Shown piece after piece: positions 1 through 64,000 of a DNA stretch of 64,000 nucleotides. The DNA is taken from assembly GCA_963744145.1 (NCBI GenBank), contig CAVUSO010000001.1, positions 5,216,001 through 5,280,000 of the forward strand, written 5' to 3'. How positions within the stretch are numbered: the first letter of the stretch is position 1; the number at the start of each line of letters is the position of its first letter. This DNA is from an uncultured cyanobacterium. GTDB taxonomy: Bacteria; Cyanobacteriota; Cyanobacteriia; Cyanobacteriales; CAWUOF01. The translations under genes and the position numbers were made by a program. Under the pieces are notes generated by a model. It saw only the letters and a program-made list of their open reading frames with translations, was not told the origin of the DNA and made no database searches.

Positions 1-15
1 TTACTCATTAAAGCG

Positions 16-619
16 ATGAAAGTACAGGTTTTATCTATTAAAGCGGCAAAAGAGCCTAACTCCCATGAAGTCTTGTTGTCTATCGGTGTAGATCAGCAAA
101 CTTTCATATTTACAACTGAAGTTAATCAAGTGGGAGAACATCAAATTCAAACGACTCATGGCGATCGCACTTTTTCAGAAGTATTCAGATTTAATCAGCG
201 AGTAGCAATGAATGTGAGTAATCTGGTAGTTAAATTTTCCAGCCAACAAATAATTGAATTGCCAGCCGACGTCGGTAATTTTGTCACTCCGGAAGAAACT
301 GTATCGAAGCTAAAATCTTATGAAAAGGGTAAGCCAATTCAGAGTGATCTGCAAGATAAACAAAAAGTTACGTTATATCTGTCGCCAAGAACTGCATCAC
401 CGACTCAAAATTCGAGCTGCGGTTGGCTCAGAACCAATATCTGTCATTGCTGAACGTGCGCTGATCTTTTATATGGAACATCCAGAAATAGTAGATGAAG
501 CCGGCAATACAGCGGATTCCACGTTGATGAAGTTATCTCGTTTGGTTGGGCGGGTTTATGATGGTGATCGATTTGGATCAGAATTGATTGGTGAACCCGC
601 CCCTACAAATCCTGGTTGA
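16..619 (+). pseudogene. Hypothetical protein with C-terminal ribbon-helix-helix-like domain, split by a +1 frameshift
   Basis: ORF 16-453 ends ...KQKVTLYLSP and ORF 320-619 continues ELHHRLKIRAAVGSEPISVIAERALIFYMEHPE. Removing one A at 387/388 (CCA-A-GAA) joins them into a cyanobacterial CopG/RHH-like motif. Confidence 0.6.
545..608. repeat. REP-like (GTAG-type) imperfect palindrome
   Basis: gggcgggtt...gaacccgcccctac; same family as the copies at 5085-5240. Confidence 0.55.
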
Positions 620-736
620 TTGTCATCATAAATTCATCGATTTTTTGGTAAATAATCCCAGATCCGAACATTTTTATCACCTGTAGATATTGTTTTAGCT
701 TTTCAACCTCCATCAGTAAGACTGTTTACTGAATTT

Positions 737-765
737 GCGTTAGCGTAGCTTACCGTAGGTATCGC
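737..765. repeat. Small dispersed repeat inserted in a HIP1 site
   Basis: GCG + 21-nt TTAGCGTAGCTTACCGTAGGT + ATCGC. Confidence 0.55.
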
Positions 766-931
766 CTAAATCTAGATCACTTTAGGAAAAGCGGGTCAAC
801 TTTCCTGAAGCCAATTGTGCAAAAAAAAGCTAAAATCCATTCATAATTACTATTTGAAAGCTAGGGGAAGATCCTTGACTAGGGGATTCCCTCAACTTTC
901 TGAAAACTTTGATAGGTAGATTTTGCTCTAA

Positions 932-3793
932 GTGGTACGTCCCAGTTATGGTCCTGAAGCGAAGAAACGCTCTAAACAGTTATTGGCTGTGTTGCTTGAC
1001 TATGCCAATGATGAGTTAAACTGTGATGAATCTACTCTAGATGCTTTACGTCCCCAGATTCAAGTATATTGGCAAACTGAACAGAGATTAATTGTTCGCA
1101 CTAAGATCCGTTTTTTAGAGACTCTGACTAAATTAGGTACAGATTCTCTACTGAGTGGAGAACAGATTAAGGAAGCACTACGACGGTTTGAGGATTTTTT
1201 AGAGATTCTGGAAGATCATCGTCCCAACCGTGGTGGGTCAGAAATTTGGCACTTTACACTTAATTTATGGTATAAGCGCAGTCATCCTATTGCTAACTTA
1301 GAACGATTTGAGCAGGAGTGGGAGCAACGTCGTCCCCAAAAATCTAAACAGGTAACAGGAGATCAAAGTGAGCAAGTACAGAATAATTTTTGGTGGGAAC
1401 TCTGTCGGGAGAGTTTAGAATTACAGGATTATCAACGGTTAACTACTAATGTGCTGACTGTTCCTGATGGAGTTGCGTTTGATTTGCATGAAGTTTATAT
1501 ACCATTGAAGTTGGTAGAAAGAAAACAGCAAGATCGGCGATCGGTAGATATTTCTGCGGAGCAAGGATCACAGTTTTATGAACCGGAAGAACTAGAAACA
1601 GCTCTAAGTTTAACGATCGCAGAGTTTTGTCAGCGATTTTTCCAATCTGAACTTAAACAACGGATTGCGATCGTCGGGGAACCTGGTTCAGGTAAAACTA
1701 CTTTGCTCCAAAAAATTGCTACTTGGTTACTTGAACATCAAGTTTTACCAATCTGGATTTCTCTTGCTGATCTGCAAGGATCTACTTTAGAACATTATCT
1801 ATTAAATGACTGGCTGAAACAAGCTACTCACAAAATCCGTGTTTCGGAAGAACTTCAGGAAGGTTTAGCTCAACAATTCCATCTAGGTAAGGTTTGGTTA
1901 TTACTCGATGCGGTTGATGAAATGGCTGATGATGCTAGTATGGCACTTAGTATGATTGCGCGTCAATTGCGAGGATGGGTTGGAGATGGGAATGTGGTGC
2001 TTACTTGTCGGTTGAATGTGTGGGATCATGGTAAAAATGCTCTTCATAGTTTTACTACCTATCGAAATCTTAGTTTTAGTTATGGTGATACTCGCGATCG
2101 CGATCAAGTTGGTGCATTTATTCAGCGTTGGTTTTCGTCTCGTCCTGAATTTGCCGATCGCTTACATCTGGAGCTAAATAAAATTGAACGAAAGCGGATT
2201 AAAGATACTGTAAAAAATCCGCTCCGATTAGCATTATTATGTCGGACTTGGTCTTTAGCTCAAGGGAATTTACCTAATACTAAAGCTACTCTCTATCAGC
2301 AATTTGTGGAAACCATTTATGAATGGAAACAGGATCGCTTTCCCACTACTCCTGCTCAACGACAGCAATTAAATCAGGTTTTGGGAAAACTAGCTCTTTT
2401 TGCTTTAGAACAACCGGAAATTAAATTTAGATTAAGTTATTCTTTTTTACAACAAGCATTTGCTGAGTCTCTTGAATTAATTCCCTTAGCATTACAATTA
2501 GGTTGGTTAAATCAGGTAGGTATTGCTGCTAATTCTGGTGAAAAAGTGTATGCTTTTTATCACCCAACCTTTCAGGAATATTTTGCAGCTCAAACAATTA
2601 CAGATTGGCATTTTTTCTTTGATCCTAAGCATAATTATCCCATTTTTAGTCAACCTTGGCAAGAGGTAATTTTCCTCTGGTTGGGACGAAGTGATGTTTC
2701 CGTAATCGATAAAGAAGCTTTTTTACAAGCATTAACAGAGTTTGATGATCAATGTGGTGGTTTTTATGCTGTTCGAGCTTATTTTATTGCAGCAGTAGGA
2801 TTAGCGGAATTTCCCCATTATAGCAAAGCAGAAATAATTTTATCACAATTAATTGATTGGCGTTTTGCTGTACATAGATCGTCAAAGTTTGGTGCAATCC
2901 CACTTTCAGAAGATGCAAGAATTGCTTTACTTAAGACTGATCGAAGTTTAGCAATTTTAGGTTTAGAAAAATTCATTAGTTCCGTTTCCCATCCTTTTAT
3001 AATTTGGAACGCAGCTTATACACTTGGTCGAGCGTTAGATCCAGGGAATTTAGTCGCGATCGCTGCTTTAATTCGGTTACTGGATATCATTCAATCGGAA
3101 CCTTTGCGTTTACAGATTAGTGAACATTTGGGGAAAGTTGATCCTGGTAATGCGATCGCAATTGCTACTCTTGTGAGTATAATTGAATCAGCTTCTTCCT
3201 TATCTATCTGTCGGAAAGCAGCTTATAGTCTGGGAAAAATCTGTCCAGAACATCCCTTAGCGATCGCAACTTTGGAACGTTTGGTTGCTACTACTGATCT
3301 TAGTTTCAAAAGACAAGTCATCGAAAATTTACTGACATTAGATCCAGGAAATGTAATCGCGATCGCAGTTCGAGAAACCATTAAAAATACCCGACCGCAA
3401 ACCAGTCAGAAACGACCAAAGAAATATGCAGATACAATTAGTATAGCACAAACCATCAAAATATTAGAAAACAAATTAGATACTGTCAAAGATCCAGATA
3501 ATCTTAGACGAATTGCTTACCGTCTTGGTAATTTACAACCTGGACATTCTCAAGCAATCGAAATTTTAATTAGACTACTAACATCAGCAAATTCGTCAGG
3601 ATTCCATAAACAAGTGAGTGAAAATCTCAAAGAGATCATCACCGATGAGCAATTGAGTGAAATCGTTAGTAAACTCAAACCAGGAGTAAATCAAGATGGA
3701 ATAGCTTCCAGCGATCGAGAATCTGATAAAATGCTATGGTATTGCGCTCAAAGAATGACTTATGATCGTTTTTATCAAGCATGGAATGGATAA
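932..3793 (+). CDS. NACHT (STAND) NTPase with C-terminal HEAT-like repeats
   Basis: Walker A GEPGSGKTT, Walker B LLLDAVDE, NPLRL, FYHPTFQEYFAA, repeated AAYxLGxxDPGN units. Confidence 0.85.
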   Translation: MVRPSYGPEAKKRSKQLLAVLLDYANDELNCDESTLDALRPQIQVYWQTEQRLIVRTKIRFLETLTKLGTDSLLSGEQIKEALRRFEDFLEILEDHRPNRGGSEIWHFTLNLWYKRSHPIANLERFEQEWEQRRPQKSKQVTGDQSEQVQNNFWWELCRESLELQDYQRLTTNVLTVPDGVAFDLHEVYIPLKLVERKQQDRRSVDISAEQGSQFYEPEELETALSLTIAEFCQRFFQSELKQRIAIVGEPGSGKTTLLQKIATWLLEHQVLPIWISLADLQGSTLEHYLLNDWLKQATHKIRVSEELQEGLAQQFHLGKVWLLLDAVDEMADDASMALSMIARQLRGWVGDGNVVLTCRLNVWDHGKNALHSFTTYRNLSFSYGDTRDRDQVGAFIQRWFSSRPEFADRLHLELNKIERKRIKDTVKNPLRLALLCRTWSLAQGNLPNTKATLYQQFVETIYEWKQDRFPTTPAQRQQLNQVLGKLALFALEQPEIKFRLSYSFLQQAFAESLELIPLALQLGWLNQVGIAANSGEKVYAFYHPTFQEYFAAQTITDWHFFFDPKHNYPIFSQPWQEVIFLWLGRSDVSVIDKEAFLQALTEFDDQCGGFYAVRAYFIAAVGLAEFPHYSKAEIILSQLIDWRFAVHRSSKFGAIPLSEDARIALLKTDRSLAILGLEKFISSVSHPFIIWNAAYTLGRALDPGNLVAIAALIRLLDIIQSEPLRLQISEHLGKVDPGNAIAIATLVSIIESASSLSICRKAAYSLGKICPEHPLAIATLERLVATTDLSFKRQVIENLLTLDPGNVIAIAVRETIKNTRPQTSQKRPKKYADTISIAQTIKILENKLDTVKDPDNLRRIAYRLGNLQPGHSQAIEILIRLLTSANSSGFHKQVSENLKEIITDEQLSEIVSKLKPGVNQDGIASSDRESDKMLWYCAQRMTYDRFYQAWNG

Positions 3794-3805
3794 CTAATAG
3801 TTGCA

Positions 3806-4276
3806 ATGAAATACCATAAAAATCATCCTCAACCAAGCTCCGACAATTTGATCCTTATTATTGGATATGGTAACGACTTACGAAGTGACGATGGAGTAGG
3901 ACAAAAAATAGCAAACCAGATCCAAAATTGGCAAATTCCTCACATCCAATCGATCGCACTACATCAACTAACCCCTGAATTAGCTGAAACTATATCGGAA
4001 GTTAAAAAAGTTATTTTTATCGATGTATATCCAGCTTCAGAAGGAGCTAAAATTCAAATTCAAAACCTTGAACCAACTAACATGAGAGACAAAATTGGAC
4101 ATATCAGTGATCCGCGATCGCTACTAGCACTTTGTCAAGCACTATACAATCATCTCCCTGAAGCTTGGATGATTGCAATTCCTGGAGTTAACTTTGACTT
4201 CGGTGAAATTCTTTCACCAACTACTGAACAGGGAATGAATGAAGCACTAGCAGCAATTGACAAATTAATTAAATAA
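3806..4276 (+). CDS. hoxW: Hydrogenase maturation protease (HoxW-like)
   Basis: IIGYGNDLRSDDGVG, HQLTPELAE, VIFID and GH motifs. Confidence 0.75.
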   Translation: MKYHKNHPQPSSDNLILIIGYGNDLRSDDGVGQKIANQIQNWQIPHIQSIALHQLTPELAETISEVKKVIFIDVYPASEGAKIQIQNLEPTNMRDKIGHISDPRSLLALCQALYNHLPEAWMIAIPGVNFDFGEILSPTTEQGMNEALAAIDKLIK

Positions 4277-4351
4277 TAGAAGACCGATTATTTGAGTTAA
4301 AATTATTCGGTAATATTTTCGATCGAGTCCCTTATTCCCGTACTACCAAAC

Positions 4352-5071
4352 ATGATTTCTCGTCGTACTTATCTCAGTTTCCTGTTAGCTAGCTTTGTTG
4401 CTTTATTTATTGGGGTGAATTCTGTCCCATTAGCGATCGCGACTAGATCAAATTTAGCTAAACCCCATCCGTTACCAATTACTCTCGTCCATTGGAAAGA
4501 TTTACAGGATCATGGAGATTATTTTGACCAAATCAAGCAGGTAGAAGTGGGATATTTAATTTGGTCAAAATTTCCAGTTAAAGTTTATGTAGATCAAGAT
4601 GATCAAGAAAAAACCACCGCATGGTTCAATGCGGTTTCCCAAGCAGTGAAAGAATGGAATGTATATTTACCTTTAACTATAGTAAAGCAAGCAGAAACTG
4701 CGGATATTAGAATATTAGCCCAAACTCCTCCTTTGCGATTATCTAATCAGGGGAATCTAATTCGAGCTAGAACAGCTCAAACTCGATTTGAATTATATAT
4801 GGATCAAACTCAAACGGGAGAAAAATTTTTATCCCATCGGTTTACAATTCAGCTTAGTCCCAATCAAATACCCCTTTATCTGCTTGCTTGTGCGCGTCAT
4901 GAGATTGGTCATGCTTTAGGAATTTGGGGACATAGTCGGTTGGAAACCGATGTGTTATATTTTTCTCAAGTTCGCAATCCACCCTTAATTTCCGATCGGG
5001 ATGTTAATACCCTAAAACGAATTTATGAACAACCTACACTTTTATACCAATTCACCATGAAGATACATTGA
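4352..5071 (+). CDS. Exported zinc metallopeptidase (matrixin/M10-like)
   Basis: Signal-like N-terminus; HEIGHALGIWGH zinc motif. Confidence 0.8.
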   Translation: MISRRTYLSFLLASFVALFIGVNSVPLAIATRSNLAKPHPLPITLVHWKDLQDHGDYFDQIKQVEVGYLIWSKFPVKVYVDQDDQEKTTAWFNAVSQAVKEWNVYLPLTIVKQAETADIRILAQTPPLRLSNQGNLIRARTAQTRFELYMDQTQTGEKFLSHRFTIQLSPNQIPLYLLACARHEIGHALGIWGHSRLETDVLYFSQVRNPPLISDRDVNTLKRIYEQPTLLYQFTMKIH

Positions 5072-5084
5072 TGTATATTGATCT

Positions 5085-5240
5085 GTGGGTGAGGGTGGGT
5101 TTTGATGATTAGTAGGTAAATGTCAAACATCTCGGTGAACCCACCCCTACAAAAACCCGCAAATAGAGGATAAAATTGGTAGGGGCAGGTTCACCAGTTA
5201 ATTCTGCCACCAACAGATCACCATTATAAACCTGCCCTGA
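5085..5240. repeat. Pair of inverted REP-like palindromes
   Basis: gggtgggtt...gaacccacccctac and gtaggggcaggttc...aacctgccc. Confidence 0.6.
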
Positions 5241-5325
5241 CTCTAACAGATCAACCTCAGATTAAGTGCAATTTCATAGTTAATTGGTATTAGGATATTC
5301 CCGTTAATTTTAGATGTCATAAATG

Positions 5326-5481
5326 AATAAGATTCAGTTAAGAATATTTTTGAGGATCTCCGTGCAGAAGAAGGGTTTACCCTGAGTAGTCGAAGGGTGA
5401 AGCATTCGGATCTAATATTACTGGTTAGATTGTTCAATTATCGCCCGAATGCTTCACCCCTACACTTAATTGAACCGGATT
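5326..5481. repeat. Degenerate copy of the CAATACAGTTCAGTTAA-ended MITE with internal REP-like hairpin
   Basis: Ends aataagattcagttaag / cttaattgaaccggatt; internal gggtgaagcattcgg...ccgaatgcttcacccctac as in 29938-30522. Confidence 0.5.
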
Positions 5482-5484
5482 AGG

Positions 5485-8481
5485 TCATAAATATCTTTTC
5501 ACTTCCGTTAAAAACGCTAATAAATTAAAACTTTTCTTTCCTCTCATCTGGTTTAATAAAGAAAGTTTCCCAACTGAGTCATCTCCAATTAAGTTTTCAT
5601 AGGGATCAAGTTTGAGACTAATATCCCTAGCTTTTTCATAACGAGAAAAATGAAATAGAGTCAAATACTGCAAGATGTCGTTTTTTAGGGTTGTATTAGA
5701 AATAAGTCCCATCCGAATATCTTCATCATCTAAAATACCCTGATAAATTTCTAGAAGTGTTGCATAAGAAATTACACCTCGATAGTTTCGTTCTTCATCT
5801 TTACCGACTTTCAATCCATTAAACAAATTAAAAAAGACTACGGATTTTTTACTGCGATCGGCAACTAAATTCGTTAATTCTAAAGTATCTTGGATATATA
5901 ACGATGTAGTTTTCAATTTTTCTAGCATTACTACATAATACTTATCAAAAAAGATCGGATAGATTTTGATATCTTCATAACTTGCTTTTAAAGTGCGGAT
6001 CACATTGGGGGACATGAAAAATAAACCATCGTCATCTTCCGTTTTGGTCATGTGTAAGGTGCTAGTGTAGGGAGCTTTAGCAATATATAAAAAATGTCTA
6101 TATCCTAGTCGATACAGTTGACTGATTTTATCCCTAACTACGGTAGGATCTCTAAACATATCCTCATGATTATAGTTACCTGAAAAAGTTCCAAGTAACT
6201 GAACTCTTACCCCATCATCAATTCGTTTTAATCCCACAATTTCCCCAATTAAATTAGATTTCTTATAATTGCTTCCCCATCTAGCATCACTTGCTCGACT
6301 CGAAACAATAATAATTGCTAATTGATTTAAGTCTGGACAACTTGGAGGATGATTAAAGTGAAATTTTTTCGGTAATATAGAGTAAAGAGAACTGAGGACA
6401 TTAGGAATTTTGTAGTTTAAATTACCGCTAATATCAACTCCCTGAGCATTAGCACGATGTTCTTCATTAAGTAAATGGGATAATACCTTAGAAAAAGATA
6501 CCATAAAGGTTTCGATCGCGGTACTATTTTGTTTATTATTTAAGTGCAGACGTAGGATCGGAATAAATAACCGATTTTTGGTATAACTCAGGATCACTTG
6601 CACAGATAAATAAGCAAGCAAAGCAAAGGTAAATTGATAAACAAAGGTCTTTTGTTCCTTCAGATTGTTGCGCTCTAAACTATAAGGGAATAAAATTAAT
6701 TTCCGCTGCAAATTGTCAGAAATTTTTTGACACTGGGGTTCTTTGGGAACAAAAACAATGGGTAAGGTATTAATCCCGGTCAGATCATAATTCATCGAGA
6801 AACTTGGTTGAATATCAGTAGTAAAATAAGGAATATCACTAATAGTAATATTTGCAGTTAGGGTACAGAGAGAACTGGTAGAAGTATGGGTTTGATCCGA
6901 TAGATGAGCATCTCCGATCGCGATATATTTAAGCACATCCTTAGCATTTTCTCTGAGAATAGGTTTAAAAAAAGTATCGCGATCGCAAATTTTCTGAAAG
7001 TCCTGTTCTAAAATTCCTTTCTTAATCGAAATATGGAGAGGATAATTTTGGGTCTTCAAAGGAGTTTTCCGACTCAGAACATTTCTCAATAAATGTTTTA
7101 ATTGCTCAATCTTAGCACCAATTTGATAAGATTCCATCCCCTGTTTAATTCCAGCAAAAATTCTTTGCTTTGCTCCATCATCATTTCCTTGGAGCAGGGG
7201 AAGTACCCTAGTTTCAAAATTGGGAATTGGATTATACTCTAAATCAGACTCAGGGGTATAACCTGGTGTATTTGGGTCAACAGTAGCAAAGATAAAATAA
7301 TATAAAAAAGCTAACCTTAATACCTTTTTTGCAAAACCTTCTTTGGTCAATGGATCATTTAGTTCTGCTTGATGTGTTTGACTCTTGGGATCAATAATAT
7401 TCAGATAATACTCAAACGGAGTTTTTCCTCCTCGGGACTGGACGGGATTATTGAATTTGAGTTTCAACCCAAAAATAAACTGTAAATATTCCTGAGTTTC
7501 TGAGGTACTTTCTCCCAAATATCCTTCCACGATCGGGACAATCGGTAACATTTCAAATGCTTCACTTCGAGCAAACCAGTCTCGATAGTTAAGGGTGATT
7601 CCTCCATAATTTACTTGATAATACCCATCCCCTTTTTCTAGATCACTAATATAATCGTTAATTAATTTAAGTCGTCTAATTAAATCTTGCAAATAAAATC
7701 CACCGGGACTATTAGTGGAACTAATTTTAATATTGGTTTGCAAAAACTCTAAATAATTGATCTGAGCTTGTTTTTTCAATTTACCTAAAGTTTCGCTATC
7801 GACAATTCGTTTTAAAATGTAAAAATCCGACTGGGGATTTTTCTCTAATTCCTCTAGAATATATCCCAACTCTTCGCGATCGCTAGGATCAGCAAAGTGG
7901 AGATTAATATAATTGGTTAATCCCGTCTGTAATTGTTGATTAAAAGTCTGAGTATGATCAACGGTAATCGTTAATTTGTGTAATTTGAGCACTTCCTGAC
8001 GATCGGACTGATGAGAAAAACTTAATTGCTGCTTTTGTAAATTTTCATAAGTAGGAAACGGATAAGTAAAATCTAATTTTTGGCTCTTCCCTTGAAAAGA
8101 CTGTAACTCCGTAATTAAACTAGCAATAAAATCCTTCACTACATCCGGTTCAGCTTGGGGATTAATCGTGGACTCTAATAATTGTTGACAAAGTTTTTTA
8201 AGTTGTGTTACTATCACCGGAAAACGTTCAGCTAAACTTGAAGTAAAATTAATTGTTGCTACAATAGTGCTAGGTGTAGATGAACCCAGGGGATTATTTA
8301 TGGGTAAATCTGCTACTTGTGCTGCAATACTGTCCAGATCAATCTGCAATTTTTGTCGATCGCTAAATAATCTAAATGGATTGACAAGTTGGGGATTCTG
8401 TAAAACTCCCACCAGTTGATCCAGCAAATCACTATAGTCCACTAAAACTAAATCATTATCATTCCAGTTTAATCTATTCAT
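5485..8481 (-). CDS. 998-aa hypothetical protein with putative divergent, catalytically inactive MID-PIWI (Argonaute-like) C-terminus
   Basis: Long intact ORF. C-terminal order ANAQGV, NVLSSLYSILPK, LAIIIVSSR, HFLYIAKAPY, IYPIFFDK, DILQYLTLFHF, LKLDPY parallels MID/PIWI elements (by eye only). Confidence 0.5.
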   Translation of the reverse strand: MNRLNWNDNDLVLVDYSDLLDQLVGVLQNPQLVNPFRLFSDRQKLQIDLDSIAAQVADLPINNPLGSSTPSTIVATINFTSSLAERFPVIVTQLKKLCQQLLESTINPQAEPDVVKDFIASLITELQSFQGKSQKLDFTYPFPTYENLQKQQLSFSHQSDRQEVLKLHKLTITVDHTQTFNQQLQTGLTNYINLHFADPSDREELGYILEELEKNPQSDFYILKRIVDSETLGKLKKQAQINYLEFLQTNIKISSTNSPGGFYLQDLIRRLKLINDYISDLEKGDGYYQVNYGGITLNYRDWFARSEAFEMLPIVPIVEGYLGESTSETQEYLQFIFGLKLKFNNPVQSRGGKTPFEYYLNIIDPKSQTHQAELNDPLTKEGFAKKVLRLAFLYYFIFATVDPNTPGYTPESDLEYNPIPNFETRVLPLLQGNDDGAKQRIFAGIKQGMESYQIGAKIEQLKHLLRNVLSRKTPLKTQNYPLHISIKKGILEQDFQKICDRDTFFKPILRENAKDVLKYIAIGDAHLSDQTHTSTSSLCTLTANITISDIPYFTTDIQPSFSMNYDLTGINTLPIVFVPKEPQCQKISDNLQRKLILFPYSLERNNLKEQKTFVYQFTFALLAYLSVQVILSYTKNRLFIPILRLHLNNKQNSTAIETFMVSFSKVLSHLLNEEHRANAQGVDISGNLNYKIPNVLSSLYSILPKKFHFNHPPSCPDLNQLAIIIVSSRASDARWGSNYKKSNLIGEIVGLKRIDDGVRVQLLGTFSGNYNHEDMFRDPTVVRDKISQLYRLGYRHFLYIAKAPYTSTLHMTKTEDDDGLFFMSPNVIRTLKASYEDIKIYPIFFDKYYVVMLEKLKTTSLYIQDTLELTNLVADRSKKSVVFFNLFNGLKVGKDEERNYRGVISYATLLEIYQGILDDEDIRMGLISNTTLKNDILQYLTLFHFSRYEKARDISLKLDPYENLIGDDSVGKLSLLNQMRGKKSFNLLAFLTEVKRYL

Positions 8482-8656
8482 CTGACCATCATCATTGAGA
8501 AAAATTTATCGATTTTGCCGACAGATCCAATTATAGTTATAATTCAATATATCCACAAGTAGAAAAACATCACTTGACCATCTCCCATTCTCAACTCTTT
8601 CTACAACATCATCGTGTTTTTGTAAATTAGTAATTAGTTAAAAAAAGGTAAAATTT

Positions 8657-9991
8657 ATGACTCGTCTCAATCAACGTGCTTTTGAAATCCTCCGGACAGA
8701 AGTTCAAAATTGCGCTAAAGCTGCTGGATTAGCTGGACAAGTACACCATGATCTAGTGATGAGAAGATTGGAAAGACTACAACAACAAACAGGAAAAGCA
8801 GCTACATTCTCAGAACTACAAGGAGTAGTAATTGATATTTTTCCCAATTTTAGCGAAAAATCATTACGATCCGCAGCTAAAGCTAACCTTCCACCAGGGA
8901 TCTGGGATAATATCAAGTTTGGTGCTGGACTAATAGTAGGTGGTTTGGGTATGCTGTGGATTGTGAATTTACCTTTTCCCATGATCCGTCAACCAGTAGC
9001 ACAAGTAGCACCAATCTTGCTCTTACCTAGTTTTATTAGTATGGATTATCATTATCGACAAGCGATCGCTTTAGTGGAACAAGCAGATCAGTTAATTAAT
9101 AAAGCTACAGATTATCCAGATATTACAATTGGAGAACAAAAAGTTAAACAAGCTCAACAACATCTAGATGCTTTACCAGTTTGGTTTTTAGGATATTATC
9201 CTCAAGCTTATTGTAGCTTATTTGGTTGTAATTGGCGGTTTACATTAGATGAATTTGAAGTTGCACGTAAACAGGTAGCACGGATGGATGCTATTATCTT
9301 TCAAGAAAAAAATGCCCAAACTAAATTAATTCAAACTGAACAAGCACTCAATGCAGCTAAACAACAATATCAGCAAAGTAAAACCTCAACAGAGCAACAA
9401 CAAGCGATCGCGGATTGGCAAAGTGCGATCGATGAAATGGAACAAATTCCTCCCACAGTATTAAGTCAGCAAATAGTCAGAAATAAATTAAAAGCTGCTC
9501 AAAGAGATTTTAAAGATATGGTCGGTTATGACAATGGTAATAAGCGCACAGGTAGTTTAATTGAAGCAGCAAAAACTTTCGGACTAAAAGCAGCACAATC
9601 TGCCCAAAATCCACCCCATTCAGCTGATGAATGGGCGGAAATTGTTAAACAATGGGAGGAAGCAATTGAACGAATTAAACAAGTACCAGTTCAAGATCCT
9701 GGTTATAACGATGCTCAAATCTTACTAGCTGAATATCAAAAAAATTTAGGTATCACTAGAATTCGTCTTAAGGTTGAACAAAGTTCAGCTGAAGCATTAA
9801 AACAAGCTAAAAATCGGATTGCAAATTGGCGCAGTTTAGCTATTTCTCAGCCTAAAAATCCTCAATTAATTAACGACTTACAAATAATTATTAATGAATT
9901 AGAAGATGTTAAACCGGGCACAACTGCTACTGATGAAGGTAAAGAATTGCTAGAATTTGCCAAGACAAAAATGAAAGAAGTTCAACCTTAA
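8657..9991 (+). CDS. Conserved cyanobacterial membrane-anchored helical (TPR-like) protein
   Basis: One TM segment near aa 85-105; NLPFPMIRQPVAQVAPILLLPSFI; repeated WQxAI helical units. Confidence 0.65.
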   Translation: MTRLNQRAFEILRTEVQNCAKAAGLAGQVHHDLVMRRLERLQQQTGKAATFSELQGVVIDIFPNFSEKSLRSAAKANLPPGIWDNIKFGAGLIVGGLGMLWIVNLPFPMIRQPVAQVAPILLLPSFISMDYHYRQAIALVEQADQLINKATDYPDITIGEQKVKQAQQHLDALPVWFLGYYPQAYCSLFGCNWRFTLDEFEVARKQVARMDAIIFQEKNAQTKLIQTEQALNAAKQQYQQSKTSTEQQQAIADWQSAIDEMEQIPPTVLSQQIVRNKLKAAQRDFKDMVGYDNGNKRTGSLIEAAKTFGLKAAQSAQNPPHSADEWAEIVKQWEEAIERIKQVPVQDPGYNDAQILLAEYQKNLGITRIRLKVEQSSAEALKQAKNRIANWRSLAISQPKNPQLINDLQIIINELEDVKPGTTATDEGKELLEFAKTKMKEVQP

Positions 9992-10007
9992 ATTCAGGTA
10001 GAACCAG

Positions 10008-10117
10008 ACCTAACCCCCCAACCCCCTTCCCTAGGAGGGAAGGGGGAGTAATTAAGATGATTAAATTAATTAGAGATTTAATAGAATTAATTCTGGCTCC
10101 CCTTTCCTCTGAGGAGA
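10008..10117. repeat. REP-like double-hairpin element
   Basis: ccccttccct-agg-agggaagggg plus second hairpin; homologous to the element split by IS4 at 23646-25496. Confidence 0.6.
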
Positions 10118-10208
10118 GTTCATCATGGTGAGGTGGACATTTTAGGTTCAGTGTGTTTTTGACCTCCTTCCATAAAGTGTCTGAAGAGCCCGGAATATTA
10201 AACTTTAC

Positions 10209-10913
10209 CTAAGCTAAATAAGACACCCAAGCAGGTACAATCTCAGGAGAACCATACCATTTACCCTTGACGTTTGGTGAATGTCTAACCTCTGGTAAAA
10301 CCAGATTTTCCGCTCCAGTTAAATGAGCTGCTGCAATCGGTGTAATTCCATCTCCCCAAGTATTAGCAATTCCACAAGTTAATTGATAACTATTATAAGC
10401 TAACCAACTCCCCAAACGTCTTTCGCCATAAATAGACTTACCAGCTACACAAACATAACGAACATCTGGATAAAAAGCACCAGGATAATTATTATTAACA
10501 AAGTCTAAATTTTTGCGAGTCCAGCGCTCATATTTACTAAACTGAGGAGTACCCAAACAAACCAAAGTGCTGACCAAACTATGAGCATTCCATAAACCAG
10601 CATCCTCAGTTACATCTCCATGAATACAATAAGGTTTTTCCCCTAAATAAATCCGGGAAATCCACCCTCCAGCCGAATGACCAATGAGATTAATTTGGTT
10701 AACCTGATATTGTTGTAAAGTTGCTTTAACAGTACGATCGAGTAACCGCAAAATCGGGACAACAGAACGACCCCCTACAGTAGACAGCCAATTCCATTTT
10801 AAGACGGGTACTGTCACCGTCGGAAAACCTAAGTGCTGCAAAACTTGTTCTAATTCAAGATATTCATCAGCACTAGCGAAATAGCCCGGTAAAATAACAG
10901 TTGGCAATGGCAT
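10209..10913 (-). CDS. Alpha/beta hydrolase (lipase/esterase family)
   Basis: GHSAG nucleophile elbow, LGTP, GDGITP, C-terminal His. Confidence 0.8.
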   Translation of the reverse strand: MPLPTVILPGYFASADEYLELEQVLQHLGFPTVTVPVLKWNWLSTVGGRSVVPILRLLDRTVKATLQQYQVNQINLIGHSAGGWISRIYLGEKPYCIHGDVTEDAGLWNAHSLVSTLVCLGTPQFSKYERWTRKNLDFVNNNYPGAFYPDVRYVCVAGKSIYGERRLGSWLAYNSYQLTCGIANTWGDGITPIAAAHLTGAENLVLPEVRHSPNVKGKWYGSPEIVPAWVSYLA

Positions 10914-10931
10914 TGTAAATTTTAGATTTTA

Positions 10932-11660
10932 ATGGTGCAATTAGGCATACTTTACGGTATTAGTGTCGGTCCTGGCGATCCAGAATTAATCACCCTCAAA
11001 GCATTACGGTTACTTAAAAGTGTACCAGTCGTAGCTTTTCCCAAGGGAATCAATCATCAACCAGGTATAGCCCAGCAAATTATCGATCAATGGTTAACTC
11101 CAGAACAAGTACAGTTACCCTTAATTTTCCCTTATGTCCAAGATGATAGCATTCTCGAAGCAGCTTGGCAGCAAGCAGCCTTACAAATTTGGCCCTATCT
11201 CCACCAGGGTCAAAATGTCGCTTTTGCTTGTGAGGGAGATATCAGTTTTTACAGCACCTTTACTTACTTAGCCCAAACATTACAAAAATTATTTCCCCAA
11301 GTCCAAATTCAAACAATACCAGGAGTAGCTTCACCAATGGCTGTAGCTTCAGCTTTGGGTATTCCCTTAACCATTCGTAATCAAAAACTAGCAATTTTGC
11401 CAGCAGTTTATAATATAGAAGAATTAGAAATAGCCTTAATCTGGGCCGATGTGGTAGTCCTCATGAAAGTAAGTTCAGTTTATGAACAGGTTTGGAGTGT
11501 ATTAGAAAAACATGGATTATTAGATCAGAGTTGGGTGGTGGAAAGAGCTAGTACACCATTACAGATTATTTATTCAGGTTTACGCGATCGCCCCAACTTG
11601 AAATTGCCCTATTTTTCCCTCCTCATGATCCAGCTCAATCATCCGCTCAAGAACATTTAG
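10932..11660 (+). CDS. cobI: Precorrin-2 C20-methyltransferase
   Basis: GISVGPGDPELITLKA, CEGDISFYSTF, IPGVAS, VVLMKV, PYFSL. Confidence 0.9.
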   Translation: MVQLGILYGISVGPGDPELITLKALRLLKSVPVVAFPKGINHQPGIAQQIIDQWLTPEQVQLPLIFPYVQDDSILEAAWQQAALQIWPYLHQGQNVAFACEGDISFYSTFTYLAQTLQKLFPQVQIQTIPGVASPMAVASALGIPLTIRNQKLAILPAVYNIEELEIALIWADVVVLMKVSSVYEQVWSVLEKHGLLDQSWVVERASTPLQIIYSGLRDRPNLKLPYFSLLMIQLNHPLKNI

Positions 11661-11674
11661 CAGGCTTGTATATC

Positions 11675-13609
11675 ATGTCTTCTATATCCTACTCGTCAAT
11701 AATTTGGAAGTACCTACCAGAAACTTTCCGTCATCCTACCTTATTAGCCACTTTGGCATCAGTAGGTGTTCATGGACTTTTATGGGGTGTTTTACCGGTC
11801 TTACCTTTGAGTCCTAGCAATTCCGAACTCGACTCTAGACGTACTGTCAAACTGGTGGAGTTAACCTCAGCCGAACAAAATCTTCTACCACAATTTAATC
11901 TGCCTCAATCTACTTCGATTTTTAATCAAAAAGATTTATTATCTACTTTACCACCAGGACCACCGGCGATCGATGTCCCATCTTTACCTGGACTCCAGCC
12001 GGATGTTCAGTTTCAACCCTGGCCCAATATGCAGCCAGAATCTCCTGCTCCACAACTTCCAGCACCTTCGAGCCAAGTACCAAATAATTCTAGTCAACCC
12101 CAATTTCAGGTAGGAATTAATCCGGGAGAATCATCTTTTACACCAAATAACTTAGTGTCTAAGATGATCACCGGATTAAATCAACAGCAAAATCAAGAGC
12201 AAATAAATCCAAACCAGTTCAACCAAAATGACTCCCCCCCTATACCTCTCTGGCAACCACCTATTTTTCTTCAACAGCAAACTATTCCTGAACCAGTAGG
12301 AAATAATCTGGATGAGCAAACAAAGAAACAAAATATAGTTGTAGCGAAAGGAGCTGGTGGAATAGCTCAGGAAGCATTCCGGATCGGAGAACAAGCTCGT
12401 AATGCTGCTGAATTTCAAAAGAGTATCCAAAATGCCCCCCGCTTTCCCTATCGTGGACCAGAACCAGGTATATTTCCAAATCGAAGCGATCGACCTACGG
12501 GAAATGGGCAAATGGCTACCCAATATCAACCAAGTATTGATGCGACCAAAAATTATGGTAATTGGTTAAATGATGTCCAAAATACACACCGCGATCTAAA
12601 AACTGCCAATATTATTCGTGTGATCGCTCCCTATGCTGCCCAACCAGGAAGTCAAAAAATTGAGAGCAAAGCTTTAATTGGAATAGTTATCCAACCTAAT
12701 GGTGAAATAGATCAGTCTAAGTCCAAACTATTAGTAGGAACTAATATTGATTTTCTGGACAAAATCGCTTTACAAGCAGCTTTACAACAAGCGTTAAATA
12801 GCTTTAATCGCCTATCAAATAAAGATAAGCTCACTTCTAGAGCTTATCAAATAGAGGTTTCCTTACAACCAGGCCAATTTTCAAGTAATCAAGGAAATTC
12901 TCCTGGTGTTCAGAAAAATGCTGATCGACAGTCCCAACCTGGGTCAACAACTGGGAGCAATAATTCAACTCAGACTCAACCTGGGTCAACAACTGGGAGC
13001 AATAATTCAGCTCAGACTCAACCTGGGTCAACAACTGGGAGCAATAATTCAGCTCAGACTCAACCTGGGTCAACAACTGGGAGCAATAATTCAGCCCAGA
13101 CTCAACCTGGGTCAACAACTGGGAGCAATAATTCAACTCAGACTCAACCTGGGTCAACAACTGGGAGCAATAATTCAGCCCAGACTCAACCTGGGTCAAC
13201 AACTGGGGGCACCAGTACCACTCAGACTCAACCTGGGTCAACAACTGGGGGCAATAATTCAGCTCAGACTCAACCTGGGTCAACAACTGGGGGCAATAAT
13301 TCAGCTCAGACTCAACCTGGGTCAACAACTGGGAGCAATAATTCAGCTCAGACTCAACCTGGATCAACAACTGGGGGCAATAATTCAGCTCAGACTCAAC
13401 CTGGATCAACAACTGGGAGCAATAATTCAGCTCAGACTCAACCTGGATCAACAACTGGGGGCAATAATTCAGCTCAGACTCAAACACCTTCGACTACACT
13501 CGAGCATAATTCAAAGGGAAATTCTCCGACTAATCAAAGTAATGATGCTCATCATCAGGAAATTCATCCTGACAATCAGGGACATTCAAATATCCCCAAG
13601 GGGAACTAA
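11675..13609 (+). CDS. TonB-like membrane-anchored protein with Pro/Gln-rich linker and C-terminal tandem repeats
   Basis: N-terminal ASVGVH TM anchor; TonB_C-like segment (IGIVIQPNGEI...GTNIDFLDKIAL); 14-aa repeats. Confidence 0.6.
   Translation: MSSISYSSIIWKYLPETFRHPTLLATLASVGVHGLLWGVLPVLPLSPSNSELDSRRTVKLVELTSAEQNLLPQFNLPQSTSIFNQKDLLSTLPPGPPAIDVPSLPGLQPDVQFQPWPNMQPESPAPQLPAPSSQVPNNSSQPQFQVGINPGESSFTPNNLVSKMITGLNQQQNQEQINPNQFNQNDSPPIPLWQPPIFLQQQTIPEPVGNNLDEQTKKQNIVVAKGAGGIAQEAFRIGEQARNAAEFQKSIQNAPRFPYRGPEPGIFPNRSDRPTGNGQMATQYQPSIDATKNYGNWLNDVQNTHRDLKTANIIRVIAPYAAQPGSQKIESKALIGIVIQPNGEIDQSKSKLLVGTNIDFLDKIALQAALQQALNSFNRLSNKDKLTSRAYQIEVSLQPGQFSSNQGNSPGVQKNADRQSQPGSTTGSNNSTQTQPGSTTGSNNSAQTQPGSTTGSNNSAQTQPGSTTGSNNSAQTQPGSTTGSNNSTQTQPGSTTGSNNSAQTQPGSTTGGTSTTQTQPGSTTGGNNSAQTQPGSTTGGNNSAQTQPGSTTGSNNSAQTQPGSTTGGNNSAQTQPGSTTGSNNSAQTQPGSTTGGNNSAQTQTPSTTLEHNSKGNSPTNQSNDAHHQEIHPDNQGHSNIPKGN
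12935..13480 (+). repeat. 13 x 42-bp in-frame tandem repeat (QPGSTTG[S/G]NNS[A/T]QT)
   Basis: Unit caacctgggtcaacaactgggagcaataattcagctcagact counted 13 times. Confidence 0.95.
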
Positions 13610-13737
13610 GGTCAACAGCGTTTTCAGTCAGAATGTTAGATTATTAACCAAATACCTTTTAATTAATAAAAACTCAGCTCAACAAAGCTTTGTTTTCAAT
13701 GCCCATGTTAACGTATTACCAAAACGCCCGAAAAAAT

Positions 13738-15885
13738 ATGTGGGCAAAATTGAAAGAAAATTTCTGGGGAAACCATCGGATCTTTATTACTTTTACCAGT
13801 GTTGCTACCTGTGTTCTGATTCTACGTTTTGCAGGATTATTACAGACCTGGGAGTGGGCAGCTCTAGATTTACTTTTTCGGTTGCGTCCTGTTTCAACTG
13901 ATAACAATATAATTATTGTGGGAATTGATGAATCAGATTTACGACAATTTGCTATTGGTAATGCGCTGCTTGAAGATCGCTATCTAGCTCAACTTTTAGA
14001 AAAATTAGCTTTGTCAAAACCTCGGGCTATTGGTCTTGATCTTTTTCGGAACAAACCGATCGGCTCAGGTCAGTCTGAATTACAGAAAGCTTTTAAGTCT
14101 ATACCTAATTTAATCGGAATTGAGAGATTTCCTGATAAAACATCGGAGATTGAAGATACCATACCAGGACCAGCAATTTTAACCGCAGCTAATCGCGTCG
14201 GGTTTAATAATATTCCTCTTGATGATGATGGTAAAGTTAGACGTAGTTTGCTTTACGCGCATATCAAAGACCAGAAACATACAAGTTTTGCTTTAAAACT
14301 AGCTTTAATCTATCTGGCAAAAATAGGTATTAAACCAGAACCAGCAACAAGTAATCCTCAATATTTGCAACTAGGTAAGGCGACTTTTCAAGCTTTTCAA
14401 CCGAATGACGGTGCTTATGTCAGAGCTGATGCTGGTGGTTACCAAATTTTCTGTAATTTTCTTGGTCCTGTTGATACTTTTAAACCTATCTCCATCAGCG
14501 ATGTTCTGTCCGGAAAAGTTTCTTCAGAAGTATTCCGCGATCGCATTGTTTTGATTGGCTCAATTAGTCCAAGTCTCAAGGATCTTTTTTATATTCCCTA
14601 CAGTCAACCCGACAAAATTACTGGGGTTGAACTACACGCTAACTATATCAGTCAAATTATTGAATCCGCTCAATTTGGACGTCCATTAATCAAAGTTTGG
14701 GATAAGTATCTTGAAATTATCTGGATTGGTTTTTGGGCGTTTATTGGCACTAATCTTAGTTGGATCATTCGTGCTCCTCTGAAAGCTGTATTGACTTTAA
14801 TATTAGCAGGATTTAGTCTGACGGGTATTTGTTATTTAGCTTTTTTAAATGGCTGGTGGATTCCCTTAGTTCCCCCGCTATTAACCTTACTTGGTTCTTC
14901 ATTTGTCATCACAGGTTTTATCGCTTATTTGGAAGAAGAGCTAAAGAAATCTAAAGAATTTTTACATACTGTGATTAATACTATACCTGATCCGGTTTTT
15001 GTCAAAGATAAAGAACATCGATGGATTGTTTTAAATGAAGCTTATTGTAAATTTGTCGGATATCCCCTCGAAAAATTAATCAAAAAAACCGATTATGATT
15101 TTTTCAGTAAGCAAGAATCCGATTTATTTTGGCAACAAGAAAACCTAGTTTTTCAAGATGCACAGGAACATGAAAATGAAGAAACCTTTACAGATATTCA
15201 GGGGATTACCCATATAATTGAAACTAAACGATCGCTTCATAAAGATGCGGCTGGAAACCTATTTTTAGTGGGAGTCATTAGAGATATAACTGAGCGTAAA
15301 CGAATTGAAGAAGAATTAAAGAAAACCGCAGCCGAATTAGCTAGTTCTAATGCAGATCTGAGATTAGCCAAAGATTACTTACACCATCTAGCCTATCACG
15401 ACACTTTAACCGGGTTACCCAATCGGAAATTATTTTATGAACGTTTAATTCAATCAATCGAACGGGCATATATTCATAACCAATTAGTAGCCTTATTATT
15501 TTTGGATTTAGATGGATTTAAGGTAATTAATGATACCCAAGGACATAATTTTGGAGATCTTTTACTTAAAGCGATCGCATCTCGTCTGACCGGATGCTTA
15601 CGCAATAGTGACACAGTAGCTCGTTTAGGTGGTGATGAATTTACTGTGATTTTACCAGGTATTCCGAGTAAACAAGATACCATCATTGTGGCCGATAAAA
15701 TTCTCACCACGATTACTCAACCTTTTTTGATTGAGGAACAAACTATTTCGATCACAATCAGTATTGGGATTAGCTTGTTTCCGCTTGATGCAGAAAATTC
15801 AGATACCTTAATTAAAAAAGCTGATCAGGCCATGTATAAGGCCAAAGAAGAAGGTAAAAATACTTATAAGTTTTTTATTTCCTAG
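13738..15885 (+). CDS. CHASE2-PAS-GGDEF diguanylate cyclase
   Basis: CHASE2 (PRAIGLDLFR, GVELHAN), three TM helices, PAS (IPDPVFVKD), YHDTLTGLPNR and ARLGGDEF. Start could be as far upstream as 13690. Confidence 0.9.
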   Translation: MWAKLKENFWGNHRIFITFTSVATCVLILRFAGLLQTWEWAALDLLFRLRPVSTDNNIIIVGIDESDLRQFAIGNALLEDRYLAQLLEKLALSKPRAIGLDLFRNKPIGSGQSELQKAFKSIPNLIGIERFPDKTSEIEDTIPGPAILTAANRVGFNNIPLDDDGKVRRSLLYAHIKDQKHTSFALKLALIYLAKIGIKPEPATSNPQYLQLGKATFQAFQPNDGAYVRADAGGYQIFCNFLGPVDTFKPISISDVLSGKVSSEVFRDRIVLIGSISPSLKDLFYIPYSQPDKITGVELHANYISQIIESAQFGRPLIKVWDKYLEIIWIGFWAFIGTNLSWIIRAPLKAVLTLILAGFSLTGICYLAFLNGWWIPLVPPLLTLLGSSFVITGFIAYLEEELKKSKEFLHTVINTIPDPVFVKDKEHRWIVLNEAYCKFVGYPLEKLIKKTDYDFFSKQESDLFWQQENLVFQDAQEHENEETFTDIQGITHIIETKRSLHKDAAGNLFLVGVIRDITERKRIEEELKKTAAELASSNADLRLAKDYLHHLAYHDTLTGLPNRKLFYERLIQSIERAYIHNQLVALLFLDLDGFKVINDTQGHNFGDLLLKAIASRLTGCLRNSDTVARLGGDEFTVILPGIPSKQDTIIVADKILTTITQPFLIEEQTISITISIGISLFPLDAENSDTLIKKADQAMYKAKEEGKNTYKFFIS

Positions 15886-16240
15886 TTATTTTGCTCGCTC
15901 ATATTTTTAAAGTTAATCAAATTTTAATATATCCTAGCCTAGAAAATCCTGGTCAAAGGCTTGATCATCCGTAATCTTTTTTTGAATGTAGTAATTCAAA
16001 AGTCTTTTACCTACAGAGAAAATACGGAGATAGCTGACATAATTGATCCGATCAAATGACCCAACCTTATTTTAACGAAATAAGTTTAACGAAAACTTTA
16101 CAGTAGCTTAAGACACTAAAATGTTATGACTATAGGTGAAGTACAAAAAACTTAATTAAATAATCCGGTAAATATGGTAGAAAAAAGGGTAGAAAATCTA
16201 ATTGTCAGTGATCAAATCCGTAGATTTACTGATATTATAG

Positions 16241-16543
16241 ATGCAAAGGGAAAGCATTTACGGTTTTGGCGGCTATGGTTTTAAAGGTGTTATGGGTACT
16301 TTATCGAAACTGGCAAGCATAACAACGATAGTTGTTAGCATTCAACTTAACTCGGCTGGTATGACCCCTGCCCTAGCAGATTCCTCCATACCTAGCAAAA
16401 TGTTATTCCATCAAAGATCAGACCAATCGTCACTTTTAGCTGATTACGAACCACCAGCAACTGAAGGTAGTCCTGGTAAGACTGGGGATGCAGGAACACA
16501 CTGCATCCCCAAACCGAATCTCCAAACAGCAGCAATTACTTAA
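16241..16543 (+). CDS. Small secreted protein with DUF928-like PP..G.P....GT motif
   Basis: Signal-peptide-like segment ending PALA; C-terminal DYEPPATEGSPGKTGDAGTHC. Confidence 0.55.
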   Translation: MQRESIYGFGGYGFKGVMGTLSKLASITTIVVSIQLNSAGMTPALADSSIPSKMLFHQRSDQSSLLADYEPPATEGSPGKTGDAGTHCIPKPNLQTAAIT

Positions 16544-16575
16544 AAGTAGATTAATTCTGAAAAAAGCTGATCAGA

Positions 16576-18330
16576 CTAAAGATCCGCTGAAAGTAAATCG
16601 GTAACTAGGGGCTTTGAAGGCCACCAAAGTTGGTTTTGGACTAAAGTATGAACTTGCCACTCTGGCTCGGCTGTAGGGAAATCTTCACGATAGTGCCCAC
16701 CACGACTTTCAGCGCGAAATAAAGCGCTCTTGAGAATTAAATAAGCGACATCTAGTAAATTGCGTGTTTCTCCCCAAATCCTTATTTGTTGATCAGGATC
16801 AGATAAAGCCAACCGGACGGTCGAGTTGATAGGTAAATTGAGTAAAAATTGGCTCACGGGCAAAGCTGCAAATTTGTGTTGCCAAAATTCGACCTTGGCG
16901 ATCGCAGTGCTAAGAGTTGATGCTTGTCGAGAAATTCCCGCACTTTGCCACACCAAACGGGATAATTCTTGTCGCAGCTCACTCAGATCCATTCCTAAAT
17001 TTAACCAATCGAATTCAGGATGTAATTGATTCAACTCTGACTCGATCGAAATAGGTACATCTAACTCCGGAATTTCCAGATCAGCCAATTGCGCCCCAAA
17101 AACTATACATTCTAATAAAGAATTGCTAGCCAAACGATTAGCACCATGTACCCCCGTACTAGCAGTTTCTCCTACCGCATACAAACCAGGAATGGAGGTA
17201 CGACACATTAAATCCGTCGCAATTCCCCCCATCCAGTAATGAGCTGCGGGTGCAACGGGAATTGGTTCATGGAAAACATCTATTCCCCAGTCTTGACATA
17301 CCTGAATAATATTAGGAAAACGATGGAGAATCCGCTCTCTCGGAATTAGACGTAAGTCTAACCAAACATTACTCCGAGCCGGATCGACTCCTAGTCGTTG
17401 AAAATGACTAAAAATAGCACGACTGACTATATCTCTAGGTGCTAATTCTCCAGCTGGATGGTAATCAAAGGTAAACCGATATCCTTGATCATCAACTAGA
17501 TGGGCTCCTTCACCCCGCACTGCTTCACTAATTAGAAAACGTGGTGCTGAAGCCTTAGTTAAAGCCGTAGGATGAAATTGGACAAACTCTAAATCCCTGA
17601 GCAAAGCACCCACACGCCAAGCGATCGCGACTCCATCTCCGGTACTAACGGTAGGATTAGTTGTTTGGGCAAAAACTTGACCACCCCCACCAGTCGCTAA
17701 CACCACTGCTGATGCGTGCACCCAGCGAATTTGACTTTGATAATAAAGTAGTAAGCCTTGGCATCTGTGTTGATCGGGATTTAACCACAGATCAATGGCA
17801 AAAGCTGGAGATAAAACTTGAATATTTTCACGTCTGAAGACTTGATCGGCTAAGGTACTAACCACTGCCCGCCCTGTCGTATCGGCTGCGTGTAATACCC
17901 GTCGCTGGGAGTGGGCTGCTTCTAAAGTCAAGGCTAAAGCATTACCCTGTCGGTCAAAAGCAACTCCTAGATTGAGCAACGATTGAATAGTTGCTGGTGC
18001 TTGTTCAGCTAAGAATTTGACCGCTTCCTCGTCACATAATCCAGCTCCAGCCCGGATCGTATCTTCAATATGGAGCTTGGGAGAATCTTCTGGAGCGATC
18101 GCTGCCGCAATCCCACCTTGAGCCCACTCACTAGCTGATCCAAACAAAATATCTTTGGTAATCAAACCAACCTGCAAATGACTAGGTAGACAGAGAGCAG
18201 CATAGAGTCCAGCCGCACCAGCACCTACCACCAGTACGTCAAAATGTTTGGGTAGATCCCCACTGAAAAGATTTACCAATGAAAAATCGCTCCCTGTTAA
18301 TGGGGTTGAGCTAGATTTGATTTCTAACAT
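16576..18330 (-). CDS. nadB: L-aspartate oxidase
   Basis: GAGAAG, SEWAQGGIAA, EFVQFHPT, LISEAVRGEG, HYWMGG, GVHGANRLASNSLLE. Confidence 0.95.
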   Translation of the reverse strand: MLEIKSSSTPLTGSDFSLVNLFSGDLPKHFDVLVVGAGAAGLYAALCLPSHLQVGLITKDILFGSASEWAQGGIAAAIAPEDSPKLHIEDTIRAGAGLCDEEAVKFLAEQAPATIQSLLNLGVAFDRQGNALALTLEAAHSQRRVLHAADTTGRAVVSTLADQVFRRENIQVLSPAFAIDLWLNPDQHRCQGLLLYYQSQIRWVHASAVVLATGGGGQVFAQTTNPTVSTGDGVAIAWRVGALLRDLEFVQFHPTALTKASAPRFLISEAVRGEGAHLVDDQGYRFTFDYHPAGELAPRDIVSRAIFSHFQRLGVDPARSNVWLDLRLIPRERILHRFPNIIQVCQDWGIDVFHEPIPVAPAAHYWMGGIATDLMCRTSIPGLYAVGETASTGVHGANRLASNSLLECIVFGAQLADLEIPELDVPISIESELNQLHPEFDWLNLGMDLSELRQELSRLVWQSAGISRQASTLSTAIAKVEFWQHKFAALPVSQFLLNLPINSTVRLALSDPDQQIRIWGETRNLLDVAYLILKSALFRAESRGGHYREDFPTAEPEWQVHTLVQNQLWWPSKPLVTDLLSADL

Positions 18331-18425
18331 TAACCTTACTTTAACGAGAGCGACCTCAAATTAGGGCTTTTTTTTAACTAATGACACCAAATGCTAAATC
18401 CGTACTAACAACTTAGACCGGATTT

Positions 18426-18875
18426 CTATTTATATACGCCATTGTTAATTCGATCATTACCCTCGACCAGCGCTTGTTCAACTGGTGTTACCGTAAAATT
18501 ACTGAGATTAGCTTGCAGAACTTCTTTCTGGTGCTCGCTTAAACCCTTTATTTCCAGAACATCTTCCACCTTTGCATAAGGAGCATAACGGACGATGATG
18601 CTAGCTAAAGTCGGGTAAAGTCCTTTATGTTGGCGAAATGCACGGACATTAGTATTATTCAAATCAATTTTTTGGCCAAATTCTGTGGACAATTTCACAT
18701 CCACTTGGTTTTCCACAGCCAATAGGGGTGATGTGCCCCATTGTCCCAGGTGAAAATCTGCCGCGATCGCCGATGGAGAGCCACCAAATCCCACTAAACA
18801 GCCGATCAACAGTCCGAGCATGGCCACTATGCGTCCAAAGCTTTTCATCAATTTATTCTCCCTCGATTTACACAC
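18426..18875 (-). CDS. psbU: Photosystem II 12 kDa extrinsic protein
   Basis: [40 protein letters not shown]. Confidence 0.95.
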
Positions 18876-18935
18876 AGCATTATTTATTTAGAGACTACCA
18901 TCTCTGTTGAAATTCTTCCTAAAAGGTTCTCATAT

Positions 18936-19928
18936 TTACGATTCTGATTCAGAATTTTTTCTTTTTACCACCGCATCTAGATCCGCAAAGGAGCCCGCAT
19001 AGGTGATCGTCGGTTTTTCATACCCTTTTAAGTTGACTGTATATTGTTTGAAACGGTTTTTCGCTGTTCCTAAAGCACAAAGGTAACGATAGGTAGTTTC
19101 TCCTAACGCTATATCCATCCCAATTTCCTTGGTGGAGGTCTCTAAACGAAAAGCCGCATTCACCGTATCTCCCAAAGCGGTATAATCTGGGCGATCGCCA
19201 CTGCCCGTATTACCTACCATGGCATAACCCGTATTAATACCTGCTCCAATCCGTAAGGGAAAAGGTAGAGGGTATTTTCCGGTCAATTCTTCTGTGGCTT
19301 TATGTAAATCACTCAGGGCTTGAAAAATCCTCAATACTTCTGTATTACTTACTTCCGTTGAGCCATGAAACCAGACCGCCATGACCGCATCACCGATATA
19401 TTTATCAACCCAGCTTCCTTGCTCCCGAATAATATTGCCAGCTTGACGGAACCAAGTGCCAATTAATTCCGACAGAATTTGCTCATCTAATTGTCTGGTT
19501 AAACCTGTGAAGTTACGGATATCTACTACCATCACCGAAATTAATCGGCGCACATGTAAAGCTGCCGTAAAATCTTGGGGGTCTTCATCAACTTGATGGG
19601 AACTGGTTGAACTATGAAATTCTAGTTCAATTTGACCAAAGGTCAAGCGATCGCCATTTTGTAAGGTGACAGGGATACTGACCCGGCGTCCATTGACAAA
19701 TGTGCCATTGCGACTCCCCAGGTCTATTAAATAAAAATCTCCCGTCTCCATCCGCTGTAACATGGCGTGGTTGCGGGAAATCCATCGATCTGGCAGTACA
19801 AAGTTGTTATCTTCACTACGGCCAACAGTCCAGCAATTACTACCAACCAAAGGCAGATAACGATTACCAGACTCGGTGCGAAGTAACAGATAAGGAGTTG
19901 GTTGCAACGTCACCACAGGCTGAGCCAC
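18936..19928 (-). CDS. FHA-domain class III adenylate cyclase
   Basis: FHA (GRSEDN, ISRNHA, DLGSRNGTFVNG); cyclase (VVDIRNFT, DKYIGDAVMA, GDTVNAAFRLE). Confidence 0.9.
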   Translation of the reverse strand: MAQPVVTLQPTPYLLLRTESGNRYLPLVGSNCWTVGRSEDNNFVLPDRWISRNHAMLQRMETGDFYLIDLGSRNGTFVNGRRVSIPVTLQNGDRLTFGQIELEFHSSTSSHQVDEDPQDFTAALHVRRLISVMVVDIRNFTGLTRQLDEQILSELIGTWFRQAGNIIREQGSWVDKYIGDAVMAVWFHGSTEVSNTEVLRIFQALSDLHKATEELTGKYPLPFPLRIGAGINTGYAMVGNTGSGDRPDYTALGDTVNAAFRLETSTKEIGMDIALGETTYRYLCALGTAKNRFKQYTVNLKGYEKPTITYAGSFADLDAVVKRKNSESES

Positions 19929-20038
19929 GACTACTGGTCGTTTAGAAACTTTAATAATAAGCAGTATAGACGACCCTTAGTTTATCCCGAATTAGCACAA
20001 CTTAGCTATTGTGATCAATACTTAAGTTTGTCCTTTGT

Positions 20039-20752
20039 TTACACAACTGAGGCAGCTAACCCAAACAGGCTGTCTACCAAAATTGTACTTAATACTGCAC
20101 CGCTAAATGCCCACCCAGGTAAGTGTGGGGTTAATTCTTTTTGGTGGGAACGCAAAGGTAACAGACCAACAACTAAGAGAATTATGCTCAAAATTATCGC
20201 CCAACCTATACCCCAAGGTGTTTTTACTTGGGCGATCGCACTTTGAAAAATCGGTATTGTTAGTTCTGGTTCTACCTCCATAATTTTCCGCCAGTAGGGA
20301 ATTAGATCCACTAGATAAAAATATATATCAGTGATGGCAGTGCCAAATAAGGAACCTAAATAAAACCAACTGCCAATTTGCCATTTTTGCTGTCTGAGAC
20401 ATCCGATGATTACTGGTAAGGCAATTGCTTCTACTGGTAGGTGTAGCAGGGGTTCCCAGCGCAACCAGCCCCAATAAATTGAACCAGCTAACCAACTCCA
20501 GCTAAATCCGAAGATTAAGTCTCCCCAGATTTTAGTTGATTGATATTTTATGAGCCACTGACTTAAACCTAGCCAGCCAATCGTGATGATCAGACTTAGT
20601 TCTGGCAACTGTCTTACTAATGGTGCTTCGATAAATACTGGTACTGATACTAATAATACAGCAGTCGCAAATACCCATCCAGTTTGGGGCTTGATCAAGC
20701 CCCCTGCTACTGGGCGGGTGATTAATGGGGAGGGTGGTGTATAGTAGGACAA
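20039..20752 (-). CDS. DUF3120-like cyanobacterial membrane protein
   Basis: VPVFIEAPLVR, GSIYWGWLRWEP, FSGAVLSTILVD. Confidence 0.75.
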   Translation of the reverse strand: MSYYTPPSPLITRPVAGGLIKPQTGWVFATAVLLVSVPVFIEAPLVRQLPELSLIITIGWLGLSQWLIKYQSTKIWGDLIFGFSWSWLAGSIYWGWLRWEPLLHLPVEAIALPVIIGCLRQQKWQIGSWFYLGSLFGTAITDIYFYLVDLIPYWRKIMEVEPELTIPIFQSAIAQVKTPWGIGWAIILSIILLVVGLLPLRSHQKELTPHLPGWAFSGAVLSTILVDSLFGLAASVV

Positions 20753-20918
20753 AATTTTGTTAATCTTTCTTATTTAATTTACGTTTCTTAACATATCATA
20801 AAATATCCCCCTAGGGGGGATAAATTTGAGATTATTTTGGTTGATGACAATCAGTAGGCAATTTTGCCTGATGCCGTTAGGCTAGACCAAGAAAGATGTT
20901 TGCAAGTTTGAAATTTTT

Positions 20919-21815
20919 ATGATGTCTTCTTTTCTACTAGCTGTCTCTACCTGTACCAACGATGAAGCAGTGGACTTAGGCTTTGTCCATTTGGGCTGGT
21001 GGAAGGTGATCTTTTTGGGAATTGTCCAAGGAATTACTGAGCTGTTACCGATTAGTAGTACAGCTCATTTAAGAATTGTACCTGGTTTGTTAGGATGGGA
21101 AGACCCTGGATCGGCGTTTTCAGCCGCGATGCAATTAGCCAGTTTTGTCGCCGTGGTCAGCTATTTTTGGAAAGATATTAGCATTTTGACTGGTGGTACA
21201 ATTAGAGCGATCGCCGAAAAAGATTATGAATCCCAAGATTTTCGGATCGCGATGGGAATTATCGTCGGGACAATTCCGGTGTCGATCGCTGGTCTGTTGT
21301 TGAAAAAAACTTTAAATGCTTGCGGTTCACCCTTAAGAAGTTTAGCGGTAATAGGGATTGCCTCGATCGTGATGTCTTTACTGTTAGCTTTAGCAGAAAA
21401 ACAGGGGGGACGCGATCGCGGTTTTAATCGTCTCACTTTATGGGATGGAGTTTGGGTCGGTATTGCCCAAGCATTTGCTCTGATTCCTGGTGTATCTCGT
21501 TCTGGTTCGACTTTAACTGCTGGACTATTTGTAGGAATGGAGCGGGAAACCGCAGCTAAATTTTCTTTTCTTTTAGGTTTACCTACGATTGTCTTAGCTG
21601 GAGCTTTAGAAATCCATGTTCTGATTAATGCTCATTTGGATCTAGATGGTTGGTTCACCTTATTAATTGGGTTAACTAGTGCTAGCATTTCTGCTTTTGT
21701 CGCTATTTATGGTCTACTCCACTATTTAGAAAAGCGCAGTACCTGGATATTTGTTTGGTATCGTTTAGCGATGGGTGTATTTTTATTAGTGAATTTTGGT
21801 TTTGGGACTAATTAG
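20919..21815 (+). CDS. uppP: Undecaprenyl-diphosphate phosphatase (BacA/UppP)
   Basis: QGITELLPISSTAHL, ALIPGVSRSGST, AAKFSFLL. Confidence 0.95.
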   Translation: MMSSFLLAVSTCTNDEAVDLGFVHLGWWKVIFLGIVQGITELLPISSTAHLRIVPGLLGWEDPGSAFSAAMQLASFVAVVSYFWKDISILTGGTIRAIAEKDYESQDFRIAMGIIVGTIPVSIAGLLLKKTLNACGSPLRSLAVIGIASIVMSLLLALAEKQGGRDRGFNRLTLWDGVWVGIAQAFALIPGVSRSGSTLTAGLFVGMERETAAKFSFLLGLPTIVLAGALEIHVLINAHLDLDGWFTLLIGLTSASISAFVAIYGLLHYLEKRSTWIFVWYRLAMGVFLLVNFGFGTN

Positions 21816-21877
21816 TTAGGGAAATTTGAGCAGAATTGATTTCCCGGAATGCCAGCGATCGCTGTTGATATATCTAA

Positions 21878-21928
21878 ATATAGATGCACCCTGATTTCCC
21901 TGACCATAAGGTTGGGGTATTTTTTTTT
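21878..21928 (+). ncRNA. NsiR1-like small RNA, copy 1
   Basis: TAGATGCACCCTG core, hairpin and U-tract; CCCGGA (DIF1-like) 38 nt upstream of the core. Confidence 0.55.
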
Positions 21929-21965
21929 GGCGTGGCATTTCTAGCTGAATTAGCTCAAACCTTGT

Positions 21966-22046
21966 GCAGCTTTAGCAGCAGAACGTCAACAGACCAAACG
22001 GTTACGCGATCGCGCTAAGGCACTAGGAATTGAGCTAGAAACTTAG
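21966..22046 (+). pseudogene. Remnant of a Uma2-type C-terminal coiled tail
   Basis: Translates AALAAERQQTKRLRDRAKALGIELET* with no N-terminal part. Confidence 0.45.
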
Positions 22047-22397
22047 GCAGAGAAATTAAATCACTAAGAAAGCTCTGCCAATTATTAAAGATGAAATTTT
22101 TTCTAGTTGCTCGCGATCGCGCTTTCTGGGTTAGAGCGAGCAACTTTGATGAAGCGGCGATTAAGTCAGCTTTTGCCGTCGCCGTAATCACGACACTCAT
22201 ACCGGAGAACTTTCAGAACCTAGGGCGAAGCGCCAACAATATTGTCAGGATTTCGTGCTATAGTAGAATCAGAATGGTTACCGGGAGTTTATTTGATGGC
22301 ACTGGATCTCATGCAAACAGCTTTAGCTCAAAGTATACTTCATGGCATTGGAGACTCGTAATACCATCAATTTCGTTACACAGGAGCTACCTCCATC

Positions 22398-22976
22398 ATG
22401 ATCGTAGCCAAAAACAAACCCACAAACTTAACCCCTGAAGAATACTTTACTTGGGAAGAACAGCAACTAGAAAAACACGAACTGATCGACGGTCAAATTT
22501 ACGCCATGACTGGCGGTAGCAAAAATCATAGCCTCATCTCCGTCCGACTCATTACTTTATTCGCTAACCATCTAGTAGGAAGTGGCTGCGAAACAGGTAA
22601 CTCAGACCTGAGAGTTAATATTGCCCAAACTAATAACTATACCTATCCAGATGTCAGCGTCACCTGCGACGATCGCGATCGAACCACAACCCAATATATT
22701 ACATATCCCTGCTTAATTGTTGAAGTGATCTCAAAAAGTACCGAAGCATACGATCGCGGTGGCAAGTTCAGAATGTATCAAAATAATCCAGTCTTAAAAG
22801 ATTACCTATTGGTTAGTTCCACTGCGATCGAAATGGATTTGTATCACAAAAATGATGCAGGACAATGGATGATTATTAACTATGGAGAAAGCGACAGGAT
22901 TGAACTAAAAAGCATCAATCTCAGTTTCGCCATTGAACAAGTTTATCGGGGTCTAAACCTTACCCCAGAATCTTAA
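22398..22976 (+). CDS. Uma2 family PD-(D/E)XK endonuclease-like protein
   Basis: HELIDGQIYAMTGG, YTYPDVSV, LIVEVISKST, YDRGGKF. Confidence 0.9.
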   Translation: MIVAKNKPTNLTPEEYFTWEEQQLEKHELIDGQIYAMTGGSKNHSLISVRLITLFANHLVGSGCETGNSDLRVNIAQTNNYTYPDVSVTCDDRDRTTTQYITYPCLIVEVISKSTEAYDRGGKFRMYQNNPVLKDYLLVSSTAIEMDLYHKNDAGQWMIINYGESDRIELKSINLSFAIEQVYRGLNLTPES

Positions 22977-23214
22977 TCGATGCAATTATTTCTAGTTCCT
23001 GTAATATGGTGCGGGTCCGAAAAATCAATACGCATCCAGCATGACAAAAAAACTCTCATTCAATTTCTGGGTGACTTGTCCTCGACCTAACCTCCAGGTA
23101 AAAGCAGGTTGATCTTCGGTGCTATCTGTGACTGTTGGGTCCCTAGCTGCTCTTCACTGCTCACGAATAGAATTTCTTTTCCGAAATGAAGGCGATCGCT
23201 TCTGATGTATCTAA

Positions 23215-23266
23215 AAGTAGATGTACCCTGATTTCCCTAACCCCCACGGTTAGGGTATTTTTTTTT
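23215..23266 (+). ncRNA. NsiR1-like small RNA, copy 2
   Basis: TAGATGTACCCTG core, hairpin ccctaacc/ggttaggg and U-tract; TCCGAA 38 nt upstream. Confidence 0.55.
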
Positions 23267-23309
23267 CAATGATGGGTGTTACCCCTGAATGGTGATATAC
23301 TTCAATTGT

Positions 23310-23358
23310 TGAGTAGATGCACCCTAATGGTTCGATGTCCAGTAAATGGGCGTTTTTT
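23310..23358 (+). ncRNA. NsiR1-like small RNA, copy 3 (divergent)
   Basis: GTAGATGCACCCT core, hairpin gatgtcca/tgggcgtt and U-tract; TATACT upstream. Confidence 0.45.
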
Positions 23359-23386
23359 CTATGGCTTAACTCTGGTTAAATAATTT

Positions 23387-23608
23387 TTAGGGTAATTCCA
23401 CTAATTTAGTTTTGGAAGATAATCCAGATTTAATCCTAATTTCTGACTTAGGTACATCAAACCTTTTCGCCAAAATTTTAATTAATTCTGCATTTGCTTT
23501 ACCATCGACTGGGGGAGATTGCAAATGTACCGTGAGACTACCATCTGCTTCTTCGATCAGATTGGGAACTTTAGAATTTGGTTTAACTTTGATTTTTAAA
23601 ATTGTCAT
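23387..23608 (-). CDS. DUF167 (YggU/UPF0235) family protein
   Basis: [27 protein letters not shown]. Confidence 0.85.
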
Positions 23609-23676
23609 TTTCTGATTTGGTTAGTTTCTTGACGTAGTAGAGTGACCTAACCCCCCCAACCCCCTTCCCTTGTAGG

Positions 23677-25394
23677 CTATCCATTAGTCACATCTTTCTT
23701 AACAATCCTGAAACTATTACCCCGTAACGGTTTCAGGATTAATAGTAATTAAGCTACTTGACAAAATGATCCAGAATATGATCTGGTAACGAGTTGGAGA
23801 GTAATAACTATACACCAGCCAATTTAAGTACATAATTTCCAGGTAGCTGCAATATCATGTAATCTTCTTAATCCTCTCCAAATCGTTTTTACTCCCGGTT
23901 CACCATCACCTTTTCGACCTAAAAATCCCCCCAACATCGCGATCATACGGACGGCTTCTTGTAAAGAAGGTGGAGTTTTTGGAGGGATAGGATTTTTAGT
24001 AATAGTCGCACATAAAGATTGCCATTCATGAGTTTCTAAAACCTCAGCACTCGATGCCATTGGATTCGTTCTAGCCGAATATGTAAGCCATAATAAACGC
24101 CAACTTACAATCGTATAAGTCGCTAAGGCCATTTCGATTCTTCGCACGGTTTCTAGTTGTAATTTCTCAATTCCACACCCACTTTTTAGAGTGTAATGAT
24201 AGCGTTCTATTAACCAACGGTATGTATACCATTCTACACATTGGACTGCCGCTGCTAAGTCATTAACTTCCAGACTGGTAATTAACAACCAACTAATCGG
24301 TTTAACTCCGGGTTCTGGGTTTTCTTCTAATGCTAGAATTACTTGTAATTTGACTGGTTGGAGTTGCTTTCGCCCGATATGGTGTGCTGGAACTTGAATC
24401 TCTAAAGTGGCGAATCGTACTGTCAGAACGGCAGTTCTAGCTTGATGTGTCGGATTTCTTTTGACTTCTATACTTAATTCTCCTGCTGCGGGAGTTTGAC
24501 GGATCGCTTGATGTAAATATTGGGCAGAATGGTCTACTTTCCGATTATGAGTACCGCGAATTAGTAAATGGGAATTGGCGGCACGAGGCTGGCTAAATAG
24601 CTCAAATATGTCAGCTTCTGAATCCGCCACGGTTACTACTTGAATATCACTTGGGATTAAATTTTCTGTAACTTTTAATCCTGCCAACCAGCGGTGGCTT
24701 TCCTTTTCTTTAATTTCTCTTTCCCGCCGTTTTTTGGCTATCCCCAAATTCGCCAGCTCTCTAGTCCATACCTGTTGCTCAATTATCCCTAATGGTACTC
24801 CTGAAGTGGTTACAGCTAGCGTTGAATGTACTTTTATTCCGGCTGATTTTCGGTGATCTAAATAACCAATCCCTCTCGTGCTAGGATGATTGGTTAAATC
24901 GATATTTGTGGTATCTTGTATTGCTAATACTGTCTGATGCGCTTTAATTCTTTCGATCGTGCTGGCTGTATGTGCCTGTCGGATATCTGATGGCTGAAAA
25001 TAGGGCGACTTCCACAAGTCATAAGCCGCACTAGTAGCTGCACTATTGCCACAAGCTTGTGGGACGCTGCTGGTTGGTTGTGCGGCTAAATCTTCCACCA
25101 ACCGAATTAATCGCTTGTTTCTCCTCGCATCTCCCAAGTCTACTGTGGCTAATTCTTGCTCTGCCCACTTTTCCATTTTTTCCTTCCACCTTACTTCTTC
25201 TTTTCCTCTCTATACTATACTCATCAAGACTTTTCTTCTGAGCGACCACTGCTGTATAGCTCACTCCTAGTCCGCCCGCAGCTCTCAATTGCATATTCTG
25301 TGCAATTAGTCAACTCCACCTGCGGCCATGAATCCTGAAACCGTTACTAGGTAATAGTTTCAGGATTGTTAAGAAAGATGTGACTAATGGATAG
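23677..25394 (-). mobile_element. IS4-family (IS50/Tn5-like) insertion sequence
   Basis: 64-bp terminal inverted repeats (62/64 identical) starting CTATCCATTAGTCAC; 10-bp target duplication CCCTTGTAGG at 23667-23676 and 25395-25404. Confidence 0.92.
23824..25176 (-). CDS. IS4 family transposase
   Basis: WAEQEL..LGDARR, IQDTT, VADSEAD, YTYRWLIERYHYTLKSGC (YREK), LGGFLGRKGDGEPG. Confidence 0.93.
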   Translation of the reverse strand: MEKWAEQELATVDLGDARRNKRLIRLVEDLAAQPTSSVPQACGNSAATSAAYDLWKSPYFQPSDIRQAHTASTIERIKAHQTVLAIQDTTNIDLTNHPSTRGIGYLDHRKSAGIKVHSTLAVTTSGVPLGIIEQQVWTRELANLGIAKKRREREIKEKESHRWLAGLKVTENLIPSDIQVVTVADSEADIFELFSQPRAANSHLLIRGTHNRKVDHSAQYLHQAIRQTPAAGELSIEVKRNPTHQARTAVLTVRFATLEIQVPAHHIGRKQLQPVKLQVILALEENPEPGVKPISWLLITSLEVNDLAAAVQCVEWYTYRWLIERYHYTLKSGCGIEKLQLETVRRIEMALATYTIVSWRLLWLTYSARTNPMASSAEVLETHEWQSLCATITKNPIPPKTPPSLQEAVRMIAMLGGFLGRKGDGEPGVKTIWRGLRRLHDIAATWKLCT

Positions 25395-25533
25395 CCCTTG
25401 TAGGGAAGGGGGAGTAATTAAGAGGATTAAATTATGGGAGATTGATCGGATTTATTCTGCTCCCCTTTCCTCCTAGGAGAGGGGTTGGGGGAGAGGTCTT
25501 TCCGAAACTTTCTGATCCTAAAAATATCCGGGA

Positions 25534-26202
25534 TTACTCAAATAGTAAACTAGGTGATGTCAAAACAAATACATCTCTAGTTCCTTCGGCTTCAAGTATT
25601 GGTTTAATGGGAGTAGTAAAGTGAAAATAATCATGGTCATTAACTAGCAGTAGTTCCCCAGGATGGAGAACCTTTTGAAAAACTGGTTTTTCCTTTTTAC
25701 CGATATAAAGATGTGTTTCCCCTCCTTGAATATTTTCCCGATCGACTGCAAAAATTCCAATAAAATCACATCCATCTTGGTGGATACCTTCTGGAGCTGG
25801 GTTACCAAAATTTTTCGGTGAACAAGTAGTCCTAATCTGATGAACTCCAATTTCTACTTCGGGAGCTAGTTTACAGTAATTACTAAATTCTAAAACCAGT
25901 TTTTTAAATTCATTCATTTGGGTCATTTTTTCATCTATTTCAGCAAAATCCCGTTTAATATCCCCCATGAGCGGATTATAACTTTTAGGTTGAAATAAAT
26001 AACCATGGGGGAGTTTGATTAACTCATCCTTAACGATTTTAAATCTTGACAATCTGCGCGATCGGTAATTCCCCTTTATATATGGATCAATGGGAAGATC
26101 CGTAAAAAAAGCTTTTAATTCTTGGAGCTTAATTGAGTCAACTCTTTCTAATGCAAAGCTGATTCCATAAGCTATTTCCAGCGATCCCCATAATGTTTGC
26201 AT
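25534..26202 (-). CDS. 2OG-Fe(II) dioxygenase, PF10014/IDO-like free amino acid hydroxylase family
   Basis: YRSRR, PAPEGIHQDG, HFTTPI, RDVFV. Confidence 0.75.
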   Translation of the reverse strand: MQTLWGSLEIAYGISFALERVDSIKLQELKAFFTDLPIDPYIKGNYRSRRLSRFKIVKDELIKLPHGYLFQPKSYNPLMGDIKRDFAEIDEKMTQMNEFKKLVLEFSNYCKLAPEVEIGVHQIRTTCSPKNFGNPAPEGIHQDGCDFIGIFAVDRENIQGGETHLYIGKKEKPVFQKVLHPGELLLVNDHDYFHFTTPIKPILEAEGTRDVFVLTSPSLLFE

Positions 26203-26395
26203 GGTTTTTTATGCCTCTAAGCTCGATCCCCTTTTTCAATTTATCCTGAATAGGGGTGATATTTTTAAGTATATAACAATAATTTTAAAGATATTGCTAC
26301 TTAAAATACAAAAGTTGCAAAGGTATGGTAAAGAAAGCGGAATGTCAGTATATACTCACAGACCGCTGATGATAATTTTGGGGGACAAAGAAAAA

Positions 26396-27157
26396 TTAAC
26401 CCTTAATCGCTTTAACTAAACCTTGACAAGCACGGAGAAAAATTGCGACATCGATCCCGATCGCCAGATATTGGACACCAGCATCAATCCATTGTTGTGC
26501 GATCGCTGGGTGATCAGCAAAAGTACCAGCAATTTTGCCAGCTTTACGGATAGTATTGATCGATTGTTGCATCAATTCAATTACCCGAGGATCGCGGACC
26601 TGTCCAGGAATACCTAAAGATTGGGATAGGTCATAAGGACCGAGAAAAATTACATCAACGGAAGAGACATTAACAATTTCTGGGATATTTTTGACTCCGC
26701 GATCGCCCTCAATTTGAACGATCACTAAAGATTCCTGATTTAATTGATCAGTAATTTGGTTTCCTGCTGAGGTATAAAGTCCAGCACGAGTTCCAAAGGA
26801 AAGACCCCTGGTTCCCAAAGGACTATATTTAGCACTACGCACGACAATTTCTGCATCATCTCGAGTTTCAATTTGGGGTACTTGGACCCCAGCACTACCA
26901 ATATCAAGAGCGCGTTGGATTTGGATTGGATCATTTTTACCAACTCGGATAATGGGTGCTAAATTGGTACAATCAGCCGCACGACATAGATCCTCTGCTG
27001 CAAGGATATTTAATGGACTATGTTCGAGATCAATCACAGCAAAATCAAATCCAGCATATCCACAGATTTCCATAAAACCTGGGTAAGCGCAATTGGTAAA
27101 CAAACCAAGCACTACTTCACCCTGTTGCAATTTTCGCTTCAATTTATTTTCACGCAT
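26396..27157 (-). CDS. HpcH/HpaI class II pyruvate aldolase
   Basis: GFDFAVIDLEH, RALDIG, QIE, FLGPYDLSQSLG. Confidence 0.88.
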   Translation of the reverse strand: MRENKLKRKLQQGEVVLGLFTNCAYPGFMEICGYAGFDFAVIDLEHSPLNILAAEDLCRAADCTNLAPIIRVGKNDPIQIQRALDIGSAGVQVPQIETRDDAEIVVRSAKYSPLGTRGLSFGTRAGLYTSAGNQITDQLNQESLVIVQIEGDRGVKNIPEIVNVSSVDVIFLGPYDLSQSLGIPGQVRDPRVIELMQQSINTIRKAGKIAGTFADHPAIAQQWIDAGVQYLAIGIDVAIFLRACQGLVKAIKG

Positions 27158-27206
27158 TAAATTTCTGATCTATTGGTTGGGTAACTAGCAGTTTTTTTGC
27201 AGAGTA

Positions 27207-27377
27207 ATACCAATTTAATGTAAAGTTGCACAGAGTTCGATCCCCCTAAATCCCCCTTAAAAAGGGGGACTTTAAATTCTGGCTCCCCCTTTTTAAGGGG
27301 GACTTTAAATTCTGGCTCCCCCTTTTTAAGGGGGTTGGGGGGATCGGATTATATGCAGATTCATCAAAAATTGGTAT
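27207..27377. repeat. MITE/REP-like element with internal tandem duplication
   Basis: Terminal ataccaattt/aaattggtat; ccccct-taaaa-aggggg hairpins; duplicated aagggggactttaaattctggctccccctttt. Confidence 0.65.
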
Positions 27378-27577
27378 AAGTCAACTATGTGATTTTTGTC
27401 CCCAAAACCTGCAAAAATTCGACTAACTATGATGGATGGGCATTGACAATAGCGCCATGCTCAAATTAAACTAATATGCTTAAATAACTCGCTCACCAAT
27501 TTTACCATGAACATTTTGACCGTTTCAACATGGTAGTTTTTTAGCAATAACCAAAACCTTCAACAATTTTTACTGAT

Positions 27578-28804
27578 ATGGCTATTCAAGGTGTCGATGT
27601 TTCTTTTTATCAAGGTGATGTTGATTGGCAAGCTGTTGCTAATGATGGTATTGTATTTGCTTTTGCTAAAGCAACTGAAGGTGATTATTTGGTCGATAGC
27701 AAATTTACCAGTTATTGGACTGGGATGAGAGCAGCAGGAATTATTCGTGGTGCTTATCACTTTTTTCGACCTAGTATTGACCCTCAAGTACAAGCCAATT
27801 TTTTTATCCAAACGATCAATAAACTGGAGTCTGATGATTTACCTCCTGTTTGTGATATAGAAGTTACTAGCGGTGTTGATACCAATACCATTGTTGACCG
27901 ATTATCCCAATGGTTAAATGCTGTCGAAAAAGGTTTAGGACGAAAACCAATTATTTATACTGCTCCTAACTTCTGGCAATCTGATTTAGGAGATATTCAA
28001 CTTTTTTCTGATTATCCGTTATGGATTGCTCATTACGATACTAATGATCCGATCGTCCCTGGTGCTTGGAGTACCTGGATTTTTCATCAATATTCGGAAT
28101 CAGGTACAGTTCAGGGAATAGATGGTAATGCGGATCTGGACCGCTTTGAAAGTTTTAGACAGGGAATATCAGGTGAATATATCAAAGATTTTCAAAAATT
28201 GTTACAAGCTAAAGGGTTTTATGCAGGAGCGATCGATGGTAATTTTGGCTCAGTGATGAATACAGCAGTAATTGCTTTTCAGCAAGCTGTAGGACTTGAT
28301 GCTGATGGAGTTATTGGTTTAAGAACTTGGAATGCGTTAACTGGTTCTGTGAAAGCAACACCGACCCCTAAACCACCAACACCAACACCAACACCGACCC
28401 CTAAACCACCAACACCAACACCAACACCGACCCCTAAACCACCAACACCAACACCAACACCGACCCCTAAACCACCAACACCAACACCAACACCGACCCC
28501 TAAACCACCAACACCAACACCAACTTCAGCAGTTAGTTTAATCAATGTCTGTAAATTTTACAGTGCTTTACCTCATCAAGACCAAGCTTTACAATGGTTA
28601 CAAGGACAAATTCCCAAAGCAACTCTAGATGAATTTGGTCGTCGTTGGCGCAATTTAACTTCCCCCAAACCTCCAACGATCAGTTTGCTTGAGGTCGGTA
28701 AATATTACCAAAGTCTAGCGAATCAAGACCTTTCTTTGCAATGGTTACAAGGACAAATTCCTAAAGCAACTTTAGATGAATTTTCCCAGCGTTGGAAAAG
28801 TTAA
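27578..28804 (+). CDS. GH25 muramidase with peptidoglycan-binding domain, Pro/Thr linker and two C-terminal repeats
   Basis: GVDVSFYQ, KATEG, GAYHFF, DIE, ADLD; PG_binding_1 (IDGNFG..AVIAFQ...LDADGVIG..TW); duplicated QDxxLQWLQGQIPKATLDEF. Confidence 0.9.
   Translation: MAIQGVDVSFYQGDVDWQAVANDGIVFAFAKATEGDYLVDSKFTSYWTGMRAAGIIRGAYHFFRPSIDPQVQANFFIQTINKLESDDLPPVCDIEVTSGVDTNTIVDRLSQWLNAVEKGLGRKPIIYTAPNFWQSDLGDIQLFSDYPLWIAHYDTNDPIVPGAWSTWIFHQYSESGTVQGIDGNADLDRFESFRQGISGEYIKDFQKLLQAKGFYAGAIDGNFGSVMNTAVIAFQQAVGLDADGVIGLRTWNALTGSVKATPTPKPPTPTPTPTPKPPTPTPTPTPKPPTPTPTPTPKPPTPTPTPTPKPPTPTPTSAVSLINVCKFYSALPHQDQALQWLQGQIPKATLDEFGRRWRNLTSPKPPTISLLEVGKYYQSLANQDLSLQWLQGQIPKATLDEFSQRWKS
28361..28525 (+). 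repeat. 5 x 33-bp in-frame repeat (PTPKPPTPTPT)
   Basis: Unit ccgacccctaaaccaccaacaccaacaccaaca. Confidence 0.9.
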
Positions 28805-28870
28805 TTAAAGTTGAGCTATTGTGGCGGATTTTTGTAATTAATTCCAATCTATAAAATACCCGAAGTTTTC

Positions 28871-29824
28871 ATGTATAATCCTTTACCGCAACCCCATACC
28901 TATGGCATTATTGGTACAGGTGCTATTGGTGGTTTTTATGGTGCAAAATTACAACAATCTGGACAAGAAGTGCATTTTCTGTTGCACCGTGACTATGATT
29001 ATGTTTGTCAGCATGGCTTAGTCATTAAATCTATTGATGGAGATTTTACTCTTTCCCAGGTAAATGCTTATCATGATGTCACGAAAATGCCTAAATGTGA
29101 TGTGGTAATTGTTGCATTGAAAACCACCCAAAATCACTTATTACCTGAGTTATTAGGGAAGATTCTTAAAGATAATGGAGTAGTAATTTTATTTCAAAAT
29201 GGATTAGGGAGTGAAATCGAAGTTGCCAAAATTGTTGGTGCCGATCGGGTAATGGGATGTGTTTGTATCATCTGTTCTGATAAAGTTAGTCCTGGAACCA
29301 TTAATCATACAGATTTTAGTAATATTATCCTAGCTGAATATGGAGTTAACTATCAAGTCGGTGGTATTAGTAAAAGAATGCAGCAAATTGCTGAAGATAT
29401 GAATCAGGCTGGAATTAAAACTGAATTGATGGCAGATTTATTATTGGTAAGATGGCAAAAATTAGTCTGGAATATTCCTTTTAATGGTCTTTCTGTAGTT
29501 TTAAATGCGACCACAGAGGAAATGATTAGTCATCCTGAAATTAAGTCTTTAGCTGAAGATTTAATGTTAGAAGTAGCGCTGGGAGCTAAAAGCTGCGATC
29601 GGGTTATTTCTAATGATTTTATTGCTGGAATGATTGAGCATACCATCAAAATGAAACCTTATTTACCTAGTATGAAAATTGATTACGATCGCCAACGGGC
29701 TTTAGAAATAGAGTCAATTTTTGGATATCCGTTAAATCTCGCCAGAGCGCATGGTGTAGAGTTACCAAAAATTGCCATGCTTGATCAACAATTACAATTT
29801 TTAGACCGAAAAAATCGTCAGTAA
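28871..29824 (+). CDS. panE: 2-dehydropantoate 2-reductase family (PanE/ApbA)
   Basis: GTGAIG, FQNGLG, WQKLVWNIPFNG, PSMKID, LEIESI. Confidence 0.8.
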   Translation: MYNPLPQPHTYGIIGTGAIGGFYGAKLQQSGQEVHFLLHRDYDYVCQHGLVIKSIDGDFTLSQVNAYHDVTKMPKCDVVIVALKTTQNHLLPELLGKILKDNGVVILFQNGLGSEIEVAKIVGADRVMGCVCIICSDKVSPGTINHTDFSNIILAEYGVNYQVGGISKRMQQIAEDMNQAGIKTELMADLLLVRWQKLVWNIPFNGLSVVLNATTEEMISHPEIKSLAEDLMLEVALGAKSCDRVISNDFIAGMIEHTIKMKPYLPSMKIDYDRQRALEIESIFGYPLNLARAHGVELPKIAMLDQQLQFLDRKNRQ

Positions 29825-29937
29825 AATCTAACAATAAGTTTGTAGTAGGGACTTTAGTCCCATAATGATTAATAATTGAGGACTAAAGCAATTACCACGA
29901 ACAGCCATTTTTTACTTTTGTAATATCTCTCATAAGG

Positions 29938-30522
29938 CAATACAGTTCAGTTAACCGTAGGTTGCATAGATGGCGAGGGCAAAGCATTTCGGTCATATTA
30001 TCCTTCGCTTAAGCAATCATTTATGCGCCGAAATGCTTTGCCCCTACAAGTAACTGAACTGGATTGGTATTTAATCAGCGATCGCTTGCCGATCAATCAG
30101 ATGTAGGGGCGAAGCATTCGGGCGACAATTGAACAATCAAACTTTACCCTGAGCGTAGTCGAAGGGCAGCAATATTAGATCCGAATGCTTCGCCCTTCTT
30201 CTGCTTCTGCGCCAAGCTCCCAAAAAATTCTTAACTGAATGGATTTTAAGAGCTAGTTGATCTGTAGGTTGCATCGATGGCGAGGGCAAAGCATTTCGGT
30301 AATATTATACTTCGTTTCAGCAATCATTTATTCGCCGAAATGCTTTGCCCCTACAAGTAACTGAACTGGATTGGTATTTAATCAGCGATCGCTTGCAGAT
30401 CAATCGGGTGTAGGGGCGAAGCATTCGGGCGACAATTTATAGTTCAAAACCGTTAATATTATATCCGAATGCTTCGCCCTGCTTCGCCGATATCCTCAAA
30501 ATACCTTAACTGAACCATATTG
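29938..30522. mobile_element. Composite MITE carrying duplicated REP-like hairpins
   Basis: TIRs CAATACAGTTCAGTTAA / TTAACTGAACCATATTG; 10-bp target duplication TCTCATAAGG (29928-29937, 30523-30532); internal ~170-bp direct duplication. Confidence 0.85.
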
Positions 30523-30579
30523 TCTCATAAGGTTGAAAAAAATGCTATTAAATGTTTAATTTAGTAGGAAGGAAAAATC

Positions 30580-32091
30580 ATGGCGCTATTACCAGAAGAA
30601 CTGCCCAAATGGTATACGGTTGAAGAAGAAAAAGACAGAGGTTGGACGCCAAAAACTGAGGATATTATTGAAGGTACAGGTGATCCAGTTACGATCAATG
30701 CTTGGGATACTAAAGGAAGCTATTGCCCTAAAAATGCTGATGCTTACACAATACGTTTGGACAAACTGCAAATTATTAGTCCGATTCAGGTTGGTGGGGG
30801 TAGTTTTCCAGAAGGAGGTATTTTACCCGCCCAAATTGGCGGAGTTCCCTGCATTCCCGGTTCTAGCATTAGGGGAGCATTACTAAGCTGGATTCAGGTA
30901 AAATGGGCTGAGTTAGACAGTGAGGAACAAGTTTTTTGGCAAAGTTTGCTAGCTAGCGATCGCACTCATTGGCTACCCCGCAAAATTCGCTTTGAAACCA
31001 TTTTACTAAAAAACCTCAAACCTTATCCATTACACGCTCAACAAAATTGGCAGTTGTTTGACCAAAAAAGTAATAAATTAGGCATTCAATGGCAAGTATC
31101 ACCTAAACCTCCGAGTCCGAATTACGATAAATTTTGCTTGCAAGTTTTACTGAAAAATGTTTGTAACAACGAACAAAAAACTTGGCTGGAAAAACGCCTA
31201 CAAGAAATGCTGCAATGCCAAGGAATTGGACGTGGGAAAGCATCTGGATTTGGTCGATTAGCGCCCAAAATTCCATCAGGAACTTGGGAAATTCAACTCA
31301 CTGGAATGAAACCTTGCATTCAAAGTCACAATCCAGGTAGAAAGCAAACCGGACAATATCGCTGGACTCCCCAAGTATTGCGTGCTAATTTACGAGGTTA
31401 TTTTACTAGATTAGCGTTGTCTTTGTTCTCGCATCAAACTGCGTTGGAACTGACTAATAAAATATTTGGAGGCTTGGGTTGTCCAGCTAGATTAATTTTA
31501 ACTAGCTACTTGCAATCGATTCCCAGAATGATCAGCAAAAGTTCCAAGGATTATACCAATATTCCGGCTAGTCAAGCCGAATCAACTTGGGTAATTAGCG
31601 TTGATTGCAATAAAGAATTTAAGCCCTTAATTGGTGGATTGCTTGTTTTAGCCAGTCGTTTAGGTGGACTCGGCCCAGGTTGGCGTAGACCTCCTCATAC
31701 TTTACAACGTTTTCATGGTTTTCGGGGCAGTGAATTTACTGTTACACCAGGTAATTTGGAAGAACCTTTAGATGAGTTAATTAATTGTTTGCGAAGATTG
31801 ATTACCCAATTAGGTGAAAATTATAATTGGGATGCGATGTCACCTCCGACAGTCGTTCCTGGTTGTCTGATTAGTATTTGGAAGGGACAAGTAAATCAAT
31901 GGCATAATATCGTGCATAAGGTTTGCAGTACAACAGCACAAAATCGTCCCCAATGGTGTGGAAGTTCTGAGAATCGACCATCAGGTTATGCAGTGCGACA
32001 ATATCAGGATTATTGTTTGATTACTGTATTTGATCAAGCTGTAGAAACGACTCTGACAAGTCAAGGTTTTAAGAGTGTATGGCCATGTTGA
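30580..32091 (+). CDS. cmr6: Type III-B RAMP protein, Cmr6-Cmr1 fusion
   Basis: RAMP 1: PIQVGGG, IPGSSIRGAL, GIGRGKASGFG. RAMP 2: LRANLRGYF, IFGGLG, LGGLGPGWRR. Confidence 0.75.
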   Translation: MALLPEELPKWYTVEEEKDRGWTPKTEDIIEGTGDPVTINAWDTKGSYCPKNADAYTIRLDKLQIISPIQVGGGSFPEGGILPAQIGGVPCIPGSSIRGALLSWIQVKWAELDSEEQVFWQSLLASDRTHWLPRKIRFETILLKNLKPYPLHAQQNWQLFDQKSNKLGIQWQVSPKPPSPNYDKFCLQVLLKNVCNNEQKTWLEKRLQEMLQCQGIGRGKASGFGRLAPKIPSGTWEIQLTGMKPCIQSHNPGRKQTGQYRWTPQVLRANLRGYFTRLALSLFSHQTALELTNKIFGGLGCPARLILTSYLQSIPRMISKSSKDYTNIPASQAESTWVISVDCNKEFKPLIGGLLVLASRLGGLGPGWRRPPHTLQRFHGFRGSEFTVTPGNLEEPLDELINCLRRLITQLGENYNWDAMSPPTVVPGCLISIWKGQVNQWHNIVHKVCSTTAQNRPQWCGSSENRPSGYAVRQYQDYCLITVFDQAVETTLTSQGFKSVWPC

Positions 32092-32094
32092 AAA

Positions 32095-32338
32095 ATCAGG
32101 CGATCGATCTTTATAGTGTACTAAAGTGCGCTTCCACCTATCCTCAATTTCCCCAAATTGCGAGGCTGACGAAAAATGGCTGAAACAACGCAAATTGGTT
32201 CTAAGCTTCGCTACCTTACGGAGCATGGGTTTCAGGCGTTTAGACAGGTGCAAGTAAGGAGGTTTGTATTAACAAAATCGGTCAGCCTCGCAAACTGCCT
32301 CTGGACATCAGGCAGGATAAGAGGTTGAATAGGGGTAG
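32095..32338 (+). promoter_or_regulatory. CRISPR leader
   Basis: Non-coding stretch abutting the undegenerated first repeat; 13-bp inverted repeat ttgcgaggctgac (32158-32170) / gtcagcctcgcaa (32281-32293). Confidence 0.7.
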
Positions 32339-33749
32339 GTAGCGACCTTCATTAGAAGGTAAAGGTGTTGAAACTGCCACCAAAATTGGTATTAGCTGAA
32401 TCAGACGGATTAGGTAGCGACCTTCATTAGAAGGTAAAGGTGTTGAAACCCAAGACTGCTTTATGGTGGATAAAAGCATCAGAAATATGTAGCGACCTTC
32501 ATTAGAAGGTAAAGGTGTTGAAACTGCCAGCATTATTAAAAACAACAATATATAACTCAGGTAGCGACCTTCATTAGAAGGTAAAGGTGTTGAAACGCAT
32601 CTGCCGGAGTTTAGAAAATGGTTGAGATTAACATAGTAGCGACCTTCATTAGAAGGTAAAGGTGTTGAAACGCATCAGACCACACTACATCAGCAGGATT
32701 AGTAACCGTAGCGACCTTCATTAGAAGGTAAAGGTGTTGAAACAATTCCTCCATAATTGAATATTCTTGGAAATCCTCGTAGCGACCTTCATTAGAAGGT
32801 AAAGGTGTTGAAACTGTCACGAGACTGGTACTTACCATAAACGTTGTCATGTAGCGACCTTCATTAGAAGGTAAAGGTGTTGAAACCTTATCGAAGTCGT
32901 CAGGTAGGATTGAAGTCTCAAAAACGTAGCGACCTTCATTAGAAGGTAAAGGTGTTGAAACCATCCTTTTTAATTCCTTGTTTGTTTAATTCGGTGTATA
33001 GTAGCGACCTTCATTAGAAGGTAAAGGTGTTGAAACAATTTAACAAAATTTTCTTTGTGTTCATCGGTTAGGTAGCGACCTTCATTAGAAGGTAAAGGTG
33101 TTGAAACTAAACAAAAATGTCCAATAAATATAAATTTTAACGTCACTTGTAGCGACCTTCATTAGAAGGTAAAGGTGTTGAAACCTATGGGTAAAGGAAA
33201 ATCGACCCCATTATGGAACTGGTAGCGACCTTCATTAGAAGGTAAAGGTGTTGAAACATAAAATGTAATTGCGTTTTTGGTTTCTTTTTAGGCTTAGTAG
33301 CGACCTTCATTAGAAGGTAAAGGTGTTGAAACCGTAAATTAGGATTTACATGGATTTCTCCTTGATGTGTAGCGACCTTCATTAGAAGGTAAAGGTGTTG
33401 AAACTATATAGCTATATATGTCTTTCCCCCTCCAGTAAAGTAGCGACCTTCATTAGAAGGTAAAGGTGTTGAAACAAGATTTCCTTGGAATGTTTATACT
33501 GCTCATAAGTAGTAGCGACCTTCATTAGAAGGTAAAGGTGTTGAACCCGTTAAAATGCCCTATACACCTATAGAATTACCAGGTAGCGACCTTCATTAGA
33601 AGGTAAAGGTGTTGAAACAAGAACAAGGTTTAAGAAAGAATTTATATCTAGAAGGTAGCGACCTTCATTAGAAGGTAAAGGTGTTGAAACTCTTTCTGTA
33701 CTACATCAAATACAAGAATCTCTTTACTGTAGCGACCTTCATTAGAAGG

Positions 33750-35206
33750 CAGGGTAAGAGCATCTCAATTAGGCTTGACACAAGGATTAAGAAGGATCTA
33801 ATGTAGACTCAGAGAAACAAGAAAGGAGGATTTGGAGCATATAATTATTATCCATAGCAGCGCGTTTACTTTTCTGGCGTAAACTGCGTTTGTAAGTTGA
33901 CTCGCGATTAAGAGCGTTGAGAGCTAATCGTCTGAGCAGAGAAAAGTTACGAGGACTGTGAAAAGAACGAATGCGACAGCTATCTTCAAAAAAAGTACAA
34001 TCTAAAGTCCAGTGTGCAGAATTTTCGATTTCCCAATGTTGACGAATAGCTCGACCTATGAATTCAGCATTGTTGTCTAAAGAAGTAAGATAGTATTGAG
34101 TCTCGCAAGTAGTTTTGTTCCAAAGATGACGGATACGATGAATGATGACAATACTTTTTAAACCTGCCCATAATTTGGGTTGGTAAAGGTCAGGAATGGC
34201 CGTAATAGGGAGCACCCAAACTTCACGAATTTCCACCCGATGATGCCCTTTCTCAATCCGTTTGTCATGAGTGAAATCAATTCCTGAAAAATTATTTTTC
34301 TGTGCAGTTTGGAAGAATTGTTGTACCTGATTATGTAAAGTTGGATGATTGGCTTTAAGTGTCAGAATATAATCAGCTTTTTTATCAATAATCTTTTGAG
34401 CAATTTCGGTTTGGGTCCCCATCGCATCAATAGTAATAATTGAGCCAGCGATATCAAGTAACTCTAGTAATGCTGGAATAGCTGTAATTTCATTGGATTT
34501 ATCTTGGACTTTCATTTGTGCTAAAACTAATCGTTGTTCACTAGCCCACGCACTAATCAAATGTAATGCTGATTGTCCTTGATTTCGGTCATAGGAACCT
34601 CTGACAGTCTTCCCATCTATGGCAATTACTTCTCCTCCCATTTGAGTAACTAAGGTGTTTACCCAAGCTTGAAAACATTGCTCCAATTGGTTGGGGTTAA
34701 TACTTTCAAATACTCGACGAAAGGTATCATCTGAGGGAATACCATTGGGTAATTCTAAAAACTCTTCTAGCCAAATTTGTTTACTAATCCCATAATTCTC
34801 AATGTCTTCCCAGCCTTGTGCTCCAGCTATTATGACCAGAATTGCCATCACTAAAATGTCTATCAATAAGTGTTTTTTTGTTCGGTTTACTCTCGGGTCT
34901 TCAACATCTTCAAAATGCTTGACTAAACTCTGTTGTATTTCCATCAAGTCAGCTACTACTTGGTTTTTCCTAGCAGAATGGGAGTTTTGTTTAGCATTAG
35001 CTATATTGATATCGAACCCTTGAGACATTTGAATATTCCTGGAGATTATGAGTTGGACGGTATAGTTTTTCACCTACCACTCTCTATGCTCTTTTGTCAA
35101 CTATTTTCTCTACCAGATTTGTGATGTTCTGATCTCGATGGCTATATTTCATATTTGATGAAAATATTCTGTATCCTCGGTGACAAAATTAGATGCGCTA
35201 ACCCTG
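33750..35206 (-). mobile_element. ISAs1-family insertion sequence
   Basis: TIRs CAGGGTAAGAGCATCT / AGATGCGCTAACCCTG (14/16); 10-bp target duplication CATTAGAAGG (33740-33749, 35207-35216). Confidence 0.95.
33787..35028 (-). CDS. ISAs1 family transposase
   Basis: DPR, GIPSDDTFRRVF, IAIDGKT, KSNEITAIP, ITIDAMG, RQHWEIEN..HWTLD. Confidence 0.95.
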   Translation of the reverse strand: MSQGFDINIANAKQNSHSARKNQVVADLMEIQQSLVKHFEDVEDPRVNRTKKHLLIDILVMAILVIIAGAQGWEDIENYGISKQIWLEEFLELPNGIPSDDTFRRVFESINPNQLEQCFQAWVNTLVTQMGGEVIAIDGKTVRGSYDRNQGQSALHLISAWASEQRLVLAQMKVQDKSNEITAIPALLELLDIAGSIITIDAMGTQTEIAQKIIDKKADYILTLKANHPTLHNQVQQFFQTAQKNNFSGIDFTHDKRIEKGHHRVEIREVWVLPITAIPDLYQPKLWAGLKSIVIIHRIRHLWNKTTCETQYYLTSLDNNAEFIGRAIRQHWEIENSAHWTLDCTFFEDSCRIRSFHSPRNFSLLRRLALNALNRESTYKRSLRQKSKRAAMDNNYMLQILLSCFSESTLDPS

Positions 35207-36054
35207 CATTAGAAGGTAAAGGTGTTGAAACATCATTAATTTAATGACCGCTTCTGGAGTTGGGTAATAGTAGCGACCTTCATTAGAAGGTAAAGGTGTT
35301 GAAACAATGTTTTATTGCTATTGTTTTGTTCGGAAGTTCAATGTAGCGACCTTCATTAGAAGGTAAAGGTGTTGAAACTACAGATATCTATATCTAGATA
35401 CTATGGTAGATACCTGTAGCGACCTTCATTAGAAGGTAAAGGTGTTGAAACTTACGGAAATAGGGTTCCGATTGTTCCCCGTATTGAGTAGCGACCTTCA
35501 TTAGAAGGTAAAGGTGTTGAAACTTCATATCCTCTTTAGGAGGTTGAATTGACCAAGGCAGTAGCGACCTTCATTAGAAGGTAAAGGTGTTGAAACTGCG
35601 CGAAATTAACCGCGATTTTTTGAGCAGTTTCTTGTAGCGACCTTCATTAGAAGTAAAGGTGTTGAAACTAGTAGTAGGGTTTTCCCGTCAAAAGATTTTC
35701 TGAAGTAGCGACCTGTAGCGACCTTCATTAGAAGGTAAAGGTGTTGAAACCCTTCATTACTACGCTTCAGAAGTGCAGTAGTATCTAGTAGCGACCTTCA
35801 TTAGAAGGTAAAGGTGTTGAAACACTATTGGCTAAATCTTTGGTTAAGCAATGGAGCATGGTAGCGACCTTCATTAGAAGGTAAAGGTGTTGAAACCAGC
35901 CAATCATCGGATTGCAAGTCTTACCAGTCCATAAAATGTAAAAATGTTGAACCTTTCTAAAGAAAAGCTATATCAATTAGCTATTTGTTGATCGCCACTA
36001 TCAAACTCGTGGCATCGGCACAATCTTAATAAATTAGGCAAAATTGTTATATAT

Positions 36055-36232
36055 CAATACAGTTCAGTTAAGGATGTTTTGGGATATCCCGGCGCAGAAA
36101 AATGGTGAAGTATTCCGATATAATATTAATCATTTTGAATCAATAATTACCGCCCGATGCTGCCTACAGCACGCTAAACGTTCGCGCAGCGTGCCGTAGG
36201 CGATCGCCCCTACAGTTAACTGAACCGTATTG
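36055..36232. mobile_element. MITE (same TIR family as 29938-30522)
   Basis: TIRs CAATACAGTTCAGTTAA / TTAACTGAACCGTATTG; 10-bp target duplication TGTTATATAT (36045-36054, 36233-36242). Confidence 0.88.
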
Positions 36233-36363
36233 TGTTATATATCTAGAGGGATTAAATCTCTATACACTTAGAAACAATACAAGGGTAAGAGCCTTTTACG
36301 AACGTAATTTCTGATGCTGCCTTCTCCAGCCTATTAACTAACAAATTTACCGAACCCACTTAC

Positions 36364-36798
36364 TCAAACCTGAGTATTACACTTATGAGCATCTTTCAAC
36401 CGCATTGTCCAAAACTGAATCGTATCGGAAATTTCCATCAACAAATCAGTTAACACAACTTGCTGATTAAAAGTCAAATCTCGAAAGCGATTCTGAAACT
36501 GTTCTGTCGTCATCCTTTCGTTAATTTGCAAATCATTACCGACAATTCTACACAAAACTACCCGCGCTACACCCCAAGCAAAATAACGCTTTTCGTCATC
36601 AGAACCCGTTGCAGCATCGGGCATTCTACCGCCTAATAATGCCTGCGATCGCGACATCGCCCAAAAACGTTCTACACCCCAACTAGCAACATAATCCGCA
36701 ATTCCACTTGCCGCTCCTTGCCAATCCTCTAATTGATTTTCGCCAGGTTTGAGCAATTGAAAAACTTCTCTATCCAATTCATAAGAACTCACTGGCAT
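36364..36798 (-). CDS. cmr5: Probable Cmr5/Cas11 small subunit
   Basis: 144-aa helical protein directly after cmr4; ASGIADYVASWG and C-terminal FW. Confidence 0.65.
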   Translation of the reverse strand: MPVSSYELDREVFQLLKPGENQLEDWQGAASGIADYVASWGVERFWAMSRSQALLGGRMPDAATGSDDEKRYFAWGVARVVLCRIVGNDLQINERMTTEQFQNRFRDLTFNQQVVLTDLLMEISDTIQFWTMRLKDAHKCNTQV

Positions 36799-36801
36799 AA
36801 A

Positions 36802-37596
36802 TCACTCCTTACTATCAACCAACGCATCAGAAATAATCACCCGTCCATAACCTACACTCCACAATCCTCCAAGATAATGTTCTTGAATTAAAAAATTGTT
36901 CCATTTCTCTAACCCTTCCACGTTTCCCCGTGTAGTCCAAGTAATCATAAACACTGACCCTGGGGGAAAACCTTCAACTGCAAATAAATGGTTGACTAAA
37001 TTTCCTTCTTCATCAGCTTCATCTTTGAGGCTAACTCGCGGTTGTCGTACTAAGCCCATATCGACTATTAAATTAATGCTAGTATCTGGTACAATAATTC
37101 GTCTGTCTTTTGGTATTTCTACTGGCGCTGGCAAATCACCTTTATAATGGCTCACCTGGGTTAACTTTAACCAACGGAGATAAACAGTTTTATTATTAAG
37201 TTGCGAGTCCGTAATGTAAACCTGACTACGCTCATTAACAATATTTAGAAGTGGTTGTTGGGATAATTGGCGAAAGCGATTTAACCAACTCGGACAACTC
37301 ACCCACCAATTACCATATCCCAATACATGAACTGGCCACCACACAGGCCACCCCCAACCCAAAGAAATATAGCCTGGAGAAATATCATTATTCTCACCGC
37401 CAAACCAATTTTTTACGAGTGCTTGATAGTCAGGTTCACTTTTAGCGTGTTCTCGCAACGCCCCCCGCAAAGAACTGCCGGGAATCGCCGGACTGCGATC
37501 GGGTAATCGAAATATAGGATTATTATTACCGCGACTGCTACTATCCGCACCCCCAATATGTACAGGTTCTCGACAAATTAACCATGCAATAGCCAT
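36802..37596 (-). CDS. cmr4: Cmr4 (Cas7-group RAMP)
   Basis: EPVHIGG, IPGSSLRGALR, RVSL, LFAVEGFPPGS, LGGLWSVGYG. Confidence 0.85.
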   Translation of the reverse strand: MAIAWLICREPVHIGGADSSSRGNNNPIFRLPDRSPAIPGSSLRGALREHAKSEPDYQALVKNWFGGENNDISPGYISLGWGWPVWWPVHVLGYGNWWVSCPSWLNRFRQLSQQPLLNIVNERSQVYITDSQLNNKTVYLRWLKLTQVSHYKGDLPAPVEIPKDRRIIVPDTSINLIVDMGLVRQPRVSLKDEADEEGNLVNHLFAVEGFPPGSVFMITWTTRGNVEGLEKWNNFLIQEHYLGGLWSVGYGRVIISDALVDSKE

Positions 37597-37602
37597 TTAA
37601 AC

Positions 37603-38595
37603 TCACTCCTGAAATAACCACAAATGTCCGTAACCCAAAACGTGGCGGTTGTAGGAATCCCGCACAGGTTCGGATTTCAACAAAGGTACAGTTCCTTCCC
37701 ATAGATACACCGCACCTGCGGGAGTCATCCATTCTCCGGGAGTTAATACCGATACCCGCTTTTCTGGATCGTGACGATCTCTAACTCGTTTCCAAGATTG
37801 CCAGGGAACCCCAGTATCAGCAGCATAAGCTTTGATTGGGAATGGTGGGACGGGACAGGATACTTGGCGATCGCAATGTGTGGCTGATGACATATCGTTC
37901 CGTTGCCACAACGCCCCAGTTAATAAGACTGCACCAGTGGATTTTGTACAATCTACTGTTAACCAATTATCCTTTACTTCTTTTACAGGTGCGATCGCGA
38001 CTGGTGTACCTCCTGCGCCCAAAAAACCCCAGTCAGGTAAAGTGCAATCTCCTATCACCTTCACCAAAATCGACCACCGAGGCAACATTAAAGTGGTCAT
38101 TTCTGCAAAAAAGCCCCCCTCATCTTTAACTTGAAAATCTTCGCGGCTATTGTGACTTAAAGTAAGTGTTTCCCAAGGGAACTTTTTCAGAAGGGGATTT
38201 TTGAACTTTCCTGCCTGCCAAAATACCTTTAAAATATAACCACTAATTAAATATTTGCCACCGATGATTTCAATTGGTTGTGTTTGATGTTCCGATCGCA
38301 CCTGCCATTGTTGATCTCGCCATTGTAATCGAAAAATTTCTTGGGGTAGTTCTTCTGTTTTAGATTCCAACCGATAAACAGGCAAAGGCAATGTAACGTA
38401 AATATCGGTTTCTCCAGCATACCACCAAAATGGCCCCCAAATTTGGCAATTCGATGGTAAATTCAAACAAGCTGCCAGGTGATGACCGTTCGGTGGCCAA
38501 CGACAGCCTACCTGTCCGCTATTTTGTCCTACCGGAGTGAGATTTCCGATCGCTACCGTCCCTGCTGGCGTAATAGAATACCATCCACTCATCAT
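37603..38595 (-). CDS. cmr3: Cmr3 (Cas5-group RAMP)
   Basis: WPP, IWGPFW, EGGFF, LGAGG, PAGAVYL, C-terminal LGYG; ATGA overlap with the cas10 stop. Confidence 0.8.
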   Translation of the reverse strand: MMSGWYSITPAGTVAIGNLTPVGQNSGQVGCRWPPNGHHLAACLNLPSNCQIWGPFWWYAGETDIYVTLPLPVYRLESKTEELPQEIFRLQWRDQQWQVRSEHQTQPIEIIGGKYLISGYILKVFWQAGKFKNPLLKKFPWETLTLSHNSREDFQVKDEGGFFAEMTTLMLPRWSILVKVIGDCTLPDWGFLGAGGTPVAIAPVKEVKDNWLTVDCTKSTGAVLLTGALWQRNDMSSATHCDRQVSCPVPPFPIKAYAADTGVPWQSWKRVRDRHDPEKRVSVLTPGEWMTPAGAVYLWEGTVPLLKSEPVRDSYNRHVLGYGHLWLFQE

Positions 38596-40799
38596 TGTCT
38601 CCCTGTTATCAATTCCACCCACTTCTGACGCTGTTGCGCTTGTCTTGCCAAAAAAGCTTTCAGACTAATCCAATTAATCCACCACTGCCAATCTTTGATT
38701 TCAGGCTCAAATTCCGATTTTGCTACATCCAGAACTTGTTGCCAAGTCAGAGAAATTCCAACACTAGCCCACAGAGTTTCAATCAAATCTCTTACTGTCA
38801 AAATAGAAAGCTCTTGCAATCGACTGCTTTCCAAATAAGAAAGTAGTTTTTCCCAGCGATTTAGTTCAGTTTTTTGAGTATTAATTGGTTCCACAGGCAT
38901 CAACAAATTCCATAATGGCCAAGGACAAACCCAATCTAAAGATTGTCCGCTATTAAACAAAACTTTCACACAAACTCGATTTCGCCCTTTATTTTTAGCT
39001 TCCTTATATGCTTGATTCAATCCTCGATGCCACAAAGATTGAGGAATTCTCCGTTGGGCAATTACTAATCCCAAACTGAAATTCATCTTCTTTCCAGGTA
39101 TCGGGTAAATTTGGGAATTGTACTGCACCCAACCATCTACAGGCGGATCTAAAGGTTGTGTTAGGGTTGAAATTTCTCCTGTCCAAAGCGAATGCAAATC
39201 ACTGGTAAGGGAAATGGTTTCAGTTAAGGGTCCTAATAACAGAAAATCATCGCCTCCAGCAAAAATAACTTTACCATGATGAAGTTCTTCTGTTAAAGGA
39301 TAAAGCAATTGATTCCACAATCCAAATAATACCGACAGGTCAAGGATATGGGGTAATTCCATCTGTCTACATTGAGCGGTCGCGATCGCTGGATTAATCG
39401 CTAAATTATGTTGTTTGATCATTTCCGAATTAGGATGCCATCGCGACCAAAGTAATTTTAATGTTTCATATTGTTCTCCCGATAACCACTTGCCCATATT
39501 ATCCCCATCACCACGCCATCCCACAGTCCATTCAATGGTACTTTCCCAACCTTGTCCTACATTGTTTTCCCAATCCTCAATCATTATTTCATCTTCAATA
39601 TTCCGCTGTTCTAAAACTCGCGGATGAGCAAAAGAAGGAGATTGTTTATCTACTTTTGGCATTCCCCAAATATAAATTGGTTTCTTGTTAAGATAATATT
39701 CATGCCAAACTTCAATTTCTTGATTCCATGTATATGCTTCGATAGAAGTTGTCACCCATGCTGCTGCTACTGCTGTTCGATCTGGAAAGCGACCCCAAGG
39801 ACATTCGGGAGGATTATAACCCCACAAACGTTTTAAAGTTTGGTTGATAACTTCTGGAACAGAAGCCAAACGTTTCACTAATTCGATGCTATTAAGACGA
39901 TCTGTAGTGGAAAACAATCCTTGGAATCTACTCCTTTGAGTTGCCCTTTCCCACCAATTATTGATCTGGTCGTCAGGTAATCCCCAAGTTCCACCTTGAT
40001 AAAACAAACGTAAACCGGGATGCCAGATTGACAAACAACCATCGCTCGGACTGGTCCGACCGCCCCACCAAGTACCCGACCATTCTCGACCGATTTTGCG
40101 CGACTCAATTCGCTGATGTAACCTATCAATATCTTCACTGACAGTTGCAATATTAAGAGCAGTTTCTTCAGCGTAAACCGACCAGAGATATTGATTGTCG
40201 GAATGAATAACGCGCCATCCTTGACCACCTAGCAAGTGGGGGTCTTCATCGATTGCAGTATCTTCTAAAGCTTTCAAAAAGCGTCTCCACTCGTTTTTAA
40301 TAACGGCTTCTCTTTCAGCTAACCAATAATCATTATTAGGGTATAATGCGGTAATTACATTAGGTAATTCTGCCTGCCAAAATCTCTCTGAAACTGCATT
40401 ATTTCCGTTTAACCAATTGACTAATTCTGAATTTTGGTGTAAAGGTAGTAAAACTTTACCACCTGCTTCTTCCCAGCGATAAATTAGAACTGCTGAAAGA
40501 TAGTGACATAACCAGGAAGCTACCGCCCAATCTCTCAATCTTTGTCCACCACCTAAAAAGGTTTGTACCGGACCGAATGTTAGTACCGCTACTCGATTTA
40601 AGTTGTCAAAATCGGTTTCAGCAATTTGGTTACAAGCTTCCTGAGATGCCCCACCACCCCACCAAAATTGACTTTGTATATGTTCAGAATCTTGCCATTC
40701 ACCGCTAACTGGATGACAAGACAAGTTAGGGCTTACATCGGGTAAGGGTTGCTGGGGATAAATTTGCTGTTGTTTGGATAACCAGGCTCTTATATTCAT
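38592..40799 (-). CDS. cas10: Cas10/Cmr2 without HD domain, intact cyclase palm
   Basis: GPVQTFL...RDWAVASW, GDGDNMGKW, IFAGGDDFL; short N-terminus with no HD nuclease motif. Confidence 0.92.
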   Translation of the reverse strand: MNIRAWLSKQQQIYPQQPLPDVSPNLSCHPVSGEWQDSEHIQSQFWWGGGASQEACNQIAETDFDNLNRVAVLTFGPVQTFLGGGQRLRDWAVASWLCHYLSAVLIYRWEEAGGKVLLPLHQNSELVNWLNGNNAVSERFWQAELPNVITALYPNNDYWLAEREAVIKNEWRRFLKALEDTAIDEDPHLLGGQGWRVIHSDNQYLWSVYAEETALNIATVSEDIDRLHQRIESRKIGREWSGTWWGGRTSPSDGCLSIWHPGLRLFYQGGTWGLPDDQINNWWERATQRSRFQGLFSTTDRLNSIELVKRLASVPEVINQTLKRLWGYNPPECPWGRFPDRTAVAAAWVTTSIEAYTWNQEIEVWHEYYLNKKPIYIWGMPKVDKQSPSFAHPRVLEQRNIEDEIMIEDWENNVGQGWESTIEWTVGWRGDGDNMGKWLSGEQYETLKLLWSRWHPNSEMIKQHNLAINPAIATAQCRQMELPHILDLSVLFGLWNQLLYPLTEELHHGKVIFAGGDDFLLLGPLTETISLTSDLHSLWTGEISTLTQPLDPPVDGWVQYNSQIYPIPGKKMNFSLGLVIAQRRIPQSLWHRGLNQAYKEAKNKGRNRVCVKVLFNSGQSLDWVCPWPLWNLLMPVEPINTQKTELNRWEKLLSYLESSRLQELSILTVRDLIETLWASVGISLTWQQVLDVAKSEFEPEIKDWQWWINWISLKAFLARQAQQRQKWVELITGRQ

Positions 40800-42277
40800 T
40801 GTAGAATTGTCAAGATTTGTAAGATGCGATCGCGATATTGATCAGACCGATTTTTGACTTCATTGGATAGATCAGCTAGTTGCACAACGTATTCTAACCA
40901 ATTGACAGCAATTTGTGATGGATGTGCTGGGTCATCAACTCGATTATTTAGTTCGCGAGTCTTAATATCTAAAAGGCGATCAATACTATCTCCCATCAAA
41001 CTGTGATATAGTTTGTTTCTTAATGTAATAAATCCCAATTTTTCTTGTGGATTATTTCCCAATTTCCAATTATTAATATAAAAACAGTTTTTAAACTTGT
41101 CCCATTCTGGTGACACAATGGGAGTAATGGGAGTAGCCTGAAAATTAGTTATTTTACCACTATGATTAGTGAAATCAAACAAGCCGTCAGTTAACAAATT
41201 TGTAACAATCGAGTTTATACTGCATCGTCCAATTTTTCCGTCCTTTGTATCATTATTAAAAATTAGTTCCTGTCCATGCCATTGATAATTACCATTTCCT
41301 TGCTTTTCTACAACTAGGAGTAAAGCCAATTCTAAAGCTCCAGCTATTCTAAGATACCAGTGCATCCACTGACTGCGATCGCGAAAAGCTTTTTCACTCC
41401 ACAAAGCAATACTTATTCGCTCAATAATGCTATCTCGTCCCTCTATATTTCTTCCTTCTAAATTTAAAGAAACTGATCTGTCAAGAAAAGAGAAAGACTC
41501 AGCTAAATCTTGATATCTCGGATGACACAAATCTAGTAGCTTGAAAGCACCACTAAAATCTTGAATTTCCAATAATTCCCGAATTTGAGGCACTTTAAGT
41601 CGCCACTGCCAATGCTTACCGGGATGGGTATAGCAGTCTATTTCTTGTTCGGAAATATAAACAAAATCTATATTATTACCAGCCAGCTTTTGTTCAATAC
41701 CCCAAAGATACAACGCACCACTTAAAGCAGGCGTACCGCTATTATGCTGTACAATAATTTTTTCAAGTAGAATTCTATCTCCTTCTTCTGGTTTAAAATA
41801 TATTGAGTTATTTTCAAACACAATATACTTACCTAATAAAGGATCAACAGATTCTGCCATTCCTTCCCAATCAGCCGCTCCATTACGTATGCCTGGGTCA
41901 ACATCTAGACGGATAGGATAACAGATAATATTTTGGCTTTGACACCAAGCTAATAAAATCTTTTCCCACCAAATGCCATCTAAGGTAATAACACTGCTCC
42001 ACCCTTCTGGGGTGTCATTCCAATTTTGTATCCATCGAATTTGATCTGTTAGGATAAAAGCAAACAAAATATCCGCATCAGCCGATAAATTGCTGTAAAG
42101 CTTTTGTACCAAAGGAAAACTAACTCTGTCTAAGTCTTGAATAAAATTTTTCTCATTAAGAAGAGCCTGTTCCTGGAAATCGTTTAGAAAATATAGTCTT
42201 TCTAACTTCTTTAACCCATCTTCTCCGTCAACTTGGATATCACTATTACCGAGAACCTGCACAATTAGCTTAGTCAT
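40796..42277 (-). CDS. Putative CARF-HEPN (Csm6/Csx1-like) type III ancillary ribonuclease
   Basis: N-terminal VLGNSD and IVQHNSGTPAL (CARF-like); C-terminal RNKLYH (RxxxxH); stop overlaps the cas10 start. Confidence 0.65.
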   Translation of the reverse strand: MTKLIVQVLGNSDIQVDGEDGLKKLERLYFLNDFQEQALLNEKNFIQDLDRVSFPLVQKLYSNLSADADILFAFILTDQIRWIQNWNDTPEGWSSVITLDGIWWEKILLAWCQSQNIICYPIRLDVDPGIRNGAADWEGMAESVDPLLGKYIVFENNSIYFKPEEGDRILLEKIIVQHNSGTPALSGALYLWGIEQKLAGNNIDFVYISEQEIDCYTHPGKHWQWRLKVPQIRELLEIQDFSGAFKLLDLCHPRYQDLAESFSFLDRSVSLNLEGRNIEGRDSIIERISIALWSEKAFRDRSQWMHWYLRIAGALELALLLVVEKQGNGNYQWHGQELIFNNDTKDGKIGRCSINSIVTNLLTDGLFDFTNHSGKITNFQATPITPIVSPEWDKFKNCFYINNWKLGNNPQEKLGFITLRNKLYHSLMGDSIDRLLDIKTRELNNRVDDPAHPSQIAVNWLEYVVQLADLSNEVKNRSDQYRDRILQILTILQ

Positions 42278-42489
42278 TAAGATTACCCTGAAAAACAAAT
42301 TTTAATAGCTCTACCGAACTTGATCTGTAATAAATCGCTGAAATCCTTATTTAGTCAGCTTTAGCGGGAAAATTGATTAAAATGAACCTATCAGAATCTA
42401 AAACTTATGCCAAATGAGGCTTTCGGCTGTTTCACTTGGTTCTTAAAGCGCAGGTTCGGTAGAACCCAATAAATTGTTGCCTAGATTCT

Positions 42490-42768
42490 GATGTCTATGG
42501 CACGCTACGTGATCGCCTATGGCACGCAATGCGATCGCGAGAGCGTACCGTAGGCAATCGCCCCTACAATTAACTGAACTGTATTATACTATAGCCAATA
42601 CTCCAATGTCATTAATACTTGGTCTTCTGAACTGAGTTTACCAGCTCGTTTACCCGTTCGCGTAGTCGAAGAGGGCGTAGCCGAAAGGTATGTAGTTGTG
42701 ATCAGGGCGCTGAAGCGCTACTACATACCTAAGAATAATATATTTTCTTCTCTAACTGAACTGTATTG
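42490..42768. repeat. Cluster of SDR/REP-like repeats and two orphan MITE right ends
   Basis: Tandem ctatggcacgc..gatcgc units; taactgaactgtatt near 42571 and 42753. Confidence 0.55.
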
Positions 42769-42822
42769 AGTTATAATAGGAATAACCTTGCTACATTTGT
42801 CAATCAAATTATCATAATTGCA

Positions 42823-44025
42823 ATGTTTAACTCTAACGAAACTCCCTTAACTGAAAAAAACGAACGTTTACGTCGTTGGAGACTAATTCTTGGGGGTGAT
42901 CAAGCAGATGGAATTTGTAACAATACAGGGGATGGTCAAGGAGCAGGTTTTAGCTTAAGTAGCACAGATAAAGCGATCGATGGTGTTCTCAGTGCGCTGT
43001 ATGATAGCGATCGCGCAGGTGGATTAGGTAGTTCAGCTCCAAATGTAGCTCGTTGGTTAGGAGATATCCGTCAATATTTCCCCACCTCGATCGTGCGGAT
43101 TATGCAAAAAGATGCTTTAGAACGACTACATTTAAGACAAATGTTGCTTGAACCTGAATTACTGGAAGCAGTTGAACCAGATGTGCATTTAGTCGCTGAT
43201 TTACTAGCAATTAGCAATCTTATTCCTAGCAAAACTAAGGATACAGCACGTCAAGTAGTGCGTCGTGTGGTTGAACGATTACAGCGTCAATTAGCTAATC
43301 CCACTCGTCAAGCAATTATGGGAAGTCTAAACCGTGCTATTCGTAATCGTCGTCCTCGTCATAATGAAATTGACTGGAATCGCACTATCCGTGCTAACCT
43401 CAAACATTATCAGCCAGCATATCGTACTATTATCCCAGAAACTCGGATCGGTTATGGACGTAAACGTTCATCCCTGCGTGATATTATTCTTTGTATTGAT
43501 CAAAGTGGATCAATGGCAACTTCTGTAGTTTATTCTAGTATTTTCGGTGCAGTTTTAGCATCTTTACCCGCAGTTCAAACCCGAATGGTGGTTTTTGATA
43601 CTTCAGTGGTAGACTTGACTGAAGATTTACAAGACCCGGTTGATCTCCTCTTTGGTACTCAATTAGGTGGTGGTACGGATATCAATCGAGCCCTAACTTA
43701 CTGTCAGAATTTAATCCAACGTCCCCAAGAAACTATTTTGGTACTTATTAGTGACTTATATGAGGGTGGTAATCAAACTGAAATGCTCAAACGAGTAGCA
43801 ACATTGGTCTCATCTGGAGTTCAATTTATTGCTTTATTAGCTTTAAATGATGATGGGGCTCCCTCGTTTGACCATAATGTTGCTACCGCATTTGCTAATT
43901 TGGGAATTCCCTCTTTTGCTTGCACTCCTAATCAATTTCCTGATTTAATGGCAGCAGCGATTAATCGTCAAGATATTAATCAATGGGCTGCAAATCGTGA
44001 TCTGGTTACAACTCGCAGTAAATAA
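42823..44025 (+). CDS. VWA domain protein (YehP/CoxE-like)
   Basis: RRWRLILG, MIDAS IDQSGSM, FDT, GGGTDI, LISDLYEGG. Confidence 0.85.
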   Translation: MFNSNETPLTEKNERLRRWRLILGGDQADGICNNTGDGQGAGFSLSSTDKAIDGVLSALYDSDRAGGLGSSAPNVARWLGDIRQYFPTSIVRIMQKDALERLHLRQMLLEPELLEAVEPDVHLVADLLAISNLIPSKTKDTARQVVRRVVERLQRQLANPTRQAIMGSLNRAIRNRRPRHNEIDWNRTIRANLKHYQPAYRTIIPETRIGYGRKRSSLRDIILCIDQSGSMATSVVYSSIFGAVLASLPAVQTRMVVFDTSVVDLTEDLQDPVDLLFGTQLGGGTDINRALTYCQNLIQRPQETILVLISDLYEGGNQTEMLKRVATLVSSGVQFIALLALNDDGAPSFDHNVATAFANLGIPSFACTPNQFPDLMAAAINRQDINQWAANRDLVTTRSK

Positions 44026-44095
44026 TAATTTGGTTACTCGTTCTCATGGTATAATTAATCAGCAAAAATATCTAGTCATTCAGTTTATTGATCCG

Positions 44096-44653
44096 ATGAT
44101 GAACTCTGAACGTAAGCCAAGCAACTCTGATGAAGAATCACAATCTTATCGAACTATTTATGAAGGCGATCGCGCTTTACGACAATTTGCTGAACGACTA
44201 TCTGAACATTTAGAAAATGATCAATTAGTGCAGCAAACCACTGAAGAGTTAAGAAGTTTTTTAAATGTTGATCGAGTCGTGATATATTACTTTTATCGAG
44301 AGTGGAAAGGACAAGTTACCTTTGAAGCTTTAAGCAATTTCCAATTATCAATTTTTGGTTCAACTGGACCAGATGGTTGTTTTAATGATGAATATGCAGC
44401 CCTGTATAAAGCGAGAAGAATTCGGGCGATCGCAGATATTGAAACTGAGCCGATCGCAACTTGTCACCGAGACTTTCTGCGGAGTATTCAAGTGCGAGCT
44501 AATTTAGTAGTACCAATTCTCACCACCCGATTGTGGGGATTATTAATTGCCCATCATTGTCAAAATCCTCGTCACTGGATTCAATCGGAGATCGAAGTAA
44601 TGCAACAAGCAGCGCATAAAATCGAAACCGCACCAACAATTTTAAAAAATTAA
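44096..44653 (+). CDS. Stand-alone cyanobacteriochrome-type GAF protein
   Basis: DRVVIY, PDGCF (DXCF), TCH, VRANLVVPI, LWGLLIAHHC. Confidence 0.75.
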   Translation: MMNSERKPSNSDEESQSYRTIYEGDRALRQFAERLSEHLENDQLVQQTTEELRSFLNVDRVVIYYFYREWKGQVTFEALSNFQLSIFGSTGPDGCFNDEYAALYKARRIRAIADIETEPIATCHRDFLRSIQVRANLVVPILTTRLWGLLIAHHCQNPRHWIQSEIEVMQQAAHKIETAPTILKN

Positions 44654-44716
44654 TCCCAGTTATGGCTAGTGGTAACTAACCATAACCCATTAACTATTTG
44701 AGCAGTGGAGATGAAC

Positions 44717-45427
44717 TTAAAACGTTTCAGGATTGATAATATAATCAAAATTATCTATCCCGACATTTTTTTCCAAAGTCTTCATAATCTGACGAGCATT
44801 GTCATAAGGTCCACTAACATAACAGGGTTTACCAGTACGACCAAAGGTTAATTGACAATCACCATTCCATTCTCCTAAATGCGATCGAGATTGGGCAAAA
44901 TCTCGATGGGGGCTAAATCCTAAAGCTTGAGCATAATTGATCGCACCAAAAACAAACTCTTGAGCTTGTTGTAAGGTAATTTCTTGGTAACCATAAGGAA
45001 AATAGTTATAGACTTGTTCAATAAATTCAACATACTTGTTGCCATTCATGTTTTTTGGTCCAATAGTATCCTTTACCCCTAGACACCAATAATCTACCAG
45101 GTAAGTACAGACACTAAACATCCCAGACTTCACCTGACGAGAAATAAAAACTAATCCGAACCCAGAAGAACCATTGGATTTCTCTAGAGCCTCATCATCA
45201 TTATCATTATTAGAAAAAAACTTTTCCGCACAGGTAACATTCATCAAACACTTGTCTAGGGGAGCTAATTCACCTGTTTCTGCTTGAATAATCGCTTTTT
45301 TCTCAGCTTCTTCTTGCAGAATAGCAGAAACAGCAGATACTTTTAACCCTAACTGACGCGCAATTAATTTAGGGGTTAGCTTCAAAGAACGTAAATCGAG
45401 GATTTTTTGACGTTGTTCGGAATCCAT
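44717..45427 (-). CDS. Hypothetical protein with N-terminal HTH
   Basis: LTPKLIARQLGLKVSAV; YLVDYWCLGVKD; YVSGPYD. Confidence 0.65.
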   Translation of the reverse strand: MDSEQRQKILDLRSLKLTPKLIARQLGLKVSAVSAILQEEAEKKAIIQAETGELAPLDKCLMNVTCAEKFFSNNDNDDEALEKSNGSSGFGLVFISRQVKSGMFSVCTYLVDYWCLGVKDTIGPKNMNGNKYVEFIEQVYNYFPYGYQEITLQQAQEFVFGAINYAQALGFSPHRDFAQSRSHLGEWNGDCQLTFGRTGKPCYVSGPYDNARQIMKTLEKNVGIDNFDYIINPETF

Positions 45428-45633
45428 TAATATCAACACCTTAATTTTGCAACAGGGACGATTGGTCAATAGTCCCTCATCTAAATATAAACAAAATCCA
45501 CCTCGATCGGGTAGCTGGCCCTGATGGTCAGCCAAAGCTCAAATTAATCTGTTAAGATCTCAATCTGAGCTTGCTTTCACCTGGCACCCGCGATCCGCAG
45601 TGCCGACTTCAATCCTCGTTGGGAACAAAGCTG

Positions 45634-46716
45634 ATGGCCACACAAACAAATGGAAAATCGGATAAAGAAAAAGCCCTGAGCCTAGTGTTCAAGCAGATTG
45701 AACAGCAATTTGGTAAAGGGGCAATAATGCGGCTTGGAGACGCAGCCCGCATTAAAGTAGAAACTATTTCCACTGGAGCATTGACCCTGGATTTAGCTTT
45801 GGGGGGAGGATTGCCCAAGGGACGAGTGATCGAAATATATGGTCCGGAAAGTTCCGGGAAAACTACCTTAGCATTACATGTGATCGCAGAAATTCAAAAA
45901 GGAGGGGGCATCGCGGCATTTGTTGATGCTGAACACGCCCTTGATCCCACCTATGCGACCCAATTAGGTGTAGATACAGAAAACCTCCTCGTCTCACAAC
46001 CAGATAATGGTGAAACAGCACTAGAAATAGTCGATCAATTGGTGCGATCGGCAGCAGTAGAAATTGTGGTCATCGATTCAGTCGCCGCCTTAGTCCCACG
46101 GGCAGAAATCGAAGGGGACATGGGCGATACCCAAATTGGTTTACAAGCTCGCTTAATGAGCCAAGCTATGCGAAAAATTACTGGTAACATCAGCAGATCT
46201 GGATGTACGGTAATTTTCCTCAACCAATTACGCCAAAAAATTGGTGGCAATAGCTATGGTCCCTCAGAAGTTACTACGGGTGGTAATGCTCTCAAGTTTT
46301 ATGCTTCAGTACGTCTAGATATTCGCCGCAAAGAAACTTTGAAAAAAGGCACCCAAGAATACGGGATTCTGGCGAAGGTCAAAGTCGCCAAAAATAAGGT
46401 AGCTCCTCCTTTCCGTGTGGCTGAATTTGATATTATTTTTGGTAAAGGGATTTCACGGTTAGGCTGTTTACTAGATCTAGCAGAAGAAACTGGAGTGGTC
46501 ACCCGGAAAGGGGCTTGGTATAGTTTCAAAGGTGATAATATCGCTCAAGGTCGGGAAAATACAGTCAAATATTTAGAAGAAAAAACTGAATTTGCCAAAG
46601 ACATTGAGCAGTTAGTCCGCCAAAAATTAGAAATGGGCGCAGTGGTTTCTGCTAATTCAGTTGTGCCGATCGAAGCCGAAGAAGAGGAAGAAGAATACGC
46701 AGAAGAAGATTTATAA
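45634..46716 (+). CDS. recA: Recombinase A
   Basis: [43 protein letters not shown]. Confidence 0.98.
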
Positions 46717-46892
46717 GTAGCCAAGGGTCAGATCTAACGGTTGGTCGGTGATCCTGGATCTCTATTGGCGTTCCTCAGCCTGCAACTTAATAATGGTAAT
46801 ATTTGCGAATTTAATCAAGTTCCCCCTTGCCAACGATCCCTCACAGTCAGACACTTGACTTTGAGAGTTCATCGGCAGTTGAGAGGTATTGT

Positions 46893-48182
46893 GTGAAAAA
46901 AGTCTTAGCCATTATTCTCGGTGGGGGTGCAGGTACTCGCCTTTATCCATTGACCAAGGTACGGGCCAAACCTGCGGTGCCCCTAGCAGGTAAATATCGT
47001 CTGATTGATATACCCGTTAGTAACTGCATTAATTCAGAAATTCTCAAAATCTACGTTCTCACCCAATTTAATTCAGCCTCACTAAATCGCCATATTGGTC
47101 GTACTTACCATTTTTCTGGTTTTAGTGAGGGGTTTGTCGAAGTGTTGGCTGCCCAGCAAACAACAGACAATCCCAACTGGTTTCAAGGAACAGCAGATGC
47201 GGTACGTCAGTATATCTGGCTACTAGAGGAATGGGACGTGGATGAGTACCTGATCCTCTCGGGTGATCACCTCTATCGGATGGATTATCGCCTATTTTGG
47301 CAGCGTCACCGAGATACTAATGCGGATATTACTCTTTCCGTTTTGCCGATCGATGACAAACGTGCTTCGGATTTCGGTTTAATGAAAATTGACGATTCGG
47401 GTCGAGTAATTGATTTCAGTGAAAAACCTAAGGGTGATGCTCTGACAAAGATGCGGGTCGATACCACTAAACTTGGTTTAACTCCTGAACAAGCAGAGCA
47501 TAGTCCCTATATTGCTTCGATGGGAATTTATGTCTTCAAAAAAGAAGTCCTGATTAAATTACTCAAAGAAGCCCCAGAAAGAACTGATTTTGGTAAAGAA
47601 ATTATTCCTGCTTCTGCCAAAGACTATAACGTTCAAGCCTTCTTGTTTGATGGTTACTGGGAAGATATTGGAACGATTGAGTCATTCTATGATGCTAATT
47701 TGGCTTTAACTAAACAACCTCAGCCTCCTTTCAGTTTTTATGATGAAAATGCTCCCATCTACACCCGCTCTCGTTATTTACCTCCTTCTAAGCTGCTAGA
47801 CTGTAAGGTCACAGAATCGATTATTGGTGAAGGTTGTATCCTGAAAGAATGTCGGATCGAACACTCCGTTTTGGGAGTACGCACCCGAGTTGAATCAGGT
47901 AGCATTATTGAAGACTCACTGATTATGGGTTCTGACTTTTATCAGCCTTATGTAGAACGACAAGCTAGTTGGGAACAGGGTGAAGTTCCCTTGGGAATTG
48001 GTGCTGACACTAGGATTCGTCGTGCCATTGTTGATAAAAATGCCTGTATTGGTCATAATGTGCAGATTATCAACAAAGACCGAGTGCAAGAAGCCGATCG
48101 AGAAAGCGAAGGTTTTTACATTCGGAGTGGAATTGTGGTGGTGATGAAAAATGCCGTTATTCCTGATGGAACGATTATTTAG
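46893..48182 (+). CDS. glgC: Glucose-1-phosphate adenylyltransferase
   Basis: [40 protein letters not shown] start after GAGAGG. Confidence 0.97.
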
Positions 48183-48442
48183 TGGGTCATAGGTGATTGC
48201 TCACCAAAATATGGGGGTACAAAAACTTTTGTGCCCCTATTTCGGCTCATTTCTGCTTGAGTAAACCAATAATAAAGTTATGTCCTGATCGCCAGCTAGG
48301 AAAAATAACTGAGCTTAACAAATTTTTCTTTCTGATACCCTAAATTTAGGGAACTAGTATAGATCTGCCTGAGTCCAGATTTTTGGCCAGACTATGCCCA
48401 CACACATATAGTAAAAATATAGATATAAGCAGGAGGAAATTT

Positions 48443-49465
48443 ATGGCAGCAACTGATTTTAAAGACTATTACGCCATTCTCGGGATTACTAAAACTGCGA
48501 CTTCCGACGAAATCAAAAAAACTTATCGCAAACTTGCTCGTAAATATCACCCGGATATGAATCCGGGTAATCGGGAAGCTGAAGCTCGTTTTAAAGAAGT
48601 TAGTGAAGCCTATGAAATTTTATCTGATCCGGAAAAACGGAAAAAATACGATCAATTTGGTCAATATTGGAAACAAGCTGGCACTGGAGCTGGATGGCCC
48701 AATAATGCGAGTAATGTAGATTTTGGTGGTTTTGACTTTAGCCAATATTCTAATTTTGATGAATTTATTAATGAATTATTAGGACGCTTTGGCACTTCAG
48801 GAACTAGCACAAATCGTACCGGACGCTGGTCCTATTCTCACTCTACTAATGGTAGTTCTACCAGTCCCAATAGTGGATTTAGCGGATTTAATGATTTTGC
48901 TGGTTTTGATCACAGGACTACTACCTCATCTGTAGATCAAGAGGTAAGTTTATCTCTGTCTTTATCCCAAGCTTTTCGCGGTGTCGAAGAATCCTTACGT
49001 TTGGGTAATGAAGTGATTAAAATCCGCATCCCTCCTGGAGCAAAACCTGGTAGTCGAGTCCGGGTTAAAGGTAAAGGTAATGTTGCTCCTTATACCCACC
49101 AACGGGGAGATTTATATCTAAAAATTGAAATTCAACCCCATCCTTTTTTCCAATTTGAGGGAGATAACCTGATCTGTGAAGTACCAATTACTCCTGATGA
49201 AGCAGTTCTAGGTGCGAAAATCGCCGTACCTACTCCCGATGGTACGGTGACGATGAATGTACCTCCTGGAATTCGTTCTGGTCAATCTCTGCGTTTACGC
49301 GGTAAGGGTTGGCCCCAAGTTAAAGGTGGACGTAGTGATCAACTGGTGCGAATTATTATTACTCCTCCCAAAGATATCAGTTCAACTGAGCGAGAATATT
49401 ATGAAAAAATCAAGGCGATTCGCCAGTTTAATCCTCGTAGTCATTTATCACAAGTTAAACTCTAA
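48443..49465 (+). CDS. DnaJ family chaperone (class B, CbpA-like)
   Basis: J domain with HPD, G/F region, C-terminal domain, no zinc finger; AGGAGG RBS. Confidence 0.9.
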   Translation: MAATDFKDYYAILGITKTATSDEIKKTYRKLARKYHPDMNPGNREAEARFKEVSEAYEILSDPEKRKKYDQFGQYWKQAGTGAGWPNNASNVDFGGFDFSQYSNFDEFINELLGRFGTSGTSTNRTGRWSYSHSTNGSSTSPNSGFSGFNDFAGFDHRTTTSSVDQEVSLSLSLSQAFRGVEESLRLGNEVIKIRIPPGAKPGSRVRVKGKGNVAPYTHQRGDLYLKIEIQPHPFFQFEGDNLICEVPITPDEAVLGAKIAVPTPDGTVTMNVPPGIRSGQSLRLRGKGWPQVKGGRSDQLVRIIITPPKDISSTEREYYEKIKAIRQFNPRSHLSQVKL

Positions 49466-50021
49466 TTAGCCGATCTGATTTTTTTTCTGCCAGCATAGCC
49501 ACAGTTTTTTGGAGGGTATCTACATCAGCGTTAAAAGAGAAAAAAGAAAATAAATGCTTAAACCGAATTTTGAGGTTTCGATCTAGGACAAATTGGGCTG
49601 GGAAGGGTGCACCTAATGCTTGACCTAATTTGTAAGCTCGAAAAACTCGACCATCTGGGTCGCTCAGTACAGGCATTTTTAATCCTAAATTTTTGATGAT
49701 GATTTGGCTTTGACGTTGATCTGTACTGGTGATCATTAAAATTTCTGCGCCCAATTGCTGAAATTCGGCATAATTTTCATTCAAAGCTATGATATGAGGA
49801 AAGCAAATCGGACAGAATTGTTTCGGACTAAAAATGCGCGTAAATGCTAAAACAACGGTTTTTTGATGTCGATAATCTGATAATTTGACTTGACATTTAT
49901 GCGTGATATCAGGTAGTTGAAAACCTGTTGCTGGATTTCCCAATTTCAGTTCATTGGTAGCTGGAATTGGGAAGAAGTGATTCAAGAAACGTTGATTTAA
50001 TAAGTCATTCAATGTGAGCAT
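49455..50021 (-). CDS. AhpC/TSA family peroxiredoxin-like protein
   Basis: FQLPD, VKLSDY, FCPIC, VLSDPDG. Confidence 0.75.
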   Translation of the reverse strand: MLTLNDLLNQRFLNHFFPIPATNELKLGNPATGFQLPDITHKCQVKLSDYRHQKTVVLAFTRIFSPKQFCPICFPHIIALNENYAEFQQLGAEILMITSTDQRQSQIIIKNLGLKMPVLSDPDGRVFRAYKLGQALGAPFPAQFVLDRNLKIRFKHLFSFFSFNADVDTLQKTVAMLAEKKSDRLIRV

Positions 50022-50118
50022 AGATTTTTTTTGCTCCTCTAATTAATTAAAATCCCAACACTCTTGGCGAAAAATTGCAGATTTAGTGTTGGGTTGTTTC
50101 TGCAAAAGCTACGAAAAA

Positions 50119-50730
50119 TTATATGGCAGCAAAATATTCTTTCGATTTGACTGGATCTGGATTCATAGTTTTGTCACCCGGTTTCCAATCAGCAGGACAA
50201 ACTTCATCGGGGTGAGATTGCACATGTTGAATTGCTTGTAAGGTTCGCAGAGTTTCTTCGATACTACGACCAAAGGCGTGATTGTTGATGGTAGCATGTT
50301 GGATGATCCCGTCTTTATCAATGATAAACAATCCCCGTAATGCAATTCCAGCTTCCGGATCTAATACGTTGTAACTGGTGCTAATTTCTTTTTTGAGATC
50401 GGAAACTAATGGATAGTTAAGATCACCCACACCACCTAGCTTACGCTCTGTCTGAATCCAAACTAGATGGGAAAATTCACTGTCTACCGAAACACCAAGC
50501 ACCTCGGTGTTATTTTTTTTGAAGTCTTCGTAGCGATCGCTAAAAGCAATAATCTCGGTTGGACAAACAAAAGTAAAGTCTAAGGGATAAAAGAACAAGA
50601 CTACATATTTACCACGATAGTCAGACAGTTTAATATTCTTGAATTCCTGATCGACCACAGCGGTTGCAGTAAACTCGGGTGCAGGTTGTCCAACCCGTAA
50701 GCATTTTTCTGCTACGTTAGTCAAGCTCAT
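50119..50730 (-). CDS. 2-Cys peroxiredoxin
   Basis: [13 protein letters not shown] and EVCPADW. Confidence 0.95.
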
Positions 50731-51012
50731 GAACTGATTCTCCTTAAATGTGTTTATTTTATTTTACTGTTTTTAATGGGGGTAAAGATTTGAGAACTTA
50801 CTCCCACTGCTGATGATTCATTTTTTACGAACTGTAACAACCATAGCATATTAATCACGATTTTGAGCGATTTCACCAGTAATTAGGACTACTAAGCGGT
50901 TACACTCCGATCGCGCTCAAAATTCCTATTAACAATAGTTTCAATGCTACCAAGCGAAGGGAAATATTTTTAGCTTAATTAGATTTCAATTTAACTGCAT
51001 AATGGTTAAATT

Positions 51013-51579
51013 TTAACCTGACCGACTATATTTTCCAATTAATTCTGCGGTTGCTAAAATATGACCTGTCATTGCTGATAGTAATTCCTGCTTAGTTATA
51101 CCTGGTTTCAAACCCAATTTTTGATTTAAAGCATAGAGTTTAAAAAAATATCGATGGGTTCCACTAGGAGGACAAGGACCACCATAACCAGATTGACCAA
51201 AATCATTTTTTCCCTGAACACCAATTACTTGGGACTGAGTTGCAAAACCTTCTGGTAATTGACGAATTTCGGGACTCAGATCATAAAGAACCCAATGGAC
51301 AAAAGTCGCTCCCGGAGCATCTGGATCATCTACAATTAAAGCCAAGCTTTTTGTACCTGGTGGAATTTCTTCCCAATGGAGGGGAGGGGAGATATTGTCG
51401 CGATCGCAGCTATATTTAGCTGGAATTACACCATTTTCAGTAAAAACTTTACTTTCTAGTTTGATAGTTTTTGGTGCTAGAGATTGATCAGGGGTGCTAC
51501 TGTTGACAGAATTACACCCAACTAACAACGCCGTGATTACGGCAATAATAGTATAATGTCGAAAATATATTTGACTCAT
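51013..51579 (-). CDS. YbhB/YbcL (PEBP) family lipoprotein
   Basis: LVGC lipobox; DDPDAP, FVHW, YGGPCPPSGTHRY. Confidence 0.9.
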   Translation of the reverse strand: MSQIYFRHYTIIAVITALLVGCNSVNSSTPDQSLAPKTIKLESKVFTENGVIPAKYSCDRDNISPPLHWEEIPPGTKSLALIVDDPDAPGATFVHWVLYDLSPEIRQLPEGFATQSQVIGVQGKNDFGQSGYGGPCPPSGTHRYFFKLYALNQKLGLKPGITKQELLSAMTGHILATAELIGKYSRSG

Positions 51580-51592
51580 ATTAGCATCAAAA

Positions 51593-52313
51593 TTAGGTCG
51601 AACGTTTGGCTAATTTTCCATCTTCCATATAAACAATTCGATCAGCAATATCAAGAATCCGATTGTCGTGAGTAACTAGCAAAATTGTACAAGACTTTTC
51701 TTTAGCGAGATTTTGCATTAGATTAACTACATCACGACCTGATTTGCTATCTAATGCTGCGGTCGGTTCATCTGCAAGTACAATTTTGGGATTACTTACT
51801 AGGCCCAGCGATCGCTACCCGTTGTTTTTGTCCACCAGATAAATCGTCAGGATAATATTGCAATCGATGTCCTAATCCCACTAATTCTAGCATAGCCGCA
51901 GACCGTTCTTGCATTTCTTTGAGGGATAAATGGTGATGTAGTTCTAGACCCATTTTTACATTTTGCAAAGTTGTCAAACTTCCATGAAGGTTATGTGCTT
52001 GAAATATATATCCATGTTGACGACGCGCTTGGGTCAGTTGATTTGCACTTGCTCCACAAAGTTCTTGTCCTAATACTTGCAGACTACCGATTTGAGCTGA
52101 ACGTAATCCACCGATCAGAGTAAGTAAAGTGGTTTTACCAGATCCAGATGGTCCAGTCATGATCACAATTTCTCCTGCTTTGATCTCCAAATTGATATCA
52201 AAAAGAACTTGTTTACGCAGTTGTCCATGACCGAAATAGTGATGAAGATTTTGGGCTGAAATGACGACGGATTCTTGAACAGAAATTTCTGGGAGAGTAT
52301 TTGTTAGTTGCAT
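51593..52313 (-). pseudogene. devA: DevA-family ABC ATPase, frameshifted
   Basis: GPSGSGKTT and LSGGQKQRVAIA, then a frameshift near 51803-51806; another frame continues LVSNPKIVLADEPTAALD...VTHD to TAA at 51593. Confidence 0.8.
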
Positions 52314-52328
52314 AGTTTATACTTGATT

Positions 52329-53501
52329 TTAAAACATATCGGCTGGATCAGCAGATTGCAGTCTGCGAATAGCGATCGCTCCGGAAATAACACACATTAA
52401 AAAGGTCAATACTAACACTGTCAATGCTCGTGCTACTGTCATTGCGATCGGTAAAGCTGTGGCTTTTGCTGCTAATTGATAAAGCATCATCGGTAGAATT
52501 GAGCCAGGAATAAAACCCAAAGATGCGAGAATAATAGTTTCTTCAAATACTACCCCCATTAAGTAACTATTCCGATAGCCCATCGCTTTGAAAGTTGCAT
52601 ATTCTTTTAGATGAGCATTCACATCAGTAGAAAGAACTTGATAGACAATTACTATACCAACTACAAATGCCATCCCCGTACCTAAGCCAAAAATAAATCC
52701 GATTGGACTTTGTTTTTTCCAATAATCTTCTTCAAATTGAACAAATTCTTGATGGGTGAATACTTTCACATCATCGGGAAGATAAGATTTTAATCTTTTG
52801 GCAATTTCCTCGGCTTTATAGCCTGGTTCAATTTGAATTAAACCAAGACTAATGCTAACAGCTTCTCGGCGTGGAAATAAGACTAAAAAATTCTGATCGC
52901 TGGTGATTAAGTTGCCATCAGCGGCAAAAGAAGCTCCGAGTCTAAACAATCCAGAGATGGTAATTGTGCGCCTTTCTACTTCAGTATTAATCGATTTTCC
53001 TTGCTCAATTTGAGCAATAACTTTTTGATAATCTCCCCGAGAATTGCGATCAAATAAAACTGTATCAGGCAGTTTAATTAGATCTAATTTTTGATTGACT
53101 TCTGGCAAATTAAATGCAGCCTGACTTGGATCAAATCCCAACACCTGAATGTCTTTTTGCTGGTGCGTTTGGGGATTTTTCCAGGTAACTATTTGGGAGT
53201 GAAGAGCTGATGCTGATTGCACCCCCGGAATGTTCATTGCTTGATATAGTCGGCGTCGGGAAAAGGTAGATGTGAATTGCATATTCCGCCCCTGGGGACT
53301 GATTAATATTAAGTCAGCTCTTAAAGAACGACTAAGACGGGTATTACTATCATAAAGAGCATTTTGAAATCCTAGCTGCATAAACATTAGTACATCAGCA
53401 AAGGCAATTCCTGCTAAAGCTACTACTAACCGACCTTTTTCTCGACTTAGTTGCAGCCATCCGAGGGGTGTTCGTCGGAAAAATTGTTGGATAATTCCCA
53501 T
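52329..53501 (-). CDS. devC: DevC-family ABC permease
   Basis: PLGWLQL, GIAFADVLMFMQLGF, EYATFKAMGY, ADPADMF. Confidence 0.9.
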   Translation of the reverse strand: MGIIQQFFRRTPLGWLQLSREKGRLVVALAGIAFADVLMFMQLGFQNALYDSNTRLSRSLRADLILISPQGRNMQFTSTFSRRRLYQAMNIPGVQSASALHSQIVTWKNPQTHQQKDIQVLGFDPSQAAFNLPEVNQKLDLIKLPDTVLFDRNSRGDYQKVIAQIEQGKSINTEVERRTITISGLFRLGASFAADGNLITSDQNFLVLFPRREAVSISLGLIQIEPGYKAEEIAKRLKSYLPDDVKVFTHQEFVQFEEDYWKKQSPIGFIFGLGTGMAFVVGIVIVYQVLSTDVNAHLKEYATFKAMGYRNSYLMGVVFEETIILASLGFIPGSILPMMLYQLAAKATALPIAMTVARALTVLVLTFLMCVISGAIAIRRLQSADPADMF

Positions 53502-54700
53502 TATTGTTTGATCACTACTTTAACTTGTAGGTTAGTAAATTTGGCGGCTTTCTGACTAGATTCCTCATCTAATCCAACCCTAACTTCTACGATCCGCGAG
53601 TCAATATTGGTACTTGGATCGGTGTTGACGATCGCTTGTCGTCGGACCTGAGAACCTATTCTTTCTACTGTTCCCGCTAATTCCCCATTAATAGAATCGC
53701 TCTTTACAGATACGGACTGACCTAACTTAACTTTACTAACATCGCTTTGATAAACTTCGGCTAGTACATCCATTTGTCGCGTCTGTCCAATCTCTACAAT
53801 CCCATCATTAGATACAACTTCTCCTGCATGAGTATGTACATAAAGAATTTCACCATCTATGGGCGATCGCACATAAGCTTGTGCTAATTCGGCTTTAGCT
53901 TGATTCATCGCAGCGATCGCTCTTTTGATATCTATCCGATTTGCTTCTACATCTACAGCACGAACTTCAGCAATTTTTTCTAGGTTGGCTTTGGCTTGAT
54001 TTATTTCCGTTGGACTGGTAGACTGAAGCCGATTTAAAACTATTTGTGCCTCTTGTAAGCTTTTTTGAGTAGTTTCTAGGGTTAAGCGTTTACTATCCCG
54101 TTGAGATGCGGAAATAGCTCCTTCTTCATACAAGGATTGATAACGATTATACTCAGTCTGAGCATTCCGAAATTCCGAATCTAATCGGTCGATCGTAGCT
54201 TTCTGAGCATCGATTTCACCTTGTCTTTGTGTCTCTAAACGGGTAATCTCCGCTTTTTGATAGTCAATTTCACCTTTTTTTGCACCTGCTTGGGTAATCG
54301 CGAGTTTTGACTCAGCTACTTTTATATCTTCCTGTGCTTGTTCAAATGCTGCTTGCAAGCGATCGCGATTGTCTAAAATTGCTATTACCTCTCCTGCTTT
54401 AACCTGATCTCCCTCTTTCACGAGCAACTGATCCACTCGATTACCGTTAGTTGAGCTGGGTGCAGAAAGTTTAATGATCTCTCCGTGAGGTTCTAACTTT
54501 CCTAGTGCTGTTACGGTTTTGATTTCTGGAGGAGCCACGATTGTGGTTTCGCTAATGCTAGTCTGGGGTGTTTGTGATCTCGAGAGATTGTATGCTAAAA
54601 ATCCACTGACTGAAAGAATAGTGGCGATCGCTAGTCCTGTCCATGGGCGATCGCGCCATTTCGTCACAATCGACCCGTTCACTGTGGTATTTTGCACCAT
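53501..54700 (-). CDS. devB: DevB-family membrane fusion protein
   Basis: VTALGKLEP, coiled coil, AEVYQSD, DSRIVEVRV, TNLQV. Confidence 0.88.
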   Translation of the reverse strand: MVQNTTVNGSIVTKWRDRPWTGLAIATILSVSGFLAYNLSRSQTPQTSISETTIVAPPEIKTVTALGKLEPHGEIIKLSAPSSTNGNRVDQLLVKEGDQVKAGEVIAILDNRDRLQAAFEQAQEDIKVAESKLAITQAGAKKGEIDYQKAEITRLETQRQGEIDAQKATIDRLDSEFRNAQTEYNRYQSLYEEGAISASQRDSKRLTLETTQKSLQEAQIVLNRLQSTSPTEINQAKANLEKIAEVRAVDVEANRIDIKRAIAAMNQAKAELAQAYVRSPIDGEILYVHTHAGEVVSNDGIVEIGQTRQMDVLAEVYQSDVSKVKLGQSVSVKSDSINGELAGTVERIGSQVRRQAIVNTDPSTNIDSRIVEVRVGLDEESSQKAAKFTNLQVKVVIKQ

Positions 54701-54739
54701 TGGGAACATCCTGCTTATAATTGAAGTGTTTTCTGTTAA

Positions 54740-54788
54740 ACTAAACCGATTAGTTTAACTATATTTAGACTAAACTGGTTAGTTTAGT
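54740..54788. promoter_or_regulatory. Tandem TetR operator-like palindromes
   Basis: ACTAAAC-CGATTA-GTTTA and ACTAAACT-GGTT-AGTTTAGT between divergent devB and tetR. Confidence 0.7.
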
Positions 54789-54811
54789 TTGTCAAGAGGT
54801 ATAGTAAAAAA

Positions 54812-55426
54812 ATGAAACCAACCAAAATCGGGGCCAAAGAGCGGGAACTATCCCCAGAAAAAACTGAAGCGATCCTAACGGGAGCAATCCAAGAATTTTT
54901 GAAGAATGGCTATGCTGCGACCACAATGGACAAAATTGCCGCAGGTGCAGGTGTATCTAAAGCTACCGTCTATAATCACTTTCACGATAAAGAAGCCTTA
55001 TTTAAGGCAATTATTGAGCGAATGGCACAGAAAAAGTGTTTAGCATTGCATAATCCAGCCAACAATCAATCACTTGAGGGAGAACCTGGTGTAGTTCTAC
55101 GTTATTTTGCTAACAATATGTTGGATTCAACCATTCAAGATCCAGAATTTCTCGCATTTGTGCGACTAGTTATGGGAGAGTCAGAACGTTTTCCCGAATT
55201 AGCTCGCACATTTATTTATACTTTTGATCAGACAGGTAGGAAAGCACTGTCCCAATATCTAGCATCTTGTTCCGATCTAAGATTACCTGATCCGGATGCG
55301 GCTAGCTATATTTTTATTGGTTCCATTGTCAACTTCTTGATTCATCAGGAGATTATGCACGGTAAGGATGTAGTATTTATGGATCGCGATCGGTTTCTTA
55401 ATAGTTTAATTCACCTGATGACCTGA
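54812..55426 (+). CDS. TetR/AcrR family regulator
   Basis: FLKNGYAATTMDKIAAGAGVSKATVYNHFHDKEALF. Confidence 0.93.
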   Translation: MKPTKIGAKERELSPEKTEAILTGAIQEFLKNGYAATTMDKIAAGAGVSKATVYNHFHDKEALFKAIIERMAQKKCLALHNPANNQSLEGEPGVVLRYFANNMLDSTIQDPEFLAFVRLVMGESERFPELARTFIYTFDQTGRKALSQYLASCSDLRLPDPDAASYIFIGSIVNFLIHQEIMHGKDVVFMDRDRFLNSLIHLMT

Positions 55427-55515
55427 ACAGGAAATGGCATTATTGAACTTCATAATATTCTGGTAAAATCCAGACAACTTTAATGCCAATTGCACGATAT
55501 AAGTTCTTTTGCTCA

Positions 55516-55689
55516 TCAAACTTTACGGTTCAAACCGCGTCTTTCTTGTAATTCTAGTTCTATATCATCCCATGTCAATAAACTAACTCCACTATTGACA
55601 ACTTTTTGACGAATTTCCCATAATTTTTTGGCTAATTCAGTTTTGGGACTAAAAGGAGGTTGGTTTTTAACTGTTATTAACGAAGTCAT
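55516..55689 (-). CDS. Small hypothetical protein (antitoxin-like)
   Basis: TELAKKLWEIRQKVVNSGVSLLTWDDIELELQERRG. Confidence 0.45.
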   Translation of the reverse strand: MTSLITVKNQPPFSPKTELAKKLWEIRQKVVNSGVSLLTWDDIELELQERRGLNRKV

Positions 55690-56067
55690 AGATTTAATTT
55701 TGTATTTAGCGAACATTTTAACAACTATTGTAATATAATAATATATTATTATCAAGTAGTTCTTTTTGTCTTCAAGCATATATCTAAATTCAAAAAATGA
55801 CAAACGTAGTCGAGATGAGTCGAAGGGTGCTAATATTATATCCGAAATATCTCACCCAAATACCCTTGATGATGCTGGTATTATGGAATTTATTAAACCG
55901 ATTCGGCGATCGCCATAATTTAATCTGGAGAAATAAATAAAAACTTTACCTTGATTTAATCCCAGTGTCATAAATTGGCACTACAGATCATATATAGATT
56001 CTCTGTAGTCAGAATTGCCAGAATTGTGATAAGATTAAAATCATCAAGTAGCAGAAAAGGATTGTAG

Positions 56068-56940
56068 ATGCTGAGAATGTTTCGATCTCCTAGAAAATTG
56101 GTTGCTGGACTGACAGTTTTAGCTAGCGTTGCGATCAGTGGTAACAGAGCTTTAGCAGCAACAGTACCGACTTTCGATCATATTGTCGTTGTCATTGAAG
56201 AAAACCACAGTTACACAGAAATTTTTAATTCTAGTAATGCTCCATACATCAATTCCTTAGCACTTCAAGGAGCTTTGTTCACAAATTCACATGGTGTGAT
56301 GCACCCAAGTCAACCTAACTACTTGGCTTTGTTTAGTGGCTCTACACAAGGTGCTACAAATGATCATTGCCCATTAACATTCATAAGTGCTAATTTGGCT
56401 ACCCAGTTAATCGGAATCAACAAAACTTTTACAGGTTATTCGGAAAGTCTTCCTAGGGCTGGTTCTACAGTTTGTTCTTCATCCGGTCATGGTGGTTACT
56501 ATCGTAAACACAACCCTTGGGTTGATTTTACTAATATCTCTTCTTCTGCAAATCAACCATTTACAAGTTTTACAAAAACACCATTTGATCAGCTACCTAC
56601 TGTTTCAATTGTTGTTCCCAACCAACAAGATGATATGCACGATGGCACAATTCAACAAGCTGACACTTGGCTGCAAAAGAATCTGGATGACTATGCAAAT
56701 TGGGCTCAGACTCACAATAGCTTGTTGATTCTTACCTTTGATGAAGATGATGAAACAATCAACAATCAGATTGCAACTATCTTTATTGGCGCTCATGTCA
56801 AACCAGGACATTATAGTGAGAGCATCAATCACTACAATGTATTGCGGACAATTGAAGCGAGCTATGGATTGGATGGGTTGAATAATGCCTCGTCAGTGAC
56901 TCCGATTACGGATGTCTGGCTCCCCCAAAAAAATGACTGA
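56068..56940 (+). CDS. Secreted phosphoesterase (SapM-like acid phosphatase)
   Basis: Signal peptide; HIVVVIEENH, HPSQPNY, RKHNPW, DMHDG, TFDED. Confidence 0.85.
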   Translation: MLRMFRSPRKLVAGLTVLASVAISGNRALAATVPTFDHIVVVIEENHSYTEIFNSSNAPYINSLALQGALFTNSHGVMHPSQPNYLALFSGSTQGATNDHCPLTFISANLATQLIGINKTFTGYSESLPRAGSTVCSSSGHGGYYRKHNPWVDFTNISSSANQPFTSFTKTPFDQLPTVSIVVPNQQDDMHDGTIQQADTWLQKNLDDYANWAQTHNSLLILTFDEDDETINNQIATIFIGAHVKPGHYSESINHYNVLRTIEASYGLDGLNNASSVTPITDVWLPQKND

Positions 56941-57135
56941 TAGAGTTGCTGGTTTGAATGCGATCGCTACTCGGAAAACCTCTAAATATTTGGCCACACC
57001 GATTAATCATGAATCAGACGATCGAACAGGAGGTTAAATAATGTGATCATGTTGTTAGAGTAAAGTAAATAATGATATATTTTCTATTGATATCCCAGAA
57101 GTTGTTCTACTATTCATTGGCCAAAAATAACTTAT

Positions 57136-57660
57136 ATGTTTAAACTTAATCAGCCAGCTTTTTGGTTATTAGCTGGTACAGCTATGATTCTAACATCATT
57201 ATCTCTAAGCCAAGTTCAAGCTCAAAGTAGTCTGGTGAACCAAAGAGAACTTTTAGCCGCCCATAATCGTTATCGTAATGAAGTTAATGTACCGGACTTA
57301 ACTTGGTCGGATGAGGTAGCTAAATCGGCCCAGGAATGGGCTGATCATTTAGCTTCTACTAATAGTTTTGAACACAGTCAAAATTCGCATTATGGTGAAA
57401 ATCTCTGGCAAGGTACTGCGAACAGTTACAGCCAAACCCAGATGGTGAATAGTTGGGGTGATGAGAAAAAAGACTTTGTTTTTGGGACTTTCCCAGATGT
57501 TTCTAAAACAGGTAAATGGTCTGACGTGGGACATTATACCCAAGTTGTCTGGAGAAATACCACCCAAGTCGGATGTGGTTTAGCTACAGGTGGTGGAAAT
57601 GATGTTTTGGTTTGTCAGTACAATCCCCCTGGAAATTATGAAGGCGAAAAACCTTATTAA
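57136..57660 (+). CDS. Secreted CAP (SCP/PR-1) domain protein
   Basis: AHNRYR, GENL, GHYTQVVW, VCQYNPPGN. Confidence 0.92.
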   Translation: MFKLNQPAFWLLAGTAMILTSLSLSQVQAQSSLVNQRELLAAHNRYRNEVNVPDLTWSDEVAKSAQEWADHLASTNSFEHSQNSHYGENLWQGTANSYSQTQMVNSWGDEKKDFVFGTFPDVSKTGKWSDVGHYTQVVWRNTTQVGCGLATGGGNDVLVCQYNPPGNYEGEKPY

Positions 57661-57689
57661 CAAGTAAAGTGGTGGGCGATCGCGAAATT

Positions 57690-57713
57690 CCCAATGGAAA
57701 ATTTTCCATTGGG
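57690..57713 (+). terminator. Perfect 24-bp palindrome, likely terminator
   Basis: CCCAATGGAAAATTTTCCATTGGG followed by acttttc. Confidence 0.55.
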
Positions 57714-57800
57714 ACTTTTCATCCGTTTGTGATAGATTCAAATCTGTCCGCGTCGGTTTATCTACTAGGCTATAATTTAGTACGAAACTCTGGTTAACTT

Positions 57801-58217
57801 ATGCCAGCTAAAGATTTATTTCACAATACAGTAAAAATAGCCCTTGAAAAAGATGGGTGGACGATCGTTAACGAGAATCTATTCATTAAAATTGATAAGA
57901 TTGAATTTTATATAGACTTAGTAGCAGATAGAATTTTAACAGCAGAGAAAGCTGATAAAAAGATAGCTGTAGAGGTAAAATCTTTTATAGGAGTATCTCT
58001 AGTAAGTGAGTTTCATACAGCGCTAGGTCAGTTCCTCAATTATCGCTCTGCTTTAAGAAAGCAACAACCAGAGCGGGTTTTATACTTGGCAGTGCCTTTT
58101 GATATTTATGATGATTTTTTTGCCAGTAGTTTTATTCAGGAAGTTATCGCAGAACATCAACTAAAACTGCTAATTTTTGAGCCAAACATAGAGGAGGTTG
58201 TTTTATGGATAAACTAA
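57801..58217 (+). CDS. xisH: XisH family protein
   Basis: MPAKDLFH..VK.AL.KDGW, IAVEVKSF, FHTALGQFLNY. Confidence 0.9.
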   Translation: MPAKDLFHNTVKIALEKDGWTIVNENLFIKIDKIEFYIDLVADRILTAEKADKKIAVEVKSFIGVSLVSEFHTALGQFLNYRSALRKQQPERVLYLAVPFDIYDDFFASSFIQEVIAEHQLKLLIFEPNIEEVVLWIN

Positions 58218-58534
58218 ACTACAGCGAACTGGTGCAGAACATCATAAAAAATCATTTGGGGAATGGTTTAAATGCTAATACAGAAGTGCAATTAATATTT
58301 GATACGGAACGCGATCGCTATCAATTATTGCATATCGGTTGGCAAGATTTGCACCGAGTATTTGGTTGCATTATCTATATCGAAATCAAAAATAACAAAA
58401 TCTGGATCGAACGTGATGGCACTGAAATCGGAGTAGCTAATGAATTACTTGAAACTGGAGTACCTAAAGAAGATATAGTTTTAGCTTTTCACGCTCCTTA
58501 TAAACGGAAATATACCGAGTTTGCTGTTGGTTAG
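58205..58534 (+). CDS. xisI: XisI family protein
   Basis: FDTERDRY, KIWIERDGTE.GVA.EL, DIVLAFH. Confidence 0.9.
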   Translation: MDKLNYSELVQNIIKNHLGNGLNANTEVQLIFDTERDRYQLLHIGWQDLHRVFGCIIYIEIKNNKIWIERDGTEIGVANELLETGVPKEDIVLAFHAPYKRKYTEFAVG

Positions 58535-58790
58535 ATAAACATAATCTGCCAAATTCCTCTAGATATTTAGGATTATAGGAGAGGTCTTCAAGATCGCTAT
58601 CAAGACAGCCGATAAATTTTTGAGTCGCTGCGGCGAAGGATGTTTCGGCGGCTTCTAGTGCCACGGGTGTTTGCTGCTGAAGAGTACGGCTCGCTTGAAA
58701 TTCCAGAAATTCAATAAACTCAATGACTTTATTTTGTTGTTCGGGAGGAAGTTGGTGGATTTTTTGGATTGCTATTTCGAGAGTTAGCAT
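58464..58790 (-). CDS. DUF2281-like small protein
   Basis: LPPEQQNKVIEFIEFL and DLSYNPKYLEEFG; 3' end overlaps xisI, possibly after loss of a stop. Confidence 0.6.
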   Translation of the reverse strand: MLTLEIAIQKIHQLPPEQQNKVIEFIEFLEFQASRTLQQQTPVALEAAETSFAAATQKFIGCLDSDLEDLSYNPKYLEEFGRLCLSNQQQTRYISVYKEREKLKLYLL

Positions 58791-58798
58791 ATTGGGTG

Positions 58799-59422
58799 TT
58801 AGGTGATGGGTAGTGGGGAATGGGTAATGCTTTTGTTATACTCCCCATCCCCGAGTTCAAGGGTCAAACCGCGATAGACTTGCTCGATCGCCAAATTGAG
58901 ATTGATGCTTTTTAGTTCTATGATGTCGCCTGCTTGATAATTAATAATAATCCATTCGCCAGCATCGTTCTTGTGATACAAGTCTATTTCAATGGAAGTG
59001 GAGCTAACCAGTAAATAGTCCTTTAAGGCGGGATTATGGCGATATAGCCTAAACTTGCCGCCTCTGTCGTAAGCTTCTGTACTTTTGGATAAAACTTCAA
59101 CGATCAGACAGGGGTAGGTGAAGTAGTTGGGGGTGCTTTTGTCGCGATCGTCGCAGGTGACGCTGGCATCTGGGTAGGTATAGTTTTGAGTTCCAGCAAT
59201 GTTGATCTTGATATCAGAATTGCCGGGTATGCAGTTGCTGCCATCTAAATGAGCATCGAACAGGGCGGTAAACCGGATAGCAATGCGACCATGATTTACA
59301 CTGCCACCGCTCATAGCATAAACTTGGCCGTCGATATATTCATGCTTTTCGAGTTGCTGTTCTTCCCAAGTAAAATATTCTTCGGGGGTAAGAGGTGGGG
59401 CGTTATCTTTTGTGGTGATCAT
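58799..59422 (-). CDS. Uma2 family endonuclease-like protein (paralog of 22398-22976)
   Basis: LTPEEYFTWEEQQLEKHE identical to the first copy; YTYPDASV, VEVLSKST. Confidence 0.9.
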   Translation of the reverse strand: MITTKDNAPPLTPEEYFTWEEQQLEKHEYIDGQVYAMSGGSVNHGRIAIRFTALFDAHLDGSNCIPGNSDIKINIAGTQNYTYPDASVTCDDRDKSTPNYFTYPCLIVEVLSKSTEAYDRGGKFRLYRHNPALKDYLLVSSTSIEIDLYHKNDAGEWIIINYQAGDIIELKSINLNLAIEQVYRGLTLELGDGEYNKSITHSPLPIT

Positions 59423-59508
59423 TTTTGGAGTGATAGGTAATGGCATAATGTCAAAATCCTTTAAGGTACAAGATATTTGGGCTGTATTGGATTTGAAGAG
59501 GTCAAGAA

Positions 59509-59724
59509 ATGCTCAAAGCCTATGAAGTCATAATTACAAATGGACAGATTCAATGGCAAGAAGAACAGCCAGATATTTATTCTGCACGAGCTATTATCAC
59601 CATTTTAGAAGAATTGCCTAAGTTTAAACGAACTACACCTCGACATTTGGTTGGCAAGATCAAGACTCTGGGTGATATTGTTAGTCCCATTGTCGATGAG
59701 GATGATTGGGAATGTCTGAAATAG
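59509..59724 (+). CDS. Putative antitoxin
   Basis: 71-aa ORF overlapping the start of a PIN gene; C-terminal LGDIVSPIVDEDDW. Confidence 0.6.
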   Translation: MLKAYEVIITNGQIQWQEEQPDIYSARAIITILEELPKFKRTTPRHLVGKIKTLGDIVSPIVDEDDWECLK

Positions 59725-60125
59725 TGGTTCTCCATACTCATATATGGGTGTGGTATATCAGTGAAGAGTTCCATCGTTTCCCTTCTTCATAGCTAAATCA
59801 GATTATAGATGCAGATATTGTTGGTGTTTCTGCCATTTGTTGCTATGAAATTGCCCTAGCTTATACTTGCCAAAGGCTAGAAATTGATATGCCACTTATG
59901 GATTGGTTTCAAAATGCTTTAGAACCTGCTGGCATTACATTATTACCCATTACTCCAGGCATTTCCAATCAAGCGGTAAGCTTATCTCCGATTCATAAAG
60001 ACCCCTTTGATCGCATCATTATTGCTACTGCTTTAGTGTACAATGCCCAACTTGCTAGTGTCGATCGCTGTTTTAGGGAATATCCCGAACTGATCAACCA
60101 TTTAATGCGTAATGAAGGGGGTTAA
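59712..60125 (+). pseudogene. vapC: PIN-domain (VapC) toxin with in-frame stop
   Basis: MSEIVVLHTHIWVW...PSS*LNQ...SAICCYEIA...HKDPFDRIIIATA; TAG at 59790-59792. Confidence 0.8.
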
Positions 60126-60688
60126 ATCATGTTAACGCAAGATTTAAAACTTATCTTTTGTGGTGATCATTTTTGGGTAGGAATAAAGATGGGGCTGATT
60201 CGGTTGTATGGAGCTTTTTATGCTGAGTTGTCTTGTTATAAAATTGAAAGGGAGCTTAAGACGGTGATAGGGTGCGATGATCATGGATTAAGCTTGTTGT
60301 CAGAGTGCCCCCTATTGTGGGGCGAGGTTTAAAATTCCGGCATTGTGGGTGGATGGGTAGTTTCAGAGGTGTTTTATATTGTTTCCATAAATAGTAAATT
60401 GGCAAAATCCTAGGTCAAATCAACTTATCTCGCTAAATATAGCGCCATTGCTACCTGCGGAATTCATCCTTTCGTGTATTCGTAAGGCATCTGTAGAATA
60501 AAGAGGTCGTGAAAGGCTACATTGTTTCTCTAAAGTTATACGAGTGAGGTGCGATCGCTTTCTCCCTCTCAAACTCTAACACGGTCGCGATCGCCTCTTT
60601 TCTCTTGTATTCAAGCACATTTCCTCCAGTCCCCAATCGATATTTGAATGAGGTCAGCCTCTACCCTACTAGATTAACCTTAATTATA

Positions 60689-60762
60689 TGGACACAACTG
60701 GGCTCGAACCAGCGACCTCGTCGATGTCAACGACGCGCTCTAACCAACTGAGCTATGCGTCC
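60689..60762 (-). tRNA. tRNA-Val(GAC)
   Basis: GGACGCATAGCTCAGTTGGTTAGAGCG-CGTCG-TTGACAT-CGACG-AGGTCGCTGGTTCGAGCCCAGTTGTGTCCA cloverleaf. Confidence 0.97.
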
Positions 60763-60849
60763 AGTCTGGATAATCACTATAGCATGAGGTTTTTGCAAAA
60801 TGCAAGTGGTAAGAACAATTTTTTTTGAGGTGGGCAATGAGTAGTCTAG

Positions 60850-61010
60850 AGCGGATAGCTGACGCTAATTCGGAAATGCTTTGTACCAATGGGGACATCC
60901 ACCCAAAGTATCAAAGTCCTTAAATATTCGATGTCCAGATCCATAAAAGGCAATTACTATGGTCATTACTTCAGACCCACTAAGCTGGTCGTTTGAGGGC
61001 AATTGAGGCT
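60850..61010 (-). pseudogene. IS982-family transposase N-terminal remnant
   Basis: LSGSEVMTIVIAF.GSG.R.FKDF...HW..AFPN followed by a stop. Confidence 0.65.
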
Positions 61011-61137
61011 GTTTGTCGATCACGTCTTTCTTGTGTATTGGCAAAAATAGTCCAAATCGCAAAATATTTGGGCTTGCCATTAATGGTGGTATTTTTTAGA
61101 CCATCCAGAAGTGTCTATTGCATAGCCTCGTATTGAT

Positions 61138-63432
61138 CTATAACCGACTGCTAAATGCCAAACAGTATATGGTAATTGTAATTAATACGATCCCCATATA
61201 CAGGAACCTAGCGCTAATACTGAGCAATCTGATCGCATTTTTATGTCCTTTACCTCGCAAACTTTCCACGATTAACCCAATTAGAAGACAGAACAAACAG
61301 AGACTAAAGAAGATATAGAAACCATATTCGATCGCAAATATATAGCCCGTGCTAGCAAGTTGAGAGTTGATTCCAGTTAAAAGTAATGCACTAGACAAGA
61401 GTGCAGATATAGCGACAGTTAGACGCTCTTTTACCATGTTCTCTGAAAAAAAGAGCGTACTAAATAATACTAATACCAAGAGACCCAATGGCAGTAATGT
61501 CTTGACTAAGAAAATGATAAACTGTCTTTGCAGTGTAATATTAGCAATTAAACCAGGATAATCGAGCTGAAGTTGTGCATTAAACAGTCGTGGATTGCCC
61601 CTAGTTGACTTGCTGCTAAAGGTTTGTTGAGCATATTGGATATTTTTGAAATTCCAGATTTCTAGAGATTTATAGGGATTTTTAATCTCCTCCGGATCAG
61701 GTTTAAACAATTTTAGTCCAAAGATATCGACAACATACATCAGGCGCTCACTGGGGATACGGATGTTTTGAAAGTAGAGTTTCAATGTTTGCTGATCAAA
61801 CGGGTAATCATGGAAATCATAGTTATTTCTAAATTCACCAGTAATATGATAAAGGCGATAGTTCAGTCCGTTAATAATATCAGTACGGATCGGTTTTTTT
61901 GGGTCGAATAAAGGCAGATTAGCATCCAGACTATTAGCAATACCCGTCGGAAAATTAATCGCGATCGCATCCTCATTACCACTGTAGCGCATCCATAAAT
62001 AAAAATCAGCAATAAAGCTGGATTTACTCTGATCAACGCGATTCAATTTGTTAATATCAATTCCCGTATATACTACTTCTTGTCTCCAGAAATATTGCTG
62101 ATTTGTTTGATGTGAATCAGTTAACTTAATCATATTTCCATTATTAATTTCTCGCTCCAAATTTACCAATTCAAAATGTTTTACAGGACTAAGCTGAGTT
62201 GAAGCTGAGATAATTGAGCGTCCGATAAACTGACCAAATCTAATTGCTGGATTATTATCATGATTGGCATTGAAATAAATATCACCGCTCAATCCTTTAA
62301 CAGCGACATCCGGAGAGTTAATGGCTTCAAGCTGATTACGAATTTGTTGGCGATCGCGTTTGATACTGGTAGGAGTATTTTGAATATTGGCGTTTTGAAT
62401 TGCTCGCACTGCCACCATAGCCGCATTGTAAAAGCATACTGCTACATAAGATGGAGACTTTCCATAAGCGTTCTGATAAGCACTGATAAACGATTGAGCT
62501 TCCACACCTGCACTATCTGCAATAATCGGTATCGCAAATCGAAGTCCGTTGATAAAATAACCTGGCTGCTGTTTTTCCTCATCATATTGGTCAAACAGAG
62601 CTGGAAATGTTTCTCTCCCGATGGTATCATTGCCAAGTAGTGTAACATTGAGATTACGTCGATGAATAGCAACAATGAATTCTTTGGCAAATTTATCACT
62701 AATGGCTAGAAAAACAATACCTGGTTCAGGATCTTTTGCTAAATCATTCACAATTTCATCAACAGATAATTGTAAATCCTCTGTTTCCGAGAACAACTCC
62801 CAAATATGTTTGATTTTCCCAGTTTGTTTAAAGGTTGCTGAAAATGCCATGCGAAGTGATCGCCCTGCGGCATCATCTGATGTAATTATGCTCGCAGTAT
62901 TGAATTTCAGTATTTGTTGAGCATATAGTGCTAAAAGAGTTCCCTGTTGCGTGTTAGTAAAAGTTGTGCGGAAATAGTAGGGATTAGCTTGGGTAAGGGT
63001 ATCAGCACTAGCTGTTCCAGTAATAACAGGAATTTCAAGTTTTTTATAAAGGGGAGCGGCTGCTATTGAAGTAGTGCTAGTCAGGTGCCCCAGGGTTACC
63101 AAGGCTGGACTTGTATCAATCTCCTTGACAACTTCCTGTGCAATCGTTGGATAGTCGCGATCATCATATATCAGCAACTTTAGGGGATAGCCATTGACAC
63201 CTCCTTGACGATTGATAGTATTGAAATAAAGTTGTACACCTTGAACCATTTCTTTTGCTGCTTCGCTACGGTTGCTGCCCAATGGAGCTACTAAAGCAAT
63301 CGGAATCGCATGAGCTTTTTTTAAATTTTGGCGGATCAGACCAGTAACTAACCCAAGTATAAGTAATGTTACTAAGGTAATTCCGACGTATTTTGTATAT
63401 TTATTGGTTCTCAACCGACTGAATTGCTGCAT
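61138..63432 (-). CDS. Periplasmic binding protein (LivJ/PBP1-like) fused to a pentameric ligand-gated ion channel subunit
   Basis: N-terminal TM; PBP (NRQGGVNG, GHLTS, YYFRT); beta-sandwich with DFYLW and Pro-loop YPFDQQ; pre-M1 R; four TM helices with LLP. Confidence 0.8.
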   Translation of the reverse strand: MQQFSRLRTNKYTKYVGITLVTLLILGLVTGLIRQNLKKAHAIPIALVAPLGSNRSEAAKEMVQGVQLYFNTINRQGGVNGYPLKLLIYDDRDYPTIAQEVVKEIDTSPALVTLGHLTSTTSIAAAPLYKKLEIPVITGTASADTLTQANPYYFRTTFTNTQQGTLLALYAQQILKFNTASIITSDDAAGRSLRMAFSATFKQTGKIKHIWELFSETEDLQLSVDEIVNDLAKDPEPGIVFLAISDKFAKEFIVAIHRRNLNVTLLGNDTIGRETFPALFDQYDEEKQQPGYFINGLRFAIPIIADSAGVEAQSFISAYQNAYGKSPSYVAVCFYNAAMVAVRAIQNANIQNTPTSIKRDRQQIRNQLEAINSPDVAVKGLSGDIYFNANHDNNPAIRFGQFIGRSIISASTQLSPVKHFELVNLEREINNGNMIKLTDSHQTNQQYFWRQEVVYTGIDINKLNRVDQSKSSFIADFYLWMRYSGNEDAIAINFPTGIANSLDANLPLFDPKKPIRTDIINGLNYRLYHITGEFRNNYDFHDYPFDQQTLKLYFQNIRIPSERLMYVVDIFGLKLFKPDPEEIKNPYKSLEIWNFKNIQYAQQTFSSKSTRGNPRLFNAQLQLDYPGLIANITLQRQFIIFLVKTLLPLGLLVLVLFSTLFFSENMVKERLTVAISALLSSALLLTGINSQLASTGYIFAIEYGFYIFFSLCLFCLLIGLIVESLRGKGHKNAIRLLSISARFLYMGIVLITITIYCLAFSSRL

Positions 63433-63476
63433 AACTGCTAATATTGGATTTAATTAAAAGTACAAGATCAATGATT

Positions 63477-64000
63477 TCAACTAATACGGTCCTTAAACAT
63501 AACCCAATAAACGATTACCGTCATTACCATCACTAGAATGTAAATAATTCGCGCTGCTTGATCAAGCCTTCTTGCCTGGAGATTATGTCCTTTCACGTTC
63601 AGGTTATCAGTGATAATAGAAATTGTTATACTGAACAAACTTAAGCAAAAGAAAATGTAGAAAACGTATTCTAATACTATGATATAGCCAACTTCCGATA
63701 GTTGATTGTTCATCCCAACTAGCAGTACCGTACCGGTAATTAAAGCTGCTACAGCAACGGGTGGACGATCTTTGCTGATTTTATGCGGAAAGTAAAGTGT
63801 TGTCATTGGTACAAGCATCAGCAAGAATAAAGGCAGCAGATTTTTGACTAAAAACACTAAGGAGCGTCGTTGCAAGGTGACAGTAGCACTTAAACCAGAG
63901 TAATCTACCCGATTTTTACTGCCAAATAGACGCGGATCGCCCTCATTAGATGTGATCCGAAAGGCTTCCTGAGCATAATCGAGCTGCTTAAATTTCCAAA
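63477..64000 (-). CDS. Second pLGIC-type subunit (5'-truncated by window edge)
   Basis: Frame open to the window edge; WKFKQLDYAQ...DPRLF...DYSGL...LQRR plus four TM helices align with the downstream paralog. Confidence 0.8.
   Translation of the reverse strand, partial: WKFKQLDYAQEAFRITSNEGDPRLFGSKNRVDYSGLSATVTLQRRSLVFLVKNLLPLFLLMLVPMTTLYFPHKISKDRPPVAVAALITGTVLLVGMNNQLSEVGYIIVLEYVFYIFFCLSLFSITISIITDNLNVKGHNLQARRLDQAARIIYILVMVMTVIVYWVMFKDRIS

Follow-up and report, generated by a model that had tools for sequence, protein, structure and literature searches.

In the textbook model of type III CRISPR immunity, Cas10 activity is timed by cleavage: once the bound transcript has been cut by the Cas7 backbone, Cas10 is switched off. 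How could such a system defend its host once the residues that cut have been replaced? The question is raised by a locus within a 64,000-nucleotide stretch of DNA from an uncultured cyanobacterium (hereafter the window), for which a preliminary description had suggested a Cmr complex that binds RNA without cutting RNA or DNA. Based on sequence comparisons and modelled folds, the locus probably defends by signalling alone, and we find it fairly probable that its complex is an RNA sensor making cyclic oligoadenylate (cOA) for Csx1 and slicing neither RNA nor DNA.

Gene content of the locus

The csx1, cas10, cmr3, cmr4 and cmr5 genes form an operon that starts with csx1, the stop of which shares 4 nt with the start of cas10. 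A gene read as a cmr1-6 fusion lies on the opposite strand, with the CRISPR array directly downstream of it in the same orientation (Table 1).

Table 1. Features of the locus in window coordinates, with strand and basis of assignment
Feature	Position	Strand	Basis
RAMP protein, 503 aa, read as Cmr1-Cmr6 fusion	30580..32091	+	Pfam RAMPs 4.1e-12; PADLOC Cmr6 6.1e-18
CRISPR array, 36-nt repeat GTAGCGACCTTCATTAGAAGGTAAAGGTGTTGAAAC	32339..35896	+	27 copies within 1 mismatch; further copies degenerate
ISAs1-family transposase gene interrupting the array	33787..35073	-	NCBIfam transpos_ISAs1 3.3e-124; repeats on both sides
cmr5 (Cas11 small subunit), 144 aa	36364..36798	-	PADLOC 'Cmr5gr11, new subfamily' 4.9e-70
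cmr4 (Cas7 backbone subunit), 264 aa	36802..37596	-	Pfam RAMPs 2.5e-22; PADLOC Cmr4 1.9e-21
Trp81 codon of cmr4	37354..37356	-	Position of P. furiosus Cmr4 D86, mapped from profile alignment
Asn25 codon of cmr4 (att on + strand, AAT coding)	37522..37524	-	Position of catalytic Asp, P. furiosus Cmr4 D26
cmr3 (Cas5 family), 339 aa from GTG	37603..38622	-	PADLOC Cmr3 3.8e-9 and 7.3e-9
cas10/cmr2, 735 aa, without HD domain	38592..40799	-	PADLOC Cas10b PDLC02053, 1162.8 bits; Pfam domains
GGDD cyclase motif, Cas10 residues 515-518	39246..39257	-	Invariant in 32/32 sequences
csx1, Csx1/Csm6-type CARF-HEPN RNase, 500 aa from TTG	40796..42298	-	PADLOC, fold
HEPN motif R427-N-K-L-Y-H432 of Csx1	41003..41020	-	R-x4-6-H pattern

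Profile matches and a modelled fold identify the subunits as genuine Cmr proteins. Cmr3, Cmr4 and Cmr5 are encoded together; the AF2 model of Cmr4 (pLDDT 85.3) matches the Cmr4 of Cmr-beta (6s91_G) in Foldseek with a TM of 0.75, and its NCBIfam Cmr4 score of 52.8 bits is under the cut-off of 87. Pfam Cas_Cmr3 reaches only 0.0086 on Cmr3, below cut-off, and 32 of the 35 related loci have a cmr3 orthologue next to cmr4 (tblastn match over at least half of the query). The true start of cmr3 may lie about 10 codons after the GTG. Cmr5 has no Pfam or NCBIfam match. The PADLOC Cmr6 match in the 503-aa RAMP protein spans residues 86-375, its Cmr1 part is putative, and the protein is found in 30 of the 35 loci. 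Subunit families, Cmr4 fold and Cas10 palm architecture are those of canonical III-B systems (P. furiosus, T. thermophilus, Cmr-beta), in which, however, Cmr1 and Cmr6 are separate proteins and an HD domain on Cas10 is frequent, though not universal.

That Cas10 keeps GGDD and lacks an HD domain had been proposed before, and both points are upheld here. Besides GGDD, the motif GDGDNMG (residues 430-436) is invariant across the window protein and 31 orthologues (32/32). Pfam places Cmr2_N at 71-175 (4.1e-11), with only about 70 residues ahead of this first palm domain, and palm2 at 430-610 (2.4e-12); NCBIfam Cmr2 gives 43.4 bits, under its cut-off of 79.4. When the protein is aligned with 9l7c_B, a Cas10 of 1004 aa, the match begins at residue 58 here and at residue 236 there, so no HD-sized N-terminal domain is present. 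The string SPSDG, reported at the zinc-finger position, does occur at residues 250-254, and its equivalence to the zinc finger is putative. Well conserved cysteines are limited to C98, C333, C610 and C625, and no CxxC pair is conserved among the Cas10 orthologues aligned.

The adjacent effector is likewise borne out as a CARF-HEPN RNase by PADLOC, motif and fold. PADLOC models CARF1--CARF_HEPN (9.8e-11, residues 54-258) and Csx1 (1.3e-6) match the protein, for which Pfam and NCBIfam give no match. Its AF2 model (pLDDT 88) retrieves Csm6 and Csx1 structures as top Foldseek matches with a probability of 1.00, although with a TM of only 0.38-0.45. Within the HEPN motif, N428 and H432 never vary and 28 of 29 sequences have R427, while the CARF motif QHSSGTPA, conserved in the family, reads QHNSGTPA in the window (residues 184-191). 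Orthologues start at Met8 of the window protein. Linkage to cas10 is strict: csx1 is present in 32 of the 35 related loci, the remaining three contigs end before its position, and it is thus found in 32 of 32 loci with upstream DNA available. Csx1 is probably a cOA-activated RNase, as predicted from these motifs and the fold. Signalling through SAM-AMP was set aside because the linked effector is of the CARF-HEPN type and not CorA.

Replacement of the slicer residues in Cmr4

Around the slicer site, Cmr4 (translation of 36802-37596, minus strand) reads HIGGADSSSRGNNNPIFR, and the same translation contains ...PVHIGGADSSSRGNNNPIFRLPDRSPAIPGSSLRG... The preliminary description had placed an asparagine at the catalytic aspartate, and four kinds of alignment agree with it. 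In phmmer comparisons with PDB chains, Asn25 is opposite the aspartate of M. jannaschii Csm3 (GTDNPVIR), of a Synechocystis III-D Cas7 paralogue (ATDNPII) and of S. epidermidis Csm3 (AIDSPVV); alignment to PDB chains also sets it opposite residue 33 of S. thermophilus Csm3. In the family profile, position 25 faces the aspartate of GNvDLPIQR in 9arw_C, and position 26 faces residue 27 of 4wnz_A (P. furiosus Cmr4), which makes D26 the counterpart of position 25. This equivalence is drawn from alignments of sequences and profiles, together with the agreement in fold.

Among 105 homologues, 99 span the slicer site, and none of these has an aspartate or glutamate at position 25 (N 83, S 6, R 6, Q 2, T 1, L 1). 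The residue is therefore non-acidic throughout, as had been anticipated, but varies freely among five types inside the family, the leucine belonging to one distant homologue. By contrast, nearby N24, P27 and R30 never vary and N26 is kept in 95 of 99, a pattern that fits the loss of constraint on a formerly catalytic residue. An aspartate here is the norm, since an acidic residue is kept at this position in 93 of 125 sequences spanning the loop. The second site changes as well: tryptophan occupies position 81 in 100 of 101 homologues, whereas 87 of the 92 representatives that bear the aspartate have D or E at the equivalent of P. furiosus D86. In P. furiosus, cleavage is abolished by D26A and "substantially reduced" by D86A, and mutants of H15, E32, E151, E152, E227 and E228 show no apparent effect (PMC4333402). 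On these alignments, both acidic residues whose mutation impairs P. furiosus slicing are replaced; the canonical protein carries the aspartate of xVDxPIQRE and D86, and the window protein neither. At the corresponding position, the Cmr1-6 fusion also has no aspartate (...EGGILPAQ...).

Could the complex still slice through a relocated or non-canonical site, as an ordinary Cmr merely without HD? Candidates would be D18, D33 and E208 of Cmr4 or E78 of Cmr1-6. In the Cmr4 homologues, position 18 is D in 95, E in 3 and A in 1 of 99, D33 is kept in 98 of 99 and E208 in 103 of 103, while E78 is nearly invariant in the fusion. Residues 17-24 have a pLDDT below 50 in the AF2 model, and D18 could reach the site because this loop is flexible; moreover, related III-Bv systems are interference-proficient. 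Nevertheless, we consider such a site unlikely. Both residues that matter in P. furiosus are replaced, position 25 drifts, and the P. furiosus residues adjoining the equivalents of D33 and E208 (E32, E227 and E228) can be mutated without effect. As for the aspartate of GADS (D18), put forward earlier as a possible substitute, its place in a flexible loop speaks for it, but the proposal is weakened by S. thermophilus Csm3, which has an equivalent aspartate in HIGGSD and still depends on its own Asp33. The conservation of D18, D33 and E208, which makes a relocated active site possible, is a point against the signalling reading.

Relatives of the module and state of the locus

The module (csx1-cas10-cmr3-cmr4-cmr5, accompanied by the array and the cmr1-6 fusion) was found again at 35 genome loci, nearly all of which are cyanobacterial according to their record names. 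Their long open frames and many invariant residues argue for purifying selection on the module. Clustering of 656 ORFs from these loci revealed no conserved accessory gene beyond the six core genes, the best clusters being RT-Cas1 (7 loci), Cas2 (8 loci) and an 860-aa protein without assigned function (8 loci).

The loss of the aspartate, although confirmed, is not peculiar to the window. In the Cmr4 tree, the window family groups with two other Asp-less families, 'GNLNLI' and that of III-Bv (CRISPR3, on pSYSA) of Synechocystis sp. PCC 6803, the clade with 6803 having a support of 97 (SH-like, FastTree; long branches flagged). The 6803 system (Sll7090 Cas10, Cmr3, Sll7087 Cmr4, a Cmr5-like protein and a Cmr1-6 fusion) shares the core order cas10-cmr3-cmr4-small subunit-large RAMP protein, the last read as a fusion in the window, and has no cas6 in its locus; its Cmr4 reads EGNLLGIAR, with leucine at the position. 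However, identity between the two Cmr4 proteins is only 27.6%, and 6803 keeps the D86-equivalent aspartate where the window has Trp81. Its 979-aa Cas10 has an HD domain, recognised by LLHDP in its N-terminal part, and matches a different PADLOC Cas10b model; in front of cas10 stands a csx18-cas1-cas2 unit instead of csx1. Within the text accessible to our literature search (PMC12464536, PMC6546367, PMC12475003, PMC3575380, PMC9676260, PMC11855584, PMC11127173, PMC12669027), no published statement was found on a missing slicer aspartate in the Cmr4 of III-Bv or of cyanobacteria. The Cas7 aspartate status may be tabulated in 'data file 3' of reference 15 in Makarova et al. 2025.

Reductive evolution with a non-conserved Cas7 catalytic aspartate, as in the window, is described for reduced type III subtypes (PMC12669027). 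These have an inactivated cyclase, no CARF/SAVED effectors and an apparently active HD with predicted DNA cutting. The window module shows the converse, with cyclase motifs intact, a CARF-HEPN effector present and HD missing. With GGDD intact and HD absent, its Cas10 falls outside the III-G/III-H definition (inactivated cyclase and active HD) given in that source. The window module, HD-less and probably slicer-dead, is a variant within type III-B rather than a separate kind.

Is the locus simply a decaying remnant that has lost its defence function? An ISAs1 element sits in the array, and the window contains no adaptation genes. In a phylum sample, eight genomes carry the window type of Cmr4, which is disrupted in three of them (an internal stop in two, a split in one), and a blastn search of 50,697 phage records with part of the array (32300-33790) found no spacer match. 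Yet none of the six genes is broken, Cas10 and Csx1 have catalytic motifs that are invariant but for the single exception at R427, 26 repeat copies are identical, transcription in its inferred direction would pass through 19 to 20 repeat units before reaching the insertion, and four cas1 genes reside elsewhere in the genome. Decay is, in our opinion, very improbable. The insertion and the disruption of Cmr4 in three of eight genomes are nonetheless counted against the signalling reading. No RNA sequencing run covering 32300-42298 is listed; one DNA soil-metagenome run contains this region.

The array also bears on a possible part of host enzymes. In Synechocystis III-Bv, crRNA maturation by RNase E/J offers a parallel for a complex serving as an RNA-binding platform, on which host RNases (RNase E or J) would cut the bound target and to which removal and shut-off would be outsourced. 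No Cas6 is found among the locus proteins (NCBIfam, Pfam and PADLOC scan of six genes), and the 35 related loci and two plasmid loci contain no relatives of the host's four cas6 genes. The repeat, found nowhere else in the 7.7-Mb genome, folds into a 5' hairpin, which is supported in related loci by compensatory changes, and continues into a single-stranded tail rich in A/U; in this it is like the substrate of RNase E known from Synechocystis CRISPR3, RNase E processing being putative in the window. Type VII (Cas5, inactive Cas7, Cas14) provides a precedent, with a Cas7 that binds target RNA without catalytic residues and destruction delegated to a separate nuclease (PMC12669027). There, however, Cas10 and messenger are missing and Cas14 is inside the complex, whereas the window nuclease is predicted to be a free, messenger-activated Csx1. 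As nothing in the analysis physically links the complex to host RNases and the strictly linked Csx1 is already an RNase output, we regard the platform as rather improbable.

Predicted signalling and its termination

Under the signalling reading, a reduced III-B effector made of Cas10, Cmr3, several Cmr4 copies, Cmr5 and the Cmr1-6 fusion would be loaded with crRNA from the adjacent array and would base-pair with an invader transcript, cutting neither RNA at 6-nt intervals nor DNA. Target binding would turn on cOA synthesis by Cas10, and the messenger would bind the CARF domain of Csx1, whose HEPN site would then degrade RNA as the only destructive output. Engineered slicer-dead complexes, laboratory mutants of otherwise slicing systems, show prolonged cOA output. 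The window Cmr4 naturally has the kind of substitution with which uncleaved target is trapped (Csm3 D33A/N; Cmr4 D26A, cleavage-dead in P. furiosus), and PDB chain 6ifk_G reads N at residue 33. We infer that the signal persists, as the term "persistent sensor" had implied. Since the complex would be unable to remove the RNA that activates it, something else must end the signal, possibly target decay through Csx1 or host RNases, cOA degradation in the CARF domain of Csx1 or ring nucleases elsewhere in the genome, none being linked in the window.

Experimental work on other cyanobacterial III-B systems calls for caution. Synechocystis III-Bv performs plasmid interference in vivo (PMC6546367), which counts against the signalling reading, though the 6803 Cas10 keeps its HD motif. 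Similarly, a Microcystis III-B system, likened to the window by gene order only, protected E. coli from T4 even without Csx1 (PMC11855584), and this Csx1-independent protection also counts against it.

At the level of the lineage, chances seem to us evenly balanced that the cyanobacterial Cmr clade formed by the window, 'GNLNLI' and 6803 III-Bv families gave up slicing, the window branch, also HD-less, having become a pure latched RNA sensor that would confer immunity only via cOA and a hard-wired Csx1, with termination uncoupled from cleavage. If true, a conserved natural lineage without slicer residues, here with HD also gone, would rely on the messenger arm alone for adaptive immunity, and a concrete question would arise as to what ends the signal. 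The Asp-less Cmr4 Sll7087 belongs to a genetically tractable model, Synechocystis 6803, and the prediction is therefore directly testable. Besides, such a complex would be of interest for RNA detection, as a programmable sensor from nature that leaves the RNA uncut and amplifies its output.

Replacement of the slicing residues in Cmr4

Cmr4, the 264-aa Cas7 backbone subunit of this type III-B locus, carries the string PVHIGGADSSSRGNNNPIFRLPDRSPAIPGSSLRG, and its Asn25 is encoded at 37522-37524. In phmmer comparisons with PDB chains, Asn25 is aligned with the Asp of GTDNPVIR in Methanocaldococcus jannaschii Csm3 (4qts), of ATDNPII in the III-D Cas7 of Synechocystis (8bmw) and of AIDSPVV in Staphylococcus epidermidis Csm3 (7uzw), as well as with residue 33 of Streptococcus thermophilus Csm3, which is an Asn in chain 6ifk_G, presumably the cleavage-dead Asp33 mutant. 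In a profile of 23 family members, position 26 falls on Q27 of Pyrococcus furiosus Cmr4 (4wnz_A), so that position 25 is the counterpart of D26; with 9arw_C, the same profile sets position 25 on the Asp of GNvDLPIQR. The concordance of these alignments bears out the preliminary description, which had placed an Asn at the catalytic Asp. The AF2 model (pLDDT 85.3) matches the Cmr4 subunits of solved Cmr complexes (TM 0.75 to 6s91_G), with low confidence for loop 17-24; the P. furiosus catalytic loop (residues 17-27) is disordered according to PMC4333402. Besides, the Cmr4 N-terminus, taken as a single sequence, is matched best among PDB chains by the first RAMP domain of a TIGR03986-family protein of 1235 aa (9wxh_D); this domain reads QANAIIR at the aligned position and also lacks the Asp.

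The loss extends to the whole family. Of 105 Cmr4 homologues, 99 span the site. They carry N at position 25 in 83 cases, S in 6, R in 6, Q in 2, T in 1 and L in 1, and D or E in none, while N24, P27 and R30 never vary and N26 hardly does (N 95, S 4). In the same paper on P. furiosus Cmr4, cleavage is abolished by D26A and substantially reduced by D86A, and mutants of H15, E32, E151, E152, E227 and E228 have no apparent effect (PMC4333402). D86 corresponds in the profile alignment to Trp81 of the window's Cmr4. A Trp stands there in 100 of 101 homologues; of 92 Asp-bearing representatives, 87 have D or E in this column. The two acidic residues with a known role in slicing are thus both replaced. 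The Asp of GADS (Asp18) had been put forward as a possible substitute. Indeed, Asp18 is kept (D 95, E 3, A 1) and sits in the flexible loop, but S. thermophilus Csm3 has the same Asp (HIGGSD) and still needs Asp33. This weakens the caveat, and we judge a relocated active site unlikely.

Cas10, Csx1 and the organization of the locus

The window's Cas10 is short at its N-terminus: its Cmr2_N domain starts at residue 71, and its sequence from residue 58 onwards is aligned with the 1004-aa Cas10 of 9l7c from residue 236 onwards. This short N-terminus is common to the protein and 31 orthologues, in all of which GGDD (515-518) and GDGDNMG (430-436) are invariant, in agreement with the earlier proposal of a Cas10 that keeps GGDD without an HD domain. 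No conserved CxxC pair was found in this Cas10 family, so the canonical four-Cys zinc finger seems to be missing. SPSDG, stated earlier to occupy the zinc-finger position, could not be aligned to that finger.

The 500-aa protein encoded next to Cas10 has no Pfam or NCBIfam match but is recognized over residues 54-259 by the PADLOC CARF_HEPN (9.8e-11) and Csx1 models. It displays a conserved CARF motif (QHSSGTPA) and a HEPN motif (R427-NKLY-H432), whose N and H are invariant and whose R is found in 28 of 29 sequences. Its AF2 model (pLDDT 88) matches Enterococcus italicus Csm6, S. thermophilus Csm6', Thermus thermophilus Csm6 and Csx1-Crn2 with probability 1.00, at a TM of only 0.38-0.45, as expected because the protein is multi-domain. 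The best of these structural matches are enzymes with bound cA6 and give no more than a hint of the ring size used by the modelled Csx1.

The five CRISPR genes are closely packed on the minus strand of the window (see table), which belongs to a 7.7-Mb cyanobacterial genome and also encodes PsbU, XisH and DUF3120. The ISAs1 insertion divides the array, leaving ~19-20 repeat units towards cmr1-6 and ~10 towards cmr5. The 503-aa RAMP protein is read as a Cmr1-6 fusion. PADLOC models name all six locus proteins, and Cas10b (PDLC02053, 1162.8 bits) and 'Cmr5gr11, new subfamily' (4.9e-70) fit almost end to end, so the variant is already present in profile collections. The window's proteins fall short of the cut-offs of the curated NCBIfam models for Cmr2 and Cmr4, a sign of how far the family has diverged.

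Features of the locus and its surroundings (positions in the window)
Feature	Position	Strand	Remark
csx1 (500-aa gene)	40796-42298	-	stop overlaps cas10 start by 4 nt
cas10	38592-40799	-	
cmr3	37603-38622	-	
cmr4	36802-37596	-	
cmr5	36364-36798	-	
CRISPR array	32339-35896		after cmr5; 36-nt repeat GTAGCGACC...GTTGAAAC on + strand
ISAs1-family transposase gene	33787-35073	-	inside array; 3.3e-124
503-aa RAMP protein	30580-32091	+	Cmr6 model match; same orientation as repeats, far side of array
VWA CoxE-like and overlapping GAF-domain proteins	42766-44653	+	divergent from csx1; VWA match 6.3e-52
STAND NTPase, Uma2 pair and Tn5-type transposase (jointly)	932-3793, 22398-22976, 58799-59446, 23824-25176		

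The VWA protein was found in none of the 35 related loci of our genome-collection scan, so the VWA/GAF pair probably has nothing to do with the CRISPR module. Elsewhere, the window holds other defence-like or mobile genes, namely a STAND NTPase of 953 aa that has EAD4, NACHT and NCC-H domains, two putative nucleases of the Uma2 family and a transposase of the Tn5 type.

Conservation of the module and spread of the Asp-less trait

Across the 35 related loci, csx1 lies immediately upstream of cas10 in 32, the contig ending there in the other three (L011, L014 and L021), and cmr1-6 is present in 30. The window's repeat recurs in related arrays, where its hairpin stem shows compensatory changes (CCTTC/GAAGG, CTTCC/GGAAG, CTTTC/GAAAG). 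Wherever cmr1-6 is found, the array is on its strand, directly downstream in the three traced cases (the window and related loci L002 and L019), and the cmr1-6 and array unit is oriented either as the csx1-cmr5 operon is or the other way round. No further gene is widely linked in these loci (RT-Cas1 7, Cas2 8, an 860-aa protein 8, a WYL protein 4), and none contains relatives of the host's four cas6 genes. The RT-Cas1 fusion and Cas2 genes that adjoin some members (7-8 of 35, e.g. L002:15025-17022 and L002:12145-12564), absent from the window, suggest spacer uptake from RNA. The 860-aa protein, upstream of csx1 (e.g. L006:2549-5131) and likewise absent from the window, has no Pfam match.

Of the 401 genomes in the phylum sample, 8 carry the window's Cmr4 type (E below 1e-60), its own genome included. 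In three of the eight, the gene is disrupted: a TAA stop interrupts it in two (G370:C1:3332989-3333753 and G071:C1:1691788-1692552) and it lies in two pieces ~5.6 kb apart in a third (G200:C1:1020920-1027257). These disruptions suggest decay or insertion in some lineages. For the window's own locus, decay appears very improbable.

On a broader scale, 1.84 billion representatives were searched with a profile, which gave 656 matches at E up to 0.001. The best 150 of these were examined (148 new ids, with P0078 and P0083), and P0001, P0105 and P0106 (the Synechocystis 6803 protein) were added. The loop is covered by 125 of these 153 sequences, the other 28 being fragments that lack it. Profile positions 24-26 include an acidic residue in 93 of the 125 and none in the remaining 32. 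A G-N/T signature marks 30 of the 32, which form three families, the window's (RGN[NR]NP), 'GNLNLI' and the Synechocystis 6803 type (EGNLLGI); the remaining two are isolated D-to-N cases. In a FastTree tree of 106 sequences of 240-440 aa (19 others were excluded by this length limit), the 18 G-N sequences cluster in a single group with an SH-like value of 97, at a place where the program warns of long branches meeting. Only three changes of Asp status are required on this tree, versus a shuffled mean of 18.5.

The window's genome itself harbors a second Asp-less type III-B locus ~145 kb away (L062, G000:C1:5097000-5115000, ORFs 2601-13713), with Csx3-AAA, WYL, Cas10, Cmr3, a Cmr4 reading GNLNLIFRD, Cmr5 and a Cmr1-6 fusion. 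Its 590-aa Cas10 is also HD-less and begins directly at the Cmr2_N region. As a candidate ring nuclease, the Csx3-AAA protein could serve the window's system too. With four cas1, four cas6 and at least six separate Cas10 palm-2 matches, this genome has many CRISPR-Cas loci; one cas1 is within an open frame of 570 aa (C1:1654046-1654906) that may be an RT-Cas1 fusion.

Relation to known type III systems

The Cmr4 of Synechocystis 6803 CRISPR3 (III-Bv), Sll7087, is 27.6% identical to the window's protein and is also Asp-less, with a Leu at the position. However, it retains the D86-equivalent Asp where the window has Trp81, and its 979-aa Cas10 starts ...LLHDPALK, an HD motif that the window's Cas10 lacks. 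crRNA maturation in III-Bv and, by analogy, type VII offer parallels for a removal of the bound target by host RNases, although we consider such a scenario quite improbable here. As reported in PMC12669027, the Cas7 aspartates are lost in III-G and III-H, where the cyclase is dead and HD active, and in type VII as well; PMC9676260 mentions a Cas10 without HD in Synechocystis III-D. [quoted passage not shown] No description of this combination was found in the searched passages of the literature on III-Bv and cyanobacterial Cmr4.

Residue loss, motif retention and gene linkage are observed facts. Their best-supported reading, which we hold to be probable from sequences and models, is that the window's locus encodes a signalling-only Cmr complex. 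The crRNA-guided complex would bind RNA with neither slicing nor DNase activity, and Cas10 would make cyclic oligoadenylate. With the target left uncleaved, the signal may persist, and Csx1, once activated, would be the only nuclease output of the system.

Follow-up and report, generated by a model that had tools for sequence, protein, structure and literature searches.

Paired genes for flytrap-fused pentameric ligand-gated channels in cyanobacteria, a candidate bacterial heteropentamer

The prokaryotic pLGICs (ligand-gated ion channels of pentameric build) GLIC, ELIC, sTeLIC and DeCLIC are, to our knowledge, all homopentamers encoded by a single gene. Animal heteropentamers, such as the muscle nAChR, the GABA-A receptor and the alpha/beta glycine receptor, are built of core and accessory subunits whose pore linings and ligand sites are different. 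We know of mixed-subunit channels of this kind so far from animals, and no publication on a bacterial heteromeric pLGIC was found in the open-access literature. Closest to the genes described below are the pLGICs with a fused type-I periplasmic binding (PBP-I) domain. The available text of Tasneem et al. 2005 reports such a domain in front of a Cys-less pLGIC in Bradyrhizobium and Magnetospirillum (PMC549065), and the fusion itself is therefore not new. The same text argues that bacterial members are homopentameric, since most genomes contain one gene (PMC549065). Fusions of this type are also included in the supplementary alignment of Jaiteh et al. 2016, who discarded terminal domains (PMC4795631); the available part of their main text makes no mention of the terms heteropentamer, heteromer, tandem or periplasmic (PMC4795631).

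The window analysed here, a stretch of 64,000 nucleotides from an uncultured cyanobacterium, ends in two genes of this kind in tandem (Table 1), of which the upstream gene is called A and the downstream gene B. A first-pass annotation of the DNA had described an ORF of 764 aa with a paralog only 44 bp upstream, an arrangement confirmed by the ORF coordinates (61138..63432 and from 63477), and the M2-like segments it quoted for both genes match the sequence. It had also advised retrieval of the upstream sequence, and genome DNA past the window end indeed completes A as a gene of 775 aa (window 63477..65804, corresponding to G000:C1:5279477-5281804 and L001 5477..7804). Its view that one gene of the two is fused to a periplasmic binding domain had to be abandoned, since a type-I binding domain is present N-terminally in both A and B and the two proteins align from end to end with 43% identity. 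Both proteins also possess the YPFD Pro-loop, with no Cys pair flanking it. A profile scan in all six frames identified A and B as the only two pLGIC-like genes in the genome. No terminator-like site could be found in the gap between them, and a scan for promoters and terminators yielded counts at chance level (19 versus 18.2 and 5 versus 4.7). The pair shows no sign of recent import, its GC content of 37–43% resembling that of the flanks.

Table 1. Features of the A and B genes at the end of the window (positions in the window)
Feature	Position	Strand	Remarks
Subunit B gene, 764 aa	61138..63432	(-)	N-terminal membrane helix, type-I periplasmic binding (LivJ-like) domain, pLGIC extracellular domain, four TM helices; M2 canonical (KERLTVAISALL)
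B N-terminal hydrophobic helix, residues 11-40	63313..63402	(-)	Putative signal anchor or signal peptide
B Venus-flytrap domain, ~residues 42-410	62203..63309	(-)	L117/S119/S142 aligned to LivJ L77/S79/T102
B pLGIC beta-sandwich, residues 446-636	61525..62097	(-)	Pro-loop YPFD at 61795..61806; pre-M1 Arg636
B M1-M4, residues 637-761	61150..61524	(-)	M2 ~61360..61428: Glu -1', Thr 2', Ser 6', Leu 9'
A-B intergenic gap, 44 bp	63433..63476	(-)	
Subunit A gene, 3' part	63477..64000	(-)	Architecture as in B
A M2, residues 679-701	63702..63770	(-)	Asp -1', Pro 1', Pro 2', Ile 9', Val 16' (A-clade signature)

The LivJ-type binding domain recognized in the first pass was recovered in B by Pfam as Peripla_BP_6 (residues 43–401, E 6e-33). 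An AF2 model of B (pLDDT 92) contains a helix at residues 11–40, the binding domain, a beta-sandwich at 446–636 and four helices at 638–759, and the flytrap of this model superposes on the LivJ-type structure 4gnr with Z 44.3 and an rmsd of 1.9 Å over 345 aligned residues, and on an mGluR domain with Z 36.1. The channel is less readily detected. Pfam identified no channel domain in the full-length protein and only sub-threshold matches in the isolated domains, and fold searches with the full-length model listed matches to the flytrap only; the channel was therefore folded separately. Folded alone, the channel domain of A (pLDDT 81) matches GluCl (Z 21.7, rmsd 3.0, 288 residues aligned), GLIC (Z 20.0), sTeLIC (19.5), DeCLIC (19.5) and ELIC (18.4), while unrelated folds have Z values of at most 9, and the best 34 rows of this search are all of pLGIC or AChBP type. 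GLIC is matched over its whole length by a profile of 34 channel domains (E ~1e-23). As the first-pass annotation had supposed, the C-terminal half thus has the pLGIC fold. Jaiteh et al. 2016 name the Pro and Asp of the Pro-loop and the pre-M1 Arg as the family signature (PMC4795631). This signature, [F/Y]PxD with the pre-M1 arginine, is present here, and all 107 relatives in the alignment have P544, D546 and R636 unchanged, as well as W480 and R482 of the beta-sandwich. A and B are genuine members of the PBP-I-fused prokaryotic pLGIC group. Their channel part is related to the GABA and nicotine receptor channels of nerve cells.

The source name of relatives is 'ABC transporter substrate-binding protein', which, together with the failure of Pfam to detect the channel in the full-length protein, bears out the mislabelling anticipated from the window sequence. 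Taken at face value, the source names and the Pfam result would mean that A and B are membrane-tethered ABC substrate-binding proteins with a non-conducting channel part, and in G711, a genome from another order of the same class, a gene for a branched-chain ABC ATPase lies three genes away from the pair on the opposite strand. This explanation is hardly credible, however, in view of the complete pLGIC fold and the invariant Pro-loop and pre-M1 residues, and no ABC permease adjoins the pair in its own genome or among the neighbours scanned. Likewise, cognate permease and ATPase genes beside the pair were not found in the own genome, in G711 or among the neighbours scanned.

With GLIC, ELIC, sTeLIC and DeCLIC the A channel domain has in common the channel fold (Z 18.4–20.0), the Pro-loop and a short M3-M4 loop, at 15–20% sequence identity. 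The matched GLIC structure entries contain five identical chains. The extra domain of DeCLIC has been likened, in the available text, to calcium-binding lobes (PMC12664993) and not to a flytrap as found here. The PBP-I-fused pLGICs of Tasneem et al. are alike in their type-I binding domain and Cys-less channel, and Bradyrhizobium-named relatives are ~42% identical in the channel, but one gene per genome was expected for them, whereas here two genes from two old clades are kept paired. The flytrap shares its fold with LivJ/HAAT binding proteins and with the flytrap domains that mGluR, GABA-B and iGluR receptors contain, as seen from the Z values for 4gnr and the mGluR domain; unlike these, it is fused to a pentameric pore, has a pocket that is only partly LivJ-like, and has no permease adjoining it.

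Close relatives of the two proteins are split by the start of M2, with K[DE]RPP characterizing A, KERA[SA] a sub-clade A', KERLT clade B and VPR[IT] clade C. In a tree of the channel domain (IQ-TREE, 61 sequences), UFBoot values were 88 for A with A' (24 sequences), 100 for B (20 sequences), 100 for A with B, and 100 for C (9 sampled); these groups exclude the partial sequences P0004, P0130, P0142 and P0145 as well as duplicates. Over 16 partner pairs, A channels share on average 63% identity with one another and B channels 69%, compared with 53% for an A and its partner. In 16 out of 16 pairs each subunit is on average nearer to its own type elsewhere than to its partner, from which it follows that the A/B duplication is old. 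Judged from tree and identities, A and B are old sister clades, and the duplication arose inside the cyanobacteria. A recent strain-specific duplication was rejected on the same two grounds. Other tandem pLGIC pairs of cyanobacteria are 92%, 85% and 65% identical within their genome, and a fourth pair 49%; the first three look like local duplications by their sequences. That plain duplication also yields tandem pLGIC genes in cyanobacteria was counted against a heteromer.

The order A then B could be read directly as DNA in six loci, i.e. the own genome (G000), L034 (titled Limnothrix), L035 (Phormidesmis), L036 (Nostoc), L054 (a metagenome) and G711. The gap between the genes is about 9–51 bp in five of these loci and 371 bp in L054, which has a three-gene cluster A'-A-B. 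A seventh case, G689, is split, one contig ending in A'-A and another having B preceded by the tail of an A-type gene. Flanks differ at every annotated pair, the widespread Uma2 being the sole neighbour family in common, and no conserved third gene was identified among the 48 neighbours scanned out of ~140 ORFs around the pairs. Of the 20 A proteins, 18 could be assigned a partner (B in 17 cases, C in one); the contigs of the other two are no longer than 4.9 kb. On the B side, an A was assigned to 17 of the 20 proteins and none to the remaining three. Five of the 17 A-B pairings are adjacent in DNA, and 12 were deduced from contigs of exactly equal size, which was counted against a heteromer. 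Distances among the A proteins co-vary with those among their B partners (Mantel r=0.86 for the channel and 0.64 for the flytrap), with p overstated as kin are not independent. Both genes are present in each of the six distinct genomes where A or B is full-length or nearly so, G698 has a short B-type fragment only, and an intact A alone was found in none of the genomes or contigs examined. The pair is rare, as it occurs in 1/351 genomes of family f6 and in 2/401 each of the order sample and the class sample (own genome included); at E<=1e-60 there were 0/144 matches in family f3 and 0/8 in the order of G038. A further case may be contained in the supplementary alignment of Jaiteh et al. 2016, where K9SQE0 (ending at residue 775) and K9SRI1 (ending at 760) from one Synechococcus strain (PMC4795631) are probably an A/B pair, their lengths matching those of P0012 (B) and P0132 (A).

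Of the positions that reach 80% conservation or more in A as well as in B, those that differ between the two number 13 of 60 in the transmembrane domain (TMD), 4 of 77 in the extracellular domain (ECD) and 9 of 91 in the flytrap (TMD versus ECD, Fisher p=0.007, overstated by kinship), and 9 of all 27 type-specific positions fall within residues 656–686. In these alignments the conserved differences are concentrated chiefly in M1/M2 and the pocket of the flytrap. The M2 register was set from GluCl and rho1 alignments, and positions are given in the prime numbering of M2. Positions 1', 2', 9' and 16' are Pro, Pro, Ile and Val in A versus Leu, Thr, Leu and Thr in B, and A has an additional proline in M1. 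Position 9' is Leu in 64/64 B, C and outgroup sequences and Ile in 23/24 sequences of A/A', while position -1' is acidic in 20/20 A and 20/20 B proteins and Pro in 23/23 of clade C. An acidic -1' residue is tied to cation selectivity in the available text of Tasneem et al. 2005 (PMC549065). In loop C, Glu is found in 17/20 A proteins and Arg or Lys in 20/20 B proteins. That Pro 2' rules out a homopentamer could be dismissed, since GABA rho1 also has it and each of its PDB entries contains five copies; this too was counted against a heteromer.

At the flytrap positions aligned to LivJ Leu77, Ser79 and Thr102, all B proteins (20/20) have Leu, Ser and Ser, and A proteins have Arg (14/20), Ser (17/20) and Asn (17/20). 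The own genome's A has Arg, Ala and Asn, and Ala at the Ser79 position was noted for this A only. B has Ala at the positions matching LivJ Tyr18 and Tyr150. Ser79 and Thr102 of LivJ are described, in the available part of the source, as polar pocket residues with a role derived from docking (PMC6983066). That the A flytrap is simply dead as a property of the clade was rejected, since Ser79 is present in 17/20 A proteins and solitary C channels use a flytrap of this type as well. The departures from LivJ, namely Ala and Asn for Ser79 and Thr102 in the own genome's A and the two Ala residues in B, count in favour of a different gating, in which pH or ions act at the canonical ECD, as in GLIC, sTeLIC and DeCLIC, on a channel that may be hetero- or homomeric, with the flytraps confined to modulating it or concentrating ligand. 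Such gating would agree with the invariant W480 and R482 of the beta-sandwich, with the extra N-terminal domain of DeCLIC having been called modulatory in the texts available (PMC12664993; PMC9897478), and with the suggestion in the available text of Tasneem et al. that the fused domain pre-concentrates ligand (PMC549065). Nevertheless, it appears decidedly improbable, given that pocket residues are conserved inside each flytrap type and that the flytrap superposes at ~2 Å on ligand-bound HAAT binding proteins.

In one order, 44 of 71 genomes have clade C but neither A nor B, 42 of them containing one match only, and the 29 distinct C loci checked from that order all have the C motif. Since the M2 of these solitary genes is equally unusual, an odd M2 needs no partner. 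Most solitary C genes have an A-type flytrap. A is paired with C at least once in full length (P0124/P0148, deduced from contigs of equal size). Moreover, flytrap types swap, as P0122 combines an A channel with a B-type flytrap and C2 channels carry either type. L083 has an internally deleted A of 176 aa before an intact C gene, a form present on at least 24 contigs, and in G689 both A' and A contain nonsense codons while B is intact, which may represent decay or an assembly error. Decay of A beside an intact partner fits a dispensable accessory A, and fits independent homopentamers equally. Decayed A beside an intact partner, A-C pairing, flytrap swaps and solitary C together exclude a strictly obligate A/B complex. 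The solitary C genes, the flytrap swaps between channel types (which suit independent receptors) and the twofold decay of A beside an intact partner (L083, G689) were likewise counted against a heteromer.

As the main alternative, A and B could be separate homopentamers encoded in one operon, with different ligands and co-regulated like clustered chemoreceptor paralogues. This is what the available text of Tasneem et al. would lead one to expect of bacterial members (PMC549065), and it is in keeping with the two pocket types, the movement of flytraps between channels including the mostly A-type flytraps of solitary C genes, and the three-gene A'-A-B cluster of L054. It leaves unaccounted for, however, that an intact A was never found alone in the genomes or contigs examined, that order and adjacency persist though all flanks change, and that the ECD is the part that diverged least between A and B. 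Assembly of pLGICs is mediated by the extracellular domain. Given this domain's low divergence, co-expressed subunits that are 53% identical would probably mix unless selected otherwise, and we regard two independent homopentamers as rather unlikely.

We propose that A and B form one cation channel, a heteropentamer in which B is the core and A an accessory subunit, and assign this reading a probability of about 0.5. Co-inheritance across distant cyanobacteria, clades and residue patterns give real comparative support to the heteromer, which the first-pass annotation had already inferred for a co-transcribed pair. The A and B chains would be co-transcribed and assemble as one Pro-loop cation channel in the cytoplasmic membrane. 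B, with its canonical M2 and LivJ-like Ser/Ser pocket, would form the core and may also assemble by itself. A, with Pro at 1' and 2', Ile at 9', the extra M1 proline and usually an Arg/Asn pocket, would have an accessory role, altering the pore's shape and contributing a second sensor. The flytraps are predicted to close on a small solute in the periplasm, probably an amino acid or a related carboxylate, and closure would be transmitted via the linker at residues 411–445 to the beta-sandwich, opening the pore. Because of the acidic -1' residue in both subunits, cation flow is predicted, which would depolarise the membrane. The output can be guessed at, e.g. motility, as Tasneem et al. proposed for the family.

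A complex model of one A and two B channel domains scored 0.44 versus 0.00 for the best control, with at least 86% of contacts common to the runs and a partner pLDDT of at least 72. The mark applied is passed by 116/157 solved complexes and 2/215 mismatches, and at scores of 0.60 or below by 18/157 and both mismatches. The model thus lends weak support; its pass may reflect likeness to solved pLGICs, and it does not separate hetero- from homo-assembly. By analogy, animal heteropentamers would be alike in the core and accessory scheme, but A and B lack their Cys-loop cysteines and large intracellular loop and carry a fused flytrap. As the A/B duplication took place inside the cyanobacteria, any A/B heteromer would be convergent with those of animals.

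A conserved gene pair from two clades such as A/B was not found described before, and we consider it a strong and directly testable candidate for a bacterial heteropentamer, at roughly even odds. A broader picture can be offered somewhat more tentatively, in which a bacterial heteropentamer of core and accessory subunits, each with its own flytrap, arose independently of the animal heteromers, and in which cyanobacteria may combine the channel types A, B and C with two swappable flytraps, up to three genes in a row, as combinatorial receptors that convert chemical into electrical signals. The bacterial pLGICs used as models of nicotinic and GABA-A receptors are homopentamers, and many animal drug targets are heteromers. 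If the proposal is true, a bacterial heteromer encoded by two genes would give a model that is easy to express and suited to questions of subunit stoichiometry, accessory subunits and asymmetry in gating, and heteromerisation would have had more than one evolutionary origin. The flytraps fused to the channel make the physiological ligand of a bacterial pLGIC directly approachable and provide a new design for biosensors that turn ligand into current, in a family that is as a whole concealed by labels reading 'ABC transporter substrate-binding protein'.

Besides the paired genes, a flytrap-fused pLGIC is found as clade C (loci L132-L160 and L173-L179), which is recognized by an M2 segment starting with VPR[IT] and by the lack of the acidic -1' residue. 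Judged from sequence, the clade C channel is possibly anion-selective. Of the 48 genomes of genus g88, 40 carry it, in nearly all cases as a single gene, and this common type is a candidate homomer. Directly downstream of solitary C-type channel genes, a dCache_3 gene or a bacteriorhodopsin-like gene was observed (see the table).

Further cyanobacterial tandem pLGIC pairs are located at loci L168, L169, L170 and L171. The pairs of proteins of about 350 residues share 92%, 85% and 49% identity, and the one pair of proteins of about 1185 residues shares 65%. The pair with 49% identity (L170) could be another old pair.

Within the window, the ABC exporter operon is presumably DevBCA-like; its ATPase ORF, of just 173 residues, ends shortly past the signature motif and is possibly frameshifted. 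Two genes downstream of the tRNA are taken by us to be an XisH/XisI-like pair. A tRNA gene near channel genes was also seen at three other loci of the family (L035, L165 and L166).

Coordinates of channel genes in relatives and of other genes in the window
Feature	Location	Coordinates	Strand	Remark
176-aa A gene ahead of intact C gene	L083	2420-5891		
Premature stop (genome G689)	L033	2857-2859		
Premature stop (genome G689)	L041	about 61-63		
Three consecutive subunit genes, A'-A-B	L054	5968-13279		
dCache_3 gene; bacteriorhodopsin-like gene	L166; L055	8384-9166; 8712-9578		
ABC exporter operon	window	51792..54709	-	
Presumed XisH/XisI-like pair and Uma2 gene	window	57801..59446		downstream of tRNA-Val(GAC); Uma2 by Pfam
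tRNA-Val(GAC)	window	60688..60763	-	375 bp downstream of gene B

In the three-gene locus, the middle A channel belongs to a protein cluster whose representative, P0122, carries a B-type flytrap, which shows sensor swapping. In G689, premature stop codons lie close to the ends of the A' and the A-type gene, and B is intact. The short A gene of L083 is devoid of nearly the whole flytrap, and its extracellular domain is mostly missing as well. Further downstream lies another partial copy, of the C-terminal part. Since this short form was found on many contigs, it may represent a retained subunit consisting of the transmembrane part only, rather than debris.
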